Positions 1 to 64,000 of a stretch of DNA of 64,000 nucleotides are shown piece by piece. The position numbers were made by a program, and so were the translations under genes. The stretch comes from Nitrosopumilaceae archaeon (GTDB lineage Archaea; Thermoproteota; Nitrososphaeria; Nitrososphaerales; Nitrosopumilaceae). Positions within the stretch are counted from its first letter, which is position 1, and every line of letters starts with the position of its first letter. The notes under the pieces are model-generated. The model had not been told where the DNA came from, did not search any database, and worked only from the letters and a program-made list of their open reading frames with translations. The stretch lies in NCBI GenBank assembly GCA_965203465.1, contig CBDBCR010000001.1, forward strand, positions 640,001-704,000, written 5' to 3'.

Positions 1-2
1 GG

Positions 3-308
3 CAGGCCTGCTTGCCGGCATCCTACGAGGTGCCCGAAGACGAAGAGTTTAGGATCAACAGGCGGCTGAACCGGAGGGGCCTCGTCTCCATGTGCCAAGT
101 ACACACCCACCCCGGGCGCGCGTTCCACAGCCGCGCTGACGACGAGGGATCCGCGCTGGCACTGCCCGGCTCGCTCAGCGTGGTCGTGCCCGGCTACGGG
201 GCCGCCGGGACAGACGACCCATCGGCGTGGGCGGTATACGAGCTGTCGGGACGGCGCTGGCGCCGCTTGGGCAGGAGCAGGGTGGAGAGGATGTTCCAGG
301 CACCATGA
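3..308 (+). CDS. JAB/MPN (Mov34) metallo-isopeptidase, 5'-partial; BilC-like deubiquitinase
   Basis: QVHTHPGRAFHSRADD matches the JAMM motif HxH-x7-S-x2-D. The frame is open to the window edge. Its stop overlaps the ATG of the E1 gene (ATGA at 305-308). Confidence 0.85.
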   Translation, partial: QACLPASYEVPEDEEFRINRRLNRRGLVSMCQVHTHPGRAFHSRADDEGSALALPGSLSVVVPGYGAAGTDDPSAWAVYELSGRRWRRLGRSRVERMFQAP

Positions 309-1798
309 CCTTCACCGCCGCGCAAAAGACCGACGCCCTGATGGGCGCTCTGCTGGGCAGCCCGGCCGTCGGCAGCATGCGCCGCCGGCTCGATTCTTTC
401 ACGGCGGACATCCGCCTGGTGGAGGATCCGCCCACGCCCAACGCGCAGGTGGCCTGCGGCGTCGCGCTGAACCTGCTGCCCCGGCTGCTCAAACACGTCG
501 GATACGACGGGCCCCGATCCGCCTTGCGGGGGGTTGTCCCCTTCGCACGTGCGGTTGCTGGATTCGGGGGGCGGCCGGGACGCCTCTGCCACCTTTGTTC
601 GTGCGCGGGGAGTCTTCCGGGGCGCGCAACGCCCTGTACGCGGGCTCGTCGGGGTGGAGCTCGTACCTGTCCGCGGGCGGCCCGTGCCCGTGGGTTCCGG
701 CCGTGTACAACGCGCTGGGCGCCATGCACGCGGGGGCCCTGGCAGTCGGCGAAGTGTTCAAGATGCTCGCGCGCGAAGCGAGGCCGGAGACGGCCGCCCG
801 CCTAGAGTACGATCTGGTCACCCACGGCAGAGCCAGGCAGCCCGTGACCGACCCGCCCGTCCCCGAAATAGTCGATCTGGGCGACCTGACCGTGGTCGGA
901 TGCGGGGCGATAGGGCAGGCGCTCTGCTGCGCGCTGTCCGCGACCAGGCTGGCGGGCCGAGTCACCCTGCTGGATCCGGAAAATTTCGACGAGTCCAACG
1001 AGCAGCGGTACCTGACGGCGTTCGAAGAGGAGAGGGGCAGGCCCAAAGTACGGCGTGCGGGCCTGATCCTGTCGGCCCGGAGCCCCCCGCTTCGGGTCAA
1101 CGCGACCGACCTGACGTACGAGGCCTACATGGAGACCGCCGACGCCCGCGTCTCGGAGGTGGCAGTCTGCGTCGACAACGTAAAGACCAGGCTCAACGCG
1201 CAGGCCGCCCTCCCGCGGACGCTCTGGAACGGGTGGACGGACGTAGAGCCGGGCAGCCTCAGGTACGGCGTGAGCAGGCATTCGCTGGCAGGCAGCTCCG
1301 TGCCTGGCGTGCTACTACCGCCCCGGCGGCGGCCCGCCCAGCGGCGAAGACATGGAAGCGTCAAAGACGGGGCTGAGCAGGGACCGTATAAGGGAGATAC
1401 GCGCGCGCGGGGAGCCGTGCAGCCGCGGCCTGCTGGCCGAGGTGGCGCGCGGCGCGGGAATGCCGCTGCGGCGGCTCCTGCCCTTCGAGGGCAGGCCGTT
1501 CGGGGACCTGCTCCACGGCGACTGCGGCGTGTTCTCGGCGCGGACGGGCGAGCCGGAGGCGCCGACGCCGGCCCCGCACCAGCCGGCGCTGGCGGGGATC
1601 CTGCTGGCTTCGCAGCTGATCCTGGAGAGGATCGCCCCAAAAGCGGCGGCCCTCAGGTCGCTGTCGGATTTCGACGCGCTGCGCGTGCCCGGGCCCCTGT
1701 GCCTGGTCGAGTCGAAGAGGCACCCGGACTGCTTTTGCAACGATCCGGCGTACCGGCGCGCATACGGGCGAAAGTGGGCCGGCTGGCCTCCGGGCTAA
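305..1798 (+). pseudogene. ThiF/E1 ubiquitin-activating enzyme (IAD+AAD+Cys domain, BilD-like) with three +1 frameshifts
   Basis: Motifs are spread over three frames: NALGAMHAGALAVGEVFK, VVGCGAIG, LLDPENFDESNEQRY, CVDNVKTR, CLAC (1301), GDCG and HPDCFC. Shifts fall near 528-533 (G6), about 594 and about 1300. Confidence 0.8.
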
Positions 1799-2206
1799 AG
1801 CGCGAGGCGGGGCTGCGGCGCACCGCCGCTAGCGCAGGCTCCGGCACGGGGCGATCTAGGCGCCGGAAAAAGCGTAGCGGGGCCGCCCGCATTTCCGCGC
1901 GTCCGGGCTCCGAGAACGCGCGGCCGCGCCGGCCGATCTGCCGCCGGAAGGCCGGCAGGGGATCGCGGGATCCCGGGTCTGCGCAGCCGGAGGCGTGCAG
2001 TCTCTGGAGCCCGGGATTGGACGAGATCTGCGGCATGCGCGACGGCGATTCGGGCCGGCCTCGGCGGGCGGCCCGCTCTGCCGTACGGGCGGACGGAGCG
2101 CCGGAGCGCGCGGCGCCTTTTTTCGCGCCCGAGCGATCCGCGGACGCGGCCGGTTACCGCCAAGCGATCGTAGAGTTTTTATGCGGGTCCGGAGGGCTGA
2201 CATGAC

Positions 2207-2314
2207 ATGGGCAAATACGAAGGCGCTGGAGACCAAGCGGATTTGGACAACCACGCCAACCAACTCAACCCTAACAACGACGAGTACGCCGGATCAGCAG
2301 ACAAAAAAGACTAG
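2207..2314 (+). CDS. 35-aa micropeptide MGKYEGAGDQADLDNHANQLNPNNDEYAGSADKKD
   Basis: Hand-translated (ATG 2207, TAG 2312-2314). TTTTTATG TATA-like box about 25 nt upstream. DNHANQLNPNN is a motif I recall from small uncharacterised proteins. Confidence 0.65.
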   Translation: MGKYEGAGDQADLDNHANQLNPNNDEYAGSADKKD

Positions 2315-2598
2315 GATTTTTTGACGCGGGCGCCAGCCCACATTCAACGTGCCCGACGAAGGGCGTTTTCCGGAGCTGGCGGTGCCGCGTGATCGTTCGT
2401 CTCCCCGATCTCGGGATTGGCGGGGCGGCCCGGTACGGAGGCGGCGCAGCTGCGGGTTCCGGCGGCGCCTGCCTGACCGAGCCGGACGGAGGCGATCGGG
2501 TGCGCGTGTCTGCGGCGCACGGCGCCGCGTCCTGGGTCGCGTCCAGCGGCAAATGCGGACCCGGCGGGCGCCTCGAGGGCGGCTGTCCGCGGCGCGCG

Positions 2599-3672
2599 TC
2601 AGTCCGGCTGGTCGCGGTCCGGATCGTTGCCTGTTCTTTTCTGGATTATGGACAGGGATTTTGAGATCAAATCCCTCGCGTTGTCCGGCTCGAATTTGGC
2701 GGCAAACCCGGTGACGTGCCCCAGCCTCCCTTTTGCGGTGATGACCAGCTCGCCGAGTTCGCCGCTGGCAGATTCGCACTCTTGCTCGAAGAAGTTGCCT
2801 GACAGATCTTTGACGATCGTAGGCGAGATGGCGATCAGCGTCTTTCCGTCCTGTATGAATTCGTTGAAAACCTCGTTGATGCCTTCGTCCCGGAACGAGC
2901 ATCCTACCACTATGCAGGCGTCCTGCTCCTTGAACTCTTTTTTCATGAGGCCGAATATTTCTGAAAACGGGATCTCCTTCTCGTCGTCCTTGGGGGAGAG
3001 GGTGGGCATGATCACCATGTCTTTTTCGACGTTGGGCCCGTCGCCGATCTCGAAACCCGCTACAATGCCGTACTTTTTGTGCATTTTCCATTCCAGCGAT
3101 CCGTGCAGTTTGTAGAGGCGCACGGGGTTGGTGGCATTCTGCGTATCGAACTCCCCACTCCATATGCGAACACCGTACGAATCATCAAACCCGTCAACGC
3201 AAGTGCAGTCGTACAGGCGGCAGCACGTCTCGATGGCGGTATCGTAATTCGTGGTAAAGACGGTGACGGCGCCGGTTTCCGATCTCAGATCATGAAAGAT
3301 CTGAAAGTGCACGTCATACAATTCTTCATCATGATCGTGCTTCCACCCGTAGTGGGATTTGAGGAGCGATTCTATCTGTCGTTCAAGCTCGGCAGACGAC
3401 GACACAAAGCCGCTCCCCGCGTATTTGATGCCGGGCATAGATTCGCCGCCAAAAACCAATCTGCCCGCGCCGGTTTCGTTAAACAGCCTCACGTCTTTGA
3501 GCGCCTGCAGTGCCTCTTCGACGTCCTTGAACCGGAGCCTGTCCGCAAGATGCTTGTAGAGTCTGCCCGTCTCGGCGTCCAGGCGCTCGGGCAGCAGCTG
3601 CAAGAATTCGGCGGTGGTGTGCTTGCTGAACATCGCCGACGCGCCCGCGCCAAGGAACAGCGAAACCCTCAC
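2599..3672 (-). CDS. SIR2-like (SIR2_2) domain protein, putative NADase, copy 1
   Basis: LFLGAGAS, FTTNYD, LYKLHGS, VGCSFRD. Likely start is GTG 3672 (or ATG 3696), matching the paralog. Confidence 0.88.
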   Translation of the reverse strand: MRVSLFLGAGASAMFSKHTTAEFLQLLPERLDAETGRLYKHLADRLRFKDVEEALQALKDVRLFNETGAGRLVFGGESMPGIKYAGSGFVSSSAELERQIESLLKSHYGWKHDHDEELYDVHFQIFHDLRSETGAVTVFTTNYDTAIETCCRLYDCTCVDGFDDSYGVRIWSGEFDTQNATNPVRLYKLHGSLEWKMHKKYGIVAGFEIGDGPNVEKDMVIMPTLSPKDDEKEIPFSEIFGLMKKEFKEQDACIVVGCSFRDEGINEVFNEFIQDGKTLIAISPTIVKDLSGNFFEQECESASGELGELVITAKGRLGHVTGFAAKFEPDNARDLISKSLSIIQKRTGNDPDRDQPD

Positions 3673-3809
3673 GGCGTAGGCCCCCGCGGCCTGCATATGA
3701 GAATTGCGCCGGAGGGGCCGCCCGGTAGCCGCCGGGCAGCTGCCGCGGGGAGATTTTCGCGGCGGCCGTCCGTAGACGCTCCGGCCCGCGGCCGGCCTTG
3801 AGCCTGAAC

Positions 3810-4481
3810 TCACTCGTGGCCCAGGACGTACCCGTCTATCGTTATGGTGCGGTCCTCCGTGTTGTGGACCACGATGCTGGAGCCGGCCCTGACGGTGCAC
3901 GTGTTGTGGTAGGCGTGCCACATCTGGCCGTGCCCCTCGCACGTGTAGTACCTTCCGACGCGGTCGCCCACAAAGCCGCCGACGTCGGTTTCGGGCGGGA
4001 GCACGTATATCCTGAACCCGTCGTATTCGTGATCCGTGGAGAAAGAATAGTAGACGGGGCCCCTGTTGCATACGGTGTACGTCATGTACCACCCGGACTG
4101 GAGGTCTTGGCCGGTGCTCCGGTATTCGGACGAGCACCGCGCCGCGGATCCCGGCTGCGCGCCCGCGTACTCTTGGACGGAGAACCTCTCCCCGCGCGTG
4201 ACGGCGCCGTTGGGGTTCTTGAACCCGTCGGCGCCGTACATCTGCGCCACCGCGGCTAGGCTGAAGGCCGACGGCGTCTTGGCCCTGGATTCCAGCCTGT
4301 CGCACGTGGGAACGCCGTTCTCCGCGCTGCACATTATGTCCCCGGTCTTGTTGAACGCGTGCCCCAGCCCCACGGCGTGGATGAACTCGTGGGCGGCCGT
4401 GGCCGAAACGCCCGCGTCTGATCTGCGCTGCCCCTCGGACGTGGAGCACACCACCGTCTGGACGGGCTTTTCGCCGGTCAT
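3810..4481 (-). CDS. Zn metalloprotease (matrixin/metzincin-like), probably N-terminally truncated
   Basis: HEFIHAVGLGH followed by a DIM Met-turn. The motif lies only about 30 aa from the start and there is no signal peptide. Confidence 0.7.
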   Translation of the reverse strand: MTGEKPVQTVVCSTSEGQRRSDAGVSATAAHEFIHAVGLGHAFNKTGDIMCSAENGVPTCDRLESRAKTPSAFSLAAVAQMYGADGFKNPNGAVTRGERFSVQEYAGAQPGSAARCSSEYRSTGQDLQSGWYMTYTVCNRGPVYYSFSTDHEYDGFRIYVLPPETDVGGFVGDRVGRYYTCEGHGQMWHAYHNTCTVRAGSSIVVHNTEDRTITIDGYVLGHE

Positions 4482-5737
4482 GTACGCGACCCCGTAATAG
4501 TCCGCGTCGTCCGGGACCGTTTGCGCGCACGGCGGTATTTTCCAGAGCCTATGCGTAACCCTGCTTTTGTCCGGGCTACCGTGCCGCGCACGCGCAAAAC
4601 GACAGGGCGGCTTGCGATCTGCGCGCGGAGACGTAGACCGCAGCGCGTTGTCTGCTGATCGCGCCGTCCGTTCTGGCCAAAGCTAGCGCACCGCCGGATC
4701 CCGGCGGCCTTGCAAGAAACCGCGCGCAGGCCCGCAGCACGGCAGCGTACCGCGCGCACGGCGGGTCTGGGGGATCCCGGCGGGAGCCCCGAGCGTCGGC
4801 GCCTTCGGCGCCGCTTGGGGATCTCCCTGCGCCGCTGTTTCACCCGTTGCCCGCCTTTTGCCCGTCGGCCATCTGGCAGTTTCTGGGGCGCTTTTCCATT
4901 CTGCGGAACGCCAGATCGCCTGGCACGCGCATCTGGGCGCCCCCCGGCCATGCTGGGAAAGACCCTAGCCAGCTCTACCGCCGTTCGACGCAGCGGGCTA
5001 TGCCAAGCCGGGCGCGGCCGCTCCGCAGATGCTTCTGCGCCTGTTGACTGCGACCAGCGCGTTGATCGAGATCTCGTTCTTGCCCGAAAACTCCTCCCCC
5101 GATTCTTTTCGCCCCTTGGCGCCGGTGCGGATTGCGCGCGCCGCCCACCAGCAGGGCGCAGTGGGATCCCGACGGCGCGACGTTTGACCCGTTCCGGCGT
5201 CCGGCGATCGCCTCGGAAATCGCCTTGGCCGCGGGGGATCTTTTCCAGCGCCTGCCTGTCGAGCGCGGGGTGCAGCGGGACGGCGCTCTGGACGATGCCG
5301 AACGCGGCGCCGAGTGCCCCTTGGCGCATGCCGGTGGAGGCGTACTGGGCTGAGGAGCGGCGCGTGGCGCTTGTACAGCTTGCGCCTGTTGCCCGGGATC
5401 CGACGCCGGGCATCCCTCCACGAACGGGGGCGTCCTGCCCGTCTCGCCGCGCCGCCCAAAGAGGTGCGCGCACTCTCCCCCGCAGATGCCCGAACGGGCG
5501 TGATCTCCACCCCTCGGCGCGTTGTCGAGCGCCTCGGACGCGTGCACCCGCCCCGGATCCCCGCGCGCCGTGCGGCCGACGGCGGGGTCGGACTTGCAGA
5601 GGCTGGGTTTCGCCTCGAGCGCCGCCTCCCGCCCCATGCGCGCCGCCTGCTCTCGCACGATCGCGTCCCGCGTAGCCGCACGCGGTCGCCGCGTCGGTCT
5701 TTGGCGGCCGCAGTCAAGAAAAATTGAGCTCGTGCGA

Positions 5738-6007
5738 TTACGCATAACCCGTAACTACTTCTACGTCCCGTTTGTTGTACATTATGCTGTTGCCGAAAAC
5801 GACGATGTCGGTGGTGTGCGTGGCTCTGTTTGTAATCGTGACGGTGTATTCCTCTGCGGGACCGTAGTGGATTTTCTGGTTCTGAAGCAGCGGTATCCTT
5901 ACGACCGGCGTCGTCGAATTTTTGATCGCCTCTGCCTGCTTCGAATCGAGCCCGTCGATCATAACGAACCGCTCTACGTAGTACCCCTTACCATCGGATC
6001 GGCTCAC
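5738..6007 (-). CDS. Small hypothetical protein
   Basis: Lower-GC, protein-like C-terminal part of ORF 5738..6334. GTG at 6007 with an AT-rich box upstream. Confidence 0.45.
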   Translation of the reverse strand: MSRSDGKGYYVERFVMIDGLDSKQAEAIKNSTTPVVRIPLLQNQKIHYGPAEEYTVTITNRATHTTDIVVFGNSIMYNKRDVEVVTGYA

Positions 6008-6204
6008 GGGGCGGGGCGCCCGTTCCCGGCCATAATAGCATATCGTTCGCCCGGCATTTCGCCCCCTCTGGGGGGAGTGCCGCCCTTGGAAAATCCGCAC
6101 AGGACCGCGGCGGCCGACGCGGACACCCGGCGCGAATGCGCCTGCCACAACTGGCGCGAAACTTGGGCGATCGGAGGATTCCCGTGCGGGGCCAGAGACC
6201 GGCC

Positions 6205-6311
6205 ATGACGCGGATGAATACGGAGCCGGCGACAAAGCGGACTTGGGTAACCACGCAAACCATCGACCCAAACAAGGGTGCGCCGGATCAGAGAAAAAAC
6301 GGGCTCTTTGA
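6205..6311 (+). pseudogene. Degenerate second copy of the DNHANQLNPNN micropeptide
   Basis: Reads DEYGAGDKADLGNHANH and then diverges. Nucleotide similarity to 2207-2314. Confidence 0.55.
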
Positions 6312-6643
6312 TGCGGGCGCCTGCCCGCATTCAACGTGCCCGACGAATGGCGTTTTCCGGAGCTGGAGATGCCGCGTGATCGTTCGGCGCCCCGATCTCG
6401 GGATCTGCGGCGCAGCCCGGCAGAGGCGGCGCAGCTGCGGGTTCCGGCGGCGCCCGCCTGGCCGCACCGGCCGGGCTACGGGCAGCCCGTTCGCCCCGTG
6501 TGTCGGACGGAGGCGAGCGGATTCCGGTCGTCTGCGCAGACCGCACGTTCGGGTTCCGTGGATGTCTCAAGGCCTCAAGACAGCCGCCTCCAGCGCACGC
6601 TGGCAAAATCGTGAGTGACTGACCAAGCGCGGCAGATCCGCGC

Positions 6644-7744
6644 CTAGAAAAAGCGACGCTCTTCGTCCGCGCGTGACTTTAGATCGCGGCACGGATCGCG
6701 GCCGGATCTCTCCCGGATCACGTCTAGCGATTCTGAGATCAGCTGTGGCGCGTTGCTGGATTCGAATTCGGCGTCAAACCCGGCGACGCACCCCTGTCCG
6801 TCTTTTGGAAAGATGTACGACTCTCCGTGATCGCCGCTAGCCGATTTACACTTTTGCTTGAACAGGTTGTCTGACAGATCCTCGACTACCGTGGGCGAGA
6901 TCACGATCAGCATCTTTTTGTCTTGTATGAATTCTCGGAAGACCTCATTGACGCTTTCGTCCCTGAACGAGCATCCGACCGCTATGCAGGCGTCCTGTTC
7001 CTTGAACTCTTTTTTCATAAGGCCGAATATTTCTGAAAACGGGTTCTCGTCTTCCTCGTCTTTTGGAGAACGGGTGGGCATGATCATGATGTCTTTTTTG
7101 ATGTTGGGCCCGCCGCTCAGTTCGGGGCTCATGATGATGCCGTACGTTTTGTGCAGTTTCCACTCCAGCGATCCGTGCAGTTTGTAGAGGCGCACCGGGT
7201 TCTTGGCGTTCTGCGTGCCAAAATCACCAGTCCATGCGCGACGGCCGTACCTCTCTGCAAAGCCGTCAACGCAAGTGCGTTCCGCCATGCGGCAGTACGT
7301 CTCGATGGCAGTATCGTAATTCGTGGTAAAAACGGTGACGGCGCCGGTTCGTGATTTCAGATCGCGGAAGATTTGATCGTAGGCATCCTGCAGCTTTTGA
7401 TCATGATCGTGGTTCCACGCATAGTGTGATTTGATGACCGATTCGATCTGGTTCTTCAACTCGGTGCACGACGGCCAAAAACCGCTCTGCGCGTCTTGAC
7501 TGCCCGGCATAGACGTAGACGCAAAAACCACTTTGCTCACGTCGGTCTTGCCGAACAGCCTTACGTCTTTGAGCGCCTGCAGGGCCTCTTCGATGTCCTT
7601 GAACCGAAGCTTGTCATCGAGGCGCTTGTAGAATTTGCCCGTCTCGGCGTCCAGGCGCTTGGGCAACAGCTGCAAGAATTCGGAGGTGGTGTGCTTGCCA
7701 AACATCGCCGACGCGCCCGCGCCAAGAAACAGCGAGACCTTCAC
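6644..7744 (-). CDS. SIR2-like (SIR2_2) domain protein, putative NADase, copy 2
   Basis: LFLGAGAS, FTTNYD, LYKLHGS, VGCSFRD. Clear paralog of 2599-3672. Confidence 0.88.
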   Translation of the reverse strand: MKVSLFLGAGASAMFGKHTTSEFLQLLPKRLDAETGKFYKRLDDKLRFKDIEEALQALKDVRLFGKTDVSKVVFASTSMPGSQDAQSGFWPSCTELKNQIESVIKSHYAWNHDHDQKLQDAYDQIFRDLKSRTGAVTVFTTNYDTAIETYCRMAERTCVDGFAERYGRRAWTGDFGTQNAKNPVRLYKLHGSLEWKLHKTYGIIMSPELSGGPNIKKDIMIMPTRSPKDEEDENPFSEIFGLMKKEFKEQDACIAVGCSFRDESVNEVFREFIQDKKMLIVISPTVVEDLSDNLFKQKCKSASGDHGESYIFPKDGQGCVAGFDAEFESSNAPQLISESLDVIRERSGRDPCRDLKSRADEERRFF

Positions 7745-8254
7745 GGCGTAGGCCCCAGCGGCCTGCATATGAAAATTGCGCTGCTGGCGGGGGCCGCCCG
7801 GTACAGGATCGGGCCCGCGTCCGGGCGCCGGCCTACCTGCACGGGGCTCTCGCACCCTGTCTGTACCTAGCCGGCCGCTGCGGGTGCGGCCCCCGGACGC
7901 TGCCCGCGCCTTCGGCGCGCGCGGCCGGCTCGGCGAACATCGAGGATGTCATTCTGGGCGGCCTCCGGCCGGGCGCGGCTTTCGCGCCCGGGCCGGCTTT
8001 GAAAAACGCCGTCTGTATGCGTTCAGCGCTTCGTGTTCTTTTGCACGCTGCGGTTGTCTAGCATCGCCTTGTGCTCTGCGCTGTTCGGATTGAACGCGTC
8101 CGATCTCTGATCGTTGGGCGTTCTCTTGGCCGCTGCCATGCCCGGTATGCGCACCCGCTCCCATTCATTTCGTAGCTTTACGGGGCCGCAACGGGCCTGC
8201 CCGCGCCCGTTTTTCCGCGCTCGGCGTGCCGCTGGGCGCGCCGAGCCGTTTTTT

Positions 8255-8399
8255 CATTTAAATATGCCGGCTGCGGCTCTGCCGATATGCTCGGGACAGC
8301 TCGCGCCCTCTGGGGGGGGGTATCGCTTGAGGATCCCCGCTAGGCCGCCTTGGCCCCCGCATGCCGACGGTGCCGCGGGGGGGGGGGGGGGCGTAGCCC
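8255..8399 (+). promoter_or_regulatory. TATA-like box (TTTAAATA 8257-8264) and leader with G9 (8312-8320) and G15 (8377-8391) tracts
   Basis: AT-rich box in a GC-rich background upstream of the giant gene. Homopolymers read directly. Confidence 0.5.
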
Positions 8400-11300
8400 T
8401 TGGAAAACCTGCATAGGCTCGCGGCCGCCGCGGCGGTCTTTGCGGCTTTCGTACTGGCCGTCCCCCTGGCAGAGGCCACTACGCCCACCATAACGGGCGC
8501 CAAGGCCATCGCCCTAGACAAGATAGAGGTGACCTTCAGCGAGCCGGTAACTACCGCAAAGAACTCCGAAACGGGATGGACGGCGACCGGGGGGGATCTG
8601 GGCACCCTGCGCATAATAGACGGCACGTCCCTCAGTACTCCCAAAAACAAGGTCGTCTTTGAGCTCAGCGGAAAACTGCCGGACACGACGCCGACAGGCA
8701 TAACGCTCTCGTACTCTACGCAAAGCAACTGTGAACCAGTATGGGGAGGACAGCTATGCCGCACGATAGCCGACATCGAAGACGCCGCCGGCGACAGGCT
8801 GGCGTCGCGCTCTAACATACCCGTATCCGACGGCATCGCCCCCACCTTCACCGCCTCGGCCACTAGCACGACCGGCATAACCGTAGTCTTCAGCGAGACC
8901 GTAACCGGAACCGGCACGGTATCGGGCACCTGGACGCTGTCGGGAGACGACGCCGGCACCAGAACCGTAACGGGATCCGCGCCTGCGGGCAACTCGGTAT
9001 CCCTGACCGTATCGCCCGCCCTGACGGACCGCAGCCCCGACCTGCGCCTCACGTACAATCCGTCCTCCGGCGACCTGGCCGACAGCTCGGGCAACGAGCC
9101 GTCCGGCATCGTCAAAGTCTCAGACCGCATCAAGCCGCTAAAGCCGTCCATCACCACGCAGGCCGTCACCGTGACGTCGCCCTCGTTCGACGTGGCCGGC
9201 ACGGCCGAGGAAAACTCGGAGGTGGCAGTCTACGTCGGCGCCAGGGCCGAAAGCGGCGCCGCCAGGGCGGCCGGCGGCTCGTGGACAAAGACCGTCACCC
9301 TCGAGCCGGGCGCCAACTCCATAACCGCAAAAGCCACCGACAGGGCCGGCAACGAATCGGACGCCTCGGAGGCGGTCTCGGTCACCTACAACCCCACCGG
9401 GACCGTCATCACGACGGTGCCGTCCACGTTCACCTCCACGACGCAGACCATAGAGGGCAGGGCGCCGTCCGGCTCCTCGGTCAGCCTGTACAGGGCCGGC
9501 CTGAGCGCCGCGCTGGCCACCGGCGCGGCCGGCTCGGCCGGGCTCTGGTCGATACAGGTGGAGCTGGTCGCCGGCGACAACGTGCTCACGGCCGTCTCCA
9601 CGCAGGGCGGCGTCGACGTGCGGTCCGCGTCCGTAACGTTCGTGCTGGACACGGCCACGCACGAGCTGGCCGTCGTCTCGTCCATCAGGGACGAGGAGGG
9701 GGTGTTCGGCACGCTGGCGGCCCCCCGCGACGTGGAAATGTTCGAAAGAAACGGCAAGACCTACGCCCTGGTGGCCTCGGCGGCCGACTCTGGGCTGCAG
9801 CTCATCGACATGTCCGATCCCAACGAGCCCGACCCGGTAGCCTCGGTGGAGACCTCCGGGCTGCCCTTCGACGTCGAGATAGCCGAGGTAGGACAAAAGA
9901 CGTTCGCCATAGTGGCCGCGCACCGAAACGGCGCCGTCGACTTTGTGGACATCACCGACCTGTCCGCAATATCCAAGGTCAGGACGGTGCGCCACGACTC
10001 CCTGGATCCGGCCGGCGGGGGCTTTTTGAGGCTCGAAGGCGGCAGGAGCCTCGACCACTTTACGGTAAACTCAAAGCACTATATCATAGTGGCCTCGGAC
10101 GCGGGCAAGACCACGCTGGCCCCCGGCGGCTTTTTGATAATGGAGTTCAACGAGAACGTCAATACGGACGGCACCCGGACGGCGCCCAACTTCAAGCACG
10201 TGTACTCTAACCACCAGAAGCAGACCGACGAGAACGGGGCCGAGGTCGTGTACTCTGAGAACAGGGGCGGGTACGGCTCCGCCATATTCGATCCGCACGC
10301 CCGCTTCGACGCAGGGGCCAACGCCTTCGTCCCGGTCACCAACAGGGAGGGGATCCGCGGCTATCCGGGGACCTTCGACGTGCCGCGCGGCGGCGTGGCC
10401 ATCTACACGTGGGTGCTGAGCGTGGACAAGGATTCCAACTGGAAGAGCTTTCCGAACCGCGCCGACAACTGGAACTCGCTGACCGACAGCCAGGGGCGGC
10501 CTAGGACGGTCACCGCCGCCGGCTGGCCGGTCCCGCTGACGGGCAACATGGACAAGGTCGAGACGGCTCCCAGCAGGGTATTGGTGATGAACGACAACGA
10601 CACGCCGGCCGACAAGTCCGACGACTGGCTCGAGGCCTCGTTCGGGTACGGCTATTCCAAGGGGAGCATATTCCGCAGCCCGATATCGGAAAGGCAGGTA
10701 CCGAACGACGGGGGCAGCACGCTGGTGGCCGTCGACGCCAACGGCCGGCCGTTCGAAAAGCGCGGCCTCGACGCGGCGGGCACACTCTTCCCGGCGCTCG
10801 AGGGGGCCGGCTCGGTGGACACGTTCGCCGTGACAAAGGACGGCTCGACAAAGACGTACGCGGCCATCGCGGCCGAGGAGCTCGACGCGGTCCAGATAAT
10901 CGACATAAGCGCCCCGGCGGCCCCGCTGCACGTAGAGGCCGTATTCGACGGCGGGCGCGACGAGGCCGGCGGCCAGTTCCTCGAGCTGGACGGGGCCGCC
11001 GGCATAGAGGTAGTCACGATAAACTCAAAGCCGTACGCGGTGGTCGCCTCTTACCGCGACGACGGGTTCCAGATAATCGATCTTTCGGATCCCGGCTCGC
11101 CGCTGGCGGCCTCGTCGGGCGCCGACAGGCCCGGCCGCGCCCAGGGCGCCTATTCGACGCTCGACGGGCCCACCAGCGTCCACACCTTCGAGCACACGGT
11201 GGCAGGCGGCCAGAGGACATACGCCCTGTTCACGGCCGGCGGCTACGAAGACGACGGCGACGGGGGCGGCTTCCAGCTGGTGGACATCACCGATCCGGTC

Positions 11301-14300
11301 CGGCCGTACGCGACGGGCAGCGGCCGCGACGGCGAGAGGTGCTCGACCGCCGCCAGGTACAACTACCTGGGCGGGGCCAACTCGGCTGCCACCGCCGTCA
11401 TCGAGGGCAGGCTGTATTCCGTGATAGCGGGCATGGACGACGACGGCATACAGACGGTCCGCATGGACCTGTCCAGGCGCGGCTCGACGCTGACGGTGGT
11501 CAACGCGACCGCCGACGACACGGGCGGCTACTCTGCGCTGGGCGCGCCGCGCAGCTCCGAGATAGCCCAGATAAACGGCCGCACGTACATGTTCGTAAGC
11601 TCGTTCAAGGAGGGCGACGCGCTCGACGGCGCGCGCGTGGTGGGCAACGGGGGCGGCCTGCAGATAATCGACGTGACGAATCCGGCCGCCCCGCAGCCGG
11701 CAGCCTCGCTGATCGACACGGACAACACGCCGTTCGACATCCTCAGGGGCGTGGGCGACATAGATGTGTTCGAGGTGGGCGGCCGGCCGTACGCCATAGT
11801 CACCGCGCAGGACGAGTGGGCGTATTCGCCCGACGACGGCGGCCCCGCCAGCAGGGGCGGGTTTTTGATACTGGACGTCTCGGATCCGCACAACCCGCGG
11901 CGCGCCTCGGGCGTGCTGGCCGGGCAGCCCTACGGGGGCGGGGACACCGGCCAGAGCTCCTTCAAGATGTCGGGGCCCATCGGCGTGGACACGGCCAAGA
12001 TAGGCGCCAAGACCTACGCGGTTATAGCCTCGAACTACCAGCTGCCCGCGCACAATTCGGGCGTCTCCGTGGTGGATATTTCGAACCCGCGGCTGCCAAA
12101 GCCGGTGGAGTGGATAGCGGCCGGCTCCAGCGACGACTACGGCTCCCCGTACTCGGCCCTGGGCCGCACGTACGACGTGGAGATATTCAAGACCAATTCA
12201 AAGACGTACGCGGCGGTGACCAGCCCCAACAAGAACGGCGTGCAGTTCATAGACATATCGGCGCCGGGCGACCCGAGGGCCGCCGGCCACCGGATCCACG
12301 ACGCCCAGCTCCAAAAGGCAAGGACGGTCAGCACGATAACCATAAACAACTCACACACGGGCGACGAGCCCAGGACGTACGCCGTCGTGGTGGGTGGCAA
12401 CGATTACACCGAGGAGCTGCACTACCCGCTGCCGTGGGTGCCAGGCCGCCACACGGTCCCGTTCGGCTACATGACGGTCATAGACGCCACGGATCCGGCC
12501 AGTCCGTCCGTCGCGCGGAGCGTCAGCAAGGGGGGCAACGGCGCGCTGGGCAACTTTGACCTGGCCGGCGCGTGGGGCGTGGACGCGTACCACCTGGGGG
12601 CAAAGGCGTACGCGGCCGTCGCCTGCGGCTCCTACGTGTGGGGGAGCCACAACGAGTGCAACGGGGTGACCGTCGTGGAGATCACCGATCCCGACCAGCC
12701 GCGGCAGCGCGGCAGGCTCGTCGAGAGGCCCGCCGCCCCGTCGGCCGAAAACCACCTGCTCGACTCGCGCGGGATAGACACCTTCATCTCGGGCGCCCAG
12801 GCGTACTCGGCGTCGGGCTCGTTCGCCGACCAGGGGATACAGATCCTGAGGCTCAGCACGGTCCGGGACACCACGGCCCCGGCCATCGAAAAGGCGGCGC
12901 TCAACCCCGACAGGGGGATACTCGAAATAACGTTCAACGAGCTGGTCCGCGCATCGTCGGCCAACTTTGACCTGGCCGGCCTGTCGGTAAACTCGGTGGT
13001 AGGCCACAGCCCGGACGGCCGGCTCTCCGGGGCCGAACTTTTGACGGCGGCCGACGACACACTGATGCGCATATCGCTCTCGGATTCGGACAAGACGGCG
13101 TTCGCCGCCCTGTTCGCATCGACGCCGTACCCCCGGCTGGACGTGGCGGCCGGCGCCTTCGACGACCAAGACGGCAACGACGTGGAGGCCATACCCGACG
13201 TTACGATAGAAAAGCTCGAGACCTCGCCGGTGCTCCGCGAATCGTCGCTGGATCTGGGAACGGGCTTGGTGAGGCTCTTTTTCAGCGAGGCCGTCGACGC
13301 CACGCCGCCCTCGCGCGTGGACCTTGCAAAGTTCGAGATGTACAAACTCACCGACGTAAACGCAAAGATATCGCTCTCCTCGTCGAGTTTGGTCACGGGT
13401 TCTGACGACAGGACGCTGGAGATACAACTGGACGAGCCGACGAGGCTGTCCGTCGTGGAGCTCGACGCGGTGCCCGTCATTGACCTTGGCGAGGGGGCGG
13501 TGCGCGGCTCGGAGGGCGAGCACCTCTCCGATGCCTCTAGCGGCAACGTCTTCACCAGGGTGTACGAGGACCGCACCAGGCCGGAGCTGGTCTCGGCGGT
13601 GCGCGACGGCGGCGCGCTCGTGCTGACGTTCACCGAGCCGGTAAAGGTGGCCGCGGCCGACTTTGACCTGGATCAGATCATGTTCTACAGGCACGGGGAC
13701 CGCCCCGGCGCCACGTACCTGGCCGTCGGCCTCTCGAGCGCCACCGTCTCGACCGCCGAAGACTCCGAGACGGTCCGGATAACGCTCACGACGGCGCAGA
13801 CGAATGCCATGGGAAGCCACAAGGACTTGGTGCTCGAGATGGTGTTGGACGGGGGCCTGAGCGCCGTCGAGGACGTGACCGGCTACGGCATAGGCCAGGT
13901 GACAGAACCGCTGCGCAACCCCGACGGGACCGGGCCGGTACTGGATTCTTCCGAAGCGCCCGCCTTCGGCAGCACGGGCCGCACCTTGACCGTGGTATTT
14001 TCCGAAGGCCTGTGGACCGCAGAGACGGACCCCTCAAAGTTCCACGTGCGCGACGGGGCCGGCAACGCGAATACGGCGGGGCAGGTCACGCCGACCGAGG
14101 CGGAGCTGGAGGAGGGCATCGACGGCAGCGAGACGGTCCGGTTCGTGCTTTCAGAGGCCTCGGCGGCCCTGATAGAGGCCATGTCCGACCCCCACCTGTA
14201 CCTGGACTCCGGCGCCGTGCGCGGCTCGGACTCGGACCCGTCCGCCGCCGCGCAGGCTGGCCGCGACGTATCGGAGCCGGCCCAGGCCAGGCCCGCCATA

Positions 14301-17300
14301 AGGTCGGCCACGGCCCTGGACCTGTCCACCATAAGCGTCCAATTCACAAAGCAGGTCACGAGCGCGGCCGGCTCGGCAGACATGGCGGGGGCCTGGAGGC
14401 TCGGCGGGCCCGACTCGGAGCCGGGCGGCATACCGCTGACCTTTTCGGCCGCCACCTCGCTTTCGTCGGCGACCGACACGCTGGCCCTCACCATAAACGG
14501 CCGCCTGATATCGCCGGCCTCGGATGTCTACATAGGCTACGACGACTCGCGCGGCGTATCGATATCGGACGCCGGGGACTCGTCGCTGACCCTCTCGTCT
14601 GCAACCACGGTCATCGGGGGCGCCTCGACGTTCGAGGCCACCGCGACCGCCTCCAACACCATAACCGTGATCTTCAGCGATCCGGTGAGCGAGGCGGGCA
14701 CGTCCGGCCCCGGAGGCTGGTCGGTCTCGGGTCCCGACGCGGGCGCCCTCGAGGTCTCGGAGCGCACCGACATATCTGCGAGCTCCAGGACGCTGGTGCT
14801 CACGCTCGACGGCCACCTGACGTCGACGAACCCGGAAATAACGCTCGACTACGACGAGGCGGCGGGCGAGGTGCGCAACGAGCATTTCGAGATATCCGGG
14901 TCCGTACGAGTATCGGACGGCCTGGCCCCCAGGATATCTTCGGCCGAGGCCGTATCCTTTGAGACGATATCGGTATCGTTCAGCGAGCCGATGGCCCTCT
15001 CTGACACGCACGCGCACGGCTGGTCTATATCGGGGACCGACGCGGCGGGCCTTCACGTGGACCTGAGCACGGCCACGAGCGGCTCGGACGCGGTGGTACT
15101 GACCCTCGACGAGGAGCTGGCCGACGGGGCGCCCGACGGCGTGTACCTGAGGTACGAGACCTCTGGGCAAGACGTGGGGTCCGACGCGCTCTCCGGCGCC
15201 GGCGAGATATCCGACCTTGCCGGCAACGCCCTTGTGGCCGTCTCGTCGATCACGGTATCGGACGGCATAGCCCCGCAGTTTTCGGCCCGGATAACCGGCG
15301 ATACGCAGGTGACAGTCGACTTTACCGAGCCGGTCAGCAGCGCGGACAACTCTTACCTGCACTGGGAGTTTTCGCACGCGGACGGCTCGGCCCCGCACAC
15401 GGCCCCCCTGTCGGCCGCCTCGCTCTCGTCCCTTACCAGCTCCATGGCGCTGCAGCTCAACCGCGCCCTGCCGCTGCCGACTGCGGACCTGAGCATAGAG
15501 TACCTGGGCGTGGGCACGGTCTCGGACGGGGCCGGCAACGAGCTGGCCGCCGCCTCGGCGGAGGTATCGGAGGACAGGCGGCCGTTCATAGAATCGGCGC
15601 GGGCGACTGCGGCCGACACCGTCGTGGTCACCTTTACGAAGCCGGTCAGTAGCGCCGCGGCGCCTGCCGACCTGGCCGGCGCGTGGAGCGTGTCTGGCGG
15701 CGACGCCGACGCGCCTGCCCAGCTGGGGGTGCAGAGCGCCTCGTCGCTGCAGAACCCGACTCGCGCGCTCACGCTGACCTTGAGCGGCAGCCTGCCGGAT
15801 ACAAAGCCGGACGGCGTCTCGGTGGCCTACGATTCGACCCCGGACAGCGGGACCGCCGTGGCCGTATCGGACGCGGGCGGCGCGGCCCTGCTGGACGCGT
15901 CCGTTTCAGTATCGGACGGCATCGCGCCGACCTTTGCTGCCAGCTCGCCCGCCCCCGACAAGGTGCGCGTCGTGTTCAGCGAGCCGGTCTCCTACACGTC
16001 GACGCCGGCCGCGGCGACCTGGATATTGGGAGGGGCGGACTTGCCGCCCGGCGTGGCCGTCAGCGCGAATCCGGCAGTCTCTGGCGCAAGGACGGCCCTC
16101 TTGACGCTGAGCGGCAGCCTGAACGACCCGGTAGGGGATGTCACGCTGCGCTACGACGACGGCCCCGGCAACGCGCGGGATGCCTCGGGCAACGACCTCG
16201 AATCGGCGACCGCGCCGGTCGCCCGGGATCCGGCGCCGACCATAACGTCCGCCAAAGCCACCAAGATCAACGAGATAACGGTCACGTTCAGCAAGGCGGT
16301 CCTGACCTCGGACACCGAGGGCAGGGGCTGGTCTGTGTCGGGGACCGACGCGATCGCGCTGCACGTAGAGGCCAGCTCCGACGTTTCGGCCGGCTCTACA
16401 ACGGTGGTGCTGACCCTCGACGGCAACCTGGCAGACAGCGCGCCGGACGGCGTGCTGCTCCGGTACGAGACCGACGGCCGCGACATATCCGGCGATCTGG
16501 GCTCGGGGTCGGGCGGCATACGCGACTCCGCCTTCAACCCGCTGGCCGCGCGCTCGTCGATAACGGTCTCGGACGGCATACCGCCCACCATATCGGCGAG
16601 GACGGTGCCCGCGCAGAGCGTGATCTACGAGTTCAGCGAGAGCGTGAACCGGGGGAGCCAGCCGTTCACCGTCATCGGATACACGGGAGGCAACTGCGGC
16701 ACCACCCAGACGACCAACTCCGGCAACGGGTTCAGGTACAACGTGCTCAACGCCCAATGCCCGTTCTCGCCTTCCGAGCGCGGGCACTTTTTCCTGACAC
16801 TGAACGATATAACGGACAACGGGGGGAACCGGCTGGGCACGGGCAGGCTGGCCCTGCCCATCGACGACGGTATAGCCCCGACCATAACGAGATCCGAGGC
16901 CACGTCCCTTGACACCATAAGGGTCACGTTCAACGAGTCCGTGACCACCACGGATACGACCGGCAAGGGCTGGTCGATATCTGGAACGGACGCGGGCTCG
17001 CGCACCGTCGATTCGAGCACCGCGCTGGACGGCAACTCCGTGATACTGACGCTCTCGGATCCGCTGCCCGACACGAGGCCCGCCCTGAAGCTGAAATACG
17101 ACACGTCGGGCACCGACGCGGCCGGCGACCCCGGCTCGGGCTCCGGCGACATCACCGACCAGCCGTACACGTCCTTTGTCGTAAACGGCGTCACGATTCA
17201 GCGCAGCGACGTGGCGCAGTACCTGACCTTCCCGGAGTCGACGGGCAACCCGCTGGCCGATGTCGCGGAGGACTTTGTATTCGACGGCATCGCCCCGACG

Positions 17301-20300
17301 GCCTCGTTCGAGGTGACCGGCGACCGCACCATCACGGTCACGTTCAGCGAGACGGTCCAGGGCTCTGACAACGACAAGTCACACTGGTCCATCTCGGGCT
17401 CGGACGCTGCGGGCATACAGATCTCGTCTGTCTCGTCGCTCGCATCGTTTACGGACACCATGACCATAACGCTGGACAAGGATCTGCCCGCGCGGCTGAC
17501 CGACCTGAAACTGGCCTACGACGCCGGCGGCAACATAAACGACCTGAGCTTGCGCCTGGCCGCCTTTGCGGCCACGGCCGTCCCCGACGAGCGGGGCCCG
17601 TCGATAATGTCGGCGGTGGCAACCGGCCCCGACACGATACTGGTCACGTTCTCCAGGGCCGTGTCCAGCTCCGACGCCGACTCGGACCTGCTCTCGGCCT
17701 GGTCGCTGTCCGGAACAGACGCGACGGCAGGCGCGACACCGCTGACCGTATCGGCGGCCACGTCGCTCTCGCTGTCCACGAGCACGCTCGGGCTGACGCT
17801 GAGCGGCAACCTGCCCGACACCCGGCCCGACCTGGTATTGACGTACGATTCGACCCCGTCGCAGAGCACCACGGTTTCCATAACGGACGCGGGCTCCGAG
17901 GCGCTGCCCGACTCTTCGGTGGACGTGGGCGACGGCCTCGCGCCGTCCGTATCCTCGGCGCAGTACACCGGCAGGGGCACCGTCCTGGTGGAGTTCGGCG
18001 AGCCGGTAAAGCTCGAATCTGGCAACGCCCAGTCCGGCTGGACCGTATCGGGGACCGACATCGGAGCGGCTACGTCGGCCTCGCCGCCGGCGGGCCTGGC
18101 CACCTCGAGCGCCACCTCCGTGTCCCTGACGCTGGACGGCCAGCTGGCCGACAAGACCCTCTTGGACTTTACGCTCTCTTACCAGAGCGGCAACCTGGTA
18201 GACGAGAGCGGCAACGCCCTCGAGGCGTATTCGGAAAAGCCCGACGACGGCCTGGCCCCCCGGGTATTGTCGGCCGAGATCTTTACGGGCAACCAGGCCC
18301 GGATCACGTACAGCGAGCCGGTCACGGCCACCCTGCTGGACTACCAAGTCTCGGTGGGCGGGCAGGCCCGCAACGTGCCGATAATATTCGGCACCGGGAC
18401 CGACACGCACAGGGTGCAGTTCACCGGCACGGCCGGCACCGGCGCGACCGGCTTTCTGACGATCGACTCCAGGAGCGTCCTGGACGGCTCGGGCAACGCG
18501 CTGGGGGACAGCGCGGCGCTCCGGCAGAACCTGGCCGACGGGCAGAGCCCGACGGTCGCCTCGGCGACGGTGGCCGACCGCCGCACGATACAAGTGGCAT
18601 TTTCGGAGAGCGTGAGGCTGTCCGGCGCCGGCACAGCGCCGTTCGGCTGGGCCATATCGGGCGCGGACGCAAACAGCGCCGAGGTAGATTCGATATCGGA
18701 CATATCCGAGTCGGTCTCCGGGACGAGCGCCACGCTCACACTGGACAGGGACATCGCCGACACCACGAGCCCGTCTGTCGCCGTGGCGTACTCTGGCGGC
18801 AACATCGAGGACACGGCCGGCAACGCCCTTGCGGCCTACGCGGCGACGGCGGCGACCGACGGCATCGCGCCGTCCGTCTCTTCTGCAGAGTACGTCTCGC
18901 GCGACACCGTCCTGCTGACGTTCAGCGAGCCGGTGAGGCTCTCCTCTGCCGGCGCCCCGACCGGCTGGACCGTCTCGGGCGCCGACAGGGGCTCAGCGAC
19001 AGGCGCCGGCGCCGGCCAGGGCGACATCGCGCCGCTCACCGATCAGGTCTCGGCCTCTTCGGCGACGCTCACGCTCAACGGGAACCTGGCCGACAAGACC
19101 ATCCTGGACTTTACGCTCGCGTACTCTGGCGGCAACATCGAGGACGCGGCCGGCAACGCGCTGGGGCAGTACTCGGAAAGGCCGTCGGACGGCATAAGGC
19201 CCGAGATCGAATCGGCCGTGGCCGGCACGCTCAACTCGGTCACCGTGGTCTTCAGCGAGCCGGTGCTGGCCACCTCGACGGCGCCCTCGGAGACGTGGAC
19301 GCTGGGAGGCTCCGGCCGGCCCGCCTCCGTCGCGGTCAACGACAACCCGCCCATACCGACCGCCGCTACCCGCACCACCCTGGGGCTCAGCGGGAGCCTC
19401 AACGATCCGCTGGGGACAGTCACGCTGGCCTACGACGCGGGCACCGGCGACGTGAGGGACGAGTCGGGCAACGGCCTTGCCTCGTACACGGCCTCGGTCG
19501 TGCTGGACATGCCCCCGAGCGTATCGTCGGCCAGGGTCACCGGCCCCGACAGCGTGGTGATACAGTACAGCGAGCCGGTCGAGGCCGTACAGTCCGACTA
19601 TCGGTCGCTCGCCGTCGGTGGGCAGGCCCGCGCCGTGTCGGGCCTGTTGGGCGGCACGACCGCTACCCACACCATAACGTTCAGGGGAGAGGACCCGTTC
19701 GGCACCGACGCGACGGGCTCTGTATCCATAAACGCGCCCAACATAACGGACGCGACCGGCAACGCACTGGGCGCGGGCGTCATACAGCAGCCCCTCTCGG
19801 ACGGGCAGTCCCCGACCGTATCGGCAGAGTACACCGCGCGCAACTCGGTGGCGCTGACATTCAGCGAGCCTGTAAGGCTGTCCTCGGGCTCCGTGCCGGC
19901 CGGCTGGACGGTATCGGGGACCGACAAGGGCGCCGCCACGGCGGCCTCGTCCGTCTCGGTGATCACCACGTCGGTCACGTCCACTTCGGCGACGCTCACG
20001 CTCAACGGCCAGCTGGCCGACAAGACCCTGCTGGACTTTACGCTCTCGTACTCTGGCGGCAACATCGAGGACGACGACGGCAACGCCCTCGCCGCCTATT
20101 CGGCCACGCCGGACGACGGCATCGCGCCGACGGTATCCTCCGCAAAGTACACCTCGCGCAACATGGTGGACTTGGAGTTCAGCGAGCCGGTCAGGCTGTC
20201 CTCGGGCGGCGCGCCGACCGACTGGACCGTCTCGGGGACCGACAAGGGCGCCGCCACGGCGGCCTCGTCCGTCTCGGTCATAACGACCTCGGTCACGTCC

Positions 20301-23300
20301 ACTTCGACCACCCTGACGCTGGACGGGAACCTGGCAGACAAGACCGTTCTGGACTTTACCCTCGCGTACGCCGCAACCGGCAACATCGAGGACCAGGGCG
20401 GCAACGCCCTGGCCGCCTATTCGGCCACGCCGGACGACGGCATCGCGCCGAAAATAACGTCGGCAAAGGTCACCGGCCCCAACCAGATAACCGTAGCGTT
20501 CAGCGAGCACGTGTTCACGCAGGGGTCGCACTATTCGTCGATCGTCGTGGACGGGGCCGGCCGCGGCATATCGGGCTCCCAGACCGGCCGGACCGTCGCC
20601 GCCGTCATCAGCTTCGACGGCGCGGCGGCCGGCACCGGCGCGGCGGGCGACCTGACCATCAACGCCGGCCAGGTCGTGGACGACGCCAACAACGCGCTCG
20701 GGACGCAGGCCGCGCTCCCCGTGACCCTGACCGACGGGCAGGCGCCGACGTTCACCGCGGAGGCGACCGGACTGGACGAGATAACGGTCACCTTCAGCGA
20801 GAGCCTCTCGATATCCGACGAGACGGCGCGGGGCTGGTCGGTATCCGGGGCGGACGCGACGGGGCGCACCGTCGATTCGAGCACCCCCGTCTCGAACGGC
20901 GATACCGTCGTGCTCACGCTCAGCTCCGATCTGGAAGACACGAGGCCGGACGGCGTGCTGCTCAGGTACGAGGTGTCGGGCACCGACGTATCGGGCGATC
21001 CGGGCTCGGGCTCCGGTACGATAGCCGATTCGGCGTCCAACGCGCTGGCCGCTATATCGTCCGTGACCGTATCGGACGGCATAGCCCCCGAGGTCTCTTC
21101 TGCAAAGTACACCGCGCGCAACTCCGTGGAACTGAGCTTCAGCGAGCCTGTCAGGCTGTCTTCGGCCGGCGCGCCGACCGGATGGTCGGCATCGGGGGCC
21201 GACGTGGTATCGTCCCCCACGGCCGGCTCTGCCATATCGGTGCTGACCGCCTCGGCCACGGCCACCTCGGCGACGCTGACCCTCGACAGCAACTTGGCCG
21301 ACAAGACGAGCCTGGACTTTACTCTCTCGTACGACGAGGCTGCCGGCAACATCGAGGACGAAAGCGACAACGCCCTGGCGCGGTATTCGGAAAAGCCCGA
21401 CGACGGCCTCGCCCCGCGGATAACGTCGGCAAAGGCCACCGGCTTGGACCAGATAACCGTCACGTTCAGCGAAAACATGAACATATCGGACACGACCGCG
21501 CAGGGGTGGTCCGTATCAGGGACCGACGCGGCGGGGCGCACCGTCGATTCGAGCACCGCCGTCTCGAACGGCGACACCGTGGTGCTCACGCTCGGCTCGG
21601 ACATGGAGGATACGAAGCCGGACGGCGTGCTGCTCCAGTACAAGACCTCTTCGGGCGACGTGGGCAGCGACCCCGGCTCGGGCTCCGGCGCGATAGCCGA
21701 CCCGTCGTCCAACGCCCTGGCGGCCCGCCAAAGCATACCGGTATCGGACGGCATAGCGCCGACGGCCACCGCCGAGGCCACGGCGCTCGACCGGATAACC
21801 GTCACGTTCAGCGAGCCGGTCTCGGTGCCGGCCAACGCGCAAGGGTGGTCTATCTCGGGGACCGACGCCGCCGGCCTGGACGTGACGGCGAGCACGTCCA
21901 CCTCGAGCGGCCTCTCGACGGTGCTCACGCTCTCCGGGAACCTGGCCGATACGAACCCGGACAACGCGGTATTGCGCTACAAGACCTCGGCGGGCAACGT
22001 GGGCAGCGACGCGGATTCGGGCTCGGGCGCCATCGGAGATCCCGACTCCAACGCGCTGGCCGCGCGCCAAAGCATGCCGGTATCGGACGGCCTGGCCCCG
22101 ACGGCCTCGTTCGCCTTGACGGACGACCGCGCCATCACGGTGTCGTTCAGCGAACCGGTATCCAGCCCGGACAACGACGCCTCGCACTGGTCTATTTCGG
22201 GGGCCGACGCGTCCGGCCTGGCCGTCTCGTCCGTATCTTCGCTCACCTCGGCGACCGGCTCCATGACCGTCGCGCTCGACGGGGACGTGCCGGTGCCGTC
22301 AGCCGATCTGAAACTGGCGTACTCGGCCGGCGGCACGATAAGCGACGGCGCCTCGCTAGTTTTGGCGGCCGTGCCGGCGGCGGCCGTGCAGGACGACAGG
22401 CGGCCGTCGATCATGTCGGCCAAGGCCGTCAACCCGGCCGCCACGGGCCCGTCGACGATCGTGGTCGTGTTTACCAGGGAGGTGTCCAGCTCGAACAACC
22501 CGTCCGATATACCCTCGGCTTGGTCGGTCTCCGGCACCGACGCGACTGTCAACGGCAGCGCGCTGGCAGTATCGGGCGCGTCCTCGCTCTCGGTATCCAC
22601 AAAGACGCTCACGCTCACGCTAGACGGCCGCCTGCCCGACACTAGGCCGGATCTGGATCTCGCGTACGACTCGACCCCCGCTTCGGGAACGGCCGTGTCC
22701 ATAGCCGACGCCAACTCCAGGGCCATGGCCGACGCGTCGGTTGCGGTAGCCGACGGCATCGCGCCGGCCGTGGAAAAGGCAGAGATCACGGGGCCGACCA
22801 CGATAACGATAACGTACGGCGAGGCCGTCACCGCAGGCGCGGCGGCCTATTCGCCGCCGACTGTGGACAACTATTTCCGCTCCGCGCCGACCGTTTCGGG
22901 CAGCGGTACCGCGGTGCACACCCTGACGTTCACGACCCCGTCGGGGACGCCGGCTGTGGGCACCGGGGCCGCCGGTTCGGTGACCATCGCCGAAGCAGAG
23001 ATAACCGACGAGTCGGGCAATGCCATGATGAGGACGACGGGCGCGCGGATGCAGCCTCTGGCGGACGGGCAGGCGCCTACGTTTACCGCAAAGGCCACCG
23101 AACTGGACAAGATAACGGTCACCTTCAGCGAGCCTCTCACGGTACTGGGCACCAACGCGCAAGGCTGGTCGGTCTCGGGCGGCGACGCCGCCGACCGCAC
23201 AGTCGATTCGAGCACTTCGGTCACGAGCGGCACGACCATGGTGCTCACGCTCAGCTCGGACATGGACGACACGAAGCCGGACGGCGTGCTGCTCCAGTAC

Positions 23301-26300
23301 AAGATATCTTCGGGCGACGTGGGCAGCGACGCCAATTCGGGCTCGGGCGCCATAGCCGACCCGTCGTCCAACGCCCTGGCGGCGCGCGCGAACATCACGG
23401 TATTGGACGGCATAGCGCCGGCCGTGGTGTCTTCCAAGATCACCGGACCGAACACGATAACGGTAACGTACGGCGAGGCCGTCACGGCGACAACCGCGCA
23501 CTATGCACCGACGGTCGGAACCGCCCGCGCCGTGTCCGCCTTGGCCGGCAGCGGGACGGCGGTGCACACCCTGACGTTCGGCGGGGACGCGGCGGGCACC
23601 GGGGATACGGGCACCGTATCCATCGACGCCGCGCAGGTAAAGGATACGTCGGACAACGCCCTGGGGACGTCGGCCATATCGCGGAATCTGGACGACGGGC
23701 AGAGCCCGGAGGTCTCCTCGGCGACGGTGACCGACAGGCGCACCGTATCGGTGACCTTCTCGGAGGACGTAAAGCTGTCGGGAACGGCGGCCGCGCCGTA
23801 CGGCTGGACGCTGTCCGGCGCGGACGCGAACAGCAGGCAGGTATCGTCCGTGTCGGGGATCGACACCAATACCGCGGCCGGCACGGCCACGCTGACCCTC
23901 GACGGCGACATAGCCGACAAGACCGATCCGGCAGTCACTGTGGCCTACTCGGGCGCCAGCATCGTCGATTCGGAGGGCAACCCGCTTGCGGCCTACGCGG
24001 CGACGGCGGCCGACGACGGCATCGCGCCGACGCTCACGGCGAGGGCCACCTCGCTTACCACCATAGAGGTCACCTTCAGCGAGCCCGTCGACGCGCCGGC
24101 CACCAACGCGCAAGGGTGGTCGATATCGGGTACCGACGCTCCGAGCCTGCAGGTAATTTCGAGCACGGCCACCTCGAGCGGCCTCTCGACGGTGCTGACC
24201 CTCTCTGGGAGCCTCGCGGACACCAACCCGGACAACGCGGTGCTGCGCTACAAGACTTCCGCAGGGGACGTGCCGGGCGACGCCGCTTCGGGCTCGGGCG
24301 CCATCGAGGATCTGGCGTCCAACGCGCTGGCGGCGCGCCAAAACGTACCGGTATCGGACGGCATCGCGCCGGCCATCGAGCTGGCCGAATCGCGCGAGGC
24401 CGACAAGATAACGGTCGTCTTTTCGGAGAGCGTCTCGGGGACGGCCACCGGCGCCGGCACGTGGGCGCTTTCGGGCTCCGGCGCCGGAGGCCGCACGATC
24501 GGCTACGCCGCGTTTTCGGGCACGAGCGTGGTGCTGAGCGTCTCGTCGGCGTTCCCCGAGCCCATAGGCGAGGTGACCCTTTCGTATTCGAGCTCTGCGG
24601 GCGACATAAAGGACGGCGCGGACATCGATCTTGCGTCTGTAGCCACGACCGTCACGCAGAACCTGGCGCCGACCATCGCCTCGGCGGAGGCCACGGCGCC
24701 CGGCGAGATCACAGTCACGTTCAGCGAAACGGTATCCGGCACCGCCACCGACGCGGGCGGCACGTGGAAGCTGAGCGGGACCGACGCCGGCTCGATCGCG
24801 GTAACCCAGTACCCCGGCGTCTCGTCGAACGCGGTGATCCTGGGCATTTCGCCTGCCCTGACCACGACGTCGCCGTCGCTCCAGCTGCAGTACATACGGG
24901 GCCCGGGCGACATACAGGATTCCACAAACAAGCCGCTCGCCTCTACTACGTCGCCGCACGTGACGGTGTCGGACGGCATCGCGCCGGCCGTAAAGTCCGC
25001 CAAAGCCACCTCCCTGCGCGAGATAACCGTGGAGTTCAGCGAAGACCTGTCCGTATCCGGCACGAACGCGCAAGGCTGGTCGGTCTCGGGCGGCGACGCC
25101 GCCGGCCGCACAGTCGATTCGAGCACCGCCGTCTCGAGCGGCGACACCGTGGTGCTCACTCTCAGCTCCGACATGGACGACACGAAGCCGGACGGCGTTG
25201 TATTGCAGTACAAGACATCTTCGGGCGACGTGGGCAGCGACGCCAATTCGGGCTCCGGCGCGATAGCCGACCCGTCGTCCAACGCCCTGGCGGCGCGCGC
25301 GAACATACCCGTATCGGACGGCATAGCGCCGGCCGTGGTGTCTTCCAAGATCACCGGACCGAACACGATAACGGTAACGTACGGCGAGGCCGTCACGGCT
25401 ACGGCCTCAAACTATACGCCGACGGTCGGAACCGCCCGCGCCGTGTCCGCCTTGGCCGGCAGCGGGACGGCGGTGCACACCATGACGTTCGGCGGGGCCG
25501 TGGCGGGCACCGGGGATACGGGCACCGTATCCATCGACGCCGCGCAGGTAAATGACGGATCGGACAACGCCTTGGGGACGTCGGCCATATCGCGGAATCT
25601 GGACGACGGGCAGAGCCCGGCGGTCGCATCCGTGACGGTGACCGACAGGCGCACCCTGTCGGTGGCGTTCTCCGAGGCAGTGCAGCTGTCCGGCGCCGGC
25701 ACGAAGCCGTTCGGCTGGACGCTGTCCGGCGCGGACGCGGGCTCGGTGCAGGTGGACTCGGTTGGCGGGATAACGCAGAGCGCCTCGGCCACCACGGCCA
25801 CGCTTGCCCTCGACGGCGACATAGCCGACAAGACCGACCCCGCGATCACGGTGGCGTACTCTGGCGGCAACATAGCGGATACGGCCGGCAACGCCCTGGC
25901 AGACTACGCGGCCGCGACGGCCACGGACGGCATCGCGCCCGCGGTGACCTCCGTTACGGTCACGTCGCGCAACACGATAGACGTGGAGTTTTCAGAACCG
26001 GTGCGGCTGGATCCGGCCGGCGCCCCGACCGGCTGGACCCTGTCGGGCGCCGACGCGGACAGCAGGACGGTCTCGACCATAGGCTTCGGCTCCTCCGCGA
26101 GAACCGCCACCCTGACTTTGAACGGCAACATTGCAGACAAGACGAATCCGGCAGTCACCGTGGCGTACGCGGACAGCGGCAACTTGGAGGATCTGGCCGG
26201 CAACGCCCTGGCGGCATACGCGGCCGCGACGGCCACGGACGGCATCGCGCCCGCGGTGACTTCGGCGACCGTAGATTCGCGCAACACGATATCTGTGGCG

Positions 26301-29300
26301 TTTTCAGAACCGGTGCGGCTGGATCCGGCCGGCGCCCCGACCGGCTGGACCCTGTCGGGCGCCGACGCGGACAGCAGGCTCGTATCGACCATCGCGTTCG
26401 GCTCCCCGGCCAGCACCGCGACGCTGACCCTCGACGGCAACATCGTGGACAAGACCGACCCCTCGATCACCGTGGCGTACGCGGCCGGCGGCAACCTCGA
26501 GGATTCGGCGGGCAACTCGCTTGCGGCCTACTCGGCGGCGGCAGGCGACGGCATAGCGCCGGTCATACTCTCCGCCGAGTCGCGCGAGCTGGACAAGATA
26601 ACGGTGACGTTCAGCGAGGCCATGGACGCCACGCAGACCAACGCCGCGAACACCTGGACGCTGGGCGGCGCGGACAGGCCGGCGACGGTGGAGGTGAGCG
26701 GCAACCCGGCCATAACGACGGACACCACCACGCTGGAGCTGAGCGGCGACCTCGACGATCCGATCGGAACCGTCACGCTCCGCTACAACGCCGGCGCCGG
26801 CGACGCCGAGGACAAGTCGGACAACGCGCTGGCCTCGCAGACGGTCACGGTCACGCAGAACCTGGCGCCGCTCATAGCGTCGGCAGAGGCCACCTCGCTG
26901 GATTCCATCACTGTTACCTTCAGCGAGGCGGTCCGCGGAACCTCCACCAATCCGGACGGCACCTGGAAACTGGACGGGGCCGACGCGGGAACCATCACCG
27001 TGTCGCGGTACCCGGCCCCGTCCGGCACCTCCCTGGTGCTGGGCCTGTCCGGCGAGCTGCCCGACACCGACCCCGGCCTGAGCCTCCAGTACGTGCGGAA
27101 CCCGGGAGACGTTGAGGATCTGACCGGCACGCCGCTCGAATCCACGCAGTCGCCGCACGTGACAGTCTCGGACGGCATCGCGCCGGCCCTCTCGTCGGCG
27201 GCGCTAAACGAGGGCACCGGGGTATTGACGCTTACTTTCACAGAGACGGTAGACGTCTCGGAGATGAACGAGGCGGCTATATACGTGCGCGAGGCGGGCG
27301 CATCTTCGGGCGGCGTGGCCCTCTCGGCTTCGGCGCGCACCACCGCGGCGGATTCCGCGGCCGTCTCGTTCACGCTCTCCGAGCAGAACAGGCAGGCGGT
27401 CATCGCCATGGCCACCCCGCAGCTGGACATGGGCGCCGGGGCCGTGAGAGACCAGAGCTCCAACTCTTCGGCGGCCGCCTCCGACAGGCCGATAGCCGCC
27501 GAGCCGGACACCGTGCGTCCGCAGCTCCAGTCCGCTTCCCTTGACGAGGGCGCCGGCACCATCGTGCTCACGTTCGACGAAAAGATGGCGACGCCGACCG
27601 CGGCGCAGGCGGCCCGCGTCGAGATCGGGACTTCGGGCGCCAACATTGTATTCGCCGAGGCCGACATAGCCTCGGCCGTCCTGGACAGCGCGGGAACCAC
27701 GGTAACCATAACCGTGTCGGAGGCAAAGCGCCAGGAGATAATAGCGGCCGCGCCGTCCGACATAGACCTGCTGTCCGGCGGCCTGCGCGATGTGTCCAGC
27801 GCCGATGCCTCCTCTTCGGGGACCGCGTTGACGGCCACGCCCGACACGACAAGGCCCGCGCTCGCCTCGGCGGTATTGAACACCGACGACGGTGTGCTGG
27901 TGCTGAGTTTCAGCGAGACGATGGACGCCTCGTCGTTTGCGGGCGAGCTTGCCAAGGTCTCGGTGAACACGCCGGGCGACCCGGTGCGGCTTGCGGGGAC
28001 CGCGCGCGCCGACGGCACCAACGTCATAGTGACGCTCGACCCCGACGTGCTCCGGTCGCTGCTGGCCGTCATATCGGCCGCGCCCAACGCCGGCGCGCCC
28101 GGCCTGCTCTCGCTGGCGGTGCCGGGAGCCGCGCCGCAGTTCGCCGACACGTCGGGCAACGCCGTCACGGCCGTATCGGGCAATATTTTGATAGAGGACG
28201 GCCGGCCGCCATCGATGGTATCGGCTTCCGTGACAAGCTCGGACACCATCGTGGTGCGGTTCAGCGAAGACCTGGCCGACGGCACGGTGCAGACGTCGGA
28301 CTTTTCGGTTCCCGGGTACGACGTATCGTCGGTCTCCGAGCTGTCCGGGACCGTCACGATCACCATGGCCAACCCGGACACGTTCACCATGCGCGACGCG
28401 CCGGGCGTCAGGACGGCCGGGCCCGTCTCGGACCTGTTCGGCAATACGCTGGAGCCGGGCGCCCGGATACAGTCGGTCAACGCGATAATGCCCGTCATGA
28501 TATCGCAGTTTACCGTCTCGCACGACGGGCCGGCAAAGGCGGGCGACCGGATACAGATAACGTTCCGCGCCCAGGGCACGGTGGCCATGGACGCGGCGCT
28601 GCGCGTCAACGGCCAGGCGGTGGCGACTGTCTCGGCAGAGAACGGCTTCGACGCGACCTACACGGTTCCGGCCGGCGCCCCGCAGGGCCCGCTAAAACTG
28701 TACGTCGAGATAGTCTCGGGCACCGGCACGCCGACCGAATTCTCGGAAAGGGACCTTACGGGGCCCAACGCGGTCGTGGACACCGTGCCGCCCTCGGTCG
28801 TGTACGCGTCGATAGCCGGGATCGACTCGGTTACCGTCATTTACAGCGAGCCGGTGACCGCCTCTGCCTCCGACTATGCGGGCATCGAGGCCGACGGCGC
28901 CTCCCCCGTGCCCGCCTCGGGCGTGCTCGGCTCGGGGTCCAAGTCGATACTGGTCTCGTGGTCAGGGGGCGGCGCCACGCCGTCGTCCGTGAGGCTGACG
29001 GCCGGCGCGGTCACCGACGCTGCGGGCAACGCGGCGGCCCCCTCGCAGGTAACCGCCGCGGCGGCGCGAACCGAAGTCACGCTCGAAGAGCCGGGCATAC
29101 CGCTGGCCCGCGGCACCGTGGTCGGGACGGTCACGGCGCCCTCTGGGATAGAGCCGGTGGTCGACGTGTCCTCGTTCACGGGGACCGTGACGGATCCGGC
29201 CGTGATCGGCGCCGGCGGCGGCTCGGCCGTCTTCGATTCAGAGCTGCGCATCGTGACCCGCACGTTCGGGCTGCCGGACGCCACGTTCCCGGCCGGCACG

Positions 29301-30719
29301 CAGGCCGGCGGCCTCGGGCCCCTGGCGTCGGGCGGCGCGGCGTTCGGCGAGGCCATCGCCATATCTTCCAGCTCGTCGACGGCGCACCTGTCCGAAGACC
29401 AGCGCGAGGCCTACCCTCTGCTCTTCGACGGCATAACCACGACGGTCCAGGTGGGCCACCCCGGCCGCGACATTATATTCGACAGGCCGGTGCTCCTAGA
29501 GTTCGACATACCGCTGCGCGGCGCGCTGGTCTTTTCTGTCGGCACCCTCGGCGTGCCGCTGCCGATACCTGCCTGCGATCCGTCCTGGGACACCTCGGCG
29601 CTGCCCGTGGGCCAGTCGGTACCCGAGGGCTGGCCGCCGGGCACGTACGATACGAACGCGTGCGTCGACGAGGATTCCGATTCGGTCTGGACCGGGCATT
29701 TCAGCCTCTTCGGGGTATCGCAGCCGCCCCCGCGCGGCGGCTCGGAGTGCGACGACTGCACCCCGCCGACGCTCGGCTACGACCAGTACGGCGCAAAGCT
29801 GGTCGATGCGGGATTTGCGTACAACGGACTGGCCTCGGACGTGGAGTACTTTTTCACCCCGTACCCGCTCATAGAGTCCGAGGTGGGCGCGGAGAACGCC
29901 GTGGTGCTGAAAATATACGAAAACGAGGGCCCGCAGAACGTATCGCACGCCGCGCTGGCCTTCGGGCTGCGCTCCGGCGAGGTGATATCGGAGAGCAGGG
30001 CGGTCATAAACTACGACATTTCGTTCGACGGGGCCGGGACGGTCTCCGTGATAGATCCGGACGGGGCCATCGACCTGGACACTTTGGCAGCCGAGCACGA
30101 GACGGTCCAGTGCTCGCCCGGCTCGGAGCTGGAGTGCCTCCAGATAACGATAAAGCACGCGTTCCGCGCGCCGCTCGAGTTCGACATCGTGGGCACCGAC
30201 GTGTGGGATTCGCAGCGCAACTCGTGGCAAAACTACTACAACCACGGCATAAAAATATCGGGCGAGCCGCTCGACGGCCGGCCCGGAATCGAGGTCGACG
30301 GGATGGTGCTGCACCCCATATCGCCCGACTCTACGAACAGGGACGTGATGATGTCCCCCGACGGGCACCTGTTCAAGCTGTCCCCCGACGGCCGGTACGA
30401 GCCGCTCTCCAACCAGTCGCGGCTGTACCACGACATAGACGAGTCCATGTACCTGTACAGGGGCGTGCCCATGCAGGGCTACGACCGTTCCGATCCCGAG
30501 TTCCGCGACCGGCTCTACGAGCAGGTCGCAGAGGCGCAGAGGGTGCTCGACGCCATGATGCCGGCCCCCGAGGCCGAGGGCGAGGTGTCGGCGCCGGTAT
30601 CGCCGGACAGGCAGGCCGAAGAGGAGCGCCTGCGCGCGGCCATAGCCGCGGAGCAGGAGCGGGCCCGCCTGCTCTTCGATGTATTGTTCGGGTACTTGGA
30701 CATAAACGGGCAGAATTAG
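8400..30719 (+). CDS. Giant (7439 aa) secreted surface protein/adhesin: signal peptide, Ig-like domains, LVIVD-repeat beta-propellers, dozens of Ig-like (DGIAP) repeats, thaumarchaeal-type C-terminal domain
   Basis: Uninterrupted 22.3-kb ORF with an N-terminal hydrophobic signal. Repeated KTYAxV...GxQIIDxSxP blades (about 9650-12870). Tandem ITVTFSEPV...D..GN.L...DGIAP units of about 100-115 aa. C-terminal GHFSLFG...CDDCTPPTLG domain. Confidence 0.95.
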   Translation: MENLHRLAAAAAVFAAFVLAVPLAEATTPTITGAKAIALDKIEVTFSEPVTTAKNSETGWTATGGDLGTLRIIDGTSLSTPKNKVVFELSGKLPDTTPTGITLSYSTQSNCEPVWGGQLCRTIADIEDAAGDRLASRSNIPVSDGIAPTFTASATSTTGITVVFSETVTGTGTVSGTWTLSGDDAGTRTVTGSAPAGNSVSLTVSPALTDRSPDLRLTYNPSSGDLADSSGNEPSGIVKVSDRIKPLKPSITTQAVTVTSPSFDVAGTAEENSEVAVYVGARAESGAARAAGGSWTKTVTLEPGANSITAKATDRAGNESDASEAVSVTYNPTGTVITTVPSTFTSTTQTIEGRAPSGSSVSLYRAGLSAALATGAAGSAGLWSIQVELVAGDNVLTAVSTQGGVDVRSASVTFVLDTATHELAVVSSIRDEEGVFGTLAAPRDVEMFERNGKTYALVASAADSGLQLIDMSDPNEPDPVASVETSGLPFDVEIAEVGQKTFAIVAAHRNGAVDFVDITDLSAISKVRTVRHDSLDPAGGGFLRLEGGRSLDHFTVNSKHYIIVASDAGKTTLAPGGFLIMEFNENVNTDGTRTAPNFKHVYSNHQKQTDENGAEVVYSENRGGYGSAIFDPHARFDAGANAFVPVTNREGIRGYPGTFDVPRGGVAIYTWVLSVDKDSNWKSFPNRADNWNSLTDSQGRPRTVTAAGWPVPLTGNMDKVETAPSRVLVMNDNDTPADKSDDWLEASFGYGYSKGSIFRSPISERQVPNDGGSTLVAVDANGRPFEKRGLDAAGTLFPALEGAGSVDTFAVTKDGSTKTYAAIAAEELDAVQIIDISAPAAPLHVEAVFDGGRDEAGGQFLELDGAAGIEVVTINSKPYAVVASYRDDGFQIIDLSDPGSPLAASSGADRPGRAQGAYSTLDGPTSVHTFEHTVAGGQRTYALFTAGGYEDDGDGGGFQLVDITDPVRPYATGSGRDGERCSTAARYNYLGGANSAATAVIEGRLYSVIAGMDDDGIQTVRMDLSRRGSTLTVVNATADDTGGYSALGAPRSSEIAQINGRTYMFVSSFKEGDALDGARVVGNGGGLQIIDVTNPAAPQPAASLIDTDNTPFDILRGVGDIDVFEVGGRPYAIVTAQDEWAYSPDDGGPASRGGFLILDVSDPHNPRRASGVLAGQPYGGGDTGQSSFKMSGPIGVDTAKIGAKTYAVIASNYQLPAHNSGVSVVDISNPRLPKPVEWIAAGSSDDYGSPYSALGRTYDVEIFKTNSKTYAAVTSPNKNGVQFIDISAPGDPRAAGHRIHDAQLQKARTVSTITINNSHTGDEPRTYAVVVGGNDYTEELHYPLPWVPGRHTVPFGYMTVIDATDPASPSVARSVSKGGNGALGNFDLAGAWGVDAYHLGAKAYAAVACGSYVWGSHNECNGVTVVEITDPDQPRQRGRLVERPAAPSAENHLLDSRGIDTFISGAQAYSASGSFADQGIQILRLSTVRDTTAPAIEKAALNPDRGILEITFNELVRASSANFDLAGLSVNSVVGHSPDGRLSGAELLTAADDTLMRISLSDSDKTAFAALFASTPYPRLDVAAGAFDDQDGNDVEAIPDVTIEKLETSPVLRESSLDLGTGLVRLFFSEAVDATPPSRVDLAKFEMYKLTDVNAKISLSSSSLVTGSDDRTLEIQLDEPTRLSVVELDAVPVIDLGEGAVRGSEGEHLSDASSGNVFTRVYEDRTRPELVSAVRDGGALVLTFTEPVKVAAADFDLDQIMFYRHGDRPGATYLAVGLSSATVSTAEDSETVRITLTTAQTNAMGSHKDLVLEMVLDGGLSAVEDVTGYGIGQVTEPLRNPDGTGPVLDSSEAPAFGSTGRTLTVVFSEGLWTAETDPSKFHVRDGAGNANTAGQVTPTEAELEEGIDGSETVRFVLSEASAALIEAMSDPHLYLDSGAVRGSDSDPSAAAQAGRDVSEPAQARPAIRSATALDLSTISVQFTKQVTSAAGSADMAGAWRLGGPDSEPGGIPLTFSAATSLSSATDTLALTINGRLISPASDVYIGYDDSRGVSISDAGDSSLTLSSATTVIGGASTFEATATASNTITVIFSDPVSEAGTSGPGGWSVSGPDAGALEVSERTDISASSRTLVLTLDGHLTSTNPEITLDYDEAAGEVRNEHFEISGSVRVSDGLAPRISSAEAVSFETISVSFSEPMALSDTHAHGWSISGTDAAGLHVDLSTATSGSDAVVLTLDEELADGAPDGVYLRYETSGQDVGSDALSGAGEISDLAGNALVAVSSITVSDGIAPQFSARITGDTQVTVDFTEPVSSADNSYLHWEFSHADGSAPHTAPLSAASLSSLTSSMALQLNRALPLPTADLSIEYLGVGTVSDGAGNELAAASAEVSEDRRPFIESARATAADTVVVTFTKPVSSAAAPADLAGAWSVSGGDADAPAQLGVQSASSLQNPTRALTLTLSGSLPDTKPDGVSVAYDSTPDSGTAVAVSDAGGAALLDASVSVSDGIAPTFAASSPAPDKVRVVFSEPVSYTSTPAAATWILGGADLPPGVAVSANPAVSGARTALLTLSGSLNDPVGDVTLRYDDGPGNARDASGNDLESATAPVARDPAPTITSAKATKINEITVTFSKAVLTSDTEGRGWSVSGTDAIALHVEASSDVSAGSTTVVLTLDGNLADSAPDGVLLRYETDGRDISGDLGSGSGGIRDSAFNPLAARSSITVSDGIPPTISARTVPAQSVIYEFSESVNRGSQPFTVIGYTGGNCGTTQTTNSGNGFRYNVLNAQCPFSPSERGHFFLTLNDITDNGGNRLGTGRLALPIDDGIAPTITRSEATSLDTIRVTFNESVTTTDTTGKGWSISGTDAGSRTVDSSTALDGNSVILTLSDPLPDTRPALKLKYDTSGTDAAGDPGSGSGDITDQPYTSFVVNGVTIQRSDVAQYLTFPESTGNPLADVAEDFVFDGIAPTASFEVTGDRTITVTFSETVQGSDNDKSHWSISGSDAAGIQISSVSSLASFTDTMTITLDKDLPARLTDLKLAYDAGGNINDLSLRLAAFAATAVPDERGPSIMSAVATGPDTILVTFSRAVSSSDADSDLLSAWSLSGTDATAGATPLTVSAATSLSLSTSTLGLTLSGNLPDTRPDLVLTYDSTPSQSTTVSITDAGSEALPDSSVDVGDGLAPSVSSAQYTGRGTVLVEFGEPVKLESGNAQSGWTVSGTDIGAATSASPPAGLATSSATSVSLTLDGQLADKTLLDFTLSYQSGNLVDESGNALEAYSEKPDDGLAPRVLSAEIFTGNQARITYSEPVTATLLDYQVSVGGQARNVPIIFGTGTDTHRVQFTGTAGTGATGFLTIDSRSVLDGSGNALGDSAALRQNLADGQSPTVASATVADRRTIQVAFSESVRLSGAGTAPFGWAISGADANSAEVDSISDISESVSGTSATLTLDRDIADTTSPSVAVAYSGGNIEDTAGNALAAYAATAATDGIAPSVSSAEYVSRDTVLLTFSEPVRLSSAGAPTGWTVSGADRGSATGAGAGQGDIAPLTDQVSASSATLTLNGNLADKTILDFTLAYSGGNIEDAAGNALGQYSERPSDGIRPEIESAVAGTLNSVTVVFSEPVLATSTAPSETWTLGGSGRPASVAVNDNPPIPTAATRTTLGLSGSLNDPLGTVTLAYDAGTGDVRDESGNGLASYTASVVLDMPPSVSSARVTGPDSVVIQYSEPVEAVQSDYRSLAVGGQARAVSGLLGGTTATHTITFRGEDPFGTDATGSVSINAPNITDATGNALGAGVIQQPLSDGQSPTVSAEYTARNSVALTFSEPVRLSSGSVPAGWTVSGTDKGAATAASSVSVITTSVTSTSATLTLNGQLADKTLLDFTLSYSGGNIEDDDGNALAAYSATPDDGIAPTVSSAKYTSRNMVDLEFSEPVRLSSGGAPTDWTVSGTDKGAATAASSVSVITTSVTSTSTTLTLDGNLADKTVLDFTLAYAATGNIEDQGGNALAAYSATPDDGIAPKITSAKVTGPNQITVAFSEHVFTQGSHYSSIVVDGAGRGISGSQTGRTVAAVISFDGAAAGTGAAGDLTINAGQVVDDANNALGTQAALPVTLTDGQAPTFTAEATGLDEITVTFSESLSISDETARGWSVSGADATGRTVDSSTPVSNGDTVVLTLSSDLEDTRPDGVLLRYEVSGTDVSGDPGSGSGTIADSASNALAAISSVTVSDGIAPEVSSAKYTARNSVELSFSEPVRLSSAGAPTGWSASGADVVSSPTAGSAISVLTASATATSATLTLDSNLADKTSLDFTLSYDEAAGNIEDESDNALARYSEKPDDGLAPRITSAKATGLDQITVTFSENMNISDTTAQGWSVSGTDAAGRTVDSSTAVSNGDTVVLTLGSDMEDTKPDGVLLQYKTSSGDVGSDPGSGSGAIADPSSNALAARQSIPVSDGIAPTATAEATALDRITVTFSEPVSVPANAQGWSISGTDAAGLDVTASTSTSSGLSTVLTLSGNLADTNPDNAVLRYKTSAGNVGSDADSGSGAIGDPDSNALAARQSMPVSDGLAPTASFALTDDRAITVSFSEPVSSPDNDASHWSISGADASGLAVSSVSSLTSATGSMTVALDGDVPVPSADLKLAYSAGGTISDGASLVLAAVPAAAVQDDRRPSIMSAKAVNPAATGPSTIVVVFTREVSSSNNPSDIPSAWSVSGTDATVNGSALAVSGASSLSVSTKTLTLTLDGRLPDTRPDLDLAYDSTPASGTAVSIADANSRAMADASVAVADGIAPAVEKAEITGPTTITITYGEAVTAGAAAYSPPTVDNYFRSAPTVSGSGTAVHTLTFTTPSGTPAVGTGAAGSVTIAEAEITDESGNAMMRTTGARMQPLADGQAPTFTAKATELDKITVTFSEPLTVLGTNAQGWSVSGGDAADRTVDSSTSVTSGTTMVLTLSSDMDDTKPDGVLLQYKISSGDVGSDANSGSGAIADPSSNALAARANITVLDGIAPAVVSSKITGPNTITVTYGEAVTATTAHYAPTVGTARAVSALAGSGTAVHTLTFGGDAAGTGDTGTVSIDAAQVKDTSDNALGTSAISRNLDDGQSPEVSSATVTDRRTVSVTFSEDVKLSGTAAAPYGWTLSGADANSRQVSSVSGIDTNTAAGTATLTLDGDIADKTDPAVTVAYSGASIVDSEGNPLAAYAATAADDGIAPTLTARATSLTTIEVTFSEPVDAPATNAQGWSISGTDAPSLQVISSTATSSGLSTVLTLSGSLADTNPDNAVLRYKTSAGDVPGDAASGSGAIEDLASNALAARQNVPVSDGIAPAIELAESREADKITVVFSESVSGTATGAGTWALSGSGAGGRTIGYAAFSGTSVVLSVSSAFPEPIGEVTLSYSSSAGDIKDGADIDLASVATTVTQNLAPTIASAEATAPGEITVTFSETVSGTATDAGGTWKLSGTDAGSIAVTQYPGVSSNAVILGISPALTTTSPSLQLQYIRGPGDIQDSTNKPLASTTSPHVTVSDGIAPAVKSAKATSLREITVEFSEDLSVSGTNAQGWSVSGGDAAGRTVDSSTAVSSGDTVVLTLSSDMDDTKPDGVVLQYKTSSGDVGSDANSGSGAIADPSSNALAARANIPVSDGIAPAVVSSKITGPNTITVTYGEAVTATASNYTPTVGTARAVSALAGSGTAVHTMTFGGAVAGTGDTGTVSIDAAQVNDGSDNALGTSAISRNLDDGQSPAVASVTVTDRRTLSVAFSEAVQLSGAGTKPFGWTLSGADAGSVQVDSVGGITQSASATTATLALDGDIADKTDPAITVAYSGGNIADTAGNALADYAAATATDGIAPAVTSVTVTSRNTIDVEFSEPVRLDPAGAPTGWTLSGADADSRTVSTIGFGSSARTATLTLNGNIADKTNPAVTVAYADSGNLEDLAGNALAAYAAATATDGIAPAVTSATVDSRNTISVAFSEPVRLDPAGAPTGWTLSGADADSRLVSTIAFGSPASTATLTLDGNIVDKTDPSITVAYAAGGNLEDSAGNSLAAYSAAAGDGIAPVILSAESRELDKITVTFSEAMDATQTNAANTWTLGGADRPATVEVSGNPAITTDTTTLELSGDLDDPIGTVTLRYNAGAGDAEDKSDNALASQTVTVTQNLAPLIASAEATSLDSITVTFSEAVRGTSTNPDGTWKLDGADAGTITVSRYPAPSGTSLVLGLSGELPDTDPGLSLQYVRNPGDVEDLTGTPLESTQSPHVTVSDGIAPALSSAALNEGTGVLTLTFTETVDVSEMNEAAIYVREAGASSGGVALSASARTTAADSAAVSFTLSEQNRQAVIAMATPQLDMGAGAVRDQSSNSSAAASDRPIAAEPDTVRPQLQSASLDEGAGTIVLTFDEKMATPTAAQAARVEIGTSGANIVFAEADIASAVLDSAGTTVTITVSEAKRQEIIAAAPSDIDLLSGGLRDVSSADASSSGTALTATPDTTRPALASAVLNTDDGVLVLSFSETMDASSFAGELAKVSVNTPGDPVRLAGTARADGTNVIVTLDPDVLRSLLAVISAAPNAGAPGLLSLAVPGAAPQFADTSGNAVTAVSGNILIEDGRPPSMVSASVTSSDTIVVRFSEDLADGTVQTSDFSVPGYDVSSVSELSGTVTITMANPDTFTMRDAPGVRTAGPVSDLFGNTLEPGARIQSVNAIMPVMISQFTVSHDGPAKAGDRIQITFRAQGTVAMDAALRVNGQAVATVSAENGFDATYTVPAGAPQGPLKLYVEIVSGTGTPTEFSERDLTGPNAVVDTVPPSVVYASIAGIDSVTVIYSEPVTASASDYAGIEADGASPVPASGVLGSGSKSILVSWSGGGATPSSVRLTAGAVTDAAGNAAAPSQVTAAAARTEVTLEEPGIPLARGTVVGTVTAPSGIEPVVDVSSFTGTVTDPAVIGAGGGSAVFDSELRIVTRTFGLPDATFPAGTQAGGLGPLASGGAAFGEAIAISSSSSTAHLSEDQREAYPLLFDGITTTVQVGHPGRDIIFDRPVLLEFDIPLRGALVFSVGTLGVPLPIPACDPSWDTSALPVGQSVPEGWPPGTYDTNACVDEDSDSVWTGHFSLFGVSQPPPRGGSECDDCTPPTLGYDQYGAKLVDAGFAYNGLASDVEYFFTPYPLIESEVGAENAVVLKIYENEGPQNVSHAALAFGLRSGEVISESRAVINYDISFDGAGTVSVIDPDGAIDLDTLAAEHETVQCSPGSELECLQITIKHAFRAPLEFDIVGTDVWDSQRNSWQNYYNHGIKISGEPLDGRPGIEVDGMVLHPISPDSTNRDVMMSPDGHLFKLSPDGRYEPLSNQSRLYHDIDESMYLYRGVPMQGYDRSDPEFRDRLYEQVAEAQRVLDAMMPAPEAEGEVSAPVSPDRQAEEERLRAAIAAEQERARLLFDVLFGYLDINGQN

Positions 30720-30729
30720 CCCGGCTTTA

Positions 30730-32028
30730 GTGCCTTATCAGGAACGGAAACCGTGCGGAGCCGTGGAGATAGATCTTTCTTCCATGGAGGGGACGGCCTA
30801 CTCGGACATGATGGAGTCGGTGGGCAGCGACGTGACAAAGTACGTGTACAAGAACAGCCTGGCAGCGTTCATGGCGGCGGTGCCCGACGGCGTCTTTGAA
30901 AAATACGCCGGGATCCGGCCAAAGTCGCGCGGCATCGAGGACATGTGCGAGGCGTTCGTGGGGCTGGCCAGGTCGAACCCGGACGCGGCCAAGGCGGCCG
31001 TGCGCAGCTACGTAAAGGGCCTCAAGGAGCTGGTCGGAAAGGGCAGGCTGAGCCCCAACACCGTCCCCAACAAGATAAAGCCGGTAAAGGCGCTGCTGGC
31101 AGCGGCCGAGATAGACCTGTCCTGGAGGGCGATCAACAAGATGATGCCGCCGCCGGTCAAGAGCCGCGACCGCGCGTACACGCGCGACGAGCTGCGGGCC
31201 ATGCTGGCCGGCTCGCCGAGCCTGACCGACAAGTTCATAGTGCTTTTCTTCTCGTCGGGCGGCTTCCGGGTGGGGGCGTGGGACTATTTTTGCTGGGAGG
31301 ACCTGGTGCCGGTCGGCGACCCGCCGGAGGGCGCCGCGCTGCGGGTGTACCGCGGGTACCCCGAAGAGTACTGGACGTTCGTGACGCCCGAGGCGTACGC
31401 GGTCGCGCAGCTGTACAGCAAAGAGTGGGAGCACAGGTTCGGGCGGGCGCCGCGCGGCTCCGATCCGCTGCTCGCCTCGGTGAGGTACGACACGCCGGTC
31501 CGGCTCGGCGTCAACAGCGTCAAGAGCAGGGTGGCCAAGATAGTCTCGCGCGCCGGCCTCCGCCCGCCCGGAAAGGGGCGCAGGATGCACGCGGTCAAAC
31601 TAGACCACGGGTTCCGCAAGTACTTCAACACCATGATGAGGCGGGCCAAGGTGGACTACCTGGACAAGGAGGACATGATGGGCCACAAGGTGGGCCTCGA
31701 ATCCCACTACGAGCGGTACAACGAGGAGGATTTCGAGCGGTTCCCAGAGTACAGAAAGGCCATACCGTTCTTGACCGTCTCGGACGAAGAGCGGCTCAGG
31801 GTCGAGGCGAGGGCCAAGCAGGCCAAGATAGACGAGCTGACCGCCCTGCGGAGGAGGGAGGAGGCGGGCAGGAAGCGGATAAAGTCGCTCAAAAAGGAGG
31901 CGGCCGGCGAGCGCGAGCTGCGCGACCGGGTGTTCGAGATGGTCGAAGAGATCGTGGGCCGGCTGGGCGACGGGCCGTGCGCGAGCTGCGGCGGGGAGCA
32001 CGGGGGCCGGTGCCCCGGCCGGGGCTGA
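30730..32028 (+). CDS. Tyrosine recombinase/integrase (archaeal type)
   Basis: SSGGFRVG (catalytic R), HGFRKYF (HxxR), MMGH...ESHY (H, Y), and a C-terminal coiled coil. Confidence 0.92.
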   Translation: MPYQERKPCGAVEIDLSSMEGTAYSDMMESVGSDVTKYVYKNSLAAFMAAVPDGVFEKYAGIRPKSRGIEDMCEAFVGLARSNPDAAKAAVRSYVKGLKELVGKGRLSPNTVPNKIKPVKALLAAAEIDLSWRAINKMMPPPVKSRDRAYTRDELRAMLAGSPSLTDKFIVLFFSSGGFRVGAWDYFCWEDLVPVGDPPEGAALRVYRGYPEEYWTFVTPEAYAVAQLYSKEWEHRFGRAPRGSDPLLASVRYDTPVRLGVNSVKSRVAKIVSRAGLRPPGKGRRMHAVKLDHGFRKYFNTMMRRAKVDYLDKEDMMGHKVGLESHYERYNEEDFERFPEYRKAIPFLTVSDEERLRVEARAKQAKIDELTALRRREEAGRKRIKSLKKEAAGERELRDRVFEMVEEIVGRLGDGPCASCGGEHGGRCPGRG

Positions 32029-32235
32029 TCCGCGCCCGGCAGCGGCCTTTTATGCGGGCCGCCGCACCGGCCGCATGAAAGACTGCCCCTCCTGCTCGGA
32101 GCCGTTCGCCGACCATTCGAACAAGCGGCTCGTCGCGTGCGCGCGGCGCCTCCTGAGGTCTGCCCCCGCCGGCCCGCGGCGCGGCGGCCCGGACTAGGCC
32201 CCCCGCCTTTTTTCCCGCCCGGCCCTGCCTTCCGG

Positions 32236-32607
32236 GATGTGCCGCTTAACGGGGCGCAAAGGGGCCCCGTTCAGGGTCACATCGCGCGCTAAACCTGACC
32301 ATTTTTTTCGCCCGGCAGACCTTGCCGGCCGCGCGCGGCCGTCCCTGGCAGCGGCCGGGCTGTAGGAGGCCATATACCCTTGAGCCGGGACGCTGGCGTC
32401 CCGAGTAAAGGGCACATCGCCCCAGTCGCGGGCGCCTAGTGCGCCCGGCAGACCTCCCCGCCGCGCGCGATCTTTTTCGGGCGGCCGCCGGGCTGTAGTA
32501 GGGCCCATACCCTTCATGGCGGCAGCTAGGCTGTAGGGGAGCATATACCCTTGAGCCGGGACGCTGGCGTCCCGAGTAAAGGGCACATCGCGGGAGAAAC
32601 CTGACCC
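32236..32607. repeat. Repeated hairpin elements upstream of the actin-like gene: identical 50-bp copies at 32371-32420 and 32542-32591, plus a related hairpin at 32236-32285
   Basis: catatacccttgagccgggacgctggcgtcccgagtaaagggcacatcgc occurs twice, with inner stem cgggacgc/gcgtcccg. Also gcccggcagacct twice, ggctgtag three times and aaacctgacc twice. Confidence 0.85.
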
Positions 32608-32636
32608 CCCTTTTATGCTCCCGGCCCACCGCGCGC

Positions 32637-33467
32637 ATGCTCAAGATGGGCCTGGATCTGGGCACCGGCTTCGTAAAGTGCGTCTCGGACCGCGGCTCGG
32701 TCCGGTTCCCGTCCGTGTGCGTAAAACGCGTGCACGGGGCGTGGTCCGAAAGGGACGCCGAGGCCGTGGGTACGGGCGCGGCCGAGATGGCCGGCGCCTC
32801 GGGCTCTTCTGTCGTGCGGCCCATATCGAGGGGCAGGCCCGAGCCGCGGTACGCAAAGCAGGCCGAGGCCCTGGTGCGCGAGGCGGTGAGGCTGTCGTGC
32901 GCCGGGGGCGCCAAAAGCCGGGAGCCGGAAAAGATCAGCATGGTGGTGGGCCTGCCCTACCACGCCTTTGCCGACCGCGAGGCGCTCGTGCGGCTGGTCA
33001 AGCGCACGGCCGACGTCGAAAAGTGCCGGGTGGTGGCCCAGGCGTGCGGCACGCTGGTCTGCCTCGGAAAGCCGAGCGGGATATCGGTCTCGGTGGGGCA
33101 GGGCACCACCGAGATAGTTGTAGTCGAAGAGTACGAGGTCATAGACGGGGACAGTTCCAGGTGGGCATCGGACTTTGTGACCCGCAAGATAGGCAAGCTG
33201 GCCCACCTGGATTTGGGGTTGCTGGAGCGCAACAGGGAACTTTGCAAAAAGTACTCCAAGATACTGGCCGAGAACCTGGAATCGGAGGTGCTCGACATGG
33301 CCGACGGGTGCGGCAAAAAGCACGACATCGCGCTCTCGGGCGGCGGGCTGCTGCTGCCCGGCATGCTCGACGACCTGTCCGGCCGCCTCAAAAAGAGGTT
33401 CGGCGTTCTGGTCCCCGACGACCCCGTGATGAGCAACGCCCAGGGGCTGTACAGGCTGGCGCGATAG
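32637..33467 (+). CDS. Actin-fold ATPase (ParM/StbA/MreB-like)
   Basis: Phosphate-1 GLDLGTGFVK, phosphate-2-like VGQGTTE, adenosine motif LSGGG, connect-2 DDPVMSNAQG. TTTTATG box about 22 nt upstream. Confidence 0.88.
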   Translation: MLKMGLDLGTGFVKCVSDRGSVRFPSVCVKRVHGAWSERDAEAVGTGAAEMAGASGSSVVRPISRGRPEPRYAKQAEALVREAVRLSCAGGAKSREPEKISMVVGLPYHAFADREALVRLVKRTADVEKCRVVAQACGTLVCLGKPSGISVSVGQGTTEIVVVEEYEVIDGDSSRWASDFVTRKIGKLAHLDLGLLERNRELCKKYSKILAENLESEVLDMADGCGKKHDIALSGGGLLLPGMLDDLSGRLKKRFGVLVPDDPVMSNAQGLYRLAR

Positions 33468-33468
33468 C

Positions 33469-36400
33469 ATGGGCTCCAAGCGCTGGCAGCTGTCCAACAG
33501 GAAGAAACCTGCGGGGCAGCTCGGCTCCGCCGACCGGTTCCTGCCCCCCGCCGGGGAGCTTGCCGCCTGCTCGGTCTCGGTCCCCATACGGATGGACGCA
33601 AAGGCGGCCGTGATGGCCGCCGGCGGACTGGCCAGCCAGAGCGCGCGCAGCTTTGAGATCTGGTGGGACGGGGGCGAAAAGCGCCTGGACATAGTGCTGG
33701 CCGCCGAAAAGCGCGACCTGCCCGCCTACCGGCAGGCGTTCCTCAACATGTACCCCAACGCGGCCTTTTCGGACATGGCCGCCACCGTCCCGTCCTGGTT
33801 CCCGCCGGGCCCCGAGTGCCGGTTCTTCGACGTCGGCACCTACCACGGCCACTACGCCTCGGTGCTCGACAAGGGCAGGGCCCACCAGCTGATGTCGCAG
33901 GTGGCCGCCACCGTCCAGCTCTCCGGCAGGGCTTGGATCCAGTTCGTCTTCAAGCTACACCCGTTCAACGGGTTTCTGAGGAGGCACGTGACGCGCCTCA
34001 ACGCCAAGAACCGCGAGATATCGCGCGGCAAGTACCTGTCCAACACGGAAATACTGATGCACCCCGACAAAAAGCCGCACGACCACCCGGAGCTGGGCTA
34101 CGACTATACGAACAACTACCCGGGCCTCCAAAAGCACGCCACGCTCAAGATGCAGGGGGCCCACGTGCTCATGTCCGCGCGCGGCGCCGTCTGCGGCGGC
34201 GACGACCTGGATCTCCACTTTGACGAGATCGAGGCCATGCCCGTCGAAAACATACACTCGGGCCACGAGCACCTGACCAAGTTCGGGTACAAGTACCAGG
34301 ACTTTGCCGACGAGAAAAAGGCGCGCGTGAAGATAGGCAGGGAAAAGGGGACGCGGATGGGCCTGTTCCCGGGCAGGCTGCTACCCGATCCGGCCAGGTT
34401 CACGGACAAGGCTACGGGCAAGTACTTCGACAAGGGGATATTCGGGTACGGCGAACGCAGGCCCCTGCCGTTCCTGCTGCTCAACTTGTCAGAGATCCCG
34501 CTGCTGGTCCACCTGCCGGCGCCGGCCACCCCCAACATCGAGACGACCCGCGGCGTCTCGATACCCTCAAAGCCGTCCGAAAAAGAGGGCGCCAACGTCG
34601 GCTTTTTCAGGCAGCCCTCGCCTTCCGGCTTCGACTGGTCCGGGGCGTGGGGGGTGTCGGCCAGGTCCAAGGACGCGGGCGCGGCCGTCGTCTCGGAGGC
34701 CGACTTTGCCACCCACCTGTACGCCGTGGGCGCGTCGGGCTCGGGCAAGACTTCCTTGATACGGCTGCTGGCCAAGCATTTGGAGGCGTGGAACGGTTCG
34801 GGCTTCCCCAACGCCTTCGTGTACGTGGACCCCAAGGGGGACGACTCCCACAAGTTCGTAAAGCAGTGCTCGCCCGAGGCGCTGGCCTCGGGCAGGGTCC
34901 ACTTTCTGGATCCGCAATCGACCAGGTTCTCGATAAACCCGCTCGAGCTGCCCGCCTACGCGCCCGAAGAGAGGGAGGAGACCGTATCGCGGTACGTCGG
35001 GTACTTCATGAAGACCATCGAAGAGTGGTACCAGCAGTCGGCCAGCTACGTGCAGATGGAGAGGATCTTCAGGGCCCTGCTGTTCTACCTGTACATGAGG
35101 CACGACGCCCCGACATTCCTGGACATACACGACACGATACTAAAGCTCCAGGACCGCAAGGGCGACGCTTTGCCGGAGATAATAGAGACGTTCGGCGAGC
35201 CGGACCCCGAGATGGAGCGGGCCCTCGAGAGCATAGCCACGCTAAAGGGCGAGGCGTTCACCCCTCTCCTGAACCGGGTGGAGCAGTTTGCCACCGACCC
35301 CGTGTTGAAGAGGATGTTCTCGGTCAGGCGCGGGACCGTCGATTTTGCAGATCTGATAAAGCCCGGCTCGTACACGGTGGTCAGGATATCGCCTTTGAAC
35401 ATGCCCCAGCACGTCCAGCCGCTGGCCATGCAGGCGTTCATACTAAAGCTGTGGTTCACCATACAGGAGAGGGCCAACCGGGTGCCCGACGAAAAAGACC
35501 GCACGCAGGTGGTCCTTGCTTTGGACGAGTTCCAGATAGTAAAGGACCTGCAGGTGCTCCAGCTGATGCTCGAGCAGGCCCGCTCGCTGGGCCTCGGGCT
35601 GGTGTTGTCCCACCAGACCACCGAGCAGATAAGCGACAAGCAGCTGGGCATCATTTCGGGCAACGCGGGCACCCAGCTGGTCGGCAAGGTCAACGGCAAG
35701 GACGCCTCGCGCATAGCCCAGATCTGGGATCCACAGTTCCAGACCGAACTCCAGCAGCAGCTGGCAAGCCAGGAATACTTTCACTGGACCGTGCGCGAAA
35801 AGGCCCCGCCCGGAAAGGAGCAGCCGCCCCCCATACAGTTCTGGCTGGGCGCCCCGCCCGAGCAGCTGGTGGGCGGGCAGGCGTACCAAGAGTTCGTCTC
35901 CGGCCAGCTGGAAAGGTACGGGCGCGGCGTGGTAGGCAGCGCAGAGTCGGCCGCCCGCGAGGCCAAGACTAGGTGGATGGAGCAGGTTACGGTAAAGCTG
36001 CCCTCCGCGCTGGAATGGAGGATAATGCTGGCCCTCAGGCAGGGGCAGAGCCTCCAGCAGGCGCAGATAGTCGATATTTTGCGCGTGGCCAACCGCACCG
36101 AGGTGATGCCCGTCCTAAAGGATATGGTCGGGCGCGGCCTGCTGGAGCGGCCCGGCGGGGGCCGGACCGCCCCGTACAGGCTCACGGACAAGGCCAAGGG
36201 CACCTACTTCGATCTGGACTTTGCCGGGGTCGGCACGGCCGGCGACGTCGAGTCTTTGTGCCGCAAGGCCGCCGAATCGTACATGGCCTGGGACATGTTC
36301 GTGGCCGTGGCCAGCCAGAGGATATCCAAGGGCAGGGACAGGACCGACCTGGTGGCCTACAACTACGAGACGGGCGTGCCGGTCAGCGTGGAGATAGAGT

Positions 36401-36570
36401 CGGCCAGCGAGGTGTCCAGCCACCGCGAGCACGTCCGGTACAACATGGTAAAGTGGAGGAAGATGGGCTTCGGCGCCTGCCACGTGTGGTCCACCAGCCC
36501 CAAGGTGCGCGAGATCTACGACACTTTGGACGAGCGCGACAAGAAGGTCGTAGAGCTCGTGGTCACCTGA
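33469..36570 (+). CDS. VirD4/TraD-HerA/FtsK-superfamily ATPase (coupling-protein-like) with C-terminal wHTH and PD-(D/E)xK-like domain
   Basis: Walker A GASGSGKT, VDPKGD, SINPLE, Walker B LALDEFQ, ARSLGLGLVLSHQ (Arg finger plus Gln). Tail RTDLVAY...VSVEIES. Starts 1 nt after the actin gene. Confidence 0.88.
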   Translation: MGSKRWQLSNRKKPAGQLGSADRFLPPAGELAACSVSVPIRMDAKAAVMAAGGLASQSARSFEIWWDGGEKRLDIVLAAEKRDLPAYRQAFLNMYPNAAFSDMAATVPSWFPPGPECRFFDVGTYHGHYASVLDKGRAHQLMSQVAATVQLSGRAWIQFVFKLHPFNGFLRRHVTRLNAKNREISRGKYLSNTEILMHPDKKPHDHPELGYDYTNNYPGLQKHATLKMQGAHVLMSARGAVCGGDDLDLHFDEIEAMPVENIHSGHEHLTKFGYKYQDFADEKKARVKIGREKGTRMGLFPGRLLPDPARFTDKATGKYFDKGIFGYGERRPLPFLLLNLSEIPLLVHLPAPATPNIETTRGVSIPSKPSEKEGANVGFFRQPSPSGFDWSGAWGVSARSKDAGAAVVSEADFATHLYAVGASGSGKTSLIRLLAKHLEAWNGSGFPNAFVYVDPKGDDSHKFVKQCSPEALASGRVHFLDPQSTRFSINPLELPAYAPEEREETVSRYVGYFMKTIEEWYQQSASYVQMERIFRALLFYLYMRHDAPTFLDIHDTILKLQDRKGDALPEIIETFGEPDPEMERALESIATLKGEAFTPLLNRVEQFATDPVLKRMFSVRRGTVDFADLIKPGSYTVVRISPLNMPQHVQPLAMQAFILKLWFTIQERANRVPDEKDRTQVVLALDEFQIVKDLQVLQLMLEQARSLGLGLVLSHQTTEQISDKQLGIISGNAGTQLVGKVNGKDASRIAQIWDPQFQTELQQQLASQEYFHWTVREKAPPGKEQPPPIQFWLGAPPEQLVGGQAYQEFVSGQLERYGRGVVGSAESAAREAKTRWMEQVTVKLPSALEWRIMLALRQGQSLQQAQIVDILRVANRTEVMPVLKDMVGRGLLERPGGGRTAPYRLTDKAKGTYFDLDFAGVGTAGDVESLCRKAAESYMAWDMFVAVASQRISKGRDRTDLVAYNYETGVPVSVEIESASEVSSHREHVRYNMVKWRKMGFGACHVWSTSPKVREIYDTLDERDKKVVELVVT

Positions 36571-36624
36571 TCACGCCCGAGAGCACGGCGGCCAGACCAC
36601 GCCCCGGGGGCTTTCGGAACGAGG

Positions 36625-36933
36625 TCACTTGATCTCCAGCCTGTCCAGCGGGTCAAAGTCGAGCTTGTCGACGGGCTCTGTCCTGCGCTCTTCGGCCGCG
36701 CCCTTCATGGTCTTTTCGATGGCCTTGCGCGCCTGGGAGACGTAGTCCTCGACGGCCTTGGCGTCCTTTTTGCCCAGGACGTCCTGCCGCTTGGCCACCA
36801 GCATTCCGGCCACCGTGTCCATGGATATTTCGTCGCCGGCCTCCCACCCCAGGTCCCTGACCAGGTGGGTGGGCACGCTCACCATGTACGCCCTGTCCTT
36901 TTTGCGCAGCGTCCGGCGCCACCTCTTGTCCAC
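36625..36933 (-). CDS. AbrB/MazE/SpoVT-fold DNA-binding protein
   Basis: YMVSVPTHLVRDLGWEAGDEISM matches the AbrB pattern VxIP..lr..LG...GD. GTG start about 22 nt below a CTTAAAT box. Confidence 0.8.
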   Translation of the reverse strand: MDKRWRRTLRKKDRAYMVSVPTHLVRDLGWEAGDEISMDTVAGMLVAKRQDVLGKKDAKAVEDYVSQARKAIEKTMKGAAEERRTEPVDKLDFDPLDRLEIK

Positions 36934-36960
36934 GACGCCAACGGGCGGGCCCGATTTAAG

Positions 36961-37140
36961 GCAGAAAAGCGCCTCCAGGCGCCTTTTGCTGTACCTCCAG
37001 GCGCTTTTGCTACGACCTGCTGTGCTTGAAGGCGCCTTTTTGCTGTGCTTTGAGGCGCCTTTTCGAATTCCTGCTGTACCTCTAGGCGCTTTTCTGCTGT
37101 GCTTGAAGGCGCCTTTTTGCTGTACCTGAAGGCGCCTTTG
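36961..37140. repeat. Array of 7 direct repeats AGGCGC(C)TTTT..GCTGTRC plus one inverted copy (iteron/centromere/operator-like)
   Basis: Copies start at 36977, 36999, 37030, 37053, 37084, 37107 and 37130. The inverted copy at 36961-36974 abuts the TATA-like box of the AbrB-like gene. Confidence 0.85.
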
Positions 37141-37921
37141 GGCACGGCCGCGCCGCCCTCGCATTCACCCACGAAAACGAAAACAAAACGGGAGGAGCAC
37201 GGCTCCCCCGAATCCTCCCGACCTAAGCGGGCCGCCCGTCGGCGGCCCACGTCCCGGACCGTCTCGGCCGGCTGGACACCGGCCGGACCCAGGGATCGCG
37301 GCCATGGCCGGCCCCGCCCCCGGACGATCTTGGACGCACGCCCAGACCGGTTCGGCCCCGGCAGAGCCTAACCGGCTGGCAGGATCGGGCCTTCGGCGGT
37401 TCTTTCCAGATCCGGTTCTTTGCCCTACCGGGTTCGGCACCCCTCCGGAGGCCGGTTCTCCACATACGCGCAGTCGGACGAGCCGCCCCGTCCGGTACTT
37501 GTCTCCGGCCACCATGAGACTGTCGGTTGAACCGCGTCGGCCGGTACTCCGGCCAAGTCTTGCCCGTCTGAACGTCCGGCCTGACCGGCCGCCTTGTCTG
37601 TCCGTCCAACCTCGTTCTTTCGACACCGTTTAGATTCCGTACACAACCAGCAGTCAAAAACAGGTTCGCCACGGTTGGCAGCTGTCAGCTTCGTATGTCC
37701 GACGTGGTTCCTCCCGGACTTCAGGGCGCCTTTCTCCGCCGCCCGGACACCGGCCACAGGCGTGTGGGCGGGTTTGTCCTCTGGTCAGATCCGGCCAAGA
37801 TCGCCTCCAGATTGTATTAGCGTACGGCACGACGGCACGGCACGACGGCAGAAAATCCAAGTACGCGGCACTCGGCTTGTCTGCCCGATCTGGCACCTGT
37901 TCTGGCTTCGGATTTGCTCAC

Positions 37922-38417
37922 GCCCGTGGCTCCATGGCCCGTGGCTCCATGGCCCGTGGCTCCATGGCCCGTGGCTCCATGGCCCGTGGCTCCATGGCCC
38001 GTGGCTCCATGGCCCGTGGCTCCATGGCCCGTGGCTCCATGGCCCGTGGCTCCATGGCCCGTGGCTCCATGGCCCGTGGCTCCATGGCCCGTGGCTCCAT
38101 GGCCCGTGGCTCCATGGCCCGTGGCTCCATGGCCCGTGGCTCCATGGCCCGTGGCTCCATGGCCCGTGGCTCCATGGCCCGTGGCTCCATGGCCCGTGGC
38201 TCCATGGCCCGTGGCTCCATGGCCCGTGGCTCCATGGCCCGTGGCTCCATGGCCCGTGGCTCCATGGCCCGTGGCTCCATGGCCCGTGGCTCCATGGCCC
38301 GTGGCTCCATGGCCCGTGGCTCCATGGCCCGTGGCTCCATGGCCCGTGGCTCCATGGCCCGTGGCTCCATGGCCCGTGGCTCCATGGCCCGTGGCTCCAT
38401 GGCCCGTGGCTCCATGG
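37922..38417. repeat. Perfect tandem repeat, 15-bp unit GCCCGTGGCTCCATG, about 33 copies
   Basis: Read directly, with no variant units seen. The ORF track shows MEPRA x33. All six frames are open across it. Confidence 0.97.
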
Positions 38418-38746
38418 CACAAATGAATCCGAATTGCCAGGAGGCACACGCTTCTTTGAACCCAGTCTTGTTGGTTCGTTAGATCATATTGTCCACTTGG
38501 GAGCACGAGATCGGCATCCCTTGGGGAGACCGAACAGGAACGGCGGATCCGGCCGTACTTTGCTAAGATGTTTTTCACATGAGCGGCAGATTCCCAGCCC
38601 GTCTTTGCAGTCGATCCAAAAGACGGGCGCACTCCCGTTCTGCACGCGGACAGAGCGGCGGCGTCCGTACCGCCGCCCGGATCCGGCTTGGGCTCGGCCC
38701 GAATTGCCGCAACGCACGCCGTACCCGTCTGTCGCCTTGCCTGTGA

Positions 38747-41386
38747 TCAGGCATCGCCGGAGGCGATCCTGGCTATGCCGCCGCCGTCCAGGATCCTGAC
38801 GGACAGCCGTATGTCGGAGGTCATCGGTACCGTTCCGGACTCTGCGTCTTGCACGTCCAACCGCATGCGGCCTGCCTCGTTTTCTGCCCCGTACGTGATC
38901 TCGAGGCAGTCTGGATCCAGTATCCACGTATCTTTTGGCATGTTCCACAGCATCTCGGCTATCGGGATTGGCTGGCCGCCTGCGTTTATCGAGTTCGTGG
39001 AGTAGGTTTCCGGCATCTGCTCTCTGTGATGGCTGGGCACTAGCGCGACGCGCGGATTGTGCCCGTCTTTCCGCATTTGTTCGACGCACGCCCTTACCGA
39101 ATCTTCCAGCCTGCCCGGATCCGCCCGTATACGCGCCGTGCCGTCGCCGGCCTTTTCCAGAATCCTCTCAAACTCGGCCTTGGCGACCGCGACACCGATC
39201 TGCCCGTCCAGGGCCGTGTACCCTTTTCTGCACAGCGCCCTGAGGGGCATGTCGTCGCGTGCCGCGACGATGCCACCGCGCAGTCCGGCGTCGTACTTGA
39301 CCCTGCCCATCGTACCAGCTTGGCTGTTTTCAGAATACGCCTCGCGCGCCATGCCTTTCCACTCGCTGATTCTCTGCCCGTCTGCTGGCATCTGGCCCAC
39401 GAGCTCGTCCATCAAGCGCCGGCGGTCGTCTTTGTACCGCCTCAGTTTTTCCCGGACGCTCTGAATTCGCGCCTGCACGTCCTGTCCGGGAAACATCTCG
39501 GCCGGCAGTTTCGATCCGGCAAGGGAACCCAGCGCCTCCAAAAACGGCTCTGCCTGCATTCTGTCCATGTTCTCGTAGTGGTATTCGAGGGCATAATGCT
39601 GGCCGCGGCTTGCCCACTTTGCGGCGTCTTTTTCCTCCGGCACGGTGAATATCCTGCCCTCCCGCAGCATGTGGAGCACCGCGTACTTGTGGTAGTGGGG
39701 CTCGTACGTGCCCGGATCGTCTGCGATCTCGATCTGGGCGAGACCGCCCTGCCCCCACCACACCGCGTACGCAGAGTTCCAGTCCACGTCCTTGGGGCAG
39801 GGCGGCGCGCCCGCGGACATGCTCAGTCGCTCGTCGGGGCCGGCACGGCTCCACAGTTCGCGCAGGTACGCAGCATACTCGTCGCCCTTGCCGATGATGT
39901 GGCATGCTATGCGGAAAAAAGTGCCGCAGAGCAGGCTGTACACGTAGAGCTTATCCATGCCCCGGGCCTTCTTGTCCGAGCCAGTATCCGGATCGGCTTG
40001 GGCCAGCAGATCCCGGATCCTCTTTTTGAGCTCCAGTATGGCGCCAAAGTCCTTTTTCGCGGCGTGCTCGAACTCAAAGAGGATCTCGTCGCGCCGGGCT
40101 GCCAGATCCCTCCCCGAACAGCTGCGGAAAACATAGTCCTTGATCGATTTTTTCATGCCGTCCATGTGGCCGAATGACCCCAAGCTGAACACGTCGATCA
40201 CTTCTTTGAACAGCTCCAAATCGTCCTTGTCTATTATCGCCGTGACGGCTCTGAATACGTGGTACATGACAAACTGCTCCACGTATGGCATGTGCCAGTC
40301 TGCCGTAGCGGCGGCGGAAGGCAGCGCCTCCAAGTGGCGTATGGCGTTGCTCTTGTCGTACCTGCCTCCCGCGCCGGCCAGATGCTCTACCGCCTGCCAG
40401 TTGAGAGATCCTTTGGTGAGATCCTTGTCGTACAGGACGCCGACGGCGATCTCGTTGCCTTTGTAGCGCATGGTCCACGCCGCCATTTCGCCGAGTTTTT
40501 TCAGAATTTCGTTAGTGACTGGGGAGTTTTCCGTTCTTGCAGACTCTCTGAATATCCTTGCGAGCACCCATGCCGCAAAGCACGCCCTCATTTTATCTGC
40601 CAGTTCATCTGGCGCCATTTCGGCGGCGCCTTTGTCGGCGCTACCCGTATCGGACAGGCCCGCTTTGCCCACGTCGCCGAGCGTCTCGACGCACGCAATG
40701 CAGATGTCCCCGTCGTTGGAGGCCAGGGACTTTACGGCCGCGTCGCCCAGCGACCGCGCCAGGCTCTCGAACTGCTCTTTGCTCAGGGGTTGGGCGGGGG
40801 CGCCTTTGGGGCCTTTCATGCCCGCCAGGATCTTCTTCTTTGCGTCCTCGATAAAGCTGTACGGCGATACGACCCTCACCATGCGCGTAAACTCCAGGGC
40901 AAAGAAGCACAGGGCCGTAAAGAAGCCCGCCGCGAGCGCCCAGACAAAGTAGGCGCCGATCCACGCGTGCGGCGAATTGTGGACCAGCAGCAGGGCCGCG
41001 GATCCGGCCACCGTCAGCACGAACGCCGCGAACGAGACGGCCGGCTTTTTCGCGTACGATTCGACCAGCCTGGAACTGTACCTCTGGGACACGCTGGAGA
41101 GCACCACCTGGTTTACGGTAAACGAGATGGCCAAGATGGCAGCCGACGCGGCGAGCGTGCCGGCCAGCAGCGCGGACGCGTCCTGCGCCTCGAAGGATTC
41201 CGAATCGAACGCGGCGGTGTACGCCCGCCCGTCGAAAGGCGACGTTACGCACAGCCCTTCCGCCTCTTGGGCGCCCGGGCAATCTGGGCCCGATTCTACC
41301 TCGACGTAGCCCGACGCCGCGAGCGCTAGCGCCGAGGCCGCGACGAACGCCACGGCCCCGGCCACCACCAAAAGCGTCCTTTCCAC
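38747..41386 (-). CDS. Membrane protein with DUF2254-like TM region and a long soluble helical C-terminus
   Basis: 879-aa ORF with several N-terminal TM helices (ILAISFTVNQVVLSSVSQRYSSRL). Confidence 0.75.
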   Translation of the reverse strand: MERTLLVVAGAVAFVAASALALAASGYVEVESGPDCPGAQEAEGLCVTSPFDGRAYTAAFDSESFEAQDASALLAGTLAASAAILAISFTVNQVVLSSVSQRYSSRLVESYAKKPAVSFAAFVLTVAGSAALLLVHNSPHAWIGAYFVWALAAGFFTALCFFALEFTRMVRVVSPYSFIEDAKKKILAGMKGPKGAPAQPLSKEQFESLARSLGDAAVKSLASNDGDICIACVETLGDVGKAGLSDTGSADKGAAEMAPDELADKMRACFAAWVLARIFRESARTENSPVTNEILKKLGEMAAWTMRYKGNEIAVGVLYDKDLTKGSLNWQAVEHLAGAGGRYDKSNAIRHLEALPSAAATADWHMPYVEQFVMYHVFRAVTAIIDKDDLELFKEVIDVFSLGSFGHMDGMKKSIKDYVFRSCSGRDLAARRDEILFEFEHAAKKDFGAILELKKRIRDLLAQADPDTGSDKKARGMDKLYVYSLLCGTFFRIACHIIGKGDEYAAYLRELWSRAGPDERLSMSAGAPPCPKDVDWNSAYAVWWGQGGLAQIEIADDPGTYEPHYHKYAVLHMLREGRIFTVPEEKDAAKWASRGQHYALEYHYENMDRMQAEPFLEALGSLAGSKLPAEMFPGQDVQARIQSVREKLRRYKDDRRRLMDELVGQMPADGQRISEWKGMAREAYSENSQAGTMGRVKYDAGLRGGIVAARDDMPLRALCRKGYTALDGQIGVAVAKAEFERILEKAGDGTARIRADPGRLEDSVRACVEQMRKDGHNPRVALVPSHHREQMPETYSTNSINAGGQPIPIAEMLWNMPKDTWILDPDCLEITYGAENEAGRMRLDVQDAESGTVPMTSDIRLSVRILDGGGIARIASGDA

Positions 41387-41855
41387 CCCGCAGATCTAGG
41401 ATCGGGGCAAATAGCCGTTGCTGAAGGCGAACGCAAAGGCCGGCAGAGCCGGGCGACATACATGCCTAGGGGAAAGGCGGGCGCAGGGCGCAGTCGCCAA
41501 GGCCGGAGATCTTTGGCCCGGCGGCACTAGATCCGGCCAACAACGCAAATCTGCTGCCGGGCCGGGTTCGGCGTCCTGTTTTGGCATGGGGAAGCGGCCT
41601 TGGCTGGCAAGCCACCGGAAATGCCCGGCGTCCCGCCCCAGAACGGGCGAGTGGTGCCGTCGGCGCCGCGCCACCTGTCGGCCTTAGACTGCCCCCGGGC
41701 CGGCAGGGCCGTCCGGAGATGCATGGCGGGCGCCAGTTTCGGTCTCTATCCTGCCGCATCCCGCGGGGTTGGCACGCATCAAGCGTGGGTGGGGGGGGGG
41801 GGGCAGGCTGGCGCGAAACCGCCGAAACGATCTATCTATATACGGGCTACGATCA

Positions 41856-42860
41856 ATGCTTGGCAGGTTGGCAAGCACGCAGTCTACTTTGTCGGACATA
41901 GCTCCAAAGACAATAGCAAAGAACAGAGATAATCCGAGGCTACTTTTTGACGAAAGCGACTTGGAATACCTCCAACAGTCAATCAAAAAGTCCGGAATTC
42001 TCGTGCCGCTCATAGTTTACGAAAGCGGCAAAAACAAGTACACGTTGCTGGACGGGGAGCGGCGCCTGCGCTGCGCCAAAAACCTAAACATGGAAAAAGT
42101 CCCAGTGAACGTGATAGACAAACCCACCAAACTCCAAAACCTTCTGCTCATGTTCAACATCCACAACGTGCGCGAAGACTGGGAACTTGTCCCCACTGCG
42201 CTGAAATTGCAGACCATACTCAATCTTATCCCAGAATCTCCCACTATGAGCAACAAGGAACTGTCAAATCTCACCGGAATGTCGAACATAAGAATCACCG
42301 AATGCAAGCGAATACTGACCTTCGATCAAAAATACATAAACTTGGCTCTAGAACCGGAACCGAAGCGGCGCATAAGGGGCGACTTTTTCTCCCAACTGCA
42401 ACCGGTGCTGAAAAAACTGGACGACTACCCGTCAATCCTGTCCGAATACCCGAAAGAAAAGATAATCGACACTATGATAAAAAAATACCGCGACGGAACC
42501 ATCGCAAACCACATAAATGATTTCAGGCGGTTGCGCACGGTACTAAGAACCGCAAAAACCGACGCAGACAAGCAGGCAGTGTCGCGCGGGTTCAAAAAAT
42601 TCCTCCAATCAGAGCGACAACAAGACAAGTCGGGGAGACTCGGCGAGGCCATGACAATAGACGAGTTGTTCGAAGCATCCGCCCGCGGAACGTATGAAGA
42701 AAACGCGATACTGAGAAAATCTAGCAACCTGCAAGACGCGCTGTCAAACTTAAACACTGAGAAACTTGTCATGAAGAAAGAAATAGGTGATTCTCTGCGC
42801 GCTCTCCAAACACAGATAAGAGAAACGCTGAAAGGCGTGCAGGGTGGACACGGTGCGTGA
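41856..42860 (+). CDS. ParB/Srx N-terminal (NTPase-fold) domain protein
   Basis: NPRLLFD, LQQSIKKSGILVPLIV, LLDGERRLR. No parA nearby. Start is ATG 41856 or TTG 41868. Confidence 0.88.
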   Translation: MLGRLASTQSTLSDIAPKTIAKNRDNPRLLFDESDLEYLQQSIKKSGILVPLIVYESGKNKYTLLDGERRLRCAKNLNMEKVPVNVIDKPTKLQNLLLMFNIHNVREDWELVPTALKLQTILNLIPESPTMSNKELSNLTGMSNIRITECKRILTFDQKYINLALEPEPKRRIRGDFFSQLQPVLKKLDDYPSILSEYPKEKIIDTMIKKYRDGTIANHINDFRRLRTVLRTAKTDADKQAVSRGFKKFLQSERQQDKSGRLGEAMTIDELFEASARGTYEENAILRKSSNLQDALSNLNTEKLVMKKEIGDSLRALQTQIRETLKGVQGGHGA

Positions 42861-43668
42861 TGCAGATCGGTTTTTCCGAGAGAACAAGCCTCTCATAGCA
42901 AGATTGGCAAAAACGTTTGGCGATTACAGGGAAAAGGTCACCGAACGTCGGCTGAAAGATTACGTGAGCCAGTTTGGCGAGGATGCAGAAACCGGACTCA
43001 AAACACTGTCCTTGGTAGATTACTTTTCACACCAGCGGACCGTCTCCATGGTAAAGATATTGATAAAACAACTCCAAGATCGCTTGGAAATAAAAGACGA
43101 ACACGTTTATTTCAGTACTATGAGCTTGTATCCGGGCAGCAGCACGGATTACATGATCCGGATGTTCCGAAACACGTCAGAAATGGGGAGTAGTGAGTAC
43201 GATGGCAAGTTCCTCTATTTAGCAAATCTCAAAGACTTGGACAAAAAAAGGAGAAAACACATCGTGTTTTTTGACGACTTCGTGGGATCGGGGCGCACGA
43301 TAGAGCGCCTTTGGGACATTTCTGACATATGGTACAACAGTGCGCACAGATACTACCTGGGAATCATAGCCGGATACGCGTCCAAAATAAAACAGATCGA
43401 AGACACCACGCCCATGCGTGTTATCTGTGCGGAATCCATACCGGAAGAAAAGAGGGCTTTCCATCAAAACAACGCCGATTTCAGCTCGCAAGAAAAGAGA
43501 ATACTGAAAAAACACTGTAGGAGGGTGGATCCGAGACCCGACTACGTATACGGATACCGGAACACGCAGTCTCTGGTGGTGTTTTACGACAACGCCCCTA
43601 ACAACGCCATACCCATACTCCACCACACCACAGACGAATGGAAACCCATTTTCCCGCGGAGCGAATAG
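42844..43668 (+). CDS. Phosphoribosyltransferase-like protein (conflict-system type)
   Basis: PRPP-binding loop IVFFDDFVGSGRT and C-terminal YGY...LVVFYDNAPNNAIPIL. Overlaps the ParB-like gene by 17 nt. Confidence 0.82.
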   Translation: MDTVRDADRFFRENKPLIARLAKTFGDYREKVTERRLKDYVSQFGEDAETGLKTLSLVDYFSHQRTVSMVKILIKQLQDRLEIKDEHVYFSTMSLYPGSSTDYMIRMFRNTSEMGSSEYDGKFLYLANLKDLDKKRRKHIVFFDDFVGSGRTIERLWDISDIWYNSAHRYYLGIIAGYASKIKQIEDTTPMRVICAESIPEEKRAFHQNNADFSSQEKRILKKHCRRVDPRPDYVYGYRNTQSLVVFYDNAPNNAIPILHHTTDEWKPIFPRSE

Positions 43669-43890
43669 GCCCGAACTGAGGCAAACCGCGCAGTCGCCGC
43701 CCGCGGAGGTCGTTCACGTCTGCCCGCTTTGAGCCTCGACCGGAGGGCCTGGCACGGAGTCAGGCCCGTCTGCGCCGGCCGGCACGCGCTAGTCTGCCCC
43801 CGCGAATCCGGCTTTGCCGGGCGCGGGTTCGCGCGCGTACGCTGGTCGAGCGACTACACTCATATTTACGCCGCCCGCATCAAAGATGCG

Positions 43891-45579
43891 ATGGAGGCAG
43901 GATCGAGCGGGCGGGCGGATCGAATAGTGGGCGCGTTTGAAAAAAGCAGCGTCATATTGTTCAGGCTTCCCCCTGTACGCAAAAACGCGCTCAACCCGTC
44001 GCGCACCAACTCCGCATCCGGACAACTGCGCAGGTTCTCCAAGTTGGCCGAGTTTGTCGGAAACATCGGATCGCCCAAAAAAATACTGGCGTTCCTGGGA
44101 TCAATGCACGCGCTTCCCTACGTGTACAATTCCATCGGCGGCTACGAATTCCTCTCGCTGGTGTCTTTGGACACCAAGAAGCGCGGTTCGTCGGGGCTCT
44201 TTTCCGAACACGAAGGCTTGCTACTTTTGTCCTCTGGACGGGGACTGCTGGATGTAAAACAGCCGTATTCCTACTGCAAGGCGTGCGGAGACACGGTAAA
44301 AGACTACGGGGGGAAGAGGTACCTGATGAGCAGGGAGGGGACGCGCATGTCGGACGTATGGAAGGACTCGGTGGCGACTCCGTCCGGCGGATTGTGGAAA
44401 CTGCTGGACAGGCTGGCACTCATTACGGGCACGCGCCGCAGCGACATTTCCTTCCTGGATGTCGCAAACGACGGCCTGTGCCGCCGGTTGGACGCGTCCG
44501 GCGAGCTGAAGCCCGGCCGGGCCGCCTCCGCGGCCAGGCCGGTCAGGCGCAGAAAGCCCACCAACCGCATATTCTGCGGCGACGTGCTCGGCGAATTCGG
44601 CAAGATTCCCGACGGCTGCGTCGATCTGGTGCTGGTCGATCCGCCGTACAACCTCAACGTTCGATACGGACGCGTTAGGGACGATATGGAGGAGGAGAAA
44701 TACGTAGAATGGAGCAAGCTGTGGATTGACCAGGCGTGCAGGACGCTGAGGCCCGGCGGGACGCTGGCCATGGTCAACCTCCCAACGTGGTCCATGCGGC
44801 TCTTTCCGTACCTTGCGCGAATCATGCGGTTTCAGTGCTGGATCGTGTGGGACGCCTGGTCGGTGCCAAGGAAACACCTCATCTCGGCGCACTATCCCAT
44901 CCTCGTGTTCTCCAAGACCGGCGCGGCGCCTACCCGGAACGCAGTCAAAAGCCCGCGCGGGCTGGACGCGGAGACGACAGATCTGATGTTTCCGCTGGCG
45001 GAAGGCTACTGCATACGCGGAAAATGTAAAAGCCGGCGCCCGGCCAGGATGTTGCGCGATCGGGTGCCCTTGGGGCACGTGTGGTCCGACGCACACCGCA
45101 TCCGGCACAATTCGCTGCGCTACAACCACCCCACGCTGATGCCGCAAAAGCTGGCCCTGAGGGCGATATCGCTGTTTTCGAACCCCGGAGACACCGTGCT
45201 GGACTGCTTCAACGGAGTGGGGACGACCACCCTGACCGCCCAGATGGCCGGAAGGTCGTTCATAGGGATAGAAAAGAACAGATCGTACCACAGAACGTCC
45301 CTAGACAGGCACTCCGCGCTCTCGAGAAATCTAGATCCGTTCGCGCGCGGGAACGGAAGATCCACGAGCGCCGCAAAGGGGTACCGCCCCCCCAAGCCGC
45401 AGACGCACGTGCCAAAGAAGAACCTGCAGCTGGAAGTGAAGAGAGTCTGCCGAATGCTCGGGCGGTGCCCGTCCGATTCCGAGTTGGAATTGCACGGGGC
45501 GTACCCCCTGTCGTACTATTACGACAATTTCAGGGACAGGGCCGAAATCACCGTGGCCGCCCGAAGAACGGGCATATGA
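43891..45579 (+). CDS. DNA amino-methyltransferase (N4/N6, beta-class) with N-terminal degenerate MTase-like region and C-terminal HTH-like domain
   Basis: LVDPPYN precedes HPTLMP...VLDCFNGVGTT...FIGIE. N-terminal CKAC...KDYGG...SDVW. Confidence 0.9.
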   Translation: MEAGSSGRADRIVGAFEKSSVILFRLPPVRKNALNPSRTNSASGQLRRFSKLAEFVGNIGSPKKILAFLGSMHALPYVYNSIGGYEFLSLVSLDTKKRGSSGLFSEHEGLLLLSSGRGLLDVKQPYSYCKACGDTVKDYGGKRYLMSREGTRMSDVWKDSVATPSGGLWKLLDRLALITGTRRSDISFLDVANDGLCRRLDASGELKPGRAASAARPVRRRKPTNRIFCGDVLGEFGKIPDGCVDLVLVDPPYNLNVRYGRVRDDMEEEKYVEWSKLWIDQACRTLRPGGTLAMVNLPTWSMRLFPYLARIMRFQCWIVWDAWSVPRKHLISAHYPILVFSKTGAAPTRNAVKSPRGLDAETTDLMFPLAEGYCIRGKCKSRRPARMLRDRVPLGHVWSDAHRIRHNSLRYNHPTLMPQKLALRAISLFSNPGDTVLDCFNGVGTTTLTAQMAGRSFIGIEKNRSYHRTSLDRHSALSRNLDPFARGNGRSTSAAKGYRPPKPQTHVPKKNLQLEVKRVCRMLGRCPSDSELELHGAYPLSYYYDNFRDRAEITVAARRTGI

Positions 45580-46727
45580 CGGCTTGGGAGTGCCCGAAAG
45601 CCCCGCCGGCGGCCAGTTCCCGATCGCCACGCGGCCAGACCGGGCAGAGCGGCATTATCCGACAGGCGCGCCCGCTCCGCGCAGCCGAGCACGCAGGCGC
45701 CCGAACCGTGGCTGCGGGGCAAGCGGCAGGGCCTGCGCAGCTTCCGAGCGTCCACTCGGTTCGAGGCCGCAGTATGGACGGCAGAGCCAGCTAACGCGGC
45801 GGATTGCAGGCTCTAGGCCCCGCGCGGAACTGGCGTGTTCTAGACTTGGATGTAGAGGCCGCGCTATCACGTCTCGAGGCCCAGATCTCCGGGCTTTACA
45901 AAGCCCGCTGTGTCGATCAAGGCACGCTCTATCTTCTCGAGGTCCGTGGCGCGCCCGCCCGCGAACCCTACGCAGAGATCGAACAAAAGATGCGCGGGCA
46001 CGATGCAGAATTTCCGAGCTTGTGCAAACTCCATCTGATCGGGTTCCAGACGGCTGCGTTCGTCTTTCGAGGTGCGGATGTCGGACAGCCGATGCATGTT
46101 TGCGACCAAAATTCCCTTTGACTTGATGCCTTTGGACCATCCGCCGTCGACCCATTCTGCAAGCTGCCTCAGGTCGTCCCGTTTGATCTTGTTCTCGACG
46201 CCCTTGACTTCTACATAGCAGGTGCAGCGCGCGTCGACGGACGGCGTTAGCACGAGGTCTTCCCTGCCGGGCTCTCCAGGCTTTGCGTCCAGGCTGAGCG
46301 TCTTGAAGGCCGCCAAGACCGCGCCTTCCAGCTCGCCGCCGGTCGCGTACAAAAGCTTGGCCAAAGATCGCCTGTCCGCAAAATCTTCTTCCAAGGCCCG
46401 GATCTGTTCTTTCTTTTCCGCGACCTGCTTTTTTAGCAAGCCTATCTTTCGCGCGATGGCGCGGGTCTCGGGAATGTCGACGAGCTTGGACCACTCGGGT
46501 TCTGGAGTGGAGTAGTCCAAGCCCAAAACCTCCAGAACCTTGCCGACGGATTCTTCGGGTGTACGCAGCGGCGGGAGCATGACCCTTAACGCGCTTGAAG
46601 AATGCAGGCGGTACATGCACGCGACCAGATCCCCGCTTTTGGTTTCTGCAACGTGCGCTCCTCTGTGAATGCGCATGGACATGCCGACGTTGCAGGACTT
46701 TAATTCTTTAAAGTATTTTTCAAACTT

Positions 46728-48053
46728 GGCTTTGTTCGGTAATTCCGCGCCTCCGCTGATACGGGTCGGCCGAGTCCCTCGTTTTCCGCTCCCGCCCTAG
46801 CCGTACCCCTCCCCGGCCCGCTCCCCGGACCCCGCCGGCGCCGTCCCGTGCAGGTAACCCCGCGCCTGCGCCATGTCGATCATCGTGTTGTAGATTGCGG
46901 CCTTTGTCATGACCTCGTTGACCACGTTCTGCCAGTTTCTGGACATGACAGACTCTCCGAATATCCTCTTGAACGTGGAAAACGACCCCTCTACGGACTG
47001 GCGCTGGTTGTAGCCGCTCTCCTGCATCCACACTCCCTGGTTGGCCGTCTTTTGCTCGTCTGTCATTTTGGCGAACTTTTGCTGCGCGTCGCGGTCGATC
47101 TTGTCGAACCCGCCCAGCTGCCGGAACCCGGCCTCCTTGCGGGCCGTGGATCCGTTGGCGTTGCCCGCAAAGTTGCGCCGCACGGGAACCAGCCCCTCGA
47201 CGCCGTGCTCGTCGAACAGCCGGTACGACTCTTTGGAATCGTAGGCCGCGTCAAGGCCGACCTTTACTTTGGGTTCGGCCGGCTTGTCCGCGGAAGGCGC
47301 GGCCGACTTTGCGTTGGACAGGGCCTGGCGGAGCAGTTCCTTGAGGTTGGGCATGTCGCCCTCCTTGTCCGTGGTTATCTTTATGGCGTAGATCCTCTTG
47401 GTTTTCGCGTCCACGATGACGTGCAGTTTGACGAAGCCCTTCCTGCCGCCCCATTTCTGATCCATCCAGTTGCCGCGGTTGGTCGATTTGAGGCCGGTCG
47501 AATCGCCCGCGAAAAACTCCACGCGGATCTTGTCGCCGTTGCCCAGGTACAGCGTGCCGCCCTCGCCGTCCTTTTCCGCTATGGCGTTTATCCGCTCGAA
47601 GATGACGGAGTGCGACGGGACGCCCCTGCCCACGAGCGCCTCGAATACGCCCTTGAGCTGCCTGTACGGCACGCGCGCCACGGCCCTGAAGATCTTGGCC
47701 GCCACGAACGCCTCGTCGGAGTACTTGAACGGGCGCCCCACCTTGCCATCGTTGATCTCCTTCACGTCGTACAGCATGTCCTCGTCGATGTCCAGCACGT
47801 AGAACTTGCCGCGCTCGATGTACTTGCGGTCGTCGTACTTGCGCGCCGCCTTCTTGTCACCGCCCCCGGCCGCCTTGCCGCGCCCCTTATAGCCCGGCTT
47901 GGCGATTGTCAGCTGGCGGTTCGATCCGTCGCCTTTCATCTACTCGGCGACGGATCGCCGTCTGACTATTTAACACCGGCAGATCTCCGGGCTGCTCCAT
48001 CATGTGGCGCCCCCCGGCGCAGGCACGGATCCGGGGAATTACCGAACAGAGCC
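46728..48053 (-). mobile_element. IS5-family insertion sequence (1326 bp, ISH1/IS903-like)
   Basis: 19-bp terminal inverted repeats ggctttgttcggtaattcc / ggaattaccgaacagagcc (18/19 match). 8-bp target duplication TCAAACTT at 46720-46727 and 48054-48061. Confidence 0.95.
46797..47939 (-). CDS. IS5-family DDE transposase
   Basis: GRPFKYSD, PYRQL, DSTGLK, FVKLHVIVD, LDAAYD, YNQRQSVEGSFSTFKR. Confidence 0.95.
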   Translation of the reverse strand: MKGDGSNRQLTIAKPGYKGRGKAAGGGDKKAARKYDDRKYIERGKFYVLDIDEDMLYDVKEINDGKVGRPFKYSDEAFVAAKIFRAVARVPYRQLKGVFEALVGRGVPSHSVIFERINAIAEKDGEGGTLYLGNGDKIRVEFFAGDSTGLKSTNRGNWMDQKWGGRKGFVKLHVIVDAKTKRIYAIKITTDKEGDMPNLKELLRQALSNAKSAAPSADKPAEPKVKVGLDAAYDSKESYRLFDEHGVEGLVPVRRNFAGNANGSTARKEAGFRQLGGFDKIDRDAQQKFAKMTDEQKTANQGVWMQESGYNQRQSVEGSFSTFKRIFGESVMSRNWQNVVNEVMTKAAIYNTMIDMAQARGYLHGTAPAGSGERAGEGYG

Positions 48054-48949
48054 TCAAACTTGGCAAGTTCGGTGGACTTCCAGCCGGCGTCCAGCCGCGT
48101 GGCACCGGGTTCGATCCTGTGCGTAGATATGTTGTCAGAATCCGGGTGCCAGAAATACTCGGAAACGTAAACCGGGGGCAGATTGCCGCGCCCACCCGTG
48201 CCGGGACCGTCCCCCTGATCAGGATTGTCTGATGCAAGAAACCGCTTATCGGAAACGACGCAGACGAGCATAAAGTCGCTCCTGCCGGATCTTTTGTCGA
48301 TCTCGTGCACGAGTGCCCTCATCTCGTCAGAGTTCGTAAAGAGTGGATCTTGCCGTAACAAAGAGCGCGCGTCGACTATGAGAACGTCGCAGTCTGCAAA
48401 GCTGACGCCTCTTTCCCACGGGACGTGCCTGCAGCCGTCAACCAGCGTCCCGAGGCACCAGACTCTGTCACGGGCCCAAGTCACGCCGGCGATCTCGGTT
48501 TGTCGGTCGGGCAATCTATCCTCCCTTTCCCGGAACTGGCCTACAGCGCGAAGCGCTCCGCCCGGGCGCGTTTCCCGCCTTGCAGGAATCCGGCCCCCCT
48601 CCGGATCCAAAAGCGTGCGTGCTGCGTGCCGGGCACGGAAGCGAACCGGGCCGGGCGCTTATAGAGTTGGCGGCAGGGCGGGTGCCCGTAGTTTGCGCCT
48701 GCGTAGAATCTCTTCATGGCACGAGGGCCGTAACCTGCCAGCGGAAACCGCCCCGCGCCGGGCTACACGCCATCGAGGGATCTGACCCCCCGCAGGCGCC
48801 ATCGCTTGCCGCCTAATCCGGAGCGCGCTTTCCGCCCGGAAATCGGGCACGGGGAATGTAAGGTGGCGTGCGATAACCCGTGCCGCGGGGAGGGTTAGGG
48901 CAACCCACTACGTTATGTTTAAATCACTCAAAATCGGCACGGGGCAGGA

Positions 48950-49192
48950 ATGAGTGTGTTTGACGTTGCGCAAATTTGCGTAAAAGGCCACGTTGTGAAC
49001 ATGGCGTCGAAAAAGAGCCCAGAGCGCAACAGCAAGTTTTGCCCAAAATGCGGAGCGGAAACGATAACGAGTTGTACGAAATGCGGCGAAGAAATTCGGG
49101 GGTTCGACCATGTAGAAATCGAAGCTATTTACAACTACGAACGCCCAGATTATTGTAGGGGATGCAGAGAGCCGTATCCTTGGACAAAATAA
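48950..49192 (+). CDS. DUF2321-like Zn-ribbon protein (short form)
   Basis: DVAQICVKGH, CPKCG, CTKCG, YCRGCREPYPWT. TTTAAAT box about 27 nt upstream. Confidence 0.8.
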   Translation: MSVFDVAQICVKGHVVNMASKKSPERNSKFCPKCGAETITSCTKCGEEIRGFDHVEIEAIYNYERPDYCRGCREPYPWTK

Positions 49193-49508
49193 CCTTGCCG
49201 GCCAAGTAGCCGTGTTTAATCCCCTGTCGGATTCTGCCGGGATCCGTCTGCGCGGCATGTTCTGCGCTGTGCGGTACGGCACGGGGGGCAGGATGGGTTC
49301 GCCAGACACGGCCTGTATCGCGGATGCGAGGGCGCGACATAGCGGTGCTGGGCGCGCGCCGCGGCTGTAGGAGCCCGACCGCGGGTTCCCCTACCCCCGC
49401 AGTGCGTCAGACTGGGGCGTTTCGTGCCTACTGGCCGGGGGGGGGGGGGTGAGTGCATACCAAACTGGCCCGTCATACACTCTTATGTGCAAATAGGTCG
49501 ATCCGGGT

Positions 49509-52500
49509 GTGGCCGCCATACGCCGAGCAGGTGGCTCGGTGCCAGAATCCAGAGCCGAAATTCACGTACAAAGCGACGTCTTTGCGTCAGGCGACGAAAA
49601 ACTCTTGTTCGAAAGGCTCTACGAGCAGTCCCAAGATCTGGGATACATGTTTTATTCCGCCCTGTTCGTCCTGCGCCGTAACGCGCCGGGGCAATCTTCG
49701 AACCCGAGCGATCCGCCGGGGGGCGTAAACCCGGACAGGATGGCGCAGTCTGCACACTCTGTCCGTGAAACGCTAGTGCATGCAGAAGATAAACTGAAAC
49801 TCGATCTGTTTGCCTATTCCGCCTATGGAAAAGCAACACCGACGTCCGCAGACAAAACCGAGAAGAAATTCTTAAACAACCCTACACATGTAGAAAAAAT
49901 ACAGTCGATCAGCGATCCTGGCAGGTATCTCCCCAAACACCTGTCTCGCTTGTACAAGGACATCAACAAACTCCACCGGTGGTTTGTGAAGGTGTCCCAC
50001 CACGGCCCGCCCCCGTCCGAGCAAGAATATCGCAAGAAACTCGGCGCGTTTACCCGCCACATGAACCGGTTGCTGGAGCCTTATTTTCAGGTAACCCGCC
50101 AGATCGACGCCGCGCTAAAAGATCAGGGGGCGGATCTGGAAAAGATGGAGGCCCTGCTCTGCAAGAACTGGCAAGCCTACCACTATTTTTTTAAAAACGC
50201 GTCTGCCCGGTGGCTGGACGCGCTGATTCGAAGCGGAACCTACTTTGTCCATGTGCCAGGATCCGTGTCGGATACGGGCGAGTACATGCCAATAGTATGG
50301 CCCGAATCCAAGTATCTGGCGCGCATTGCAAAAGAAAGGCCGGAACTGGTCACGGACACGATTCTGAAGGTGCGCGTCACAGAGCGCAAAAACCCCACCG
50401 TGCTGGCAGACTTTGCCCAGGCCGCATCCGAAATGCCCGCAAAGTTCGGTAAAAAAATAGCAAACAAGGCACTCGAAGAACAGTGGCACCGCAATGCCGG
50501 CCAGCGCCTGCCTTGGATCGTGGCCGAACAGATCGGCGCGCTTGCCGCAAAGTTGGCTCCCAAGGAATTCGACACCGCCTTGAAACTGTGCGAGAACCTG
50601 CTACACCTGAACGACGGCGACGGATATGCGCGGGGGTATCTAAACGACTACGATTATCGGTGCGTGCTGGAAACAACCGTCACCGTTCTGGCAGAACGCG
50701 ACGCAAACAAGACGCTGGACATGTTGTGCAATATGCTGTCAAGGGCGGTCCGGACGATAAACGCGGGGCTCGGGAGCGGCCACATGCCCTCGAGCTCTTG
50801 GCACTGGGACGTCGGGTGCGACGAGCGGAACATGCACATGGGGGCAATATCGCTGCTGATAGTGGCGATACGCAAGGTTCTGGAGATGTCCGAAAGACAG
50901 ATCGACGATCTCGCCGGTTCGCTCGAGGTGCTCGACTCGTACAAGGATCCCGTATTCCTCAGAATCAAGATGCACTTTTACGCAAAGCATCCGGCCCGTT
51001 TCGTGAAAGAAATGCTCCCTTTGGCGTCTTCGCAGTTTGACGTAAAAGAGTGCGAGAGCGAGTATCGGCGCATGCTGCAGTTCGGCTATCTGTATTTCGA
51101 CGGCGATACGCGAAAAGATCTGCGCGCAAAGATCCTTGCCGGGCCCCGCCCCTACACCGGCGACCCCGCAGGTCACGAAAGACGCAAAGATTCCTGGACG
51201 CTGGAAAAACTGCACCCTCTCCGAAACGTGGAGGAATTCAACCCGGAATACACGTCTTTGAAGATCAAGTTGGGGGGGCCCATGGACTTCGGCGAACACA
51301 CGCCCGCGTATGCCACACCAAAACCGACCTTGGATCCGTGCATGTCGCCCGAAGAGGTGATCCAGTACTTGGAATCGCACAAAGACGAGTTCGACGACAA
51401 CTATCACGAATTCAGGCGCTCGGTGTCCAGAAACCCGTCCGAATACTGCAAGCTGGCGAGCCGCATGCGCGACATGCCGGTGCTGTTTCTCCGCGGGTTC
51501 TTTGACGAACTGTCTGACGCCGATGCGGCGCTTGACTGGGAACCTGTCTTGGATCTCTGCGGACTGATGATGGACGACGCCGACACTTCGCTCATTTCTG
51601 ATTCACTGTTGGACGACTGTGGAAACATGCTGCGGAAAAATCTCACGCCCGACAAGATCCCGTTCAGTCTGCGCGGCAAAGTATGGAACGTGCTGGATCG
51701 AGCGACGCGAATCGTGCTGTCCCGTTACGGCTCGCATCGCGAATATTCAAAGCCGGGCAACGCGTTCAATTCCTGCATAAACAGCGGAACGGGGCAGACG
51801 ACGCTTGCGATCGTACAATACGCCGCTTGGTGCCACCGTGGACTAGCACGGGGCGGCGAACCCGGCCGGCTCGTAGACGAGGCCAAGTCCGCGCTCGAGT
51901 CGTTGCTGGATCGGCACAAGTCCAATTCCGTTCACGCCGCGATGGGGATCAACTTCGCCAGACTGGCGGATCTGGACGAGGAATGGGCTTCAAGTCAGAC
52001 AAACTCGATATTCGACCACGGGCATTCCTCGGGGGCCGCCGCTTGGGAGGCGTACGTGCAAAGCTGCGTGCGCCAAACCAGCTTTGAGCTGCTTTATGCG
52101 GAATACTTGTACAGGTTTGATGCTGTCTCTGATCCCGGCACACTCAAAATGATGTCGGATCACGTGGCCGTGGCGCACTTGCACGGCCTTGAAAAAACCG
52201 ACGCGTTGATCGACTCGATCATGAAAAAAGACAGCCCGGGACTGCTGTCTTACCTGGTAGAGTGCATGGGCAAATCCGCCAGCAAACTGTCCGTCAAAGA
52301 TCTCAAGGCGGACATGGGCGCGTTTGCCTCGCGCGAGGAAGTGTCCAAGACTCCGAGCGCGGGGTGGCTGTTCCTGAACAGGCACGCGGACGACGGGGCC
52401 CGCTTGGCATTGCTGGATCGGGTATTGATCGCGACCGGGGGGAAGATAGAGCCGGCACACCTCGTCGTCGAGGATCTGCAGTCCACGTCGCGTTCGCACC

Positions 52501-52700
52501 CAGTCGCGACCGCGCGGTGCGTCAGGAAAATCGTGTCTGTGCTGAAAACCGGCGACGGGGTACATAGTATGCTAACGACCATCGACGAGACGCTCCAGGC
52601 AATACTTGAGGCAAAAGACGCAGATGCGGAAAGGATCGTCACGCAGGTGGCCAACGAACTGGGCGCCTACGGTTTTGAGCAGTTTAGAAAGTTTTCCTAA
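49509..52700 (+). CDS. Large alpha-helical repeat protein, probable defence-associated; N-terminal HEPN-like helical domain possible
   Basis: 1063-aa ORF. AQSAHSVRE and WFVKVSHH near the N-terminus. ARM/TPR-like helical pattern. No Walker motifs seen. Confidence 0.75.
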   Translation: MAAIRRAGGSVPESRAEIHVQSDVFASGDEKLLFERLYEQSQDLGYMFYSALFVLRRNAPGQSSNPSDPPGGVNPDRMAQSAHSVRETLVHAEDKLKLDLFAYSAYGKATPTSADKTEKKFLNNPTHVEKIQSISDPGRYLPKHLSRLYKDINKLHRWFVKVSHHGPPPSEQEYRKKLGAFTRHMNRLLEPYFQVTRQIDAALKDQGADLEKMEALLCKNWQAYHYFFKNASARWLDALIRSGTYFVHVPGSVSDTGEYMPIVWPESKYLARIAKERPELVTDTILKVRVTERKNPTVLADFAQAASEMPAKFGKKIANKALEEQWHRNAGQRLPWIVAEQIGALAAKLAPKEFDTALKLCENLLHLNDGDGYARGYLNDYDYRCVLETTVTVLAERDANKTLDMLCNMLSRAVRTINAGLGSGHMPSSSWHWDVGCDERNMHMGAISLLIVAIRKVLEMSERQIDDLAGSLEVLDSYKDPVFLRIKMHFYAKHPARFVKEMLPLASSQFDVKECESEYRRMLQFGYLYFDGDTRKDLRAKILAGPRPYTGDPAGHERRKDSWTLEKLHPLRNVEEFNPEYTSLKIKLGGPMDFGEHTPAYATPKPTLDPCMSPEEVIQYLESHKDEFDDNYHEFRRSVSRNPSEYCKLASRMRDMPVLFLRGFFDELSDADAALDWEPVLDLCGLMMDDADTSLISDSLLDDCGNMLRKNLTPDKIPFSLRGKVWNVLDRATRIVLSRYGSHREYSKPGNAFNSCINSGTGQTTLAIVQYAAWCHRGLARGGEPGRLVDEAKSALESLLDRHKSNSVHAAMGINFARLADLDEEWASSQTNSIFDHGHSSGAAAWEAYVQSCVRQTSFELLYAEYLYRFDAVSDPGTLKMMSDHVAVAHLHGLEKTDALIDSIMKKDSPGLLSYLVECMGKSASKLSVKDLKADMGAFASREEVSKTPSAGWLFLNRHADDGARLALLDRVLIATGGKIEPAHLVVEDLQSTSRSHPVATARCVRKIVSVLKTGDGVHSMLTTIDETLQAILEAKDADAERIVTQVANELGAYGFEQFRKFS

Positions 52701-52797
52701 ACGGCCGGCCCGAAAGTGCGGCCTACGGTCGGACAATTCGAGATCTCGGACCAGGCCAAAACTGGCAAACGATCGCATCCAAAAGACTGCCGCGTCC

Positions 52798-52899
52798 GCC
52801 TGCGCGCAGCCCGAAGCGTCCGCGCCGCCGCCAGATCCCTGCGCGCAGGCGGCGTCCGGCGCTGGTTTTTTTTTTGGCGCCGGTCGGGCGCCCGCCTGC
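52798..52899 (+). terminator. Putative terminator: GC hairpins around a T10 tract
   Basis: 12-bp inverted repeat gcctgcgcgcag (52798-52809 / 52839-52850). T10 at 52866-52875, downstream of the 1063-aa gene. Confidence 0.4.
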
Positions 52900-53088
52900 A
52901 AAGCTCGGCCCCGTTCTCTGCGCCGCGCTAACGGCTTCGGCCCTCCCGGGCCGGCCTGTCGATGCGCGTCTCGCCCGCAGGCGTCTCTGACAGTTTGGCA
53001 TACGCGCAGCGGCAGCCAGCATCTGGCATCCGTGCATGTTGCGCGGGCCTCCCGCGGTGCCCGTGGCGCCCCATCTGCATTCGCCGAT

Positions 53089-53436
53089 CTAGCGCGCCCA
53101 CGTCGGATCGCGCATTCCGTGCCCGTCCCACGTTTCAAGAAAGGTGTCAGTCGATCTCAGAACCGTGCGTGGGGCAGCAGAATCGCCCAACGTCGGGCAG
53201 CCCGTTTCTTTGGCATACAAGTAGTTCAGGCGTTCCAGAAACTGCGCTTTGTTTTCGCCCCTGATCTCTGCCGCGTCCATGGTGGCAAGCGTCCTGTCCA
53301 TGAGAACTCTCACGATTTCGGGCAGGTCGCCAAACGGCTTGCCCGGCATCCCCGGATCGTCTTGGTGCACGGCCGTTAGAATCGCCTTGCGCAGATCAGT
53401 ACCCGCTTCGTCCCACGCCTTTTTTGCGTCCCTCAT
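53089..53436 (-). CDS. Small hypothetical protein
   Basis: Protein-like composition (MRDAKKAWDEAGTDLRKAIL...). TCTTATTA box upstream. Confidence 0.5.
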   Translation of the reverse strand: MRDAKKAWDEAGTDLRKAILTAVHQDDPGMPGKPFGDLPEIVRVLMDRTLATMDAAEIRGENKAQFLERLNYLYAKETGCPTLGDSAAPRTVLRSTDTFLETWDGHGMRDPTWAR

Positions 53437-53809
53437 GCCCCCGCCAAGACGGCGCCGGTAATAAGACTGCCTATTTTCCAAGTGCATATGCGCTTAGGAT
53501 ACCGAGATCGGCGGCTTTTGGGCCGCAAAAGGCGGCGCGCGGCACCCTCCTGCGCCGGCAGCGGGATCGGGCTCGGATGCCTGCGTTCTCTGGCGCCGAC
53601 GCGGCCGAGCGCCGATCTGTGTCTTTCAGCGCCCGCCTGCCCGCGCAGCACCTCCGCTTTGCGAGTCTACGATCCGGGCAGATTCTCGCCCCCGTCTTTG
53701 CATCTGGGGCGGATCCCGCGGCGGTACGTCGCGCCGGCTGCTCGAATAGCCGCATTTTGACAACAGACGGTTACACCGGTTCCTGCCGGATATTCTTATA
53801 TCAGGCACA

Positions 53810-56800
53810 ATGCCGAACTGGGCGTTGGAGCCGTTCAGCGTTACTGAAGACGACTTGGGCCGGCTAGATCCGAAAGACGCGGTAGATCTGATTAGAGACG
53901 TGATACACTTGGAGGCGTCCGGATCCGGCATCAAAGCTAGCACGATAGACGTATCTGCCAACATATACGCCAAAGACGGCGGTATAGACGGCGTGGTCAA
54001 AAACGCCCCGAACGACGGAATTTGTGGCATCATCAAAAAAGGGACCACGATGTACCAGGTAAAGTCGGGCAAATTCAGCCCGACAAAAACTAAAATACGG
54101 GAAATTTTGTTCAACGGATCCGAACTAAAAGCTGGAATACGGGACTGCTTTGAGATCGGCGCAACGTTGGTGGTGGCCTTTACCGGGTGGGATGCGCCCG
54201 CTGTGCCGCCCACGCGCGTAGAGCAAGACTTTCTTGCGCAGATAGAAAAAGAAGGATGCCCGAATGCGCGTATTGAAGTATGGCGCCAAAACACAATCAT
54301 CGGCCTTTTGAAAAAATTCCCGTCACTGCAACTGTCAGTCAAGGGCCTGTCTGGCAGCCCGTTGCACATACACGAAAAGTGGCGCGGCATGGCCGACATG
54401 AGGACGCAGGTTCATCTGGGCGAAAAGCAACACGGGTTCATACGCTCCATGAGGGCCGCGCTGCGCGGCCCCGACCGATCCCCGATACGAGTCTCGGGGG
54501 AGCCGGGCATCGGCAAGACCCGCCTGGTGCTCGAAGCCACCAAAGCGGACGACCTGCGCCCGGCCGTCGTATATTTTGAGAAACCGTCGGATCTGGAAGA
54601 GCGGGGCTTTATGAGCTACGTTTGCGGGGCCGACCGGCCGATCGAGGCGATCCTGGTCGTGGACGAATGCGAATTCTCCGATCACGCATCTATCTGGAAC
54701 AAACTGAAGCACAACGCGCCGGGCATCAGGCTGGTCACCATCTTCATCGAAGAGGGCCGATCCGCCCAAACCATGCCCGCCCCGCCGCTGGAGGACGAGG
54801 AACTCGAAAAAATCATCAAGGCGTACATAGGAGACGACCCCAACATACGGCGCTGGACAGAATGGTGCCGTCCGTCGCCTCGAGCCGCGCACATCATAGG
54901 CCACAATCTCAAAAACAACCCCGACGATCTGCTCCGCCCGCCGGACGAAGTGGACGTCTGGCGCAGATACGTCGCCGGCAAAGAGAGGTCAAAGGAAAAG
55001 ATCGACAAGCAGTACCAGATACTGCTCTGGCTCAGCCTGTTCAGGAAGTTCGGGTTCGAGAGCCCGCACGACGGCGAGGCGGACAGGATAGCTGAGATCG
55101 TGGGGCGCGAGGAGGGCATACCCAAGGGCGAGTTCGTGGGCACAGTCAGAGATCTGCGAAAGAGCAAGATACTGCAGGGCAGCACCACGCTGTACATCGC
55201 GCCAAAACTGCTCCATCTGTACTTGTGGCGCGAGTGGTGGAATACGTACAGCACAGACATGTTTCAAAAAGAGCAGGATCTTGTTCCGAGTGCATGCAGA
55301 GACTACGTAGACGGCAACTTGTCCACATGGTGCATGGACATGTTCGCATACGCTGGAACGAGTCCCGAGGCCGCCAAAATAGTGCGCAAATTCCTGTCCC
55401 CGGGCGGGTACATAGAATCGTACGCGACGATGGACTCTTTGTTGGGCGCAAGCCTTTTTTCGATCTGCGGCAGGGCCGATCCCGCCGGTGCGCTTGACTA
55501 CTTGAAAAGGACGCTCTGCAAAAGATCCAGGGGCGAACTTTCTAAATTCCGCGCGGGGCGGCGCGCCGCGGTGTCCTTCCTCGAGAGGATGGCCTCCAGG
55601 GGGGAGCGCGTGGACGACGTCGCGCACGTGCTGCTAAAGCTCGCGGAAGCGGAAAACGAAGCGTTCGCCAACAACGCGACGGGCGTGTTCCGGGGCATGT
55701 TCAAGCTGATCCGCCCGATGGCCAAGCCCGACTACATGATACGGCTGCTCAAGGGCGCCATGGAGTCGGATTCGGCCAGCGCTCGGAAAGTGGCGGTGGG
55801 CGCCTGCAGCGACGCGCTGGACGATGCCGGCTATGCCGTCCCGTACGAGGCCGACGGCATAGGGCCCGCGCCGCAGCCGTACGAGCCGACCCGGGACGAA
55901 AAGATCAGGTACCGGCTGCAGGTGCTGGGCATGCTAAGGGGCCGCGGCGGCGCCATGCCCGAAGGGGCCGCAGAGGCGGTGCTCTTACACGCCCACTCCC
56001 TGATCCTGGTGCCGGAGCTTGCAGACAGCGTTGCCGGAGCTTTGGAGGGGGTGCGGGCAGACGGAAAGAACGACGAAGAACTGGTCGAGTGCGTGTCCAG
56101 AATACTGTCGATCTGCGAGCTCGGCGAAAAAACGGCAGAGCGCCTGCAGGCGATCGCGGACGGCATATCCGGCGCCAGCTTCCATTCCAAGATGCGCAGG
56201 TACGTGGGCATGTCCGAGCACGTAGACACGGTCAGCGATTCCGCGCGCGAGAGCAGGAAAAAAGAGTTCGGCGTGCTAGCAGAGGCCGCCGCCGACCCGG
56301 ATGTCCTAAAGACCGAGCTGGACTGGCTCGTCACCGGCGAGGCCGCCCAGGGGTACCAGTTCGGCTACGAGCTGGCGGGCAGGGATCCGAAATGGCGGCT
56401 GCTGCCTGGGATCATGGGAGCCTTGAAAGGCGCGGGAGCCAAGGCCCAAAGCTCCTTCGCGGGCGGGTACCTGAGGCGCGTCCGGGAAAAAGACGCCGCC
56501 CGGTGGGGCGCCGAGCTGGACGCGGTATACGACGACGGAAAGACGTGCCGGCTGCTGCCCAGCCTGGTCCGGCTGTCGGGGGTCACGGACGAATCCGTCA
56601 GGAAAGTCATGCGCGGCGTAAGGAGCGGCAAGTTCGGGTGCAGCGCCATGGACTGCGTGGTCAATTCGGGCGGCGTTTCCGCCGAGACGTTTACAGAATG
56701 CGTAGAACTGCTCGCCGATAGCGAGGACGGCGACGCCGCGTTCGTGGCGCTGTCCATGATCCGTGCCCGCCTCGGCAGGAAGGACCTGCCAAAAGAGACC

Positions 56801-57487
56801 GTCCTGAAGATACTGCTCCACCGCAGCGTCTTGGACCGCACGGCGGAATCGGCCGGCATAGGCAGGGGCGAATGGGAGTGGAAGGACGTGGGGCTGGATT
56901 TCCTGAAACAGCACCCCGGCGACGGCGTCGGGGTGCTGGAGGCGGTGGTGGACCGCATGGACGCTCACATCCCCCTTATGCCGGAAATGGGCAAGGGGCC
57001 TGTCATGGCAGAGATCGTCAAAACGCACGGCGCAAAAGCGTGGCCCGCGCTGGCCAGGCACGTGGGCCCGCCGACGGACCGCAAGGCGCGCATGCTGCAG
57101 CTGTGGCTCGCAGGGCCCCTGTTCGACAGGGGCGACAGCGTCATGTCGTCCATCCCAATCTCGGCGATCAACGCCTGGGTCGGGGAGGACTGCGCGGCCA
57201 GGGCCGCCCACATAGCCTCTTTTCTTCCAGACAACTTTGTGTACATCTCGGAGTTTCTGTCGAAATACGGGGACAGGCAGGACGTGCAGGAAGCCTTGCG
57301 CAGAAACTTCGGCAGGGAAGGCTGGAGGGGATCGGGGGCGGCGCACTACCGGGAGAAGAAAAGGAAGGTGGACGGCCTGATGGCAGGCGAGTCGGATCCC
57401 AACATACTGTCGTGGCTCCGGTCTTACTCCGATCATTTGGACGAGACGGTAAAGCGCCACTCGGATTCCGAAGAGCGCGAATTGTGA
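53810..57487 (+). CDS. Avs-like STAND NTPase with N-terminal restriction-endonuclease-fold domain and C-terminal helical repeats
   Basis: DGGIDG...MYQVKSG (PD-(D/E)xK variant), Walker A GEPGIGKT, Walker B ILVVDEC. CTTATAT box upstream. Confidence 0.87.
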   Translation: MPNWALEPFSVTEDDLGRLDPKDAVDLIRDVIHLEASGSGIKASTIDVSANIYAKDGGIDGVVKNAPNDGICGIIKKGTTMYQVKSGKFSPTKTKIREILFNGSELKAGIRDCFEIGATLVVAFTGWDAPAVPPTRVEQDFLAQIEKEGCPNARIEVWRQNTIIGLLKKFPSLQLSVKGLSGSPLHIHEKWRGMADMRTQVHLGEKQHGFIRSMRAALRGPDRSPIRVSGEPGIGKTRLVLEATKADDLRPAVVYFEKPSDLEERGFMSYVCGADRPIEAILVVDECEFSDHASIWNKLKHNAPGIRLVTIFIEEGRSAQTMPAPPLEDEELEKIIKAYIGDDPNIRRWTEWCRPSPRAAHIIGHNLKNNPDDLLRPPDEVDVWRRYVAGKERSKEKIDKQYQILLWLSLFRKFGFESPHDGEADRIAEIVGREEGIPKGEFVGTVRDLRKSKILQGSTTLYIAPKLLHLYLWREWWNTYSTDMFQKEQDLVPSACRDYVDGNLSTWCMDMFAYAGTSPEAAKIVRKFLSPGGYIESYATMDSLLGASLFSICGRADPAGALDYLKRTLCKRSRGELSKFRAGRRAAVSFLERMASRGERVDDVAHVLLKLAEAENEAFANNATGVFRGMFKLIRPMAKPDYMIRLLKGAMESDSASARKVAVGACSDALDDAGYAVPYEADGIGPAPQPYEPTRDEKIRYRLQVLGMLRGRGGAMPEGAAEAVLLHAHSLILVPELADSVAGALEGVRADGKNDEELVECVSRILSICELGEKTAERLQAIADGISGASFHSKMRRYVGMSEHVDTVSDSARESRKKEFGVLAEAAADPDVLKTELDWLVTGEAAQGYQFGYELAGRDPKWRLLPGIMGALKGAGAKAQSSFAGGYLRRVREKDAARWGAELDAVYDDGKTCRLLPSLVRLSGVTDESVRKVMRGVRSGKFGCSAMDCVVNSGGVSAETFTECVELLADSEDGDAAFVALSMIRARLGRKDLPKETVLKILLHRSVLDRTAESAGIGRGEWEWKDVGLDFLKQHPGDGVGVLEAVVDRMDAHIPLMPEMGKGPVMAEIVKTHGAKAWPALARHVGPPTDRKARMLQLWLAGPLFDRGDSVMSSIPISAINAWVGEDCAARAAHIASFLPDNFVYISEFLSKYGDRQDVQEALRRNFGREGWRGSGAAHYREKKRKVDGLMAGESDPNILSWLRSYSDHLDETVKRHSDSEEREL

Positions 57488-57713
57488 CTCCCGGTTCTGC
57501 CGCGCGCGGACGCTCCGGAGGGGCCGGCGCCGCCGCCCCGGTCCGGCATGTGCGGCCTTGCCGCAAAGACGGAAAAACCGGCCCGGAAGTTCGGTTGTTC
57601 TGCCTCAAGTGCCCGGCCGCGTACGCGCTACTGGCGGATCGGGACCGCGCCCGAGAACGGCGCCCGAGGTCTCTGCCGGGACCTTTTTTTACTGGCGTGG
57701 TTCCTATCACGTC

Positions 57714-58064
57714 ATGGACGAGTCCATGGTATTGGCAGCGGTATTGGGACTGGACTTTCCCACGGTCGCGCACGCGTGGTTGTCCATATCCATGGCCTCG
57801 CTCCTGATCGCGCCCCGCCTCAACTCCAGGTACGTGCGCCGGATCAGAGACTCGGGCAGTTCCGGGCGCTGGATGCGTTGCGCCGTCTGGCTCACGGTCG
57901 CGCTGTCCTGCATGATTCTCATACTCGCGGTGCCAGCTTCCAACGGCCGGGAGGTTCCAGAGACGAGGAGGTATTTTGCGCCCTTTTCCAAAGGCTCCGT
58001 GTTCGCAGTCCGCCCCGCGGATGTCGGCGGGGCGCGCACGGCGCATCTCGGGCGCCGGCGTTGA
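57714..58064 (+). CDS. Possible small two-TM membrane protein
   Basis: Two hydrophobic stretches (MVLAAVLGLDF...SLLIA; CAVWLTVALSCMILILAV). TTTTTTTA box upstream. Confidence 0.4.
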   Translation: MDESMVLAAVLGLDFPTVAHAWLSISMASLLIAPRLNSRYVRRIRDSGSSGRWMRCAVWLTVALSCMILILAVPASNGREVPETRRYFAPFSKGSVFAVRPADVGGARTAHLGRRR

Positions 58065-58200
58065 GTTTGTACTGCGGATGCGGTATCCTGCATCCGGGCG
58101 GGCTCGCGGCGGGCGATACCGCACGAAGATCGGACAAGACGGGGGTTTTCCGGCGAATCCCATCCTTTCCAGGCCGTGTAAAAAAAGAAAAGTATGCCTA

Positions 58201-58548
58201 CTACAAAACGCGGAAAAAGTTCAGGTAGGATGCCACGGCTCCCAAGAGCCGGGGCAGGTTCTCCAGCAGTTTTGATTTGTTGACTGACGTTTTTTGCGAC
58301 TTTGTCCAGGGGTGCGGCTCTCCGCACCCTCCGCAATGCGACGGAACTGCATATCCAGAATACGGCCCGTATTGTCCGTGGACGTATCCAGGGATTTTCT
58401 GGCCGCATTCTGTACAGCAGGTTATTGTTTTCTTACCACACTTTTCACAAAACGCGCTGTTGAGTTCGGGGTGTGATATCGTTGCGGTGTTTACTAGGTG
58501 CCCATTCAGGCAGATCTGCGCTACGTCAGTCCAGCGTCTCCCAAACAT
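58201..58548 (-). CDS. DUF2321-like Zn-ribbon protein, second paralog
   Basis: DVAQICLNGH, CEKCG, CTECG, HCGGCGEPHPWT. TTAAATTA box about 25 nt upstream. Confidence 0.8.
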   Translation of the reverse strand: MFGRRWTDVAQICLNGHLVNTATISHPELNSAFCEKCGKKTITCCTECGQKIPGYVHGQYGPYSGYAVPSHCGGCGEPHPWTKSQKTSVNKSKLLENLPRLLGAVASYLNFFRVL

Positions 58549-59040
58549 TGCCCTACAATGCAGGTTGTTGTAATTTAAGTATTTTGAAGCGGCTTCAATT
58601 TTGTTTACAAACATACATGATGTAAGGTTATCCGGAAAGAGGAAACGCTTGGTCCGCAGGCACGAATCGTGACATCTGCCCCGTGCAGATCGTGACATGT
58701 TGTTTTCTCGCCGCCTGGCAGGCAGCCGATCCGGGTTGCCGGATGCTCGGGGCACCGCGTATGGCGCAGGCGGTCTTTGGCCTGGTATGTGTAACGTGCT
58801 CCGGAAAAGGCCCGACGCTCGCCGTGGGCACCGAGGACGTTGTAGCATCCGCGCGGCCGGGCCGACTTTCGGTTTCCGGCTCCGTCGGCGCAAGGCCTGC
58901 GCATCCGGGCGGCCCGGCTCCCCGCAGGACGGTCGGGCGGCGGCTTGCACGAGGCGGCGCTCTGCTTCCGGCAGGCGCGCCCGCTCACGGCACGGCTAGG
59001 ACCTGCCAACTACGGGAGTATGCTTCCGCGGCGCGCCCCG

Positions 59041-60090
59041 CTATCCAAAGCGCGTTCCGAGATTCCAGAGGGAAGCGTGGCGTTCGGCGAGCTGGCCCAT
59101 CTTGGAGTTCCCACGGGCGGCGTTCGCGCCCGTCTTTCCCCCTCCGTACGGGGGCGTCGTGGCGGTTTTGGCCGCAAACCCGCATTCCAGCAAGAATGCC
59201 GACCGCATTCGGCGCAGTATAAGATCCTGCGACCAGCGTTCAAACCAAGTTCCGTCTTGGATGGATTCGAGATGCCGCGCATTGCGGGGGTTCAGTAGAT
59301 CAAATTTGTACGGCATAATCCCGGGCAGCGCCGGTTTGACGCATAAGGCGTTGCAAAAGTTGTATTCGTCGTACCTACTGTTCTTCCTCCAGTTCCGCGC
59401 GGCACTGAGCATTTCCGGGCTCGTCCTGAATTCGGACTTTGAATACGTAAATCTGCGCGCGTTGCACAGCTGTAGAAAGTTCTGGTATTCCACATGCCGA
59501 TCGTCGCTCAATTCCACGTACGCCATTTTTTTGAAAGCGCGGCCGTGCAGCAGCGCCAGGCTCAGCGTAGGCGTCAACGGCATGTAAGCCTCGATGAGAA
59601 AATCCACCATCGGGTTGTCCGACGTTATGAACGGCACGTCGGTTTTGTTTTCCATGACGACCACGTTCATCTGCCCAAACATGTCGACGTTGTGGATCAT
59701 GCCGTTTTGGGCATGCCTCGGATCCGGGAGCACGCTCGTGCCGAAGCATTTGTTCAATTGGCGCGTCCGAGGCAGGATGTCTTCCCGCGCCTGTTCGGTC
59801 CGTGCCTCCATGTGGTTGACAAACAGGCGCACGCCGTCTCGATCCGCTTTGCTTAGGGCATAGTAGTTTTTGCCTTCAATCAGCCTCGCTACGGACGGAG
59901 CGTACCAGTTCTCGAACGGCTCCAAGATCTCTTCCCAGTAAAACCGGTCGTGGGCGGTAGCGCTGTTGACGCTCGCCTTTGCCCATCTGTCTTTTACTTT
60001 GTCAAACTGCCAAAACCGGGTTTTGCCGCCGGCAACAAAACGCTTCAGGTGGAATTTGGGCACGGTGTGCTGGTGCCGGTTGTCAGTCAA
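59041..60090 (-). CDS. DUF4238 domain protein
   Basis: N-terminal HQHTVPKFHLKRF and FITSDNP signatures. Confidence 0.82.
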   Translation of the reverse strand: MTDNRHQHTVPKFHLKRFVAGGKTRFWQFDKVKDRWAKASVNSATAHDRFYWEEILEPFENWYAPSVARLIEGKNYYALSKADRDGVRLFVNHMEARTEQAREDILPRTRQLNKCFGTSVLPDPRHAQNGMIHNVDMFGQMNVVVMENKTDVPFITSDNPMVDFLIEAYMPLTPTLSLALLHGRAFKKMAYVELSDDRHVEYQNFLQLCNARRFTYSKSEFRTSPEMLSAARNWRKNSRYDEYNFCNALCVKPALPGIMPYKFDLLNPRNARHLESIQDGTWFERWSQDLILRRMRSAFLLECGFAAKTATTPPYGGGKTGANAARGNSKMGQLAERHASLWNLGTRFG

Positions 60091-60308
60091 CGTGGTACCG
60101 TCCGATACAGTCCCGTATTTGTGTCTTGAGAGGCCGTCCGGATGTGTTTAGGTACGGCAGACGTCTAGCCGCGAATATGCGCATTGGAGGCTCGCGGTCG
60201 TGCCTAGACGGGAGTGGCACGTAAACACGCACGGCCGTCCGGCGCCGTTTCGGATTTGGGCGCCAGGCATGCCCAGATGCGGGGCCGCAGAGGCCGGGGC
60301 CGCCCGAG

Positions 60309-61901
60309 TCACGCAGCGCCCGGCTCGAGCCCGGACCTCAGTTCCTCCCAGATGCGGGCAGAGCGCATCTTTAGGAACTTTTCATAGTCGTCGTCCCACA
60401 CGCCGTACCCTTCGAGGTCGTCTATCAGGTGAGTCTTCATGGTGCCGGCCAGGTCCGGGTTGCCTTCGGAGAACGAAGCCATGTATTCGGAAGGGGCCCG
60501 GGAGCCTATCTCGTTCTTGTTCAGATCCGCCCCTATGAACGTGATGTTGGCCGCCATGTTGATCATGCTCGGCCCAAAGCCCTGCCTTTTGAGGAACGCC
60601 CGGGGGAAAAAGTGGTGGTAGTTTCTGCTGTTGGACTTTGAGAGGTTGTCGTCGTCCAGTACCACGGGCGTCCCGCTCTTGAACGAGCGCGGGCCCGCCG
60701 ACGCCAGCGCGCACAGCACCGCCTTGTTCAGCGCGTCGCCCCCGAACCGCAGTGCCCGTATGTCCTCAGCGCCCAGGCTGACCTTGAACTCTTTTCCGTA
60801 TTCGGGCCTCTTTCCGTCCATCACGCAGTCCATGAGCCGGCAGTCCGCGGCGATCTTGGACTCTACGGAGCTGGTGAACCTCGAGGTGAGGGCGGCCCTC
60901 CAAAAGTACTCTTTCAGGTACTCGGCTTGGACGGCGGTGGGCTCTTTTCCGTTTCTGCGGAAAAAGTAGCCGAACGGGACCATGAGCGCGGGGTACGGGA
61001 GGAGGTGCCCGGACGGGATGGCGTGCGACCTGATGAAGTGGTCGGCGGCCTTTTCGACCGCCGACGAGGCCTCGTCCCATTCCGACTTTACGTCCCCCTT
61101 TGACAGATCTATGATGGTCTTGCGCTTGCAGTCCATCTTGAGGTTCATGGAGACGCACTGCAGCATCTGCGCCTCCGGTATGCTGTACCGTGCCTTTGAC
61201 AGGCGGTCTTGCAGCTGCGCGTATCTGTCCCTGAGATCGAAGGATCCGACCTCGTACGTCTTTGCGACCATGATGTCGAACAGGGTCAGGGGTTTTCCGG
61301 TCGTGTTTATGCGGCTGAACATCTCCACGGCCTTGTCTATCTGGTACCCGTTTATCGTGATCGTGGAAAACGTGTAGTTCCTGATCGAATTCTGGAACTT
61401 TGATATCTTTTCGGCGTGCTCCGAGTATTCCCTGGTCATCTGGGCAAAGTCCTTGTAAAGCAGGTCGTAGACGGTTATGGACCTTCCGGGTGGCTCGTCC
61501 ACGCTCACGATGTCGTCCGAGTCGCCGTCCAGATCCACGAAGATGTCTCGGTAAGAGACATCCTTGCCGTCCCTGTCCATCGTCACGCCCTCCATGATGG
61601 CAAACAGGGAAGAGAGGCGCTGCTGCCCGTCGAGGACGTACTGGACGAACCCGCCCTCGTGGTACTCGCGCAGCTCTATGCCGCCTATGCTCCTCTCTCC
61701 GGGCAGGTTTTCCTGCGTCCTCCAAAAGATCAGCGTGCCTATGGGGTACCCTTTCAGCATGCTGTCTATGAGGGCGGCCGACTTTTGGCGTCCCCACACA
61801 AAGTCGCGCTGGAACTTTGGGATCCTGATTATTCCGCTCTTGATGTCGCCGATCAGCTGGCCGCACGGGATGTGGCCCGGGATCTGCGATTCTGCGGACA
61901 C
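60309..61901 (-). CDS. GmrSD-like protein (DUF262 plus C-terminal HNH-like domain), putative modification-dependent restriction nuclease
   Basis: IPKFQRDFVW, VLDGQQRL, FSRINTTG, YHHFFP...ANITFI...N. TATAAA box about 23 nt above GTG 61901. Confidence 0.9.
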   Translation of the reverse strand: MSAESQIPGHIPCGQLIGDIKSGIIRIPKFQRDFVWGRQKSAALIDSMLKGYPIGTLIFWRTQENLPGERSIGGIELREYHEGGFVQYVLDGQQRLSSLFAIMEGVTMDRDGKDVSYRDIFVDLDGDSDDIVSVDEPPGRSITVYDLLYKDFAQMTREYSEHAEKISKFQNSIRNYTFSTITINGYQIDKAVEMFSRINTTGKPLTLFDIMVAKTYEVGSFDLRDRYAQLQDRLSKARYSIPEAQMLQCVSMNLKMDCKRKTIIDLSKGDVKSEWDEASSAVEKAADHFIRSHAIPSGHLLPYPALMVPFGYFFRRNGKEPTAVQAEYLKEYFWRAALTSRFTSSVESKIAADCRLMDCVMDGKRPEYGKEFKVSLGAEDIRALRFGGDALNKAVLCALASAGPRSFKSGTPVVLDDDNLSKSNSRNYHHFFPRAFLKRQGFGPSMINMAANITFIGADLNKNEIGSRAPSEYMASFSEGNPDLAGTMKTHLIDDLEGYGVWDDDYEKFLKMRSARIWEELRSGLEPGAA

Positions 61902-62026
61902 GGGCAGTTCGGGATGGGGCTTGTTTATACCTCTTTGTCGGCGACGGCGCCGTCGGCCAAATCGGGGCGGCATGCGCCCGGGCGCGCCCCCCACACCGTT
62001 ATAGCCAAACGCCCGGCACCGCCTCC

Positions 62027-63871
62027 GTGCAGGGTTCGAGAGGCGCTCCGGACGGGGACGCGCTGATATCTGTTTTTGACAGGATTGAAGAGTCGATGGA
62101 AGAACACAGGCGCAAGTTCGTCCGGCAGAACGCCGGGCCGTACGATCTGTGCAGGCGCATGATCGGTTTTCAGCACGTCATGCACGACACGGCCTGGTCC
62201 AGGCACAAGGACGAATCCAAAGGCTACGTGGAGGGCGCGCCGGTAGCGGACGAGATCCGGGCAGAACTGGCCATCCTGGACACGCTCGGCCAGAACAAGC
62301 TGTCCCTGCTGTCCGCCCTGCATGCGCTAGCCGGGGGCTCCGTGCACGCCGCCGGGAGCCTGGTGCGCCCGGTATTCGAGTCGGTGCCCGAGTCTTTCTA
62401 CCTCATGGCGTGCCCTCAGACCGCCAAAATGTTCATGCTGCTCGAGGCGTACCGGATATGGAATGCGTCCAGTCCCTCCGCAAAGCTCCCCGGGCCGATC
62501 AAGTCTTTCATGGAATCTCCAGAGACGCAAGAGTTCCTCGGCGGAGACCGGGTTGCGGCCGGAGAGTTTAAAAAATTCCGCGACACCCACAAAATCGGGG
62601 ACATACGCGAGCGCGTCTACGACGGCGAGACGCTGGACCGCCAGAAACAGACGTATGCCGTGCTGAGTTTCAGCTCCCATGCAGGCGTGCTCCGGGGTTT
62701 TACGTCCTTCGAACCGGGGGTGTCCAAGCGCTTTATGGAAATAACCGCCGAGCTGTCTTTTGCCAACCTGTTTCTGACGGCCAACTCCCAGAGCAGGCTG
62801 CTGGAAAGCCGGGGGCTGTCAGAGTCTGCCGAGCTGATGCGCGGTGCCCTGCCGGACATGGCCCCGCAGTACAGGTTCGCCGACATGTACCCGAGCGACG
62901 ACCTGTACACGGGCGGCCTCCGTCACGCTCGGGTCCCTGTCGTGATTGCGCAGGGGGGGTCGGGTGGCCGCGCCCCCGACGGGCGATGTTTCCGCGCGCC
63001 TGCTGGAGGCCGCGCGGGCGGGCAGAGGCGCCGTGCCGCAACCGGGCCGCGATCGTCTCCACGATGCGAGCTCGGATCCGGCAAGAAACGCGGGATCCGA
63101 TTTTGTTTTCACAGTCAACCGAAAAGTCCCTCCGGCGGGCGGACGGTTTCCGATCGCAGACATGCCAAAACGGGCAGAACGGCGGCGTCCAAAAGGCGGG
63201 CTCGCCCGGTCCCGTTCCGGGCGCGGCCTCGGCCGGTCGCCCGCGCCGCCGCCCGGATCGGGCAGCCGCTACCGGCGCATTTCCAGCGTCTTTGTCATTT
63301 TGGAGTGGAATTCCGGCACGTTCTGAGACCATATCCGGATCCGCTCCTCTTCGTCGTAGTCGTAGCGGTAAAAATCGTTGACGGTCCATTCCAAAAACTC
63401 CCCGAACGCGTTCATTTTTTTGTCCCTTTTGTGCAAAACCCCGGTCCTGGCCTCGCGCAGCTTTTCCGCGACGCGCTGTATCTTTTGCCGGTTGTCGCCA
63501 AAGTAAGATCTCAGCGACAAGTCCACCTCGTAGCGCTCTTCCGAGCCGTCGCTCAGATTGACGTCGTTCAGTATGGCCTTGAGATCCTGGCAGATGTCGC
63601 GCGTCTCGTCCAGAACGTCCCCGTTGTTGACACCGGATCTCCAACGATCGTAGAATATCTTGCCCACGGCGACGCCCAAGGCGGCGACGCCCAAGGTTGG
63701 CCCCAAGGCGGCCCACAAGGCGGCCAGCAACGCTTCATCCATGCGCGACGTTCCCTCCTCGCCTTAAAATTTCTATCTCTCGCAGGCGCGCCCCCCGCAA
63801 GACCTGCCCGCGCGCCGCCCCCGGACCGCTTTGGCCCGATCCGGGCCCGCGGGCGGCCGCTACGTCCATGA
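62027..63871 (+). CDS. DUF5677/HEPN-like protein; only about the first 300 aa (to about 62950) look genuinely coding
   Basis: LVRPVFE and YAVLSFSSHA motifs. The tail is low-complexity or antisense to another gene. Confidence 0.6.
   Translation: MQGSRGAPDGDALISVFDRIEESMEEHRRKFVRQNAGPYDLCRRMIGFQHVMHDTAWSRHKDESKGYVEGAPVADEIRAELAILDTLGQNKLSLLSALHALAGGSVHAAGSLVRPVFESVPESFYLMACPQTAKMFMLLEAYRIWNASSPSAKLPGPIKSFMESPETQEFLGGDRVAAGEFKKFRDTHKIGDIRERVYDGETLDRQKQTYAVLSFSSHAGVLRGFTSFEPGVSKRFMEITAELSFANLFLTANSQSRLLESRGLSESAELMRGALPDMAPQYRFADMYPSDDLYTGGLRHARVPVVIAQGGSGGRAPDGRCFRAPAGGRAGGQRRRAATGPRSSPRCELGSGKKRGIRFCFHSQPKSPSGGRTVSDRRHAKTGRTAASKRRARPVPFRARPRPVARAAARIGQPLPAHFQRLCHFGVEFRHVLRPYPDPLLFVVVVAVKIVDGPFQKLPERVHFFVPFVQNPGPGLAQLFRDALYLLPVVAKVRSQRQVHLVALFRAVAQIDVVQYGLEILADVARLVQNVPVVDTGSPTIVEYLAHGDAQGGDAQGWPQGGPQGGQQRFIHARRSLLALKFLSLAGAPPARPARAPPPDRFGPIRARGRPLRP
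63269..63742 (-). CDS. Hypothetical protein with an N-terminal membrane anchor
   Basis: TM helix LLAALWAALGPTLGVAALGVAVG followed by a charged helical domain. TTTTAA box about 22 nt upstream. Confidence 0.75.
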   Translation of the reverse strand: MDEALLAALWAALGPTLGVAALGVAVGKIFYDRWRSGVNNGDVLDETRDICQDLKAILNDVNLSDGSEERYEVDLSLRSYFGDNRQKIQRVAEKLREARTGVLHKRDKKMNAFGEFLEWTVNDFYRYDYDEEERIRIWSQNVPEFHSKMTKTLEMRR

Positions 63872-64000
63872 CTGCCCGGCCCGCCCGGGGTATGCTATAT
63901 ACCCATACTTTGGCCGGGCGGCCCGCGCCTTGGCCGTTTCCGGGACCCCGTCCGGCCTAGCCGCCCCGCCGCTTTTCTCACAACGCCCAGCATTCCGCGA

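Follow-up and report, generated by a model that had tools for sequence, protein, structure and literature searches.

What kind of mobile DNA places a tyrosine integrase beside an actin-fold protein, a large ATPase and an AbrB-fold protein, and what could these proteins do together? In the window analysed here, a 64,000-nucleotide stretch from a Nitrosopumilaceae archaeon, a conserved mobile-element core spans positions ~30718–38560. An earlier note on this DNA had listed an integrase, an actin, an ATPase, an AbrB protein and repeats, and all are present where it placed them. The core order is tyrosine integrase, repeat region, actin, 1033-aa ATPase, convergent AbrB, eight iterons and a 15-bp x33 array.

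30717..30729, + strand: left junction, the TAG stop of a 7439-aa gene followed by CCCGGCTTTA
30730..32028, + strand: tyrosine integrase, 432 aa, GTG start (Pfam/PHROG, motifs read by eye)
32029..32636, no strand: non-coding spacer between integrase and actin (repeat and palindrome analysis)
32637..33467, + strand: actin-fold ATPase, 276 aa (Pfam, PHROG, predicted structure)
33469..36570, + strand: multidomain ATPase, 1033 aa (Pfam, profile and structure comparison)
36625..36933, − strand: predicted DNA-binding protein of the AbrB/MazE fold, 102 aa, GTG start at 36933 (Pfam, profile, homologue length)
36954..36959, − strand: TATA-like box TTAAAT, 21–26 nt 5' of the AbrB GTG (read from the sequence)
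36965..37139, + strand: iteron array, eight AGGCGCYTTT in units of about 23 nt (CTGCTGTRCYTNNAGGCGCCTTT) (repeat search)
37140..37921, no strand: non-coding spacer, common to other copies in pieces (copy comparison)
37922..38418, + strand: perfect tandem array of the 15-bp unit GCCCGTGGCTCCATG, 33.1 units at 100% identity
38419..38560, no strand: last stretch common to copies, end of the conserved core (similarity comparison with copies B and D)

The 2.26-Mb genome carries the core five times (W, the copy in the window, and B, C, D and E); two copies are intact and three are decayed. Copy D begins 6 nt past tRNA-Lys(CTT), and tRNA-Ala(GGC) adjoins copy C. N-terminal integrase fragments lie at three more genome sites. 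Because there are five copies, two of them abutting tRNA genes, and integrase remnants elsewhere, the region is the backbone of an integrative element, as the earlier note had proposed; this backbone is multi-copy and lies at tRNA genes and look-alike sites beside tyrosine integrases that are exchangeable. The left junction corresponds in position to the 3' end of tRNA-Lys(CTT) in copy D, and copies W, B, D and E share a putative att-like core, TAG[A]CCCG[C/G]C, at their left ends. Similarity starts at 30718 against copy B and at 30726 against copies D and E, and stops at 38537 against B and at 38561 against D. No long direct repeat matching the left junction was found in a search for the right att site. 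Copies W and B are 85% identical in the integrase segment and 92% identical from the actin to the iterons. The GC content is 65.6% for the element and 65.0% for the genome.

The integrase matches Pfam Phage_integrase weakly (E 0.013; 15.7 bits, under the 27.1 cut-off) and PHROG integrase phrog_1 at E 7.4e-6. Its translation, read by eye, has the motifs GGFRVGA (Arg), HGFRKYF (HxxR) and HYERY (Tyr), and the protein is 82–83% identical in copies B, D and E. Between integrase and actin, a hairpin follows the integrase stop (about 32046–32082), and an 82-nt direct repeat (32339–32420 and 32510–32591, 88% identity) contains a palindromic stem of 7–9 bp. The hairpins claimed earlier are borne out in part only: the palindromic repeat is there, but the folding z-scores of the spacer are unremarkable (−0.9 to −1.9). 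Genome-wide, the 82-nt unit is confined to the five element copies, with four tandem units in copy C. A TATA-like TTTTAT lies ~20 nt 5' of the actin ATG.

The actin exceeds the Pfam cut-offs for MreB_Mbl (35.6 bits) and ALP_N (33.3 bits) and matches the PHROG 'partition protein' at 7e-12. Alignment of the family gives the motifs DLGTGFVK, VVAQAxGT, SIGQGTTE and SGGG, and the motifs for nucleotide binding are intact. In Foldseek, the top matches of its AF2 model (pLDDT 91.9) are MreB, Mbl and MamK (TMq 0.68–0.76), and no ParM entry is among the best 50 rows. Judged by this model, the actin is closest to MreB/MamK, not plasmid ParM, among the matches listed, and the earlier label 'ParM-like' is not upheld.

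The ATPase ORF begins one base past the end of the actin ORF. Its product exceeds the Pfam cut-off for TrwB_AAD_bind (24.8 bits against 20.5), and TraG-D_C, T4SS-DNA_transf and DUF87 all fall below theirs. It comprises an N-terminal alpha/beta domain (residues 1–~395), an FtsK/HerA-superfamily P-loop core (~400–840) with intact Walker A (GASGSGKT) and Walker B (LALDEFQ) motifs, a MarR-like wHTH (~846–904) and a nuclease-like C-terminal alpha-beta-beta-beta-alpha-beta domain in which D960, E974-x-E976 and H985 are conserved; for the end domains, Atlas provides leads only. No hydrophobic anchor segment is present in the protein, and this lack of a membrane anchor sets it apart from standard coupling proteins. 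Foldseek aligns it with HerA-family proteins, VirB4 and TrwB at E 3e-12 to 1e-8 (target-normalised TM 0.4–0.6, to single-domain entries). Since the structure resembles VirB4, HerA, DndH and TrwB about equally, the 'coupling-type DNA pump' of the earlier note becomes one option among several. The P-loop core fold is shared with HerA–NurA, DUF4297–HerA, SIR2–HerA and VirB4/TrwB. In contrast, HerA systems have the nuclease as a separate protein, all of these comparison systems lack the wHTH and the AbrB partner, and the element has no membrane machinery. In agreement with an earlier observation, Pfam gives no match to VirB4, VirB6 or relaxase families among the 16 window ORFs scanned.

The ATPase and AbrB ORFs are convergent, with 54 nt between their stops. 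The placed AbrB start agrees with 102-aa homologues in databases. The protein matches Pfam MazE_antitoxin under the cut-off (E 6.4e-4), and profile A4 matches MazE/PemI chains at 7e-4. An acidic linker is followed by a C-terminal tail, DFDPLDRLEIK, and such tails are conserved among the aligned proteins. From the position of the TATA-like box, the AbrB transcript would be leaderless.

The iteron core is enriched: the 64-kb window holds nine AGGCGCYTTT sites where 0.31 would be expected, and nine was reached in 0 of 100 shuffles. Eight of the nine sites fall in 36965–37139, seven direct and one inverted, with start-to-start spacings of 22/31/23/31/23/23 that give a 54-bp double period. The array is 89% identical in copy B and is kept in D and E. 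The 15-bp array has ~20 units in copy B, is shorter or degenerate in D and E, and is absent from the remaining genome outside the element copies. Repeats at the AbrB promoter, claimed in the earlier note, recur in relatives: iterons, in arrays of up to 12 units, lie upstream of AbrB in 15/15 close relatives, followed by a second perfect array in eight of the 15.

Named homologues come exclusively from Nitrosopumilales/Thaumarchaeota, in line with the host group assumed in the earlier note. In other Nitrosopumilales, related cassettes adjoin other tyrosine integrases and tRNA genes. The three tested ORFs 5' of the actin all match Pfam Phage_integrase above the cut-off, two of them beside tRNA-Asp. 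An integrase lies within 6 kb upstream of the actin in 21 of 52 loci, with a tRNA gene beside it in 13 of these 21. Downstream layouts were counted in the 47 actin loci with sufficient downstream flank. The earlier expectation that the three proteins belong together holds elsewhere: actin–ATPase–AbrB occurs in 12/47, and a directly convergent actin–AbrB pair lacking the ATPase occurs in 10 more; 23/47 have no adjacent ATPase or AbrB gene. The full order of actin, ATPase, convergent AbrB, iterons and perfect tandem array is also found in other genomes. A convergent AbrB gene abuts the 3' end of the ATPase gene in 20 of 23 loci, and the pairing holds also where the actin is absent. There are three layouts: ATPase–AbrB, the widest; actin–ATPase–AbrB, in the clade of the window; and actin–AbrB, in a soil clade. 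Across genomes, AbrB is the constant partner. Because it tracks the ATPase where the actin is absent, AbrB is not simply a substitute for ParR, as had been suggested. Weak prepilin-peptidase-like genes lie near relatives.

The reading we favour, to which we give an even chance, is a family of small integrative, plasmid-like elements of Nitrosopumilales, which are ammonia-oxidising archaea. The AbrB–iteron complex would serve the actin and the ATPase as a centromere-like hub. The integrase would cut the element out and re-insert it. Dimers of the AbrB-fold protein would bind the phased iterons abutting their own TATA box, producing both autoregulation and a centromere-like nucleoprotein complex, and the C-terminal tail may be the handle for the motors of the element. 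The actin-fold ATPase would polymerise and so position the element, or segregate it, once excised. With its own wHTH and nuclease-like domain, the soluble FtsK/HerA-class ATPase would load at the repeat arrays and move or process element DNA; the purpose would be resolution, export or replication-coupled handling. The hub would be the conserved centre, partnered by the ATPase alone, the actin alone, or both.

Several observations count against this reading. In SIGQGTTE, Ser replaces the phosphate-2 Asp of actins, and by its model the protein is nearer to MreB/MamK than to plasmid ParM. The ATPase core is equally like the HerA partners of defence systems. Copies D and E have a frameshifted AbrB, and copy C a truncated ATPase. 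The core has no recognisable replication gene, neither an excised circle nor an empty site was seen in the fragmented contigs, and 23/47 actin loci have neither partner adjacent.

The closest layout among transfer systems is that of TraB–clt elements (PMC4447253, PMC3429521), reported to be small and tRNA-targeting, with short direct repeats and one large FtsK-superfamily ATPase that bears a DNA-recognition domain. The element here resembles them in its size, tRNA association, single big ATPase and nearby direct repeats, but its ATPase lacks a hydrophobic segment and has an extra N-domain, a nuclease-like end and an AbrB partner. Single-motor transfer of this actinomycete type is unlikely in our estimate. 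The ATPase would export dsDNA or nicked DNA; its wHTH would recognise the repeat arrays, and cutting in the manner of a restriction-fold relaxase would fall to the C-terminal domain, with AbrB as accessory factor at the transfer origin and the actin only delivering DNA. One chain does combine an FtsK/TrwB/DotL-type P-loop with a wHTH, two repeat arrays adjoin its gene, the layout is an integrase plus one big ATPase at tRNA genes, and the weak prepilin-peptidase-like genes near relatives would fit. For the wHTH together with the C-terminal part, Atlas points to Replic_Relax, CoiA and AHJR-like nuclease families; however, these scores (0.79–0.93) are leads only, and Pfam gives no match to Replic_Relax or any other family of nucleases even at E up to 5. 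TraB, FtsK and VirD4 have membrane segments, whereas this ATPase has none. The element also lacks pore or pilus genes, no relatives of the actin were found in viral contigs, and no evidence was found of spread between distant hosts.

The neighbourhood of the element is rich in defence genes (SIR2, GmrSD, PRTase, Dsr1-like and PD-Lambda-4-like). The ATPase could be a HerA-like ATPase–nuclease effector restrained by a MazE/AbrB-type protein that autoregulates through operator repeats, stabilising the element or protecting the host, with the actin as unrelated cargo. Foldseek matches to SIR2–HerA, DUF4297–HerA and the DndH C-domain, the match to the PADLOC model mad8 (6.4e-15), the surrounding defence genes and the MazE-like build of AbrB (DNA-binding N-domain, acidic linker, short conserved tail) all point this way. 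However, the pair is convergent instead of operonic and forms the backbone of multi-copy elements, not variable cargo; AbrB pairs directly with the actin where the ATPase is absent; and the iteron arrays are long and followed by a second array. We give defence or addiction only a small chance.

ParMRC of plasmid R1, the type II system, has an actin-fold NTPase, a small tailed ribbon-helix-helix protein and a repeat array abutting the promoter of the latter. The element likewise has an actin-fold NTPase, a small tailed predicted DNA-binding protein and repeats abutting a promoter, but this protein is of the AbrB/MazE fold, its gene converges on the others, the gene for a 1033-aa ATPase lies in between, and the actin model is closer to MreB/MamK than to ParM. 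A classical type II system (actin as ParM, AbrB as ParR-like adaptor, iterons as centromere, ATPase as a merely linked pump) is improbable. The 10 convergent actin–AbrB pairs in tRNA/integrase elements, the ALP_N and 'partition protein' matches and the iterons at the AbrB promoter argue for it; against it, AbrB accompanies the ATPase at loci lacking the actin, the ATPase gene of the window's clade is interposed and predicted to be translationally coupled to the actin, the model is nearest to MreB/MamK, and at 23/47 actin loci no AbrB gene adjoins the actin. Actin-type partition does occur on integrating elements, namely srpMRC of SXT/R391 ICEs (PMC4489591) and AlpAC of prophage CGP3 (PMC4446434). 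These carriers, too, reportedly encode an actin-like protein that acts on the element when excised or replicating; they are, however, bacterial, with ParM/Alp-type actins, other adaptors and no fused ATPase–wHTH–nuclease-like protein.

A virus remnant with the ATPase as an FtsK–HerA genome-packaging enzyme is very improbable: PHROG families 7035 and 5156 are matched, and among viral structures the top matches, with E down to 2e-28, are to large proteins of Bacillus phages, but these are ~800–900 aa proteins of unknown role and not known packaging ATPases, all five copies lack a capsid or other virion gene, and no actin relatives were found in viral contigs.

Small tRNA-associated integrated elements of Thaumarchaeota that encode tyrosine integrases and have att sites of very short length have been described (Krupovic et al. 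2019, PMC6563490), among them cryptic elements said to have no signature genes. The main text of that paper does not mention actin, ParM, MreB, AbrB or SpoVT; its supplements might list such genes. A literature search found no publication on a set of actin, motor ATPase and putative repeat-binding regulator, and the combination of actin, large ATPase and AbrB protein is apparently new for mobile DNA. A minor observation concerns the spacer 37140–37921, which matched no Rfam family: positions 37320–37790 are missing from copy B, and contigs of runs X3 and X4 carry the same shorter form.

The stretch at ~30718-38560 is a member of a family of integrative elements, the constant centre of which is an AbrB gene and its iterons (repeats with an AGGCGCYTTT core beside the AbrB promoter). 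We regard this conclusion as solid. The partners of the AbrB gene in this family are two NTPases, an actin and an ATPase, of which either one or both are present. Integrative elements that carry partition-like modules are already known, and we rate the present one as a variant of these. The host genome comprises 2.26 Mb in four contigs and is 96.9% complete. The DNA of the window is GC-rich; the core of the element has 65.6% GC versus 65.0% for the genome, and the DNA to its right is lower, at 59.5-60.5%. The integrase, actin, ATPase, AbrB protein, repeats, and array listed in the earlier note are all confirmed in the window. The exception is its "hairpins", the weak part of the observation: the spacer does contain an 82-nt direct repeat, but the folding energies are no better than those of shuffles.

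Features of the element copy in the window (copy W) and its immediate neighbours
8400-30719, gene of 7439 aa (the giant gene), the stop codon of which directly precedes the integrase ORF
30730-32028, integrase ORF of 432 aa, weak profile matches (Pfam Phage_integrase, E 0.013; PHROG integrase, 7.4e-6)
0.6 kb between the integrase and actin ORFs, non-coding spacer with the 82-nt direct repeat
32637-33467, actin-fold ORF of 276 aa
33469-36570, ATPase ORF of 1033 aa, beginning one base past the actin ORF
start GTG at 36933, AbrB/MazE-like ORF of 102 aa, convergent, its stop 54 nt from the ATPase stop
21-26 nt upstream of the AbrB start, TATA-like TTAAAT box
36965-37139, eight AGGCGCYTTT iterons, directly beyond the TTAAAT box
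37922-38418, perfect tandem array of a 15-bp unit (33.1 copies), preceded by 0.8 kb of non-coding DNA
38747-41386, minus strand, single-copy membrane protein of 879 aa with a weak DUF2254 match, directly right of the conserved core

With the AbrB start placed at GTG 36933, the protein has 102 aa, as do the database relatives. The 879-aa membrane protein is not common to the other copies and is therefore cargo or host DNA. Rfam gives no genuine match within 30000-39500.

Five copies of the actin gene are present in the host genome, and tblastn and blastn find the whole ~30718-38560 stretch repeated. Copy B, on contig 3, is 92% identical to copy W from the actin to the iterons and just 85% across the integrase, and carries ~20 units of the 15-mer of copy W. 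A diverged subgroup comprises copies C, D, and E (identity of 59% for the actin and 67-69% for the ATPase); the AbrB genes of D and E are frameshifted remnants, and C has a cut ATPase and an integrase from another lineage (31% identity). Within the host genome, the non-coding repeats of the element are restricted to these five copies. A ~470-bp piece of spacer (37320-37790) is absent from copy B, and two public sequencing runs of other studies likewise yield contigs that skip it.

The left end is sharp in all copies, 4-12 nt ahead of the integrase GTG. In copy D it is the 3' end of tRNA-Lys(CTT), and copy C adjoins tRNA-Ala(GGC). Copies W, B, D, and E have a short core, TAG[A]CCCG[C/G]C, in common at their left junctions; the region of the giant-gene stop codon thus resembles the tRNA end. 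The integrase scores 15.7 bits against a Pfam cut-off of 27.1, and its R...HxxR...Y motifs were read by eye in the translation, without a reference alignment; its putative role as a tyrosine recombinase is supported by its position at tRNA 3' ends. N-terminal fragments of the integrase (residues 1-161, 1-124, and 1-35) occur at three further genomic sites, two of which directly follow paralogues of the giant gene.

Relatives of the ATPase occur in 59 of the 401 sampled genomes of the class (42 of the 223 in the host's family, the rest in five further families), and the actin occurs in 43 of the 401, every one in the host's family; the unpublished genomes G132 and G326 are counted here and bear on no other result. 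At 20 of 23 loci from other genomes, a convergent match to the AbrB HMM lies at the 3' end of the ATPase gene. The HMM was built with 10 of those loci, and an adjacent match is present in 10 of the 13 independent ones. A scan of one genome per species yields 77 actin loci, and all those with a lineage name belong to Nitrosopumilales/Thaumarchaeota or uncultured Nitrososphaerota (Nitrosopumilus, Cenarchaeum, Nitrosotenuis, Nitrosotalea, and other Nitrosopumilaceae/Thaumarchaeota). The neighbourhood search proposed in the earlier note bears out the co-occurrence of the three proteins. Of the 47 actin loci that have 4.5 kb or more of downstream sequence, 12 show actin, ATPase, and AbrB together, and 23 have neither ATPase nor AbrB. 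Two further loci have actin and ATPase without AbrB, and in the other 10, mainly from Nitrosotalea and soil genomes, AbrB is directly convergent on the actin without an ATPase. Two AbrB proteins of this actin-only clade match Pfam MazE_antitoxin (3.7e-5 and 4.6e-3). At most of the distant-clade actin loci examined, the actin is followed by a small ORF in the same direction that belongs to no known family. With a purpose-built HMM, an integrase is found within 6 kb upstream of 21 of 52 actin loci, 13 of these with a tRNA gene beside it, and Pfam Phage_integrase confirms all three upstream ORFs tested.

Other genes recur at these loci. An ORF of ~300 aa with the motif RQLYYQLV and no Pfam family lies between integrase and actin at three related loci (L028:6247-7137, L026:12252-13223, and L049); the motif may recall Spo11/TopoVI-A-like proteins of mobile elements. 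A ~220-aa membrane protein with weak likeness to prepilin peptidases (Peptidase_A24, E 0.0025, under the cut-off) and a protein with an LYPDK motif adjoin the actin or ATPase in other genomes (L053-L055, L031-L034, L037, L038, and L040), with two such loci each in genomes G082 and G162.

The actin ORF scores over the cut-offs of Pfam MreB_Mbl and ALP_N. Among 5.8 billion proteins, its family forms 87 clusters at 90% identity, with lengths of 159-422 aa, mostly ~275 aa, and the few named clusters are from Nitrosopumilus, Nitrosotenuis, or Thaumarchaeota. Like ParM of type II partition systems, the protein is an actin-fold NTPase with nucleotide-binding motifs; the family alignment retains DxGTGFVK, QAxGT, and SGGG, though the phosphate-2 motif, S-I-G-Q-G-T-T-E, has Ser at the usual actin Asp position. 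The closest structural relatives of the AF2 model (pLDDT 91.9), however, are MreB, Mbl, and MamK (Foldseek TMq 0.68-0.76), followed by eukaryotic actins, and no ParM entry is among the 50 matches listed. The top match in a PDB sequence search is likewise MreB (E 0.009).

A second difference from type II partition lies in the small neighbouring protein, which has a predicted AbrB/MazE fold and is convergent, whereas ParR is a ribbon-helix-helix protein encoded in the same operon. The AbrB sequence has the predicted signature of the swapped-hairpin N-domain of AbrB/MazE/SpoVT binders. It matches Pfam MazE_antitoxin with E 6.4e-4 and 20.1 bits, under the cut-off of 24.7, and members of the soil clade reach 24.0 bits; the family profile matches MazE/PemI chains at 7e-4 and also AbrB-family chains. 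Short C-terminal tails are conserved (PLDRLEIK, RLEKLRMK, and NPLKDLDL, with SLADLQY in the actin-only clade). Similar to type II partition, iterated repeats are located at the promoter of the putative adaptor and form a predicted centromere. The iteron core occurs nine times in the window versus 0.31 expected, and none of 100 shuffles got to nine; spacings of 23 and 31 bp alternate, giving a 54-bp double period. All 15 close relatives have iteron arrays upstream of AbrB, with element-specific sequences and periods of 22-55 bp, and a second, perfect, short-period array follows them in eight of the 15. Seven distant ATPase loci that lack the actin were also examined, and six of them have arrays with a 9- or 18-bp period just upstream of AbrB. 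The second arrays, at L074, L076 (a Cenarchaeum sp. record), L077, L079, L081, and L088-L090, have 93-100% matches, and their units vary between elements (13, 19, 39, or 41 bp); the 19-mer unit and the 15-mer of the window both start with GCCCGT.

The ATPase has an FtsK/HerA-superfamily P-loop with conserved Walker A (GxxGSGKT) and Walker B (DEFQ) motifs and subsequent R and HQ motifs. It scores 24.8 bits on TrwB_AAD_bind (cut-off 20.5) and 13.6 bits on Pfam DUF87, far below the cut-off of 23.2. For the core of the AF2 model (pLDDT 92.3), matches to TrwK/VirB4, HerA, TrwB, the DndH C-domain, and the defence-system HerA partners are of similar strength. The earlier note called the enzyme coupling-type. 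VirD4/TraG/TrwB coupling proteins have an N-terminal transmembrane anchor; the element ATPase lacks one, having no 19-residue window with a Kyte-Doolittle mean of at least 1.6, and neither VirB4 nor channel genes are found in the ORFs of the element and of the neighbours that were scanned. A coupling function is not established for this soluble protein.

For the two end domains of the ATPase, Pfam, NCBIfam, and PDB sequence searches give no match, even at E up to 5 for the C-terminal domain in Pfam. The N-domain (residues 1-~395) is a separate protein in many homologues; Atlas, the scores of which are leads and not family assignments, points to DUF8128 (score 0.91), on which our searches found no literature. 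The last 130 residues are modelled as alpha-beta-beta-beta-alpha-beta with conserved D960, E974-x-E976, and H985, a fold and residue set that may represent a restriction-endonuclease-like pattern, with Atlas leads to Replic_Relax (on 12-20% of members), CoiA, and AHJR-like proteins. MOBC/Replic_Relax-type relaxases have a wHTH followed by a PD-(D/E)xK-type domain; in the ATPase, the wHTH is followed by the fold with D960, E974, and E976, a candidate for such a domain.

The pairing of actin with AbrB strengthens the partition idea of the earlier note, but the ATPase-AbrB pairs and the MreB-like fold weaken a simple ParMRC analogue. We tentatively propose, with more doubt than confidence, that the elements may represent a new segregation or DNA-handling class on self-integrating archaeal elements, in which iteron-bound AbrB is the centromere adaptor and its tail engages the actin, a soluble FtsK/HerA-class motor with wHTH and nuclease-like domains, or both, the ATPase-AbrB pair being ancestral and the actin a later addition in Nitrosopumilaceae. 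In our main reading, which we hold about as likely as not, AbrB on the iterons would act as autoregulator and form a centromere-like complex, and its C-terminal tail would engage the motors; the actin would position or segregate an excised copy of the element, and the ATPase would move or process element DNA.

TraB-like transfer remains a rival to this segregation reading. The C-terminal winged helix of FtsK/TraB dsDNA translocases reads short repeats, and the ATPase has a MarR-like wHTH with repeat arrays adjacent to its gene; its family profile matches FtsK/EssC, TrwB, HerA, and DotL at the P-loop and MarR regulators over the wHTH, and the match to the FtsK core is weak (E 4e-4 to 5e-9, short stretches). 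Defence or addiction by a HerA-nuclease with a MazE-like partner also remains a rival. The core matches HerA entries; the nuclease of HerA is a partner protein (NurA or other), and the nuclease-like domain of the element, which has no family assignment, is fused to the ATPase core. The genes are convergent, whereas a MazEF-like pair of type II toxin-antitoxin systems is co-transcribed, and no known toxin family is found among the proteins of the element. Viral packaging is the remaining rival: the best whole-chain viral structure matches of the ATPase are proteins of 800-900 aa from large Bacillus phages, and no actin relative is found in the viral contigs searched.

A large part of nitrification worldwide is due to ammonia-oxidising archaea, for which we know of no genetic system and few described mobile elements. 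Vectors for these organisms could naturally be built from such a compact element, which is present in several copies and brings its own integrase and a self-contained maintenance module. It would be a case of an actin on mobile DNA in these archaea, and no paper describing one was found in the literature searched; in addition, an AbrB fold, not a ribbon-helix-helix, would recognise the centromere-like site. Also of interest to archaeal cell biology is the soluble motor of the FtsK/HerA class, which has DNA-recognition and nuclease-like domains in the same chain, and the three natural layouts (ATPase-AbrB, actin-ATPase-AbrB, and actin-AbrB) provide a ready comparative experiment on the roles of the partners. 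Targeted literature searches returned no description of the module, and the main text of a thaumarchaeal mobilome survey makes no mention of actin, ParM, MreB, AbrB, or SpoVT (PMC6563490).

Direct repeats flanking the copies do not exceed 11 nt. An attR candidate of copy W, an 11-nt match at 47891, lies inside the conserved coding sequence of an IS-element transposase and was rejected. For copy D, the candidate is the 11-nt TAGACCCGCCC at C3:972418 (contig 3), which matches the tRNA-Lys 3' end of the left junction and is located in AT-rich DNA between genes, 15.8 kb to the right; should this be attR, the cargo of copy D would amount to ~6 kb and include a helicase-like ORF of 1010 aa. Thaumarchaeal att sites as short as 8 bp are reported in the same survey (PMC6563490). 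Among short contigs from sequencing runs over 27500-37900, there is no circular junction or empty site; contig joints with sides of 21-22 nt are not trustworthy.

The giant gene, which ends 10 nt before the integrase, encodes a repetitive secreted-type protein, the C-terminal 900 aa of which have ~24 tblastn matches over all four contigs at 30-97% identity. Its 3' end may be a preferred insertion site or may have been duplicated along with an element remnant. The element is located in a defence-rich region (window 1-8000 and 41769-64000), the flank of which has the lower GC of 59.5-60.5%. Two SIR2_2 proteins lie on one side; on the other are ParB_N with PRTase-CE (PADLOC PRTase_III-A), an N6_N4 methylase, a DDE transposase, a Dsr1-like protein, a large PD-Lambda-4_A-like protein, DUF4238, and GmrSD. 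On contig 3, similar sequence of ~0.85 kb flanks copy E on both sides and recurs on the right side of copy D; ORFs with a CxC...CxH motif lie nearby.
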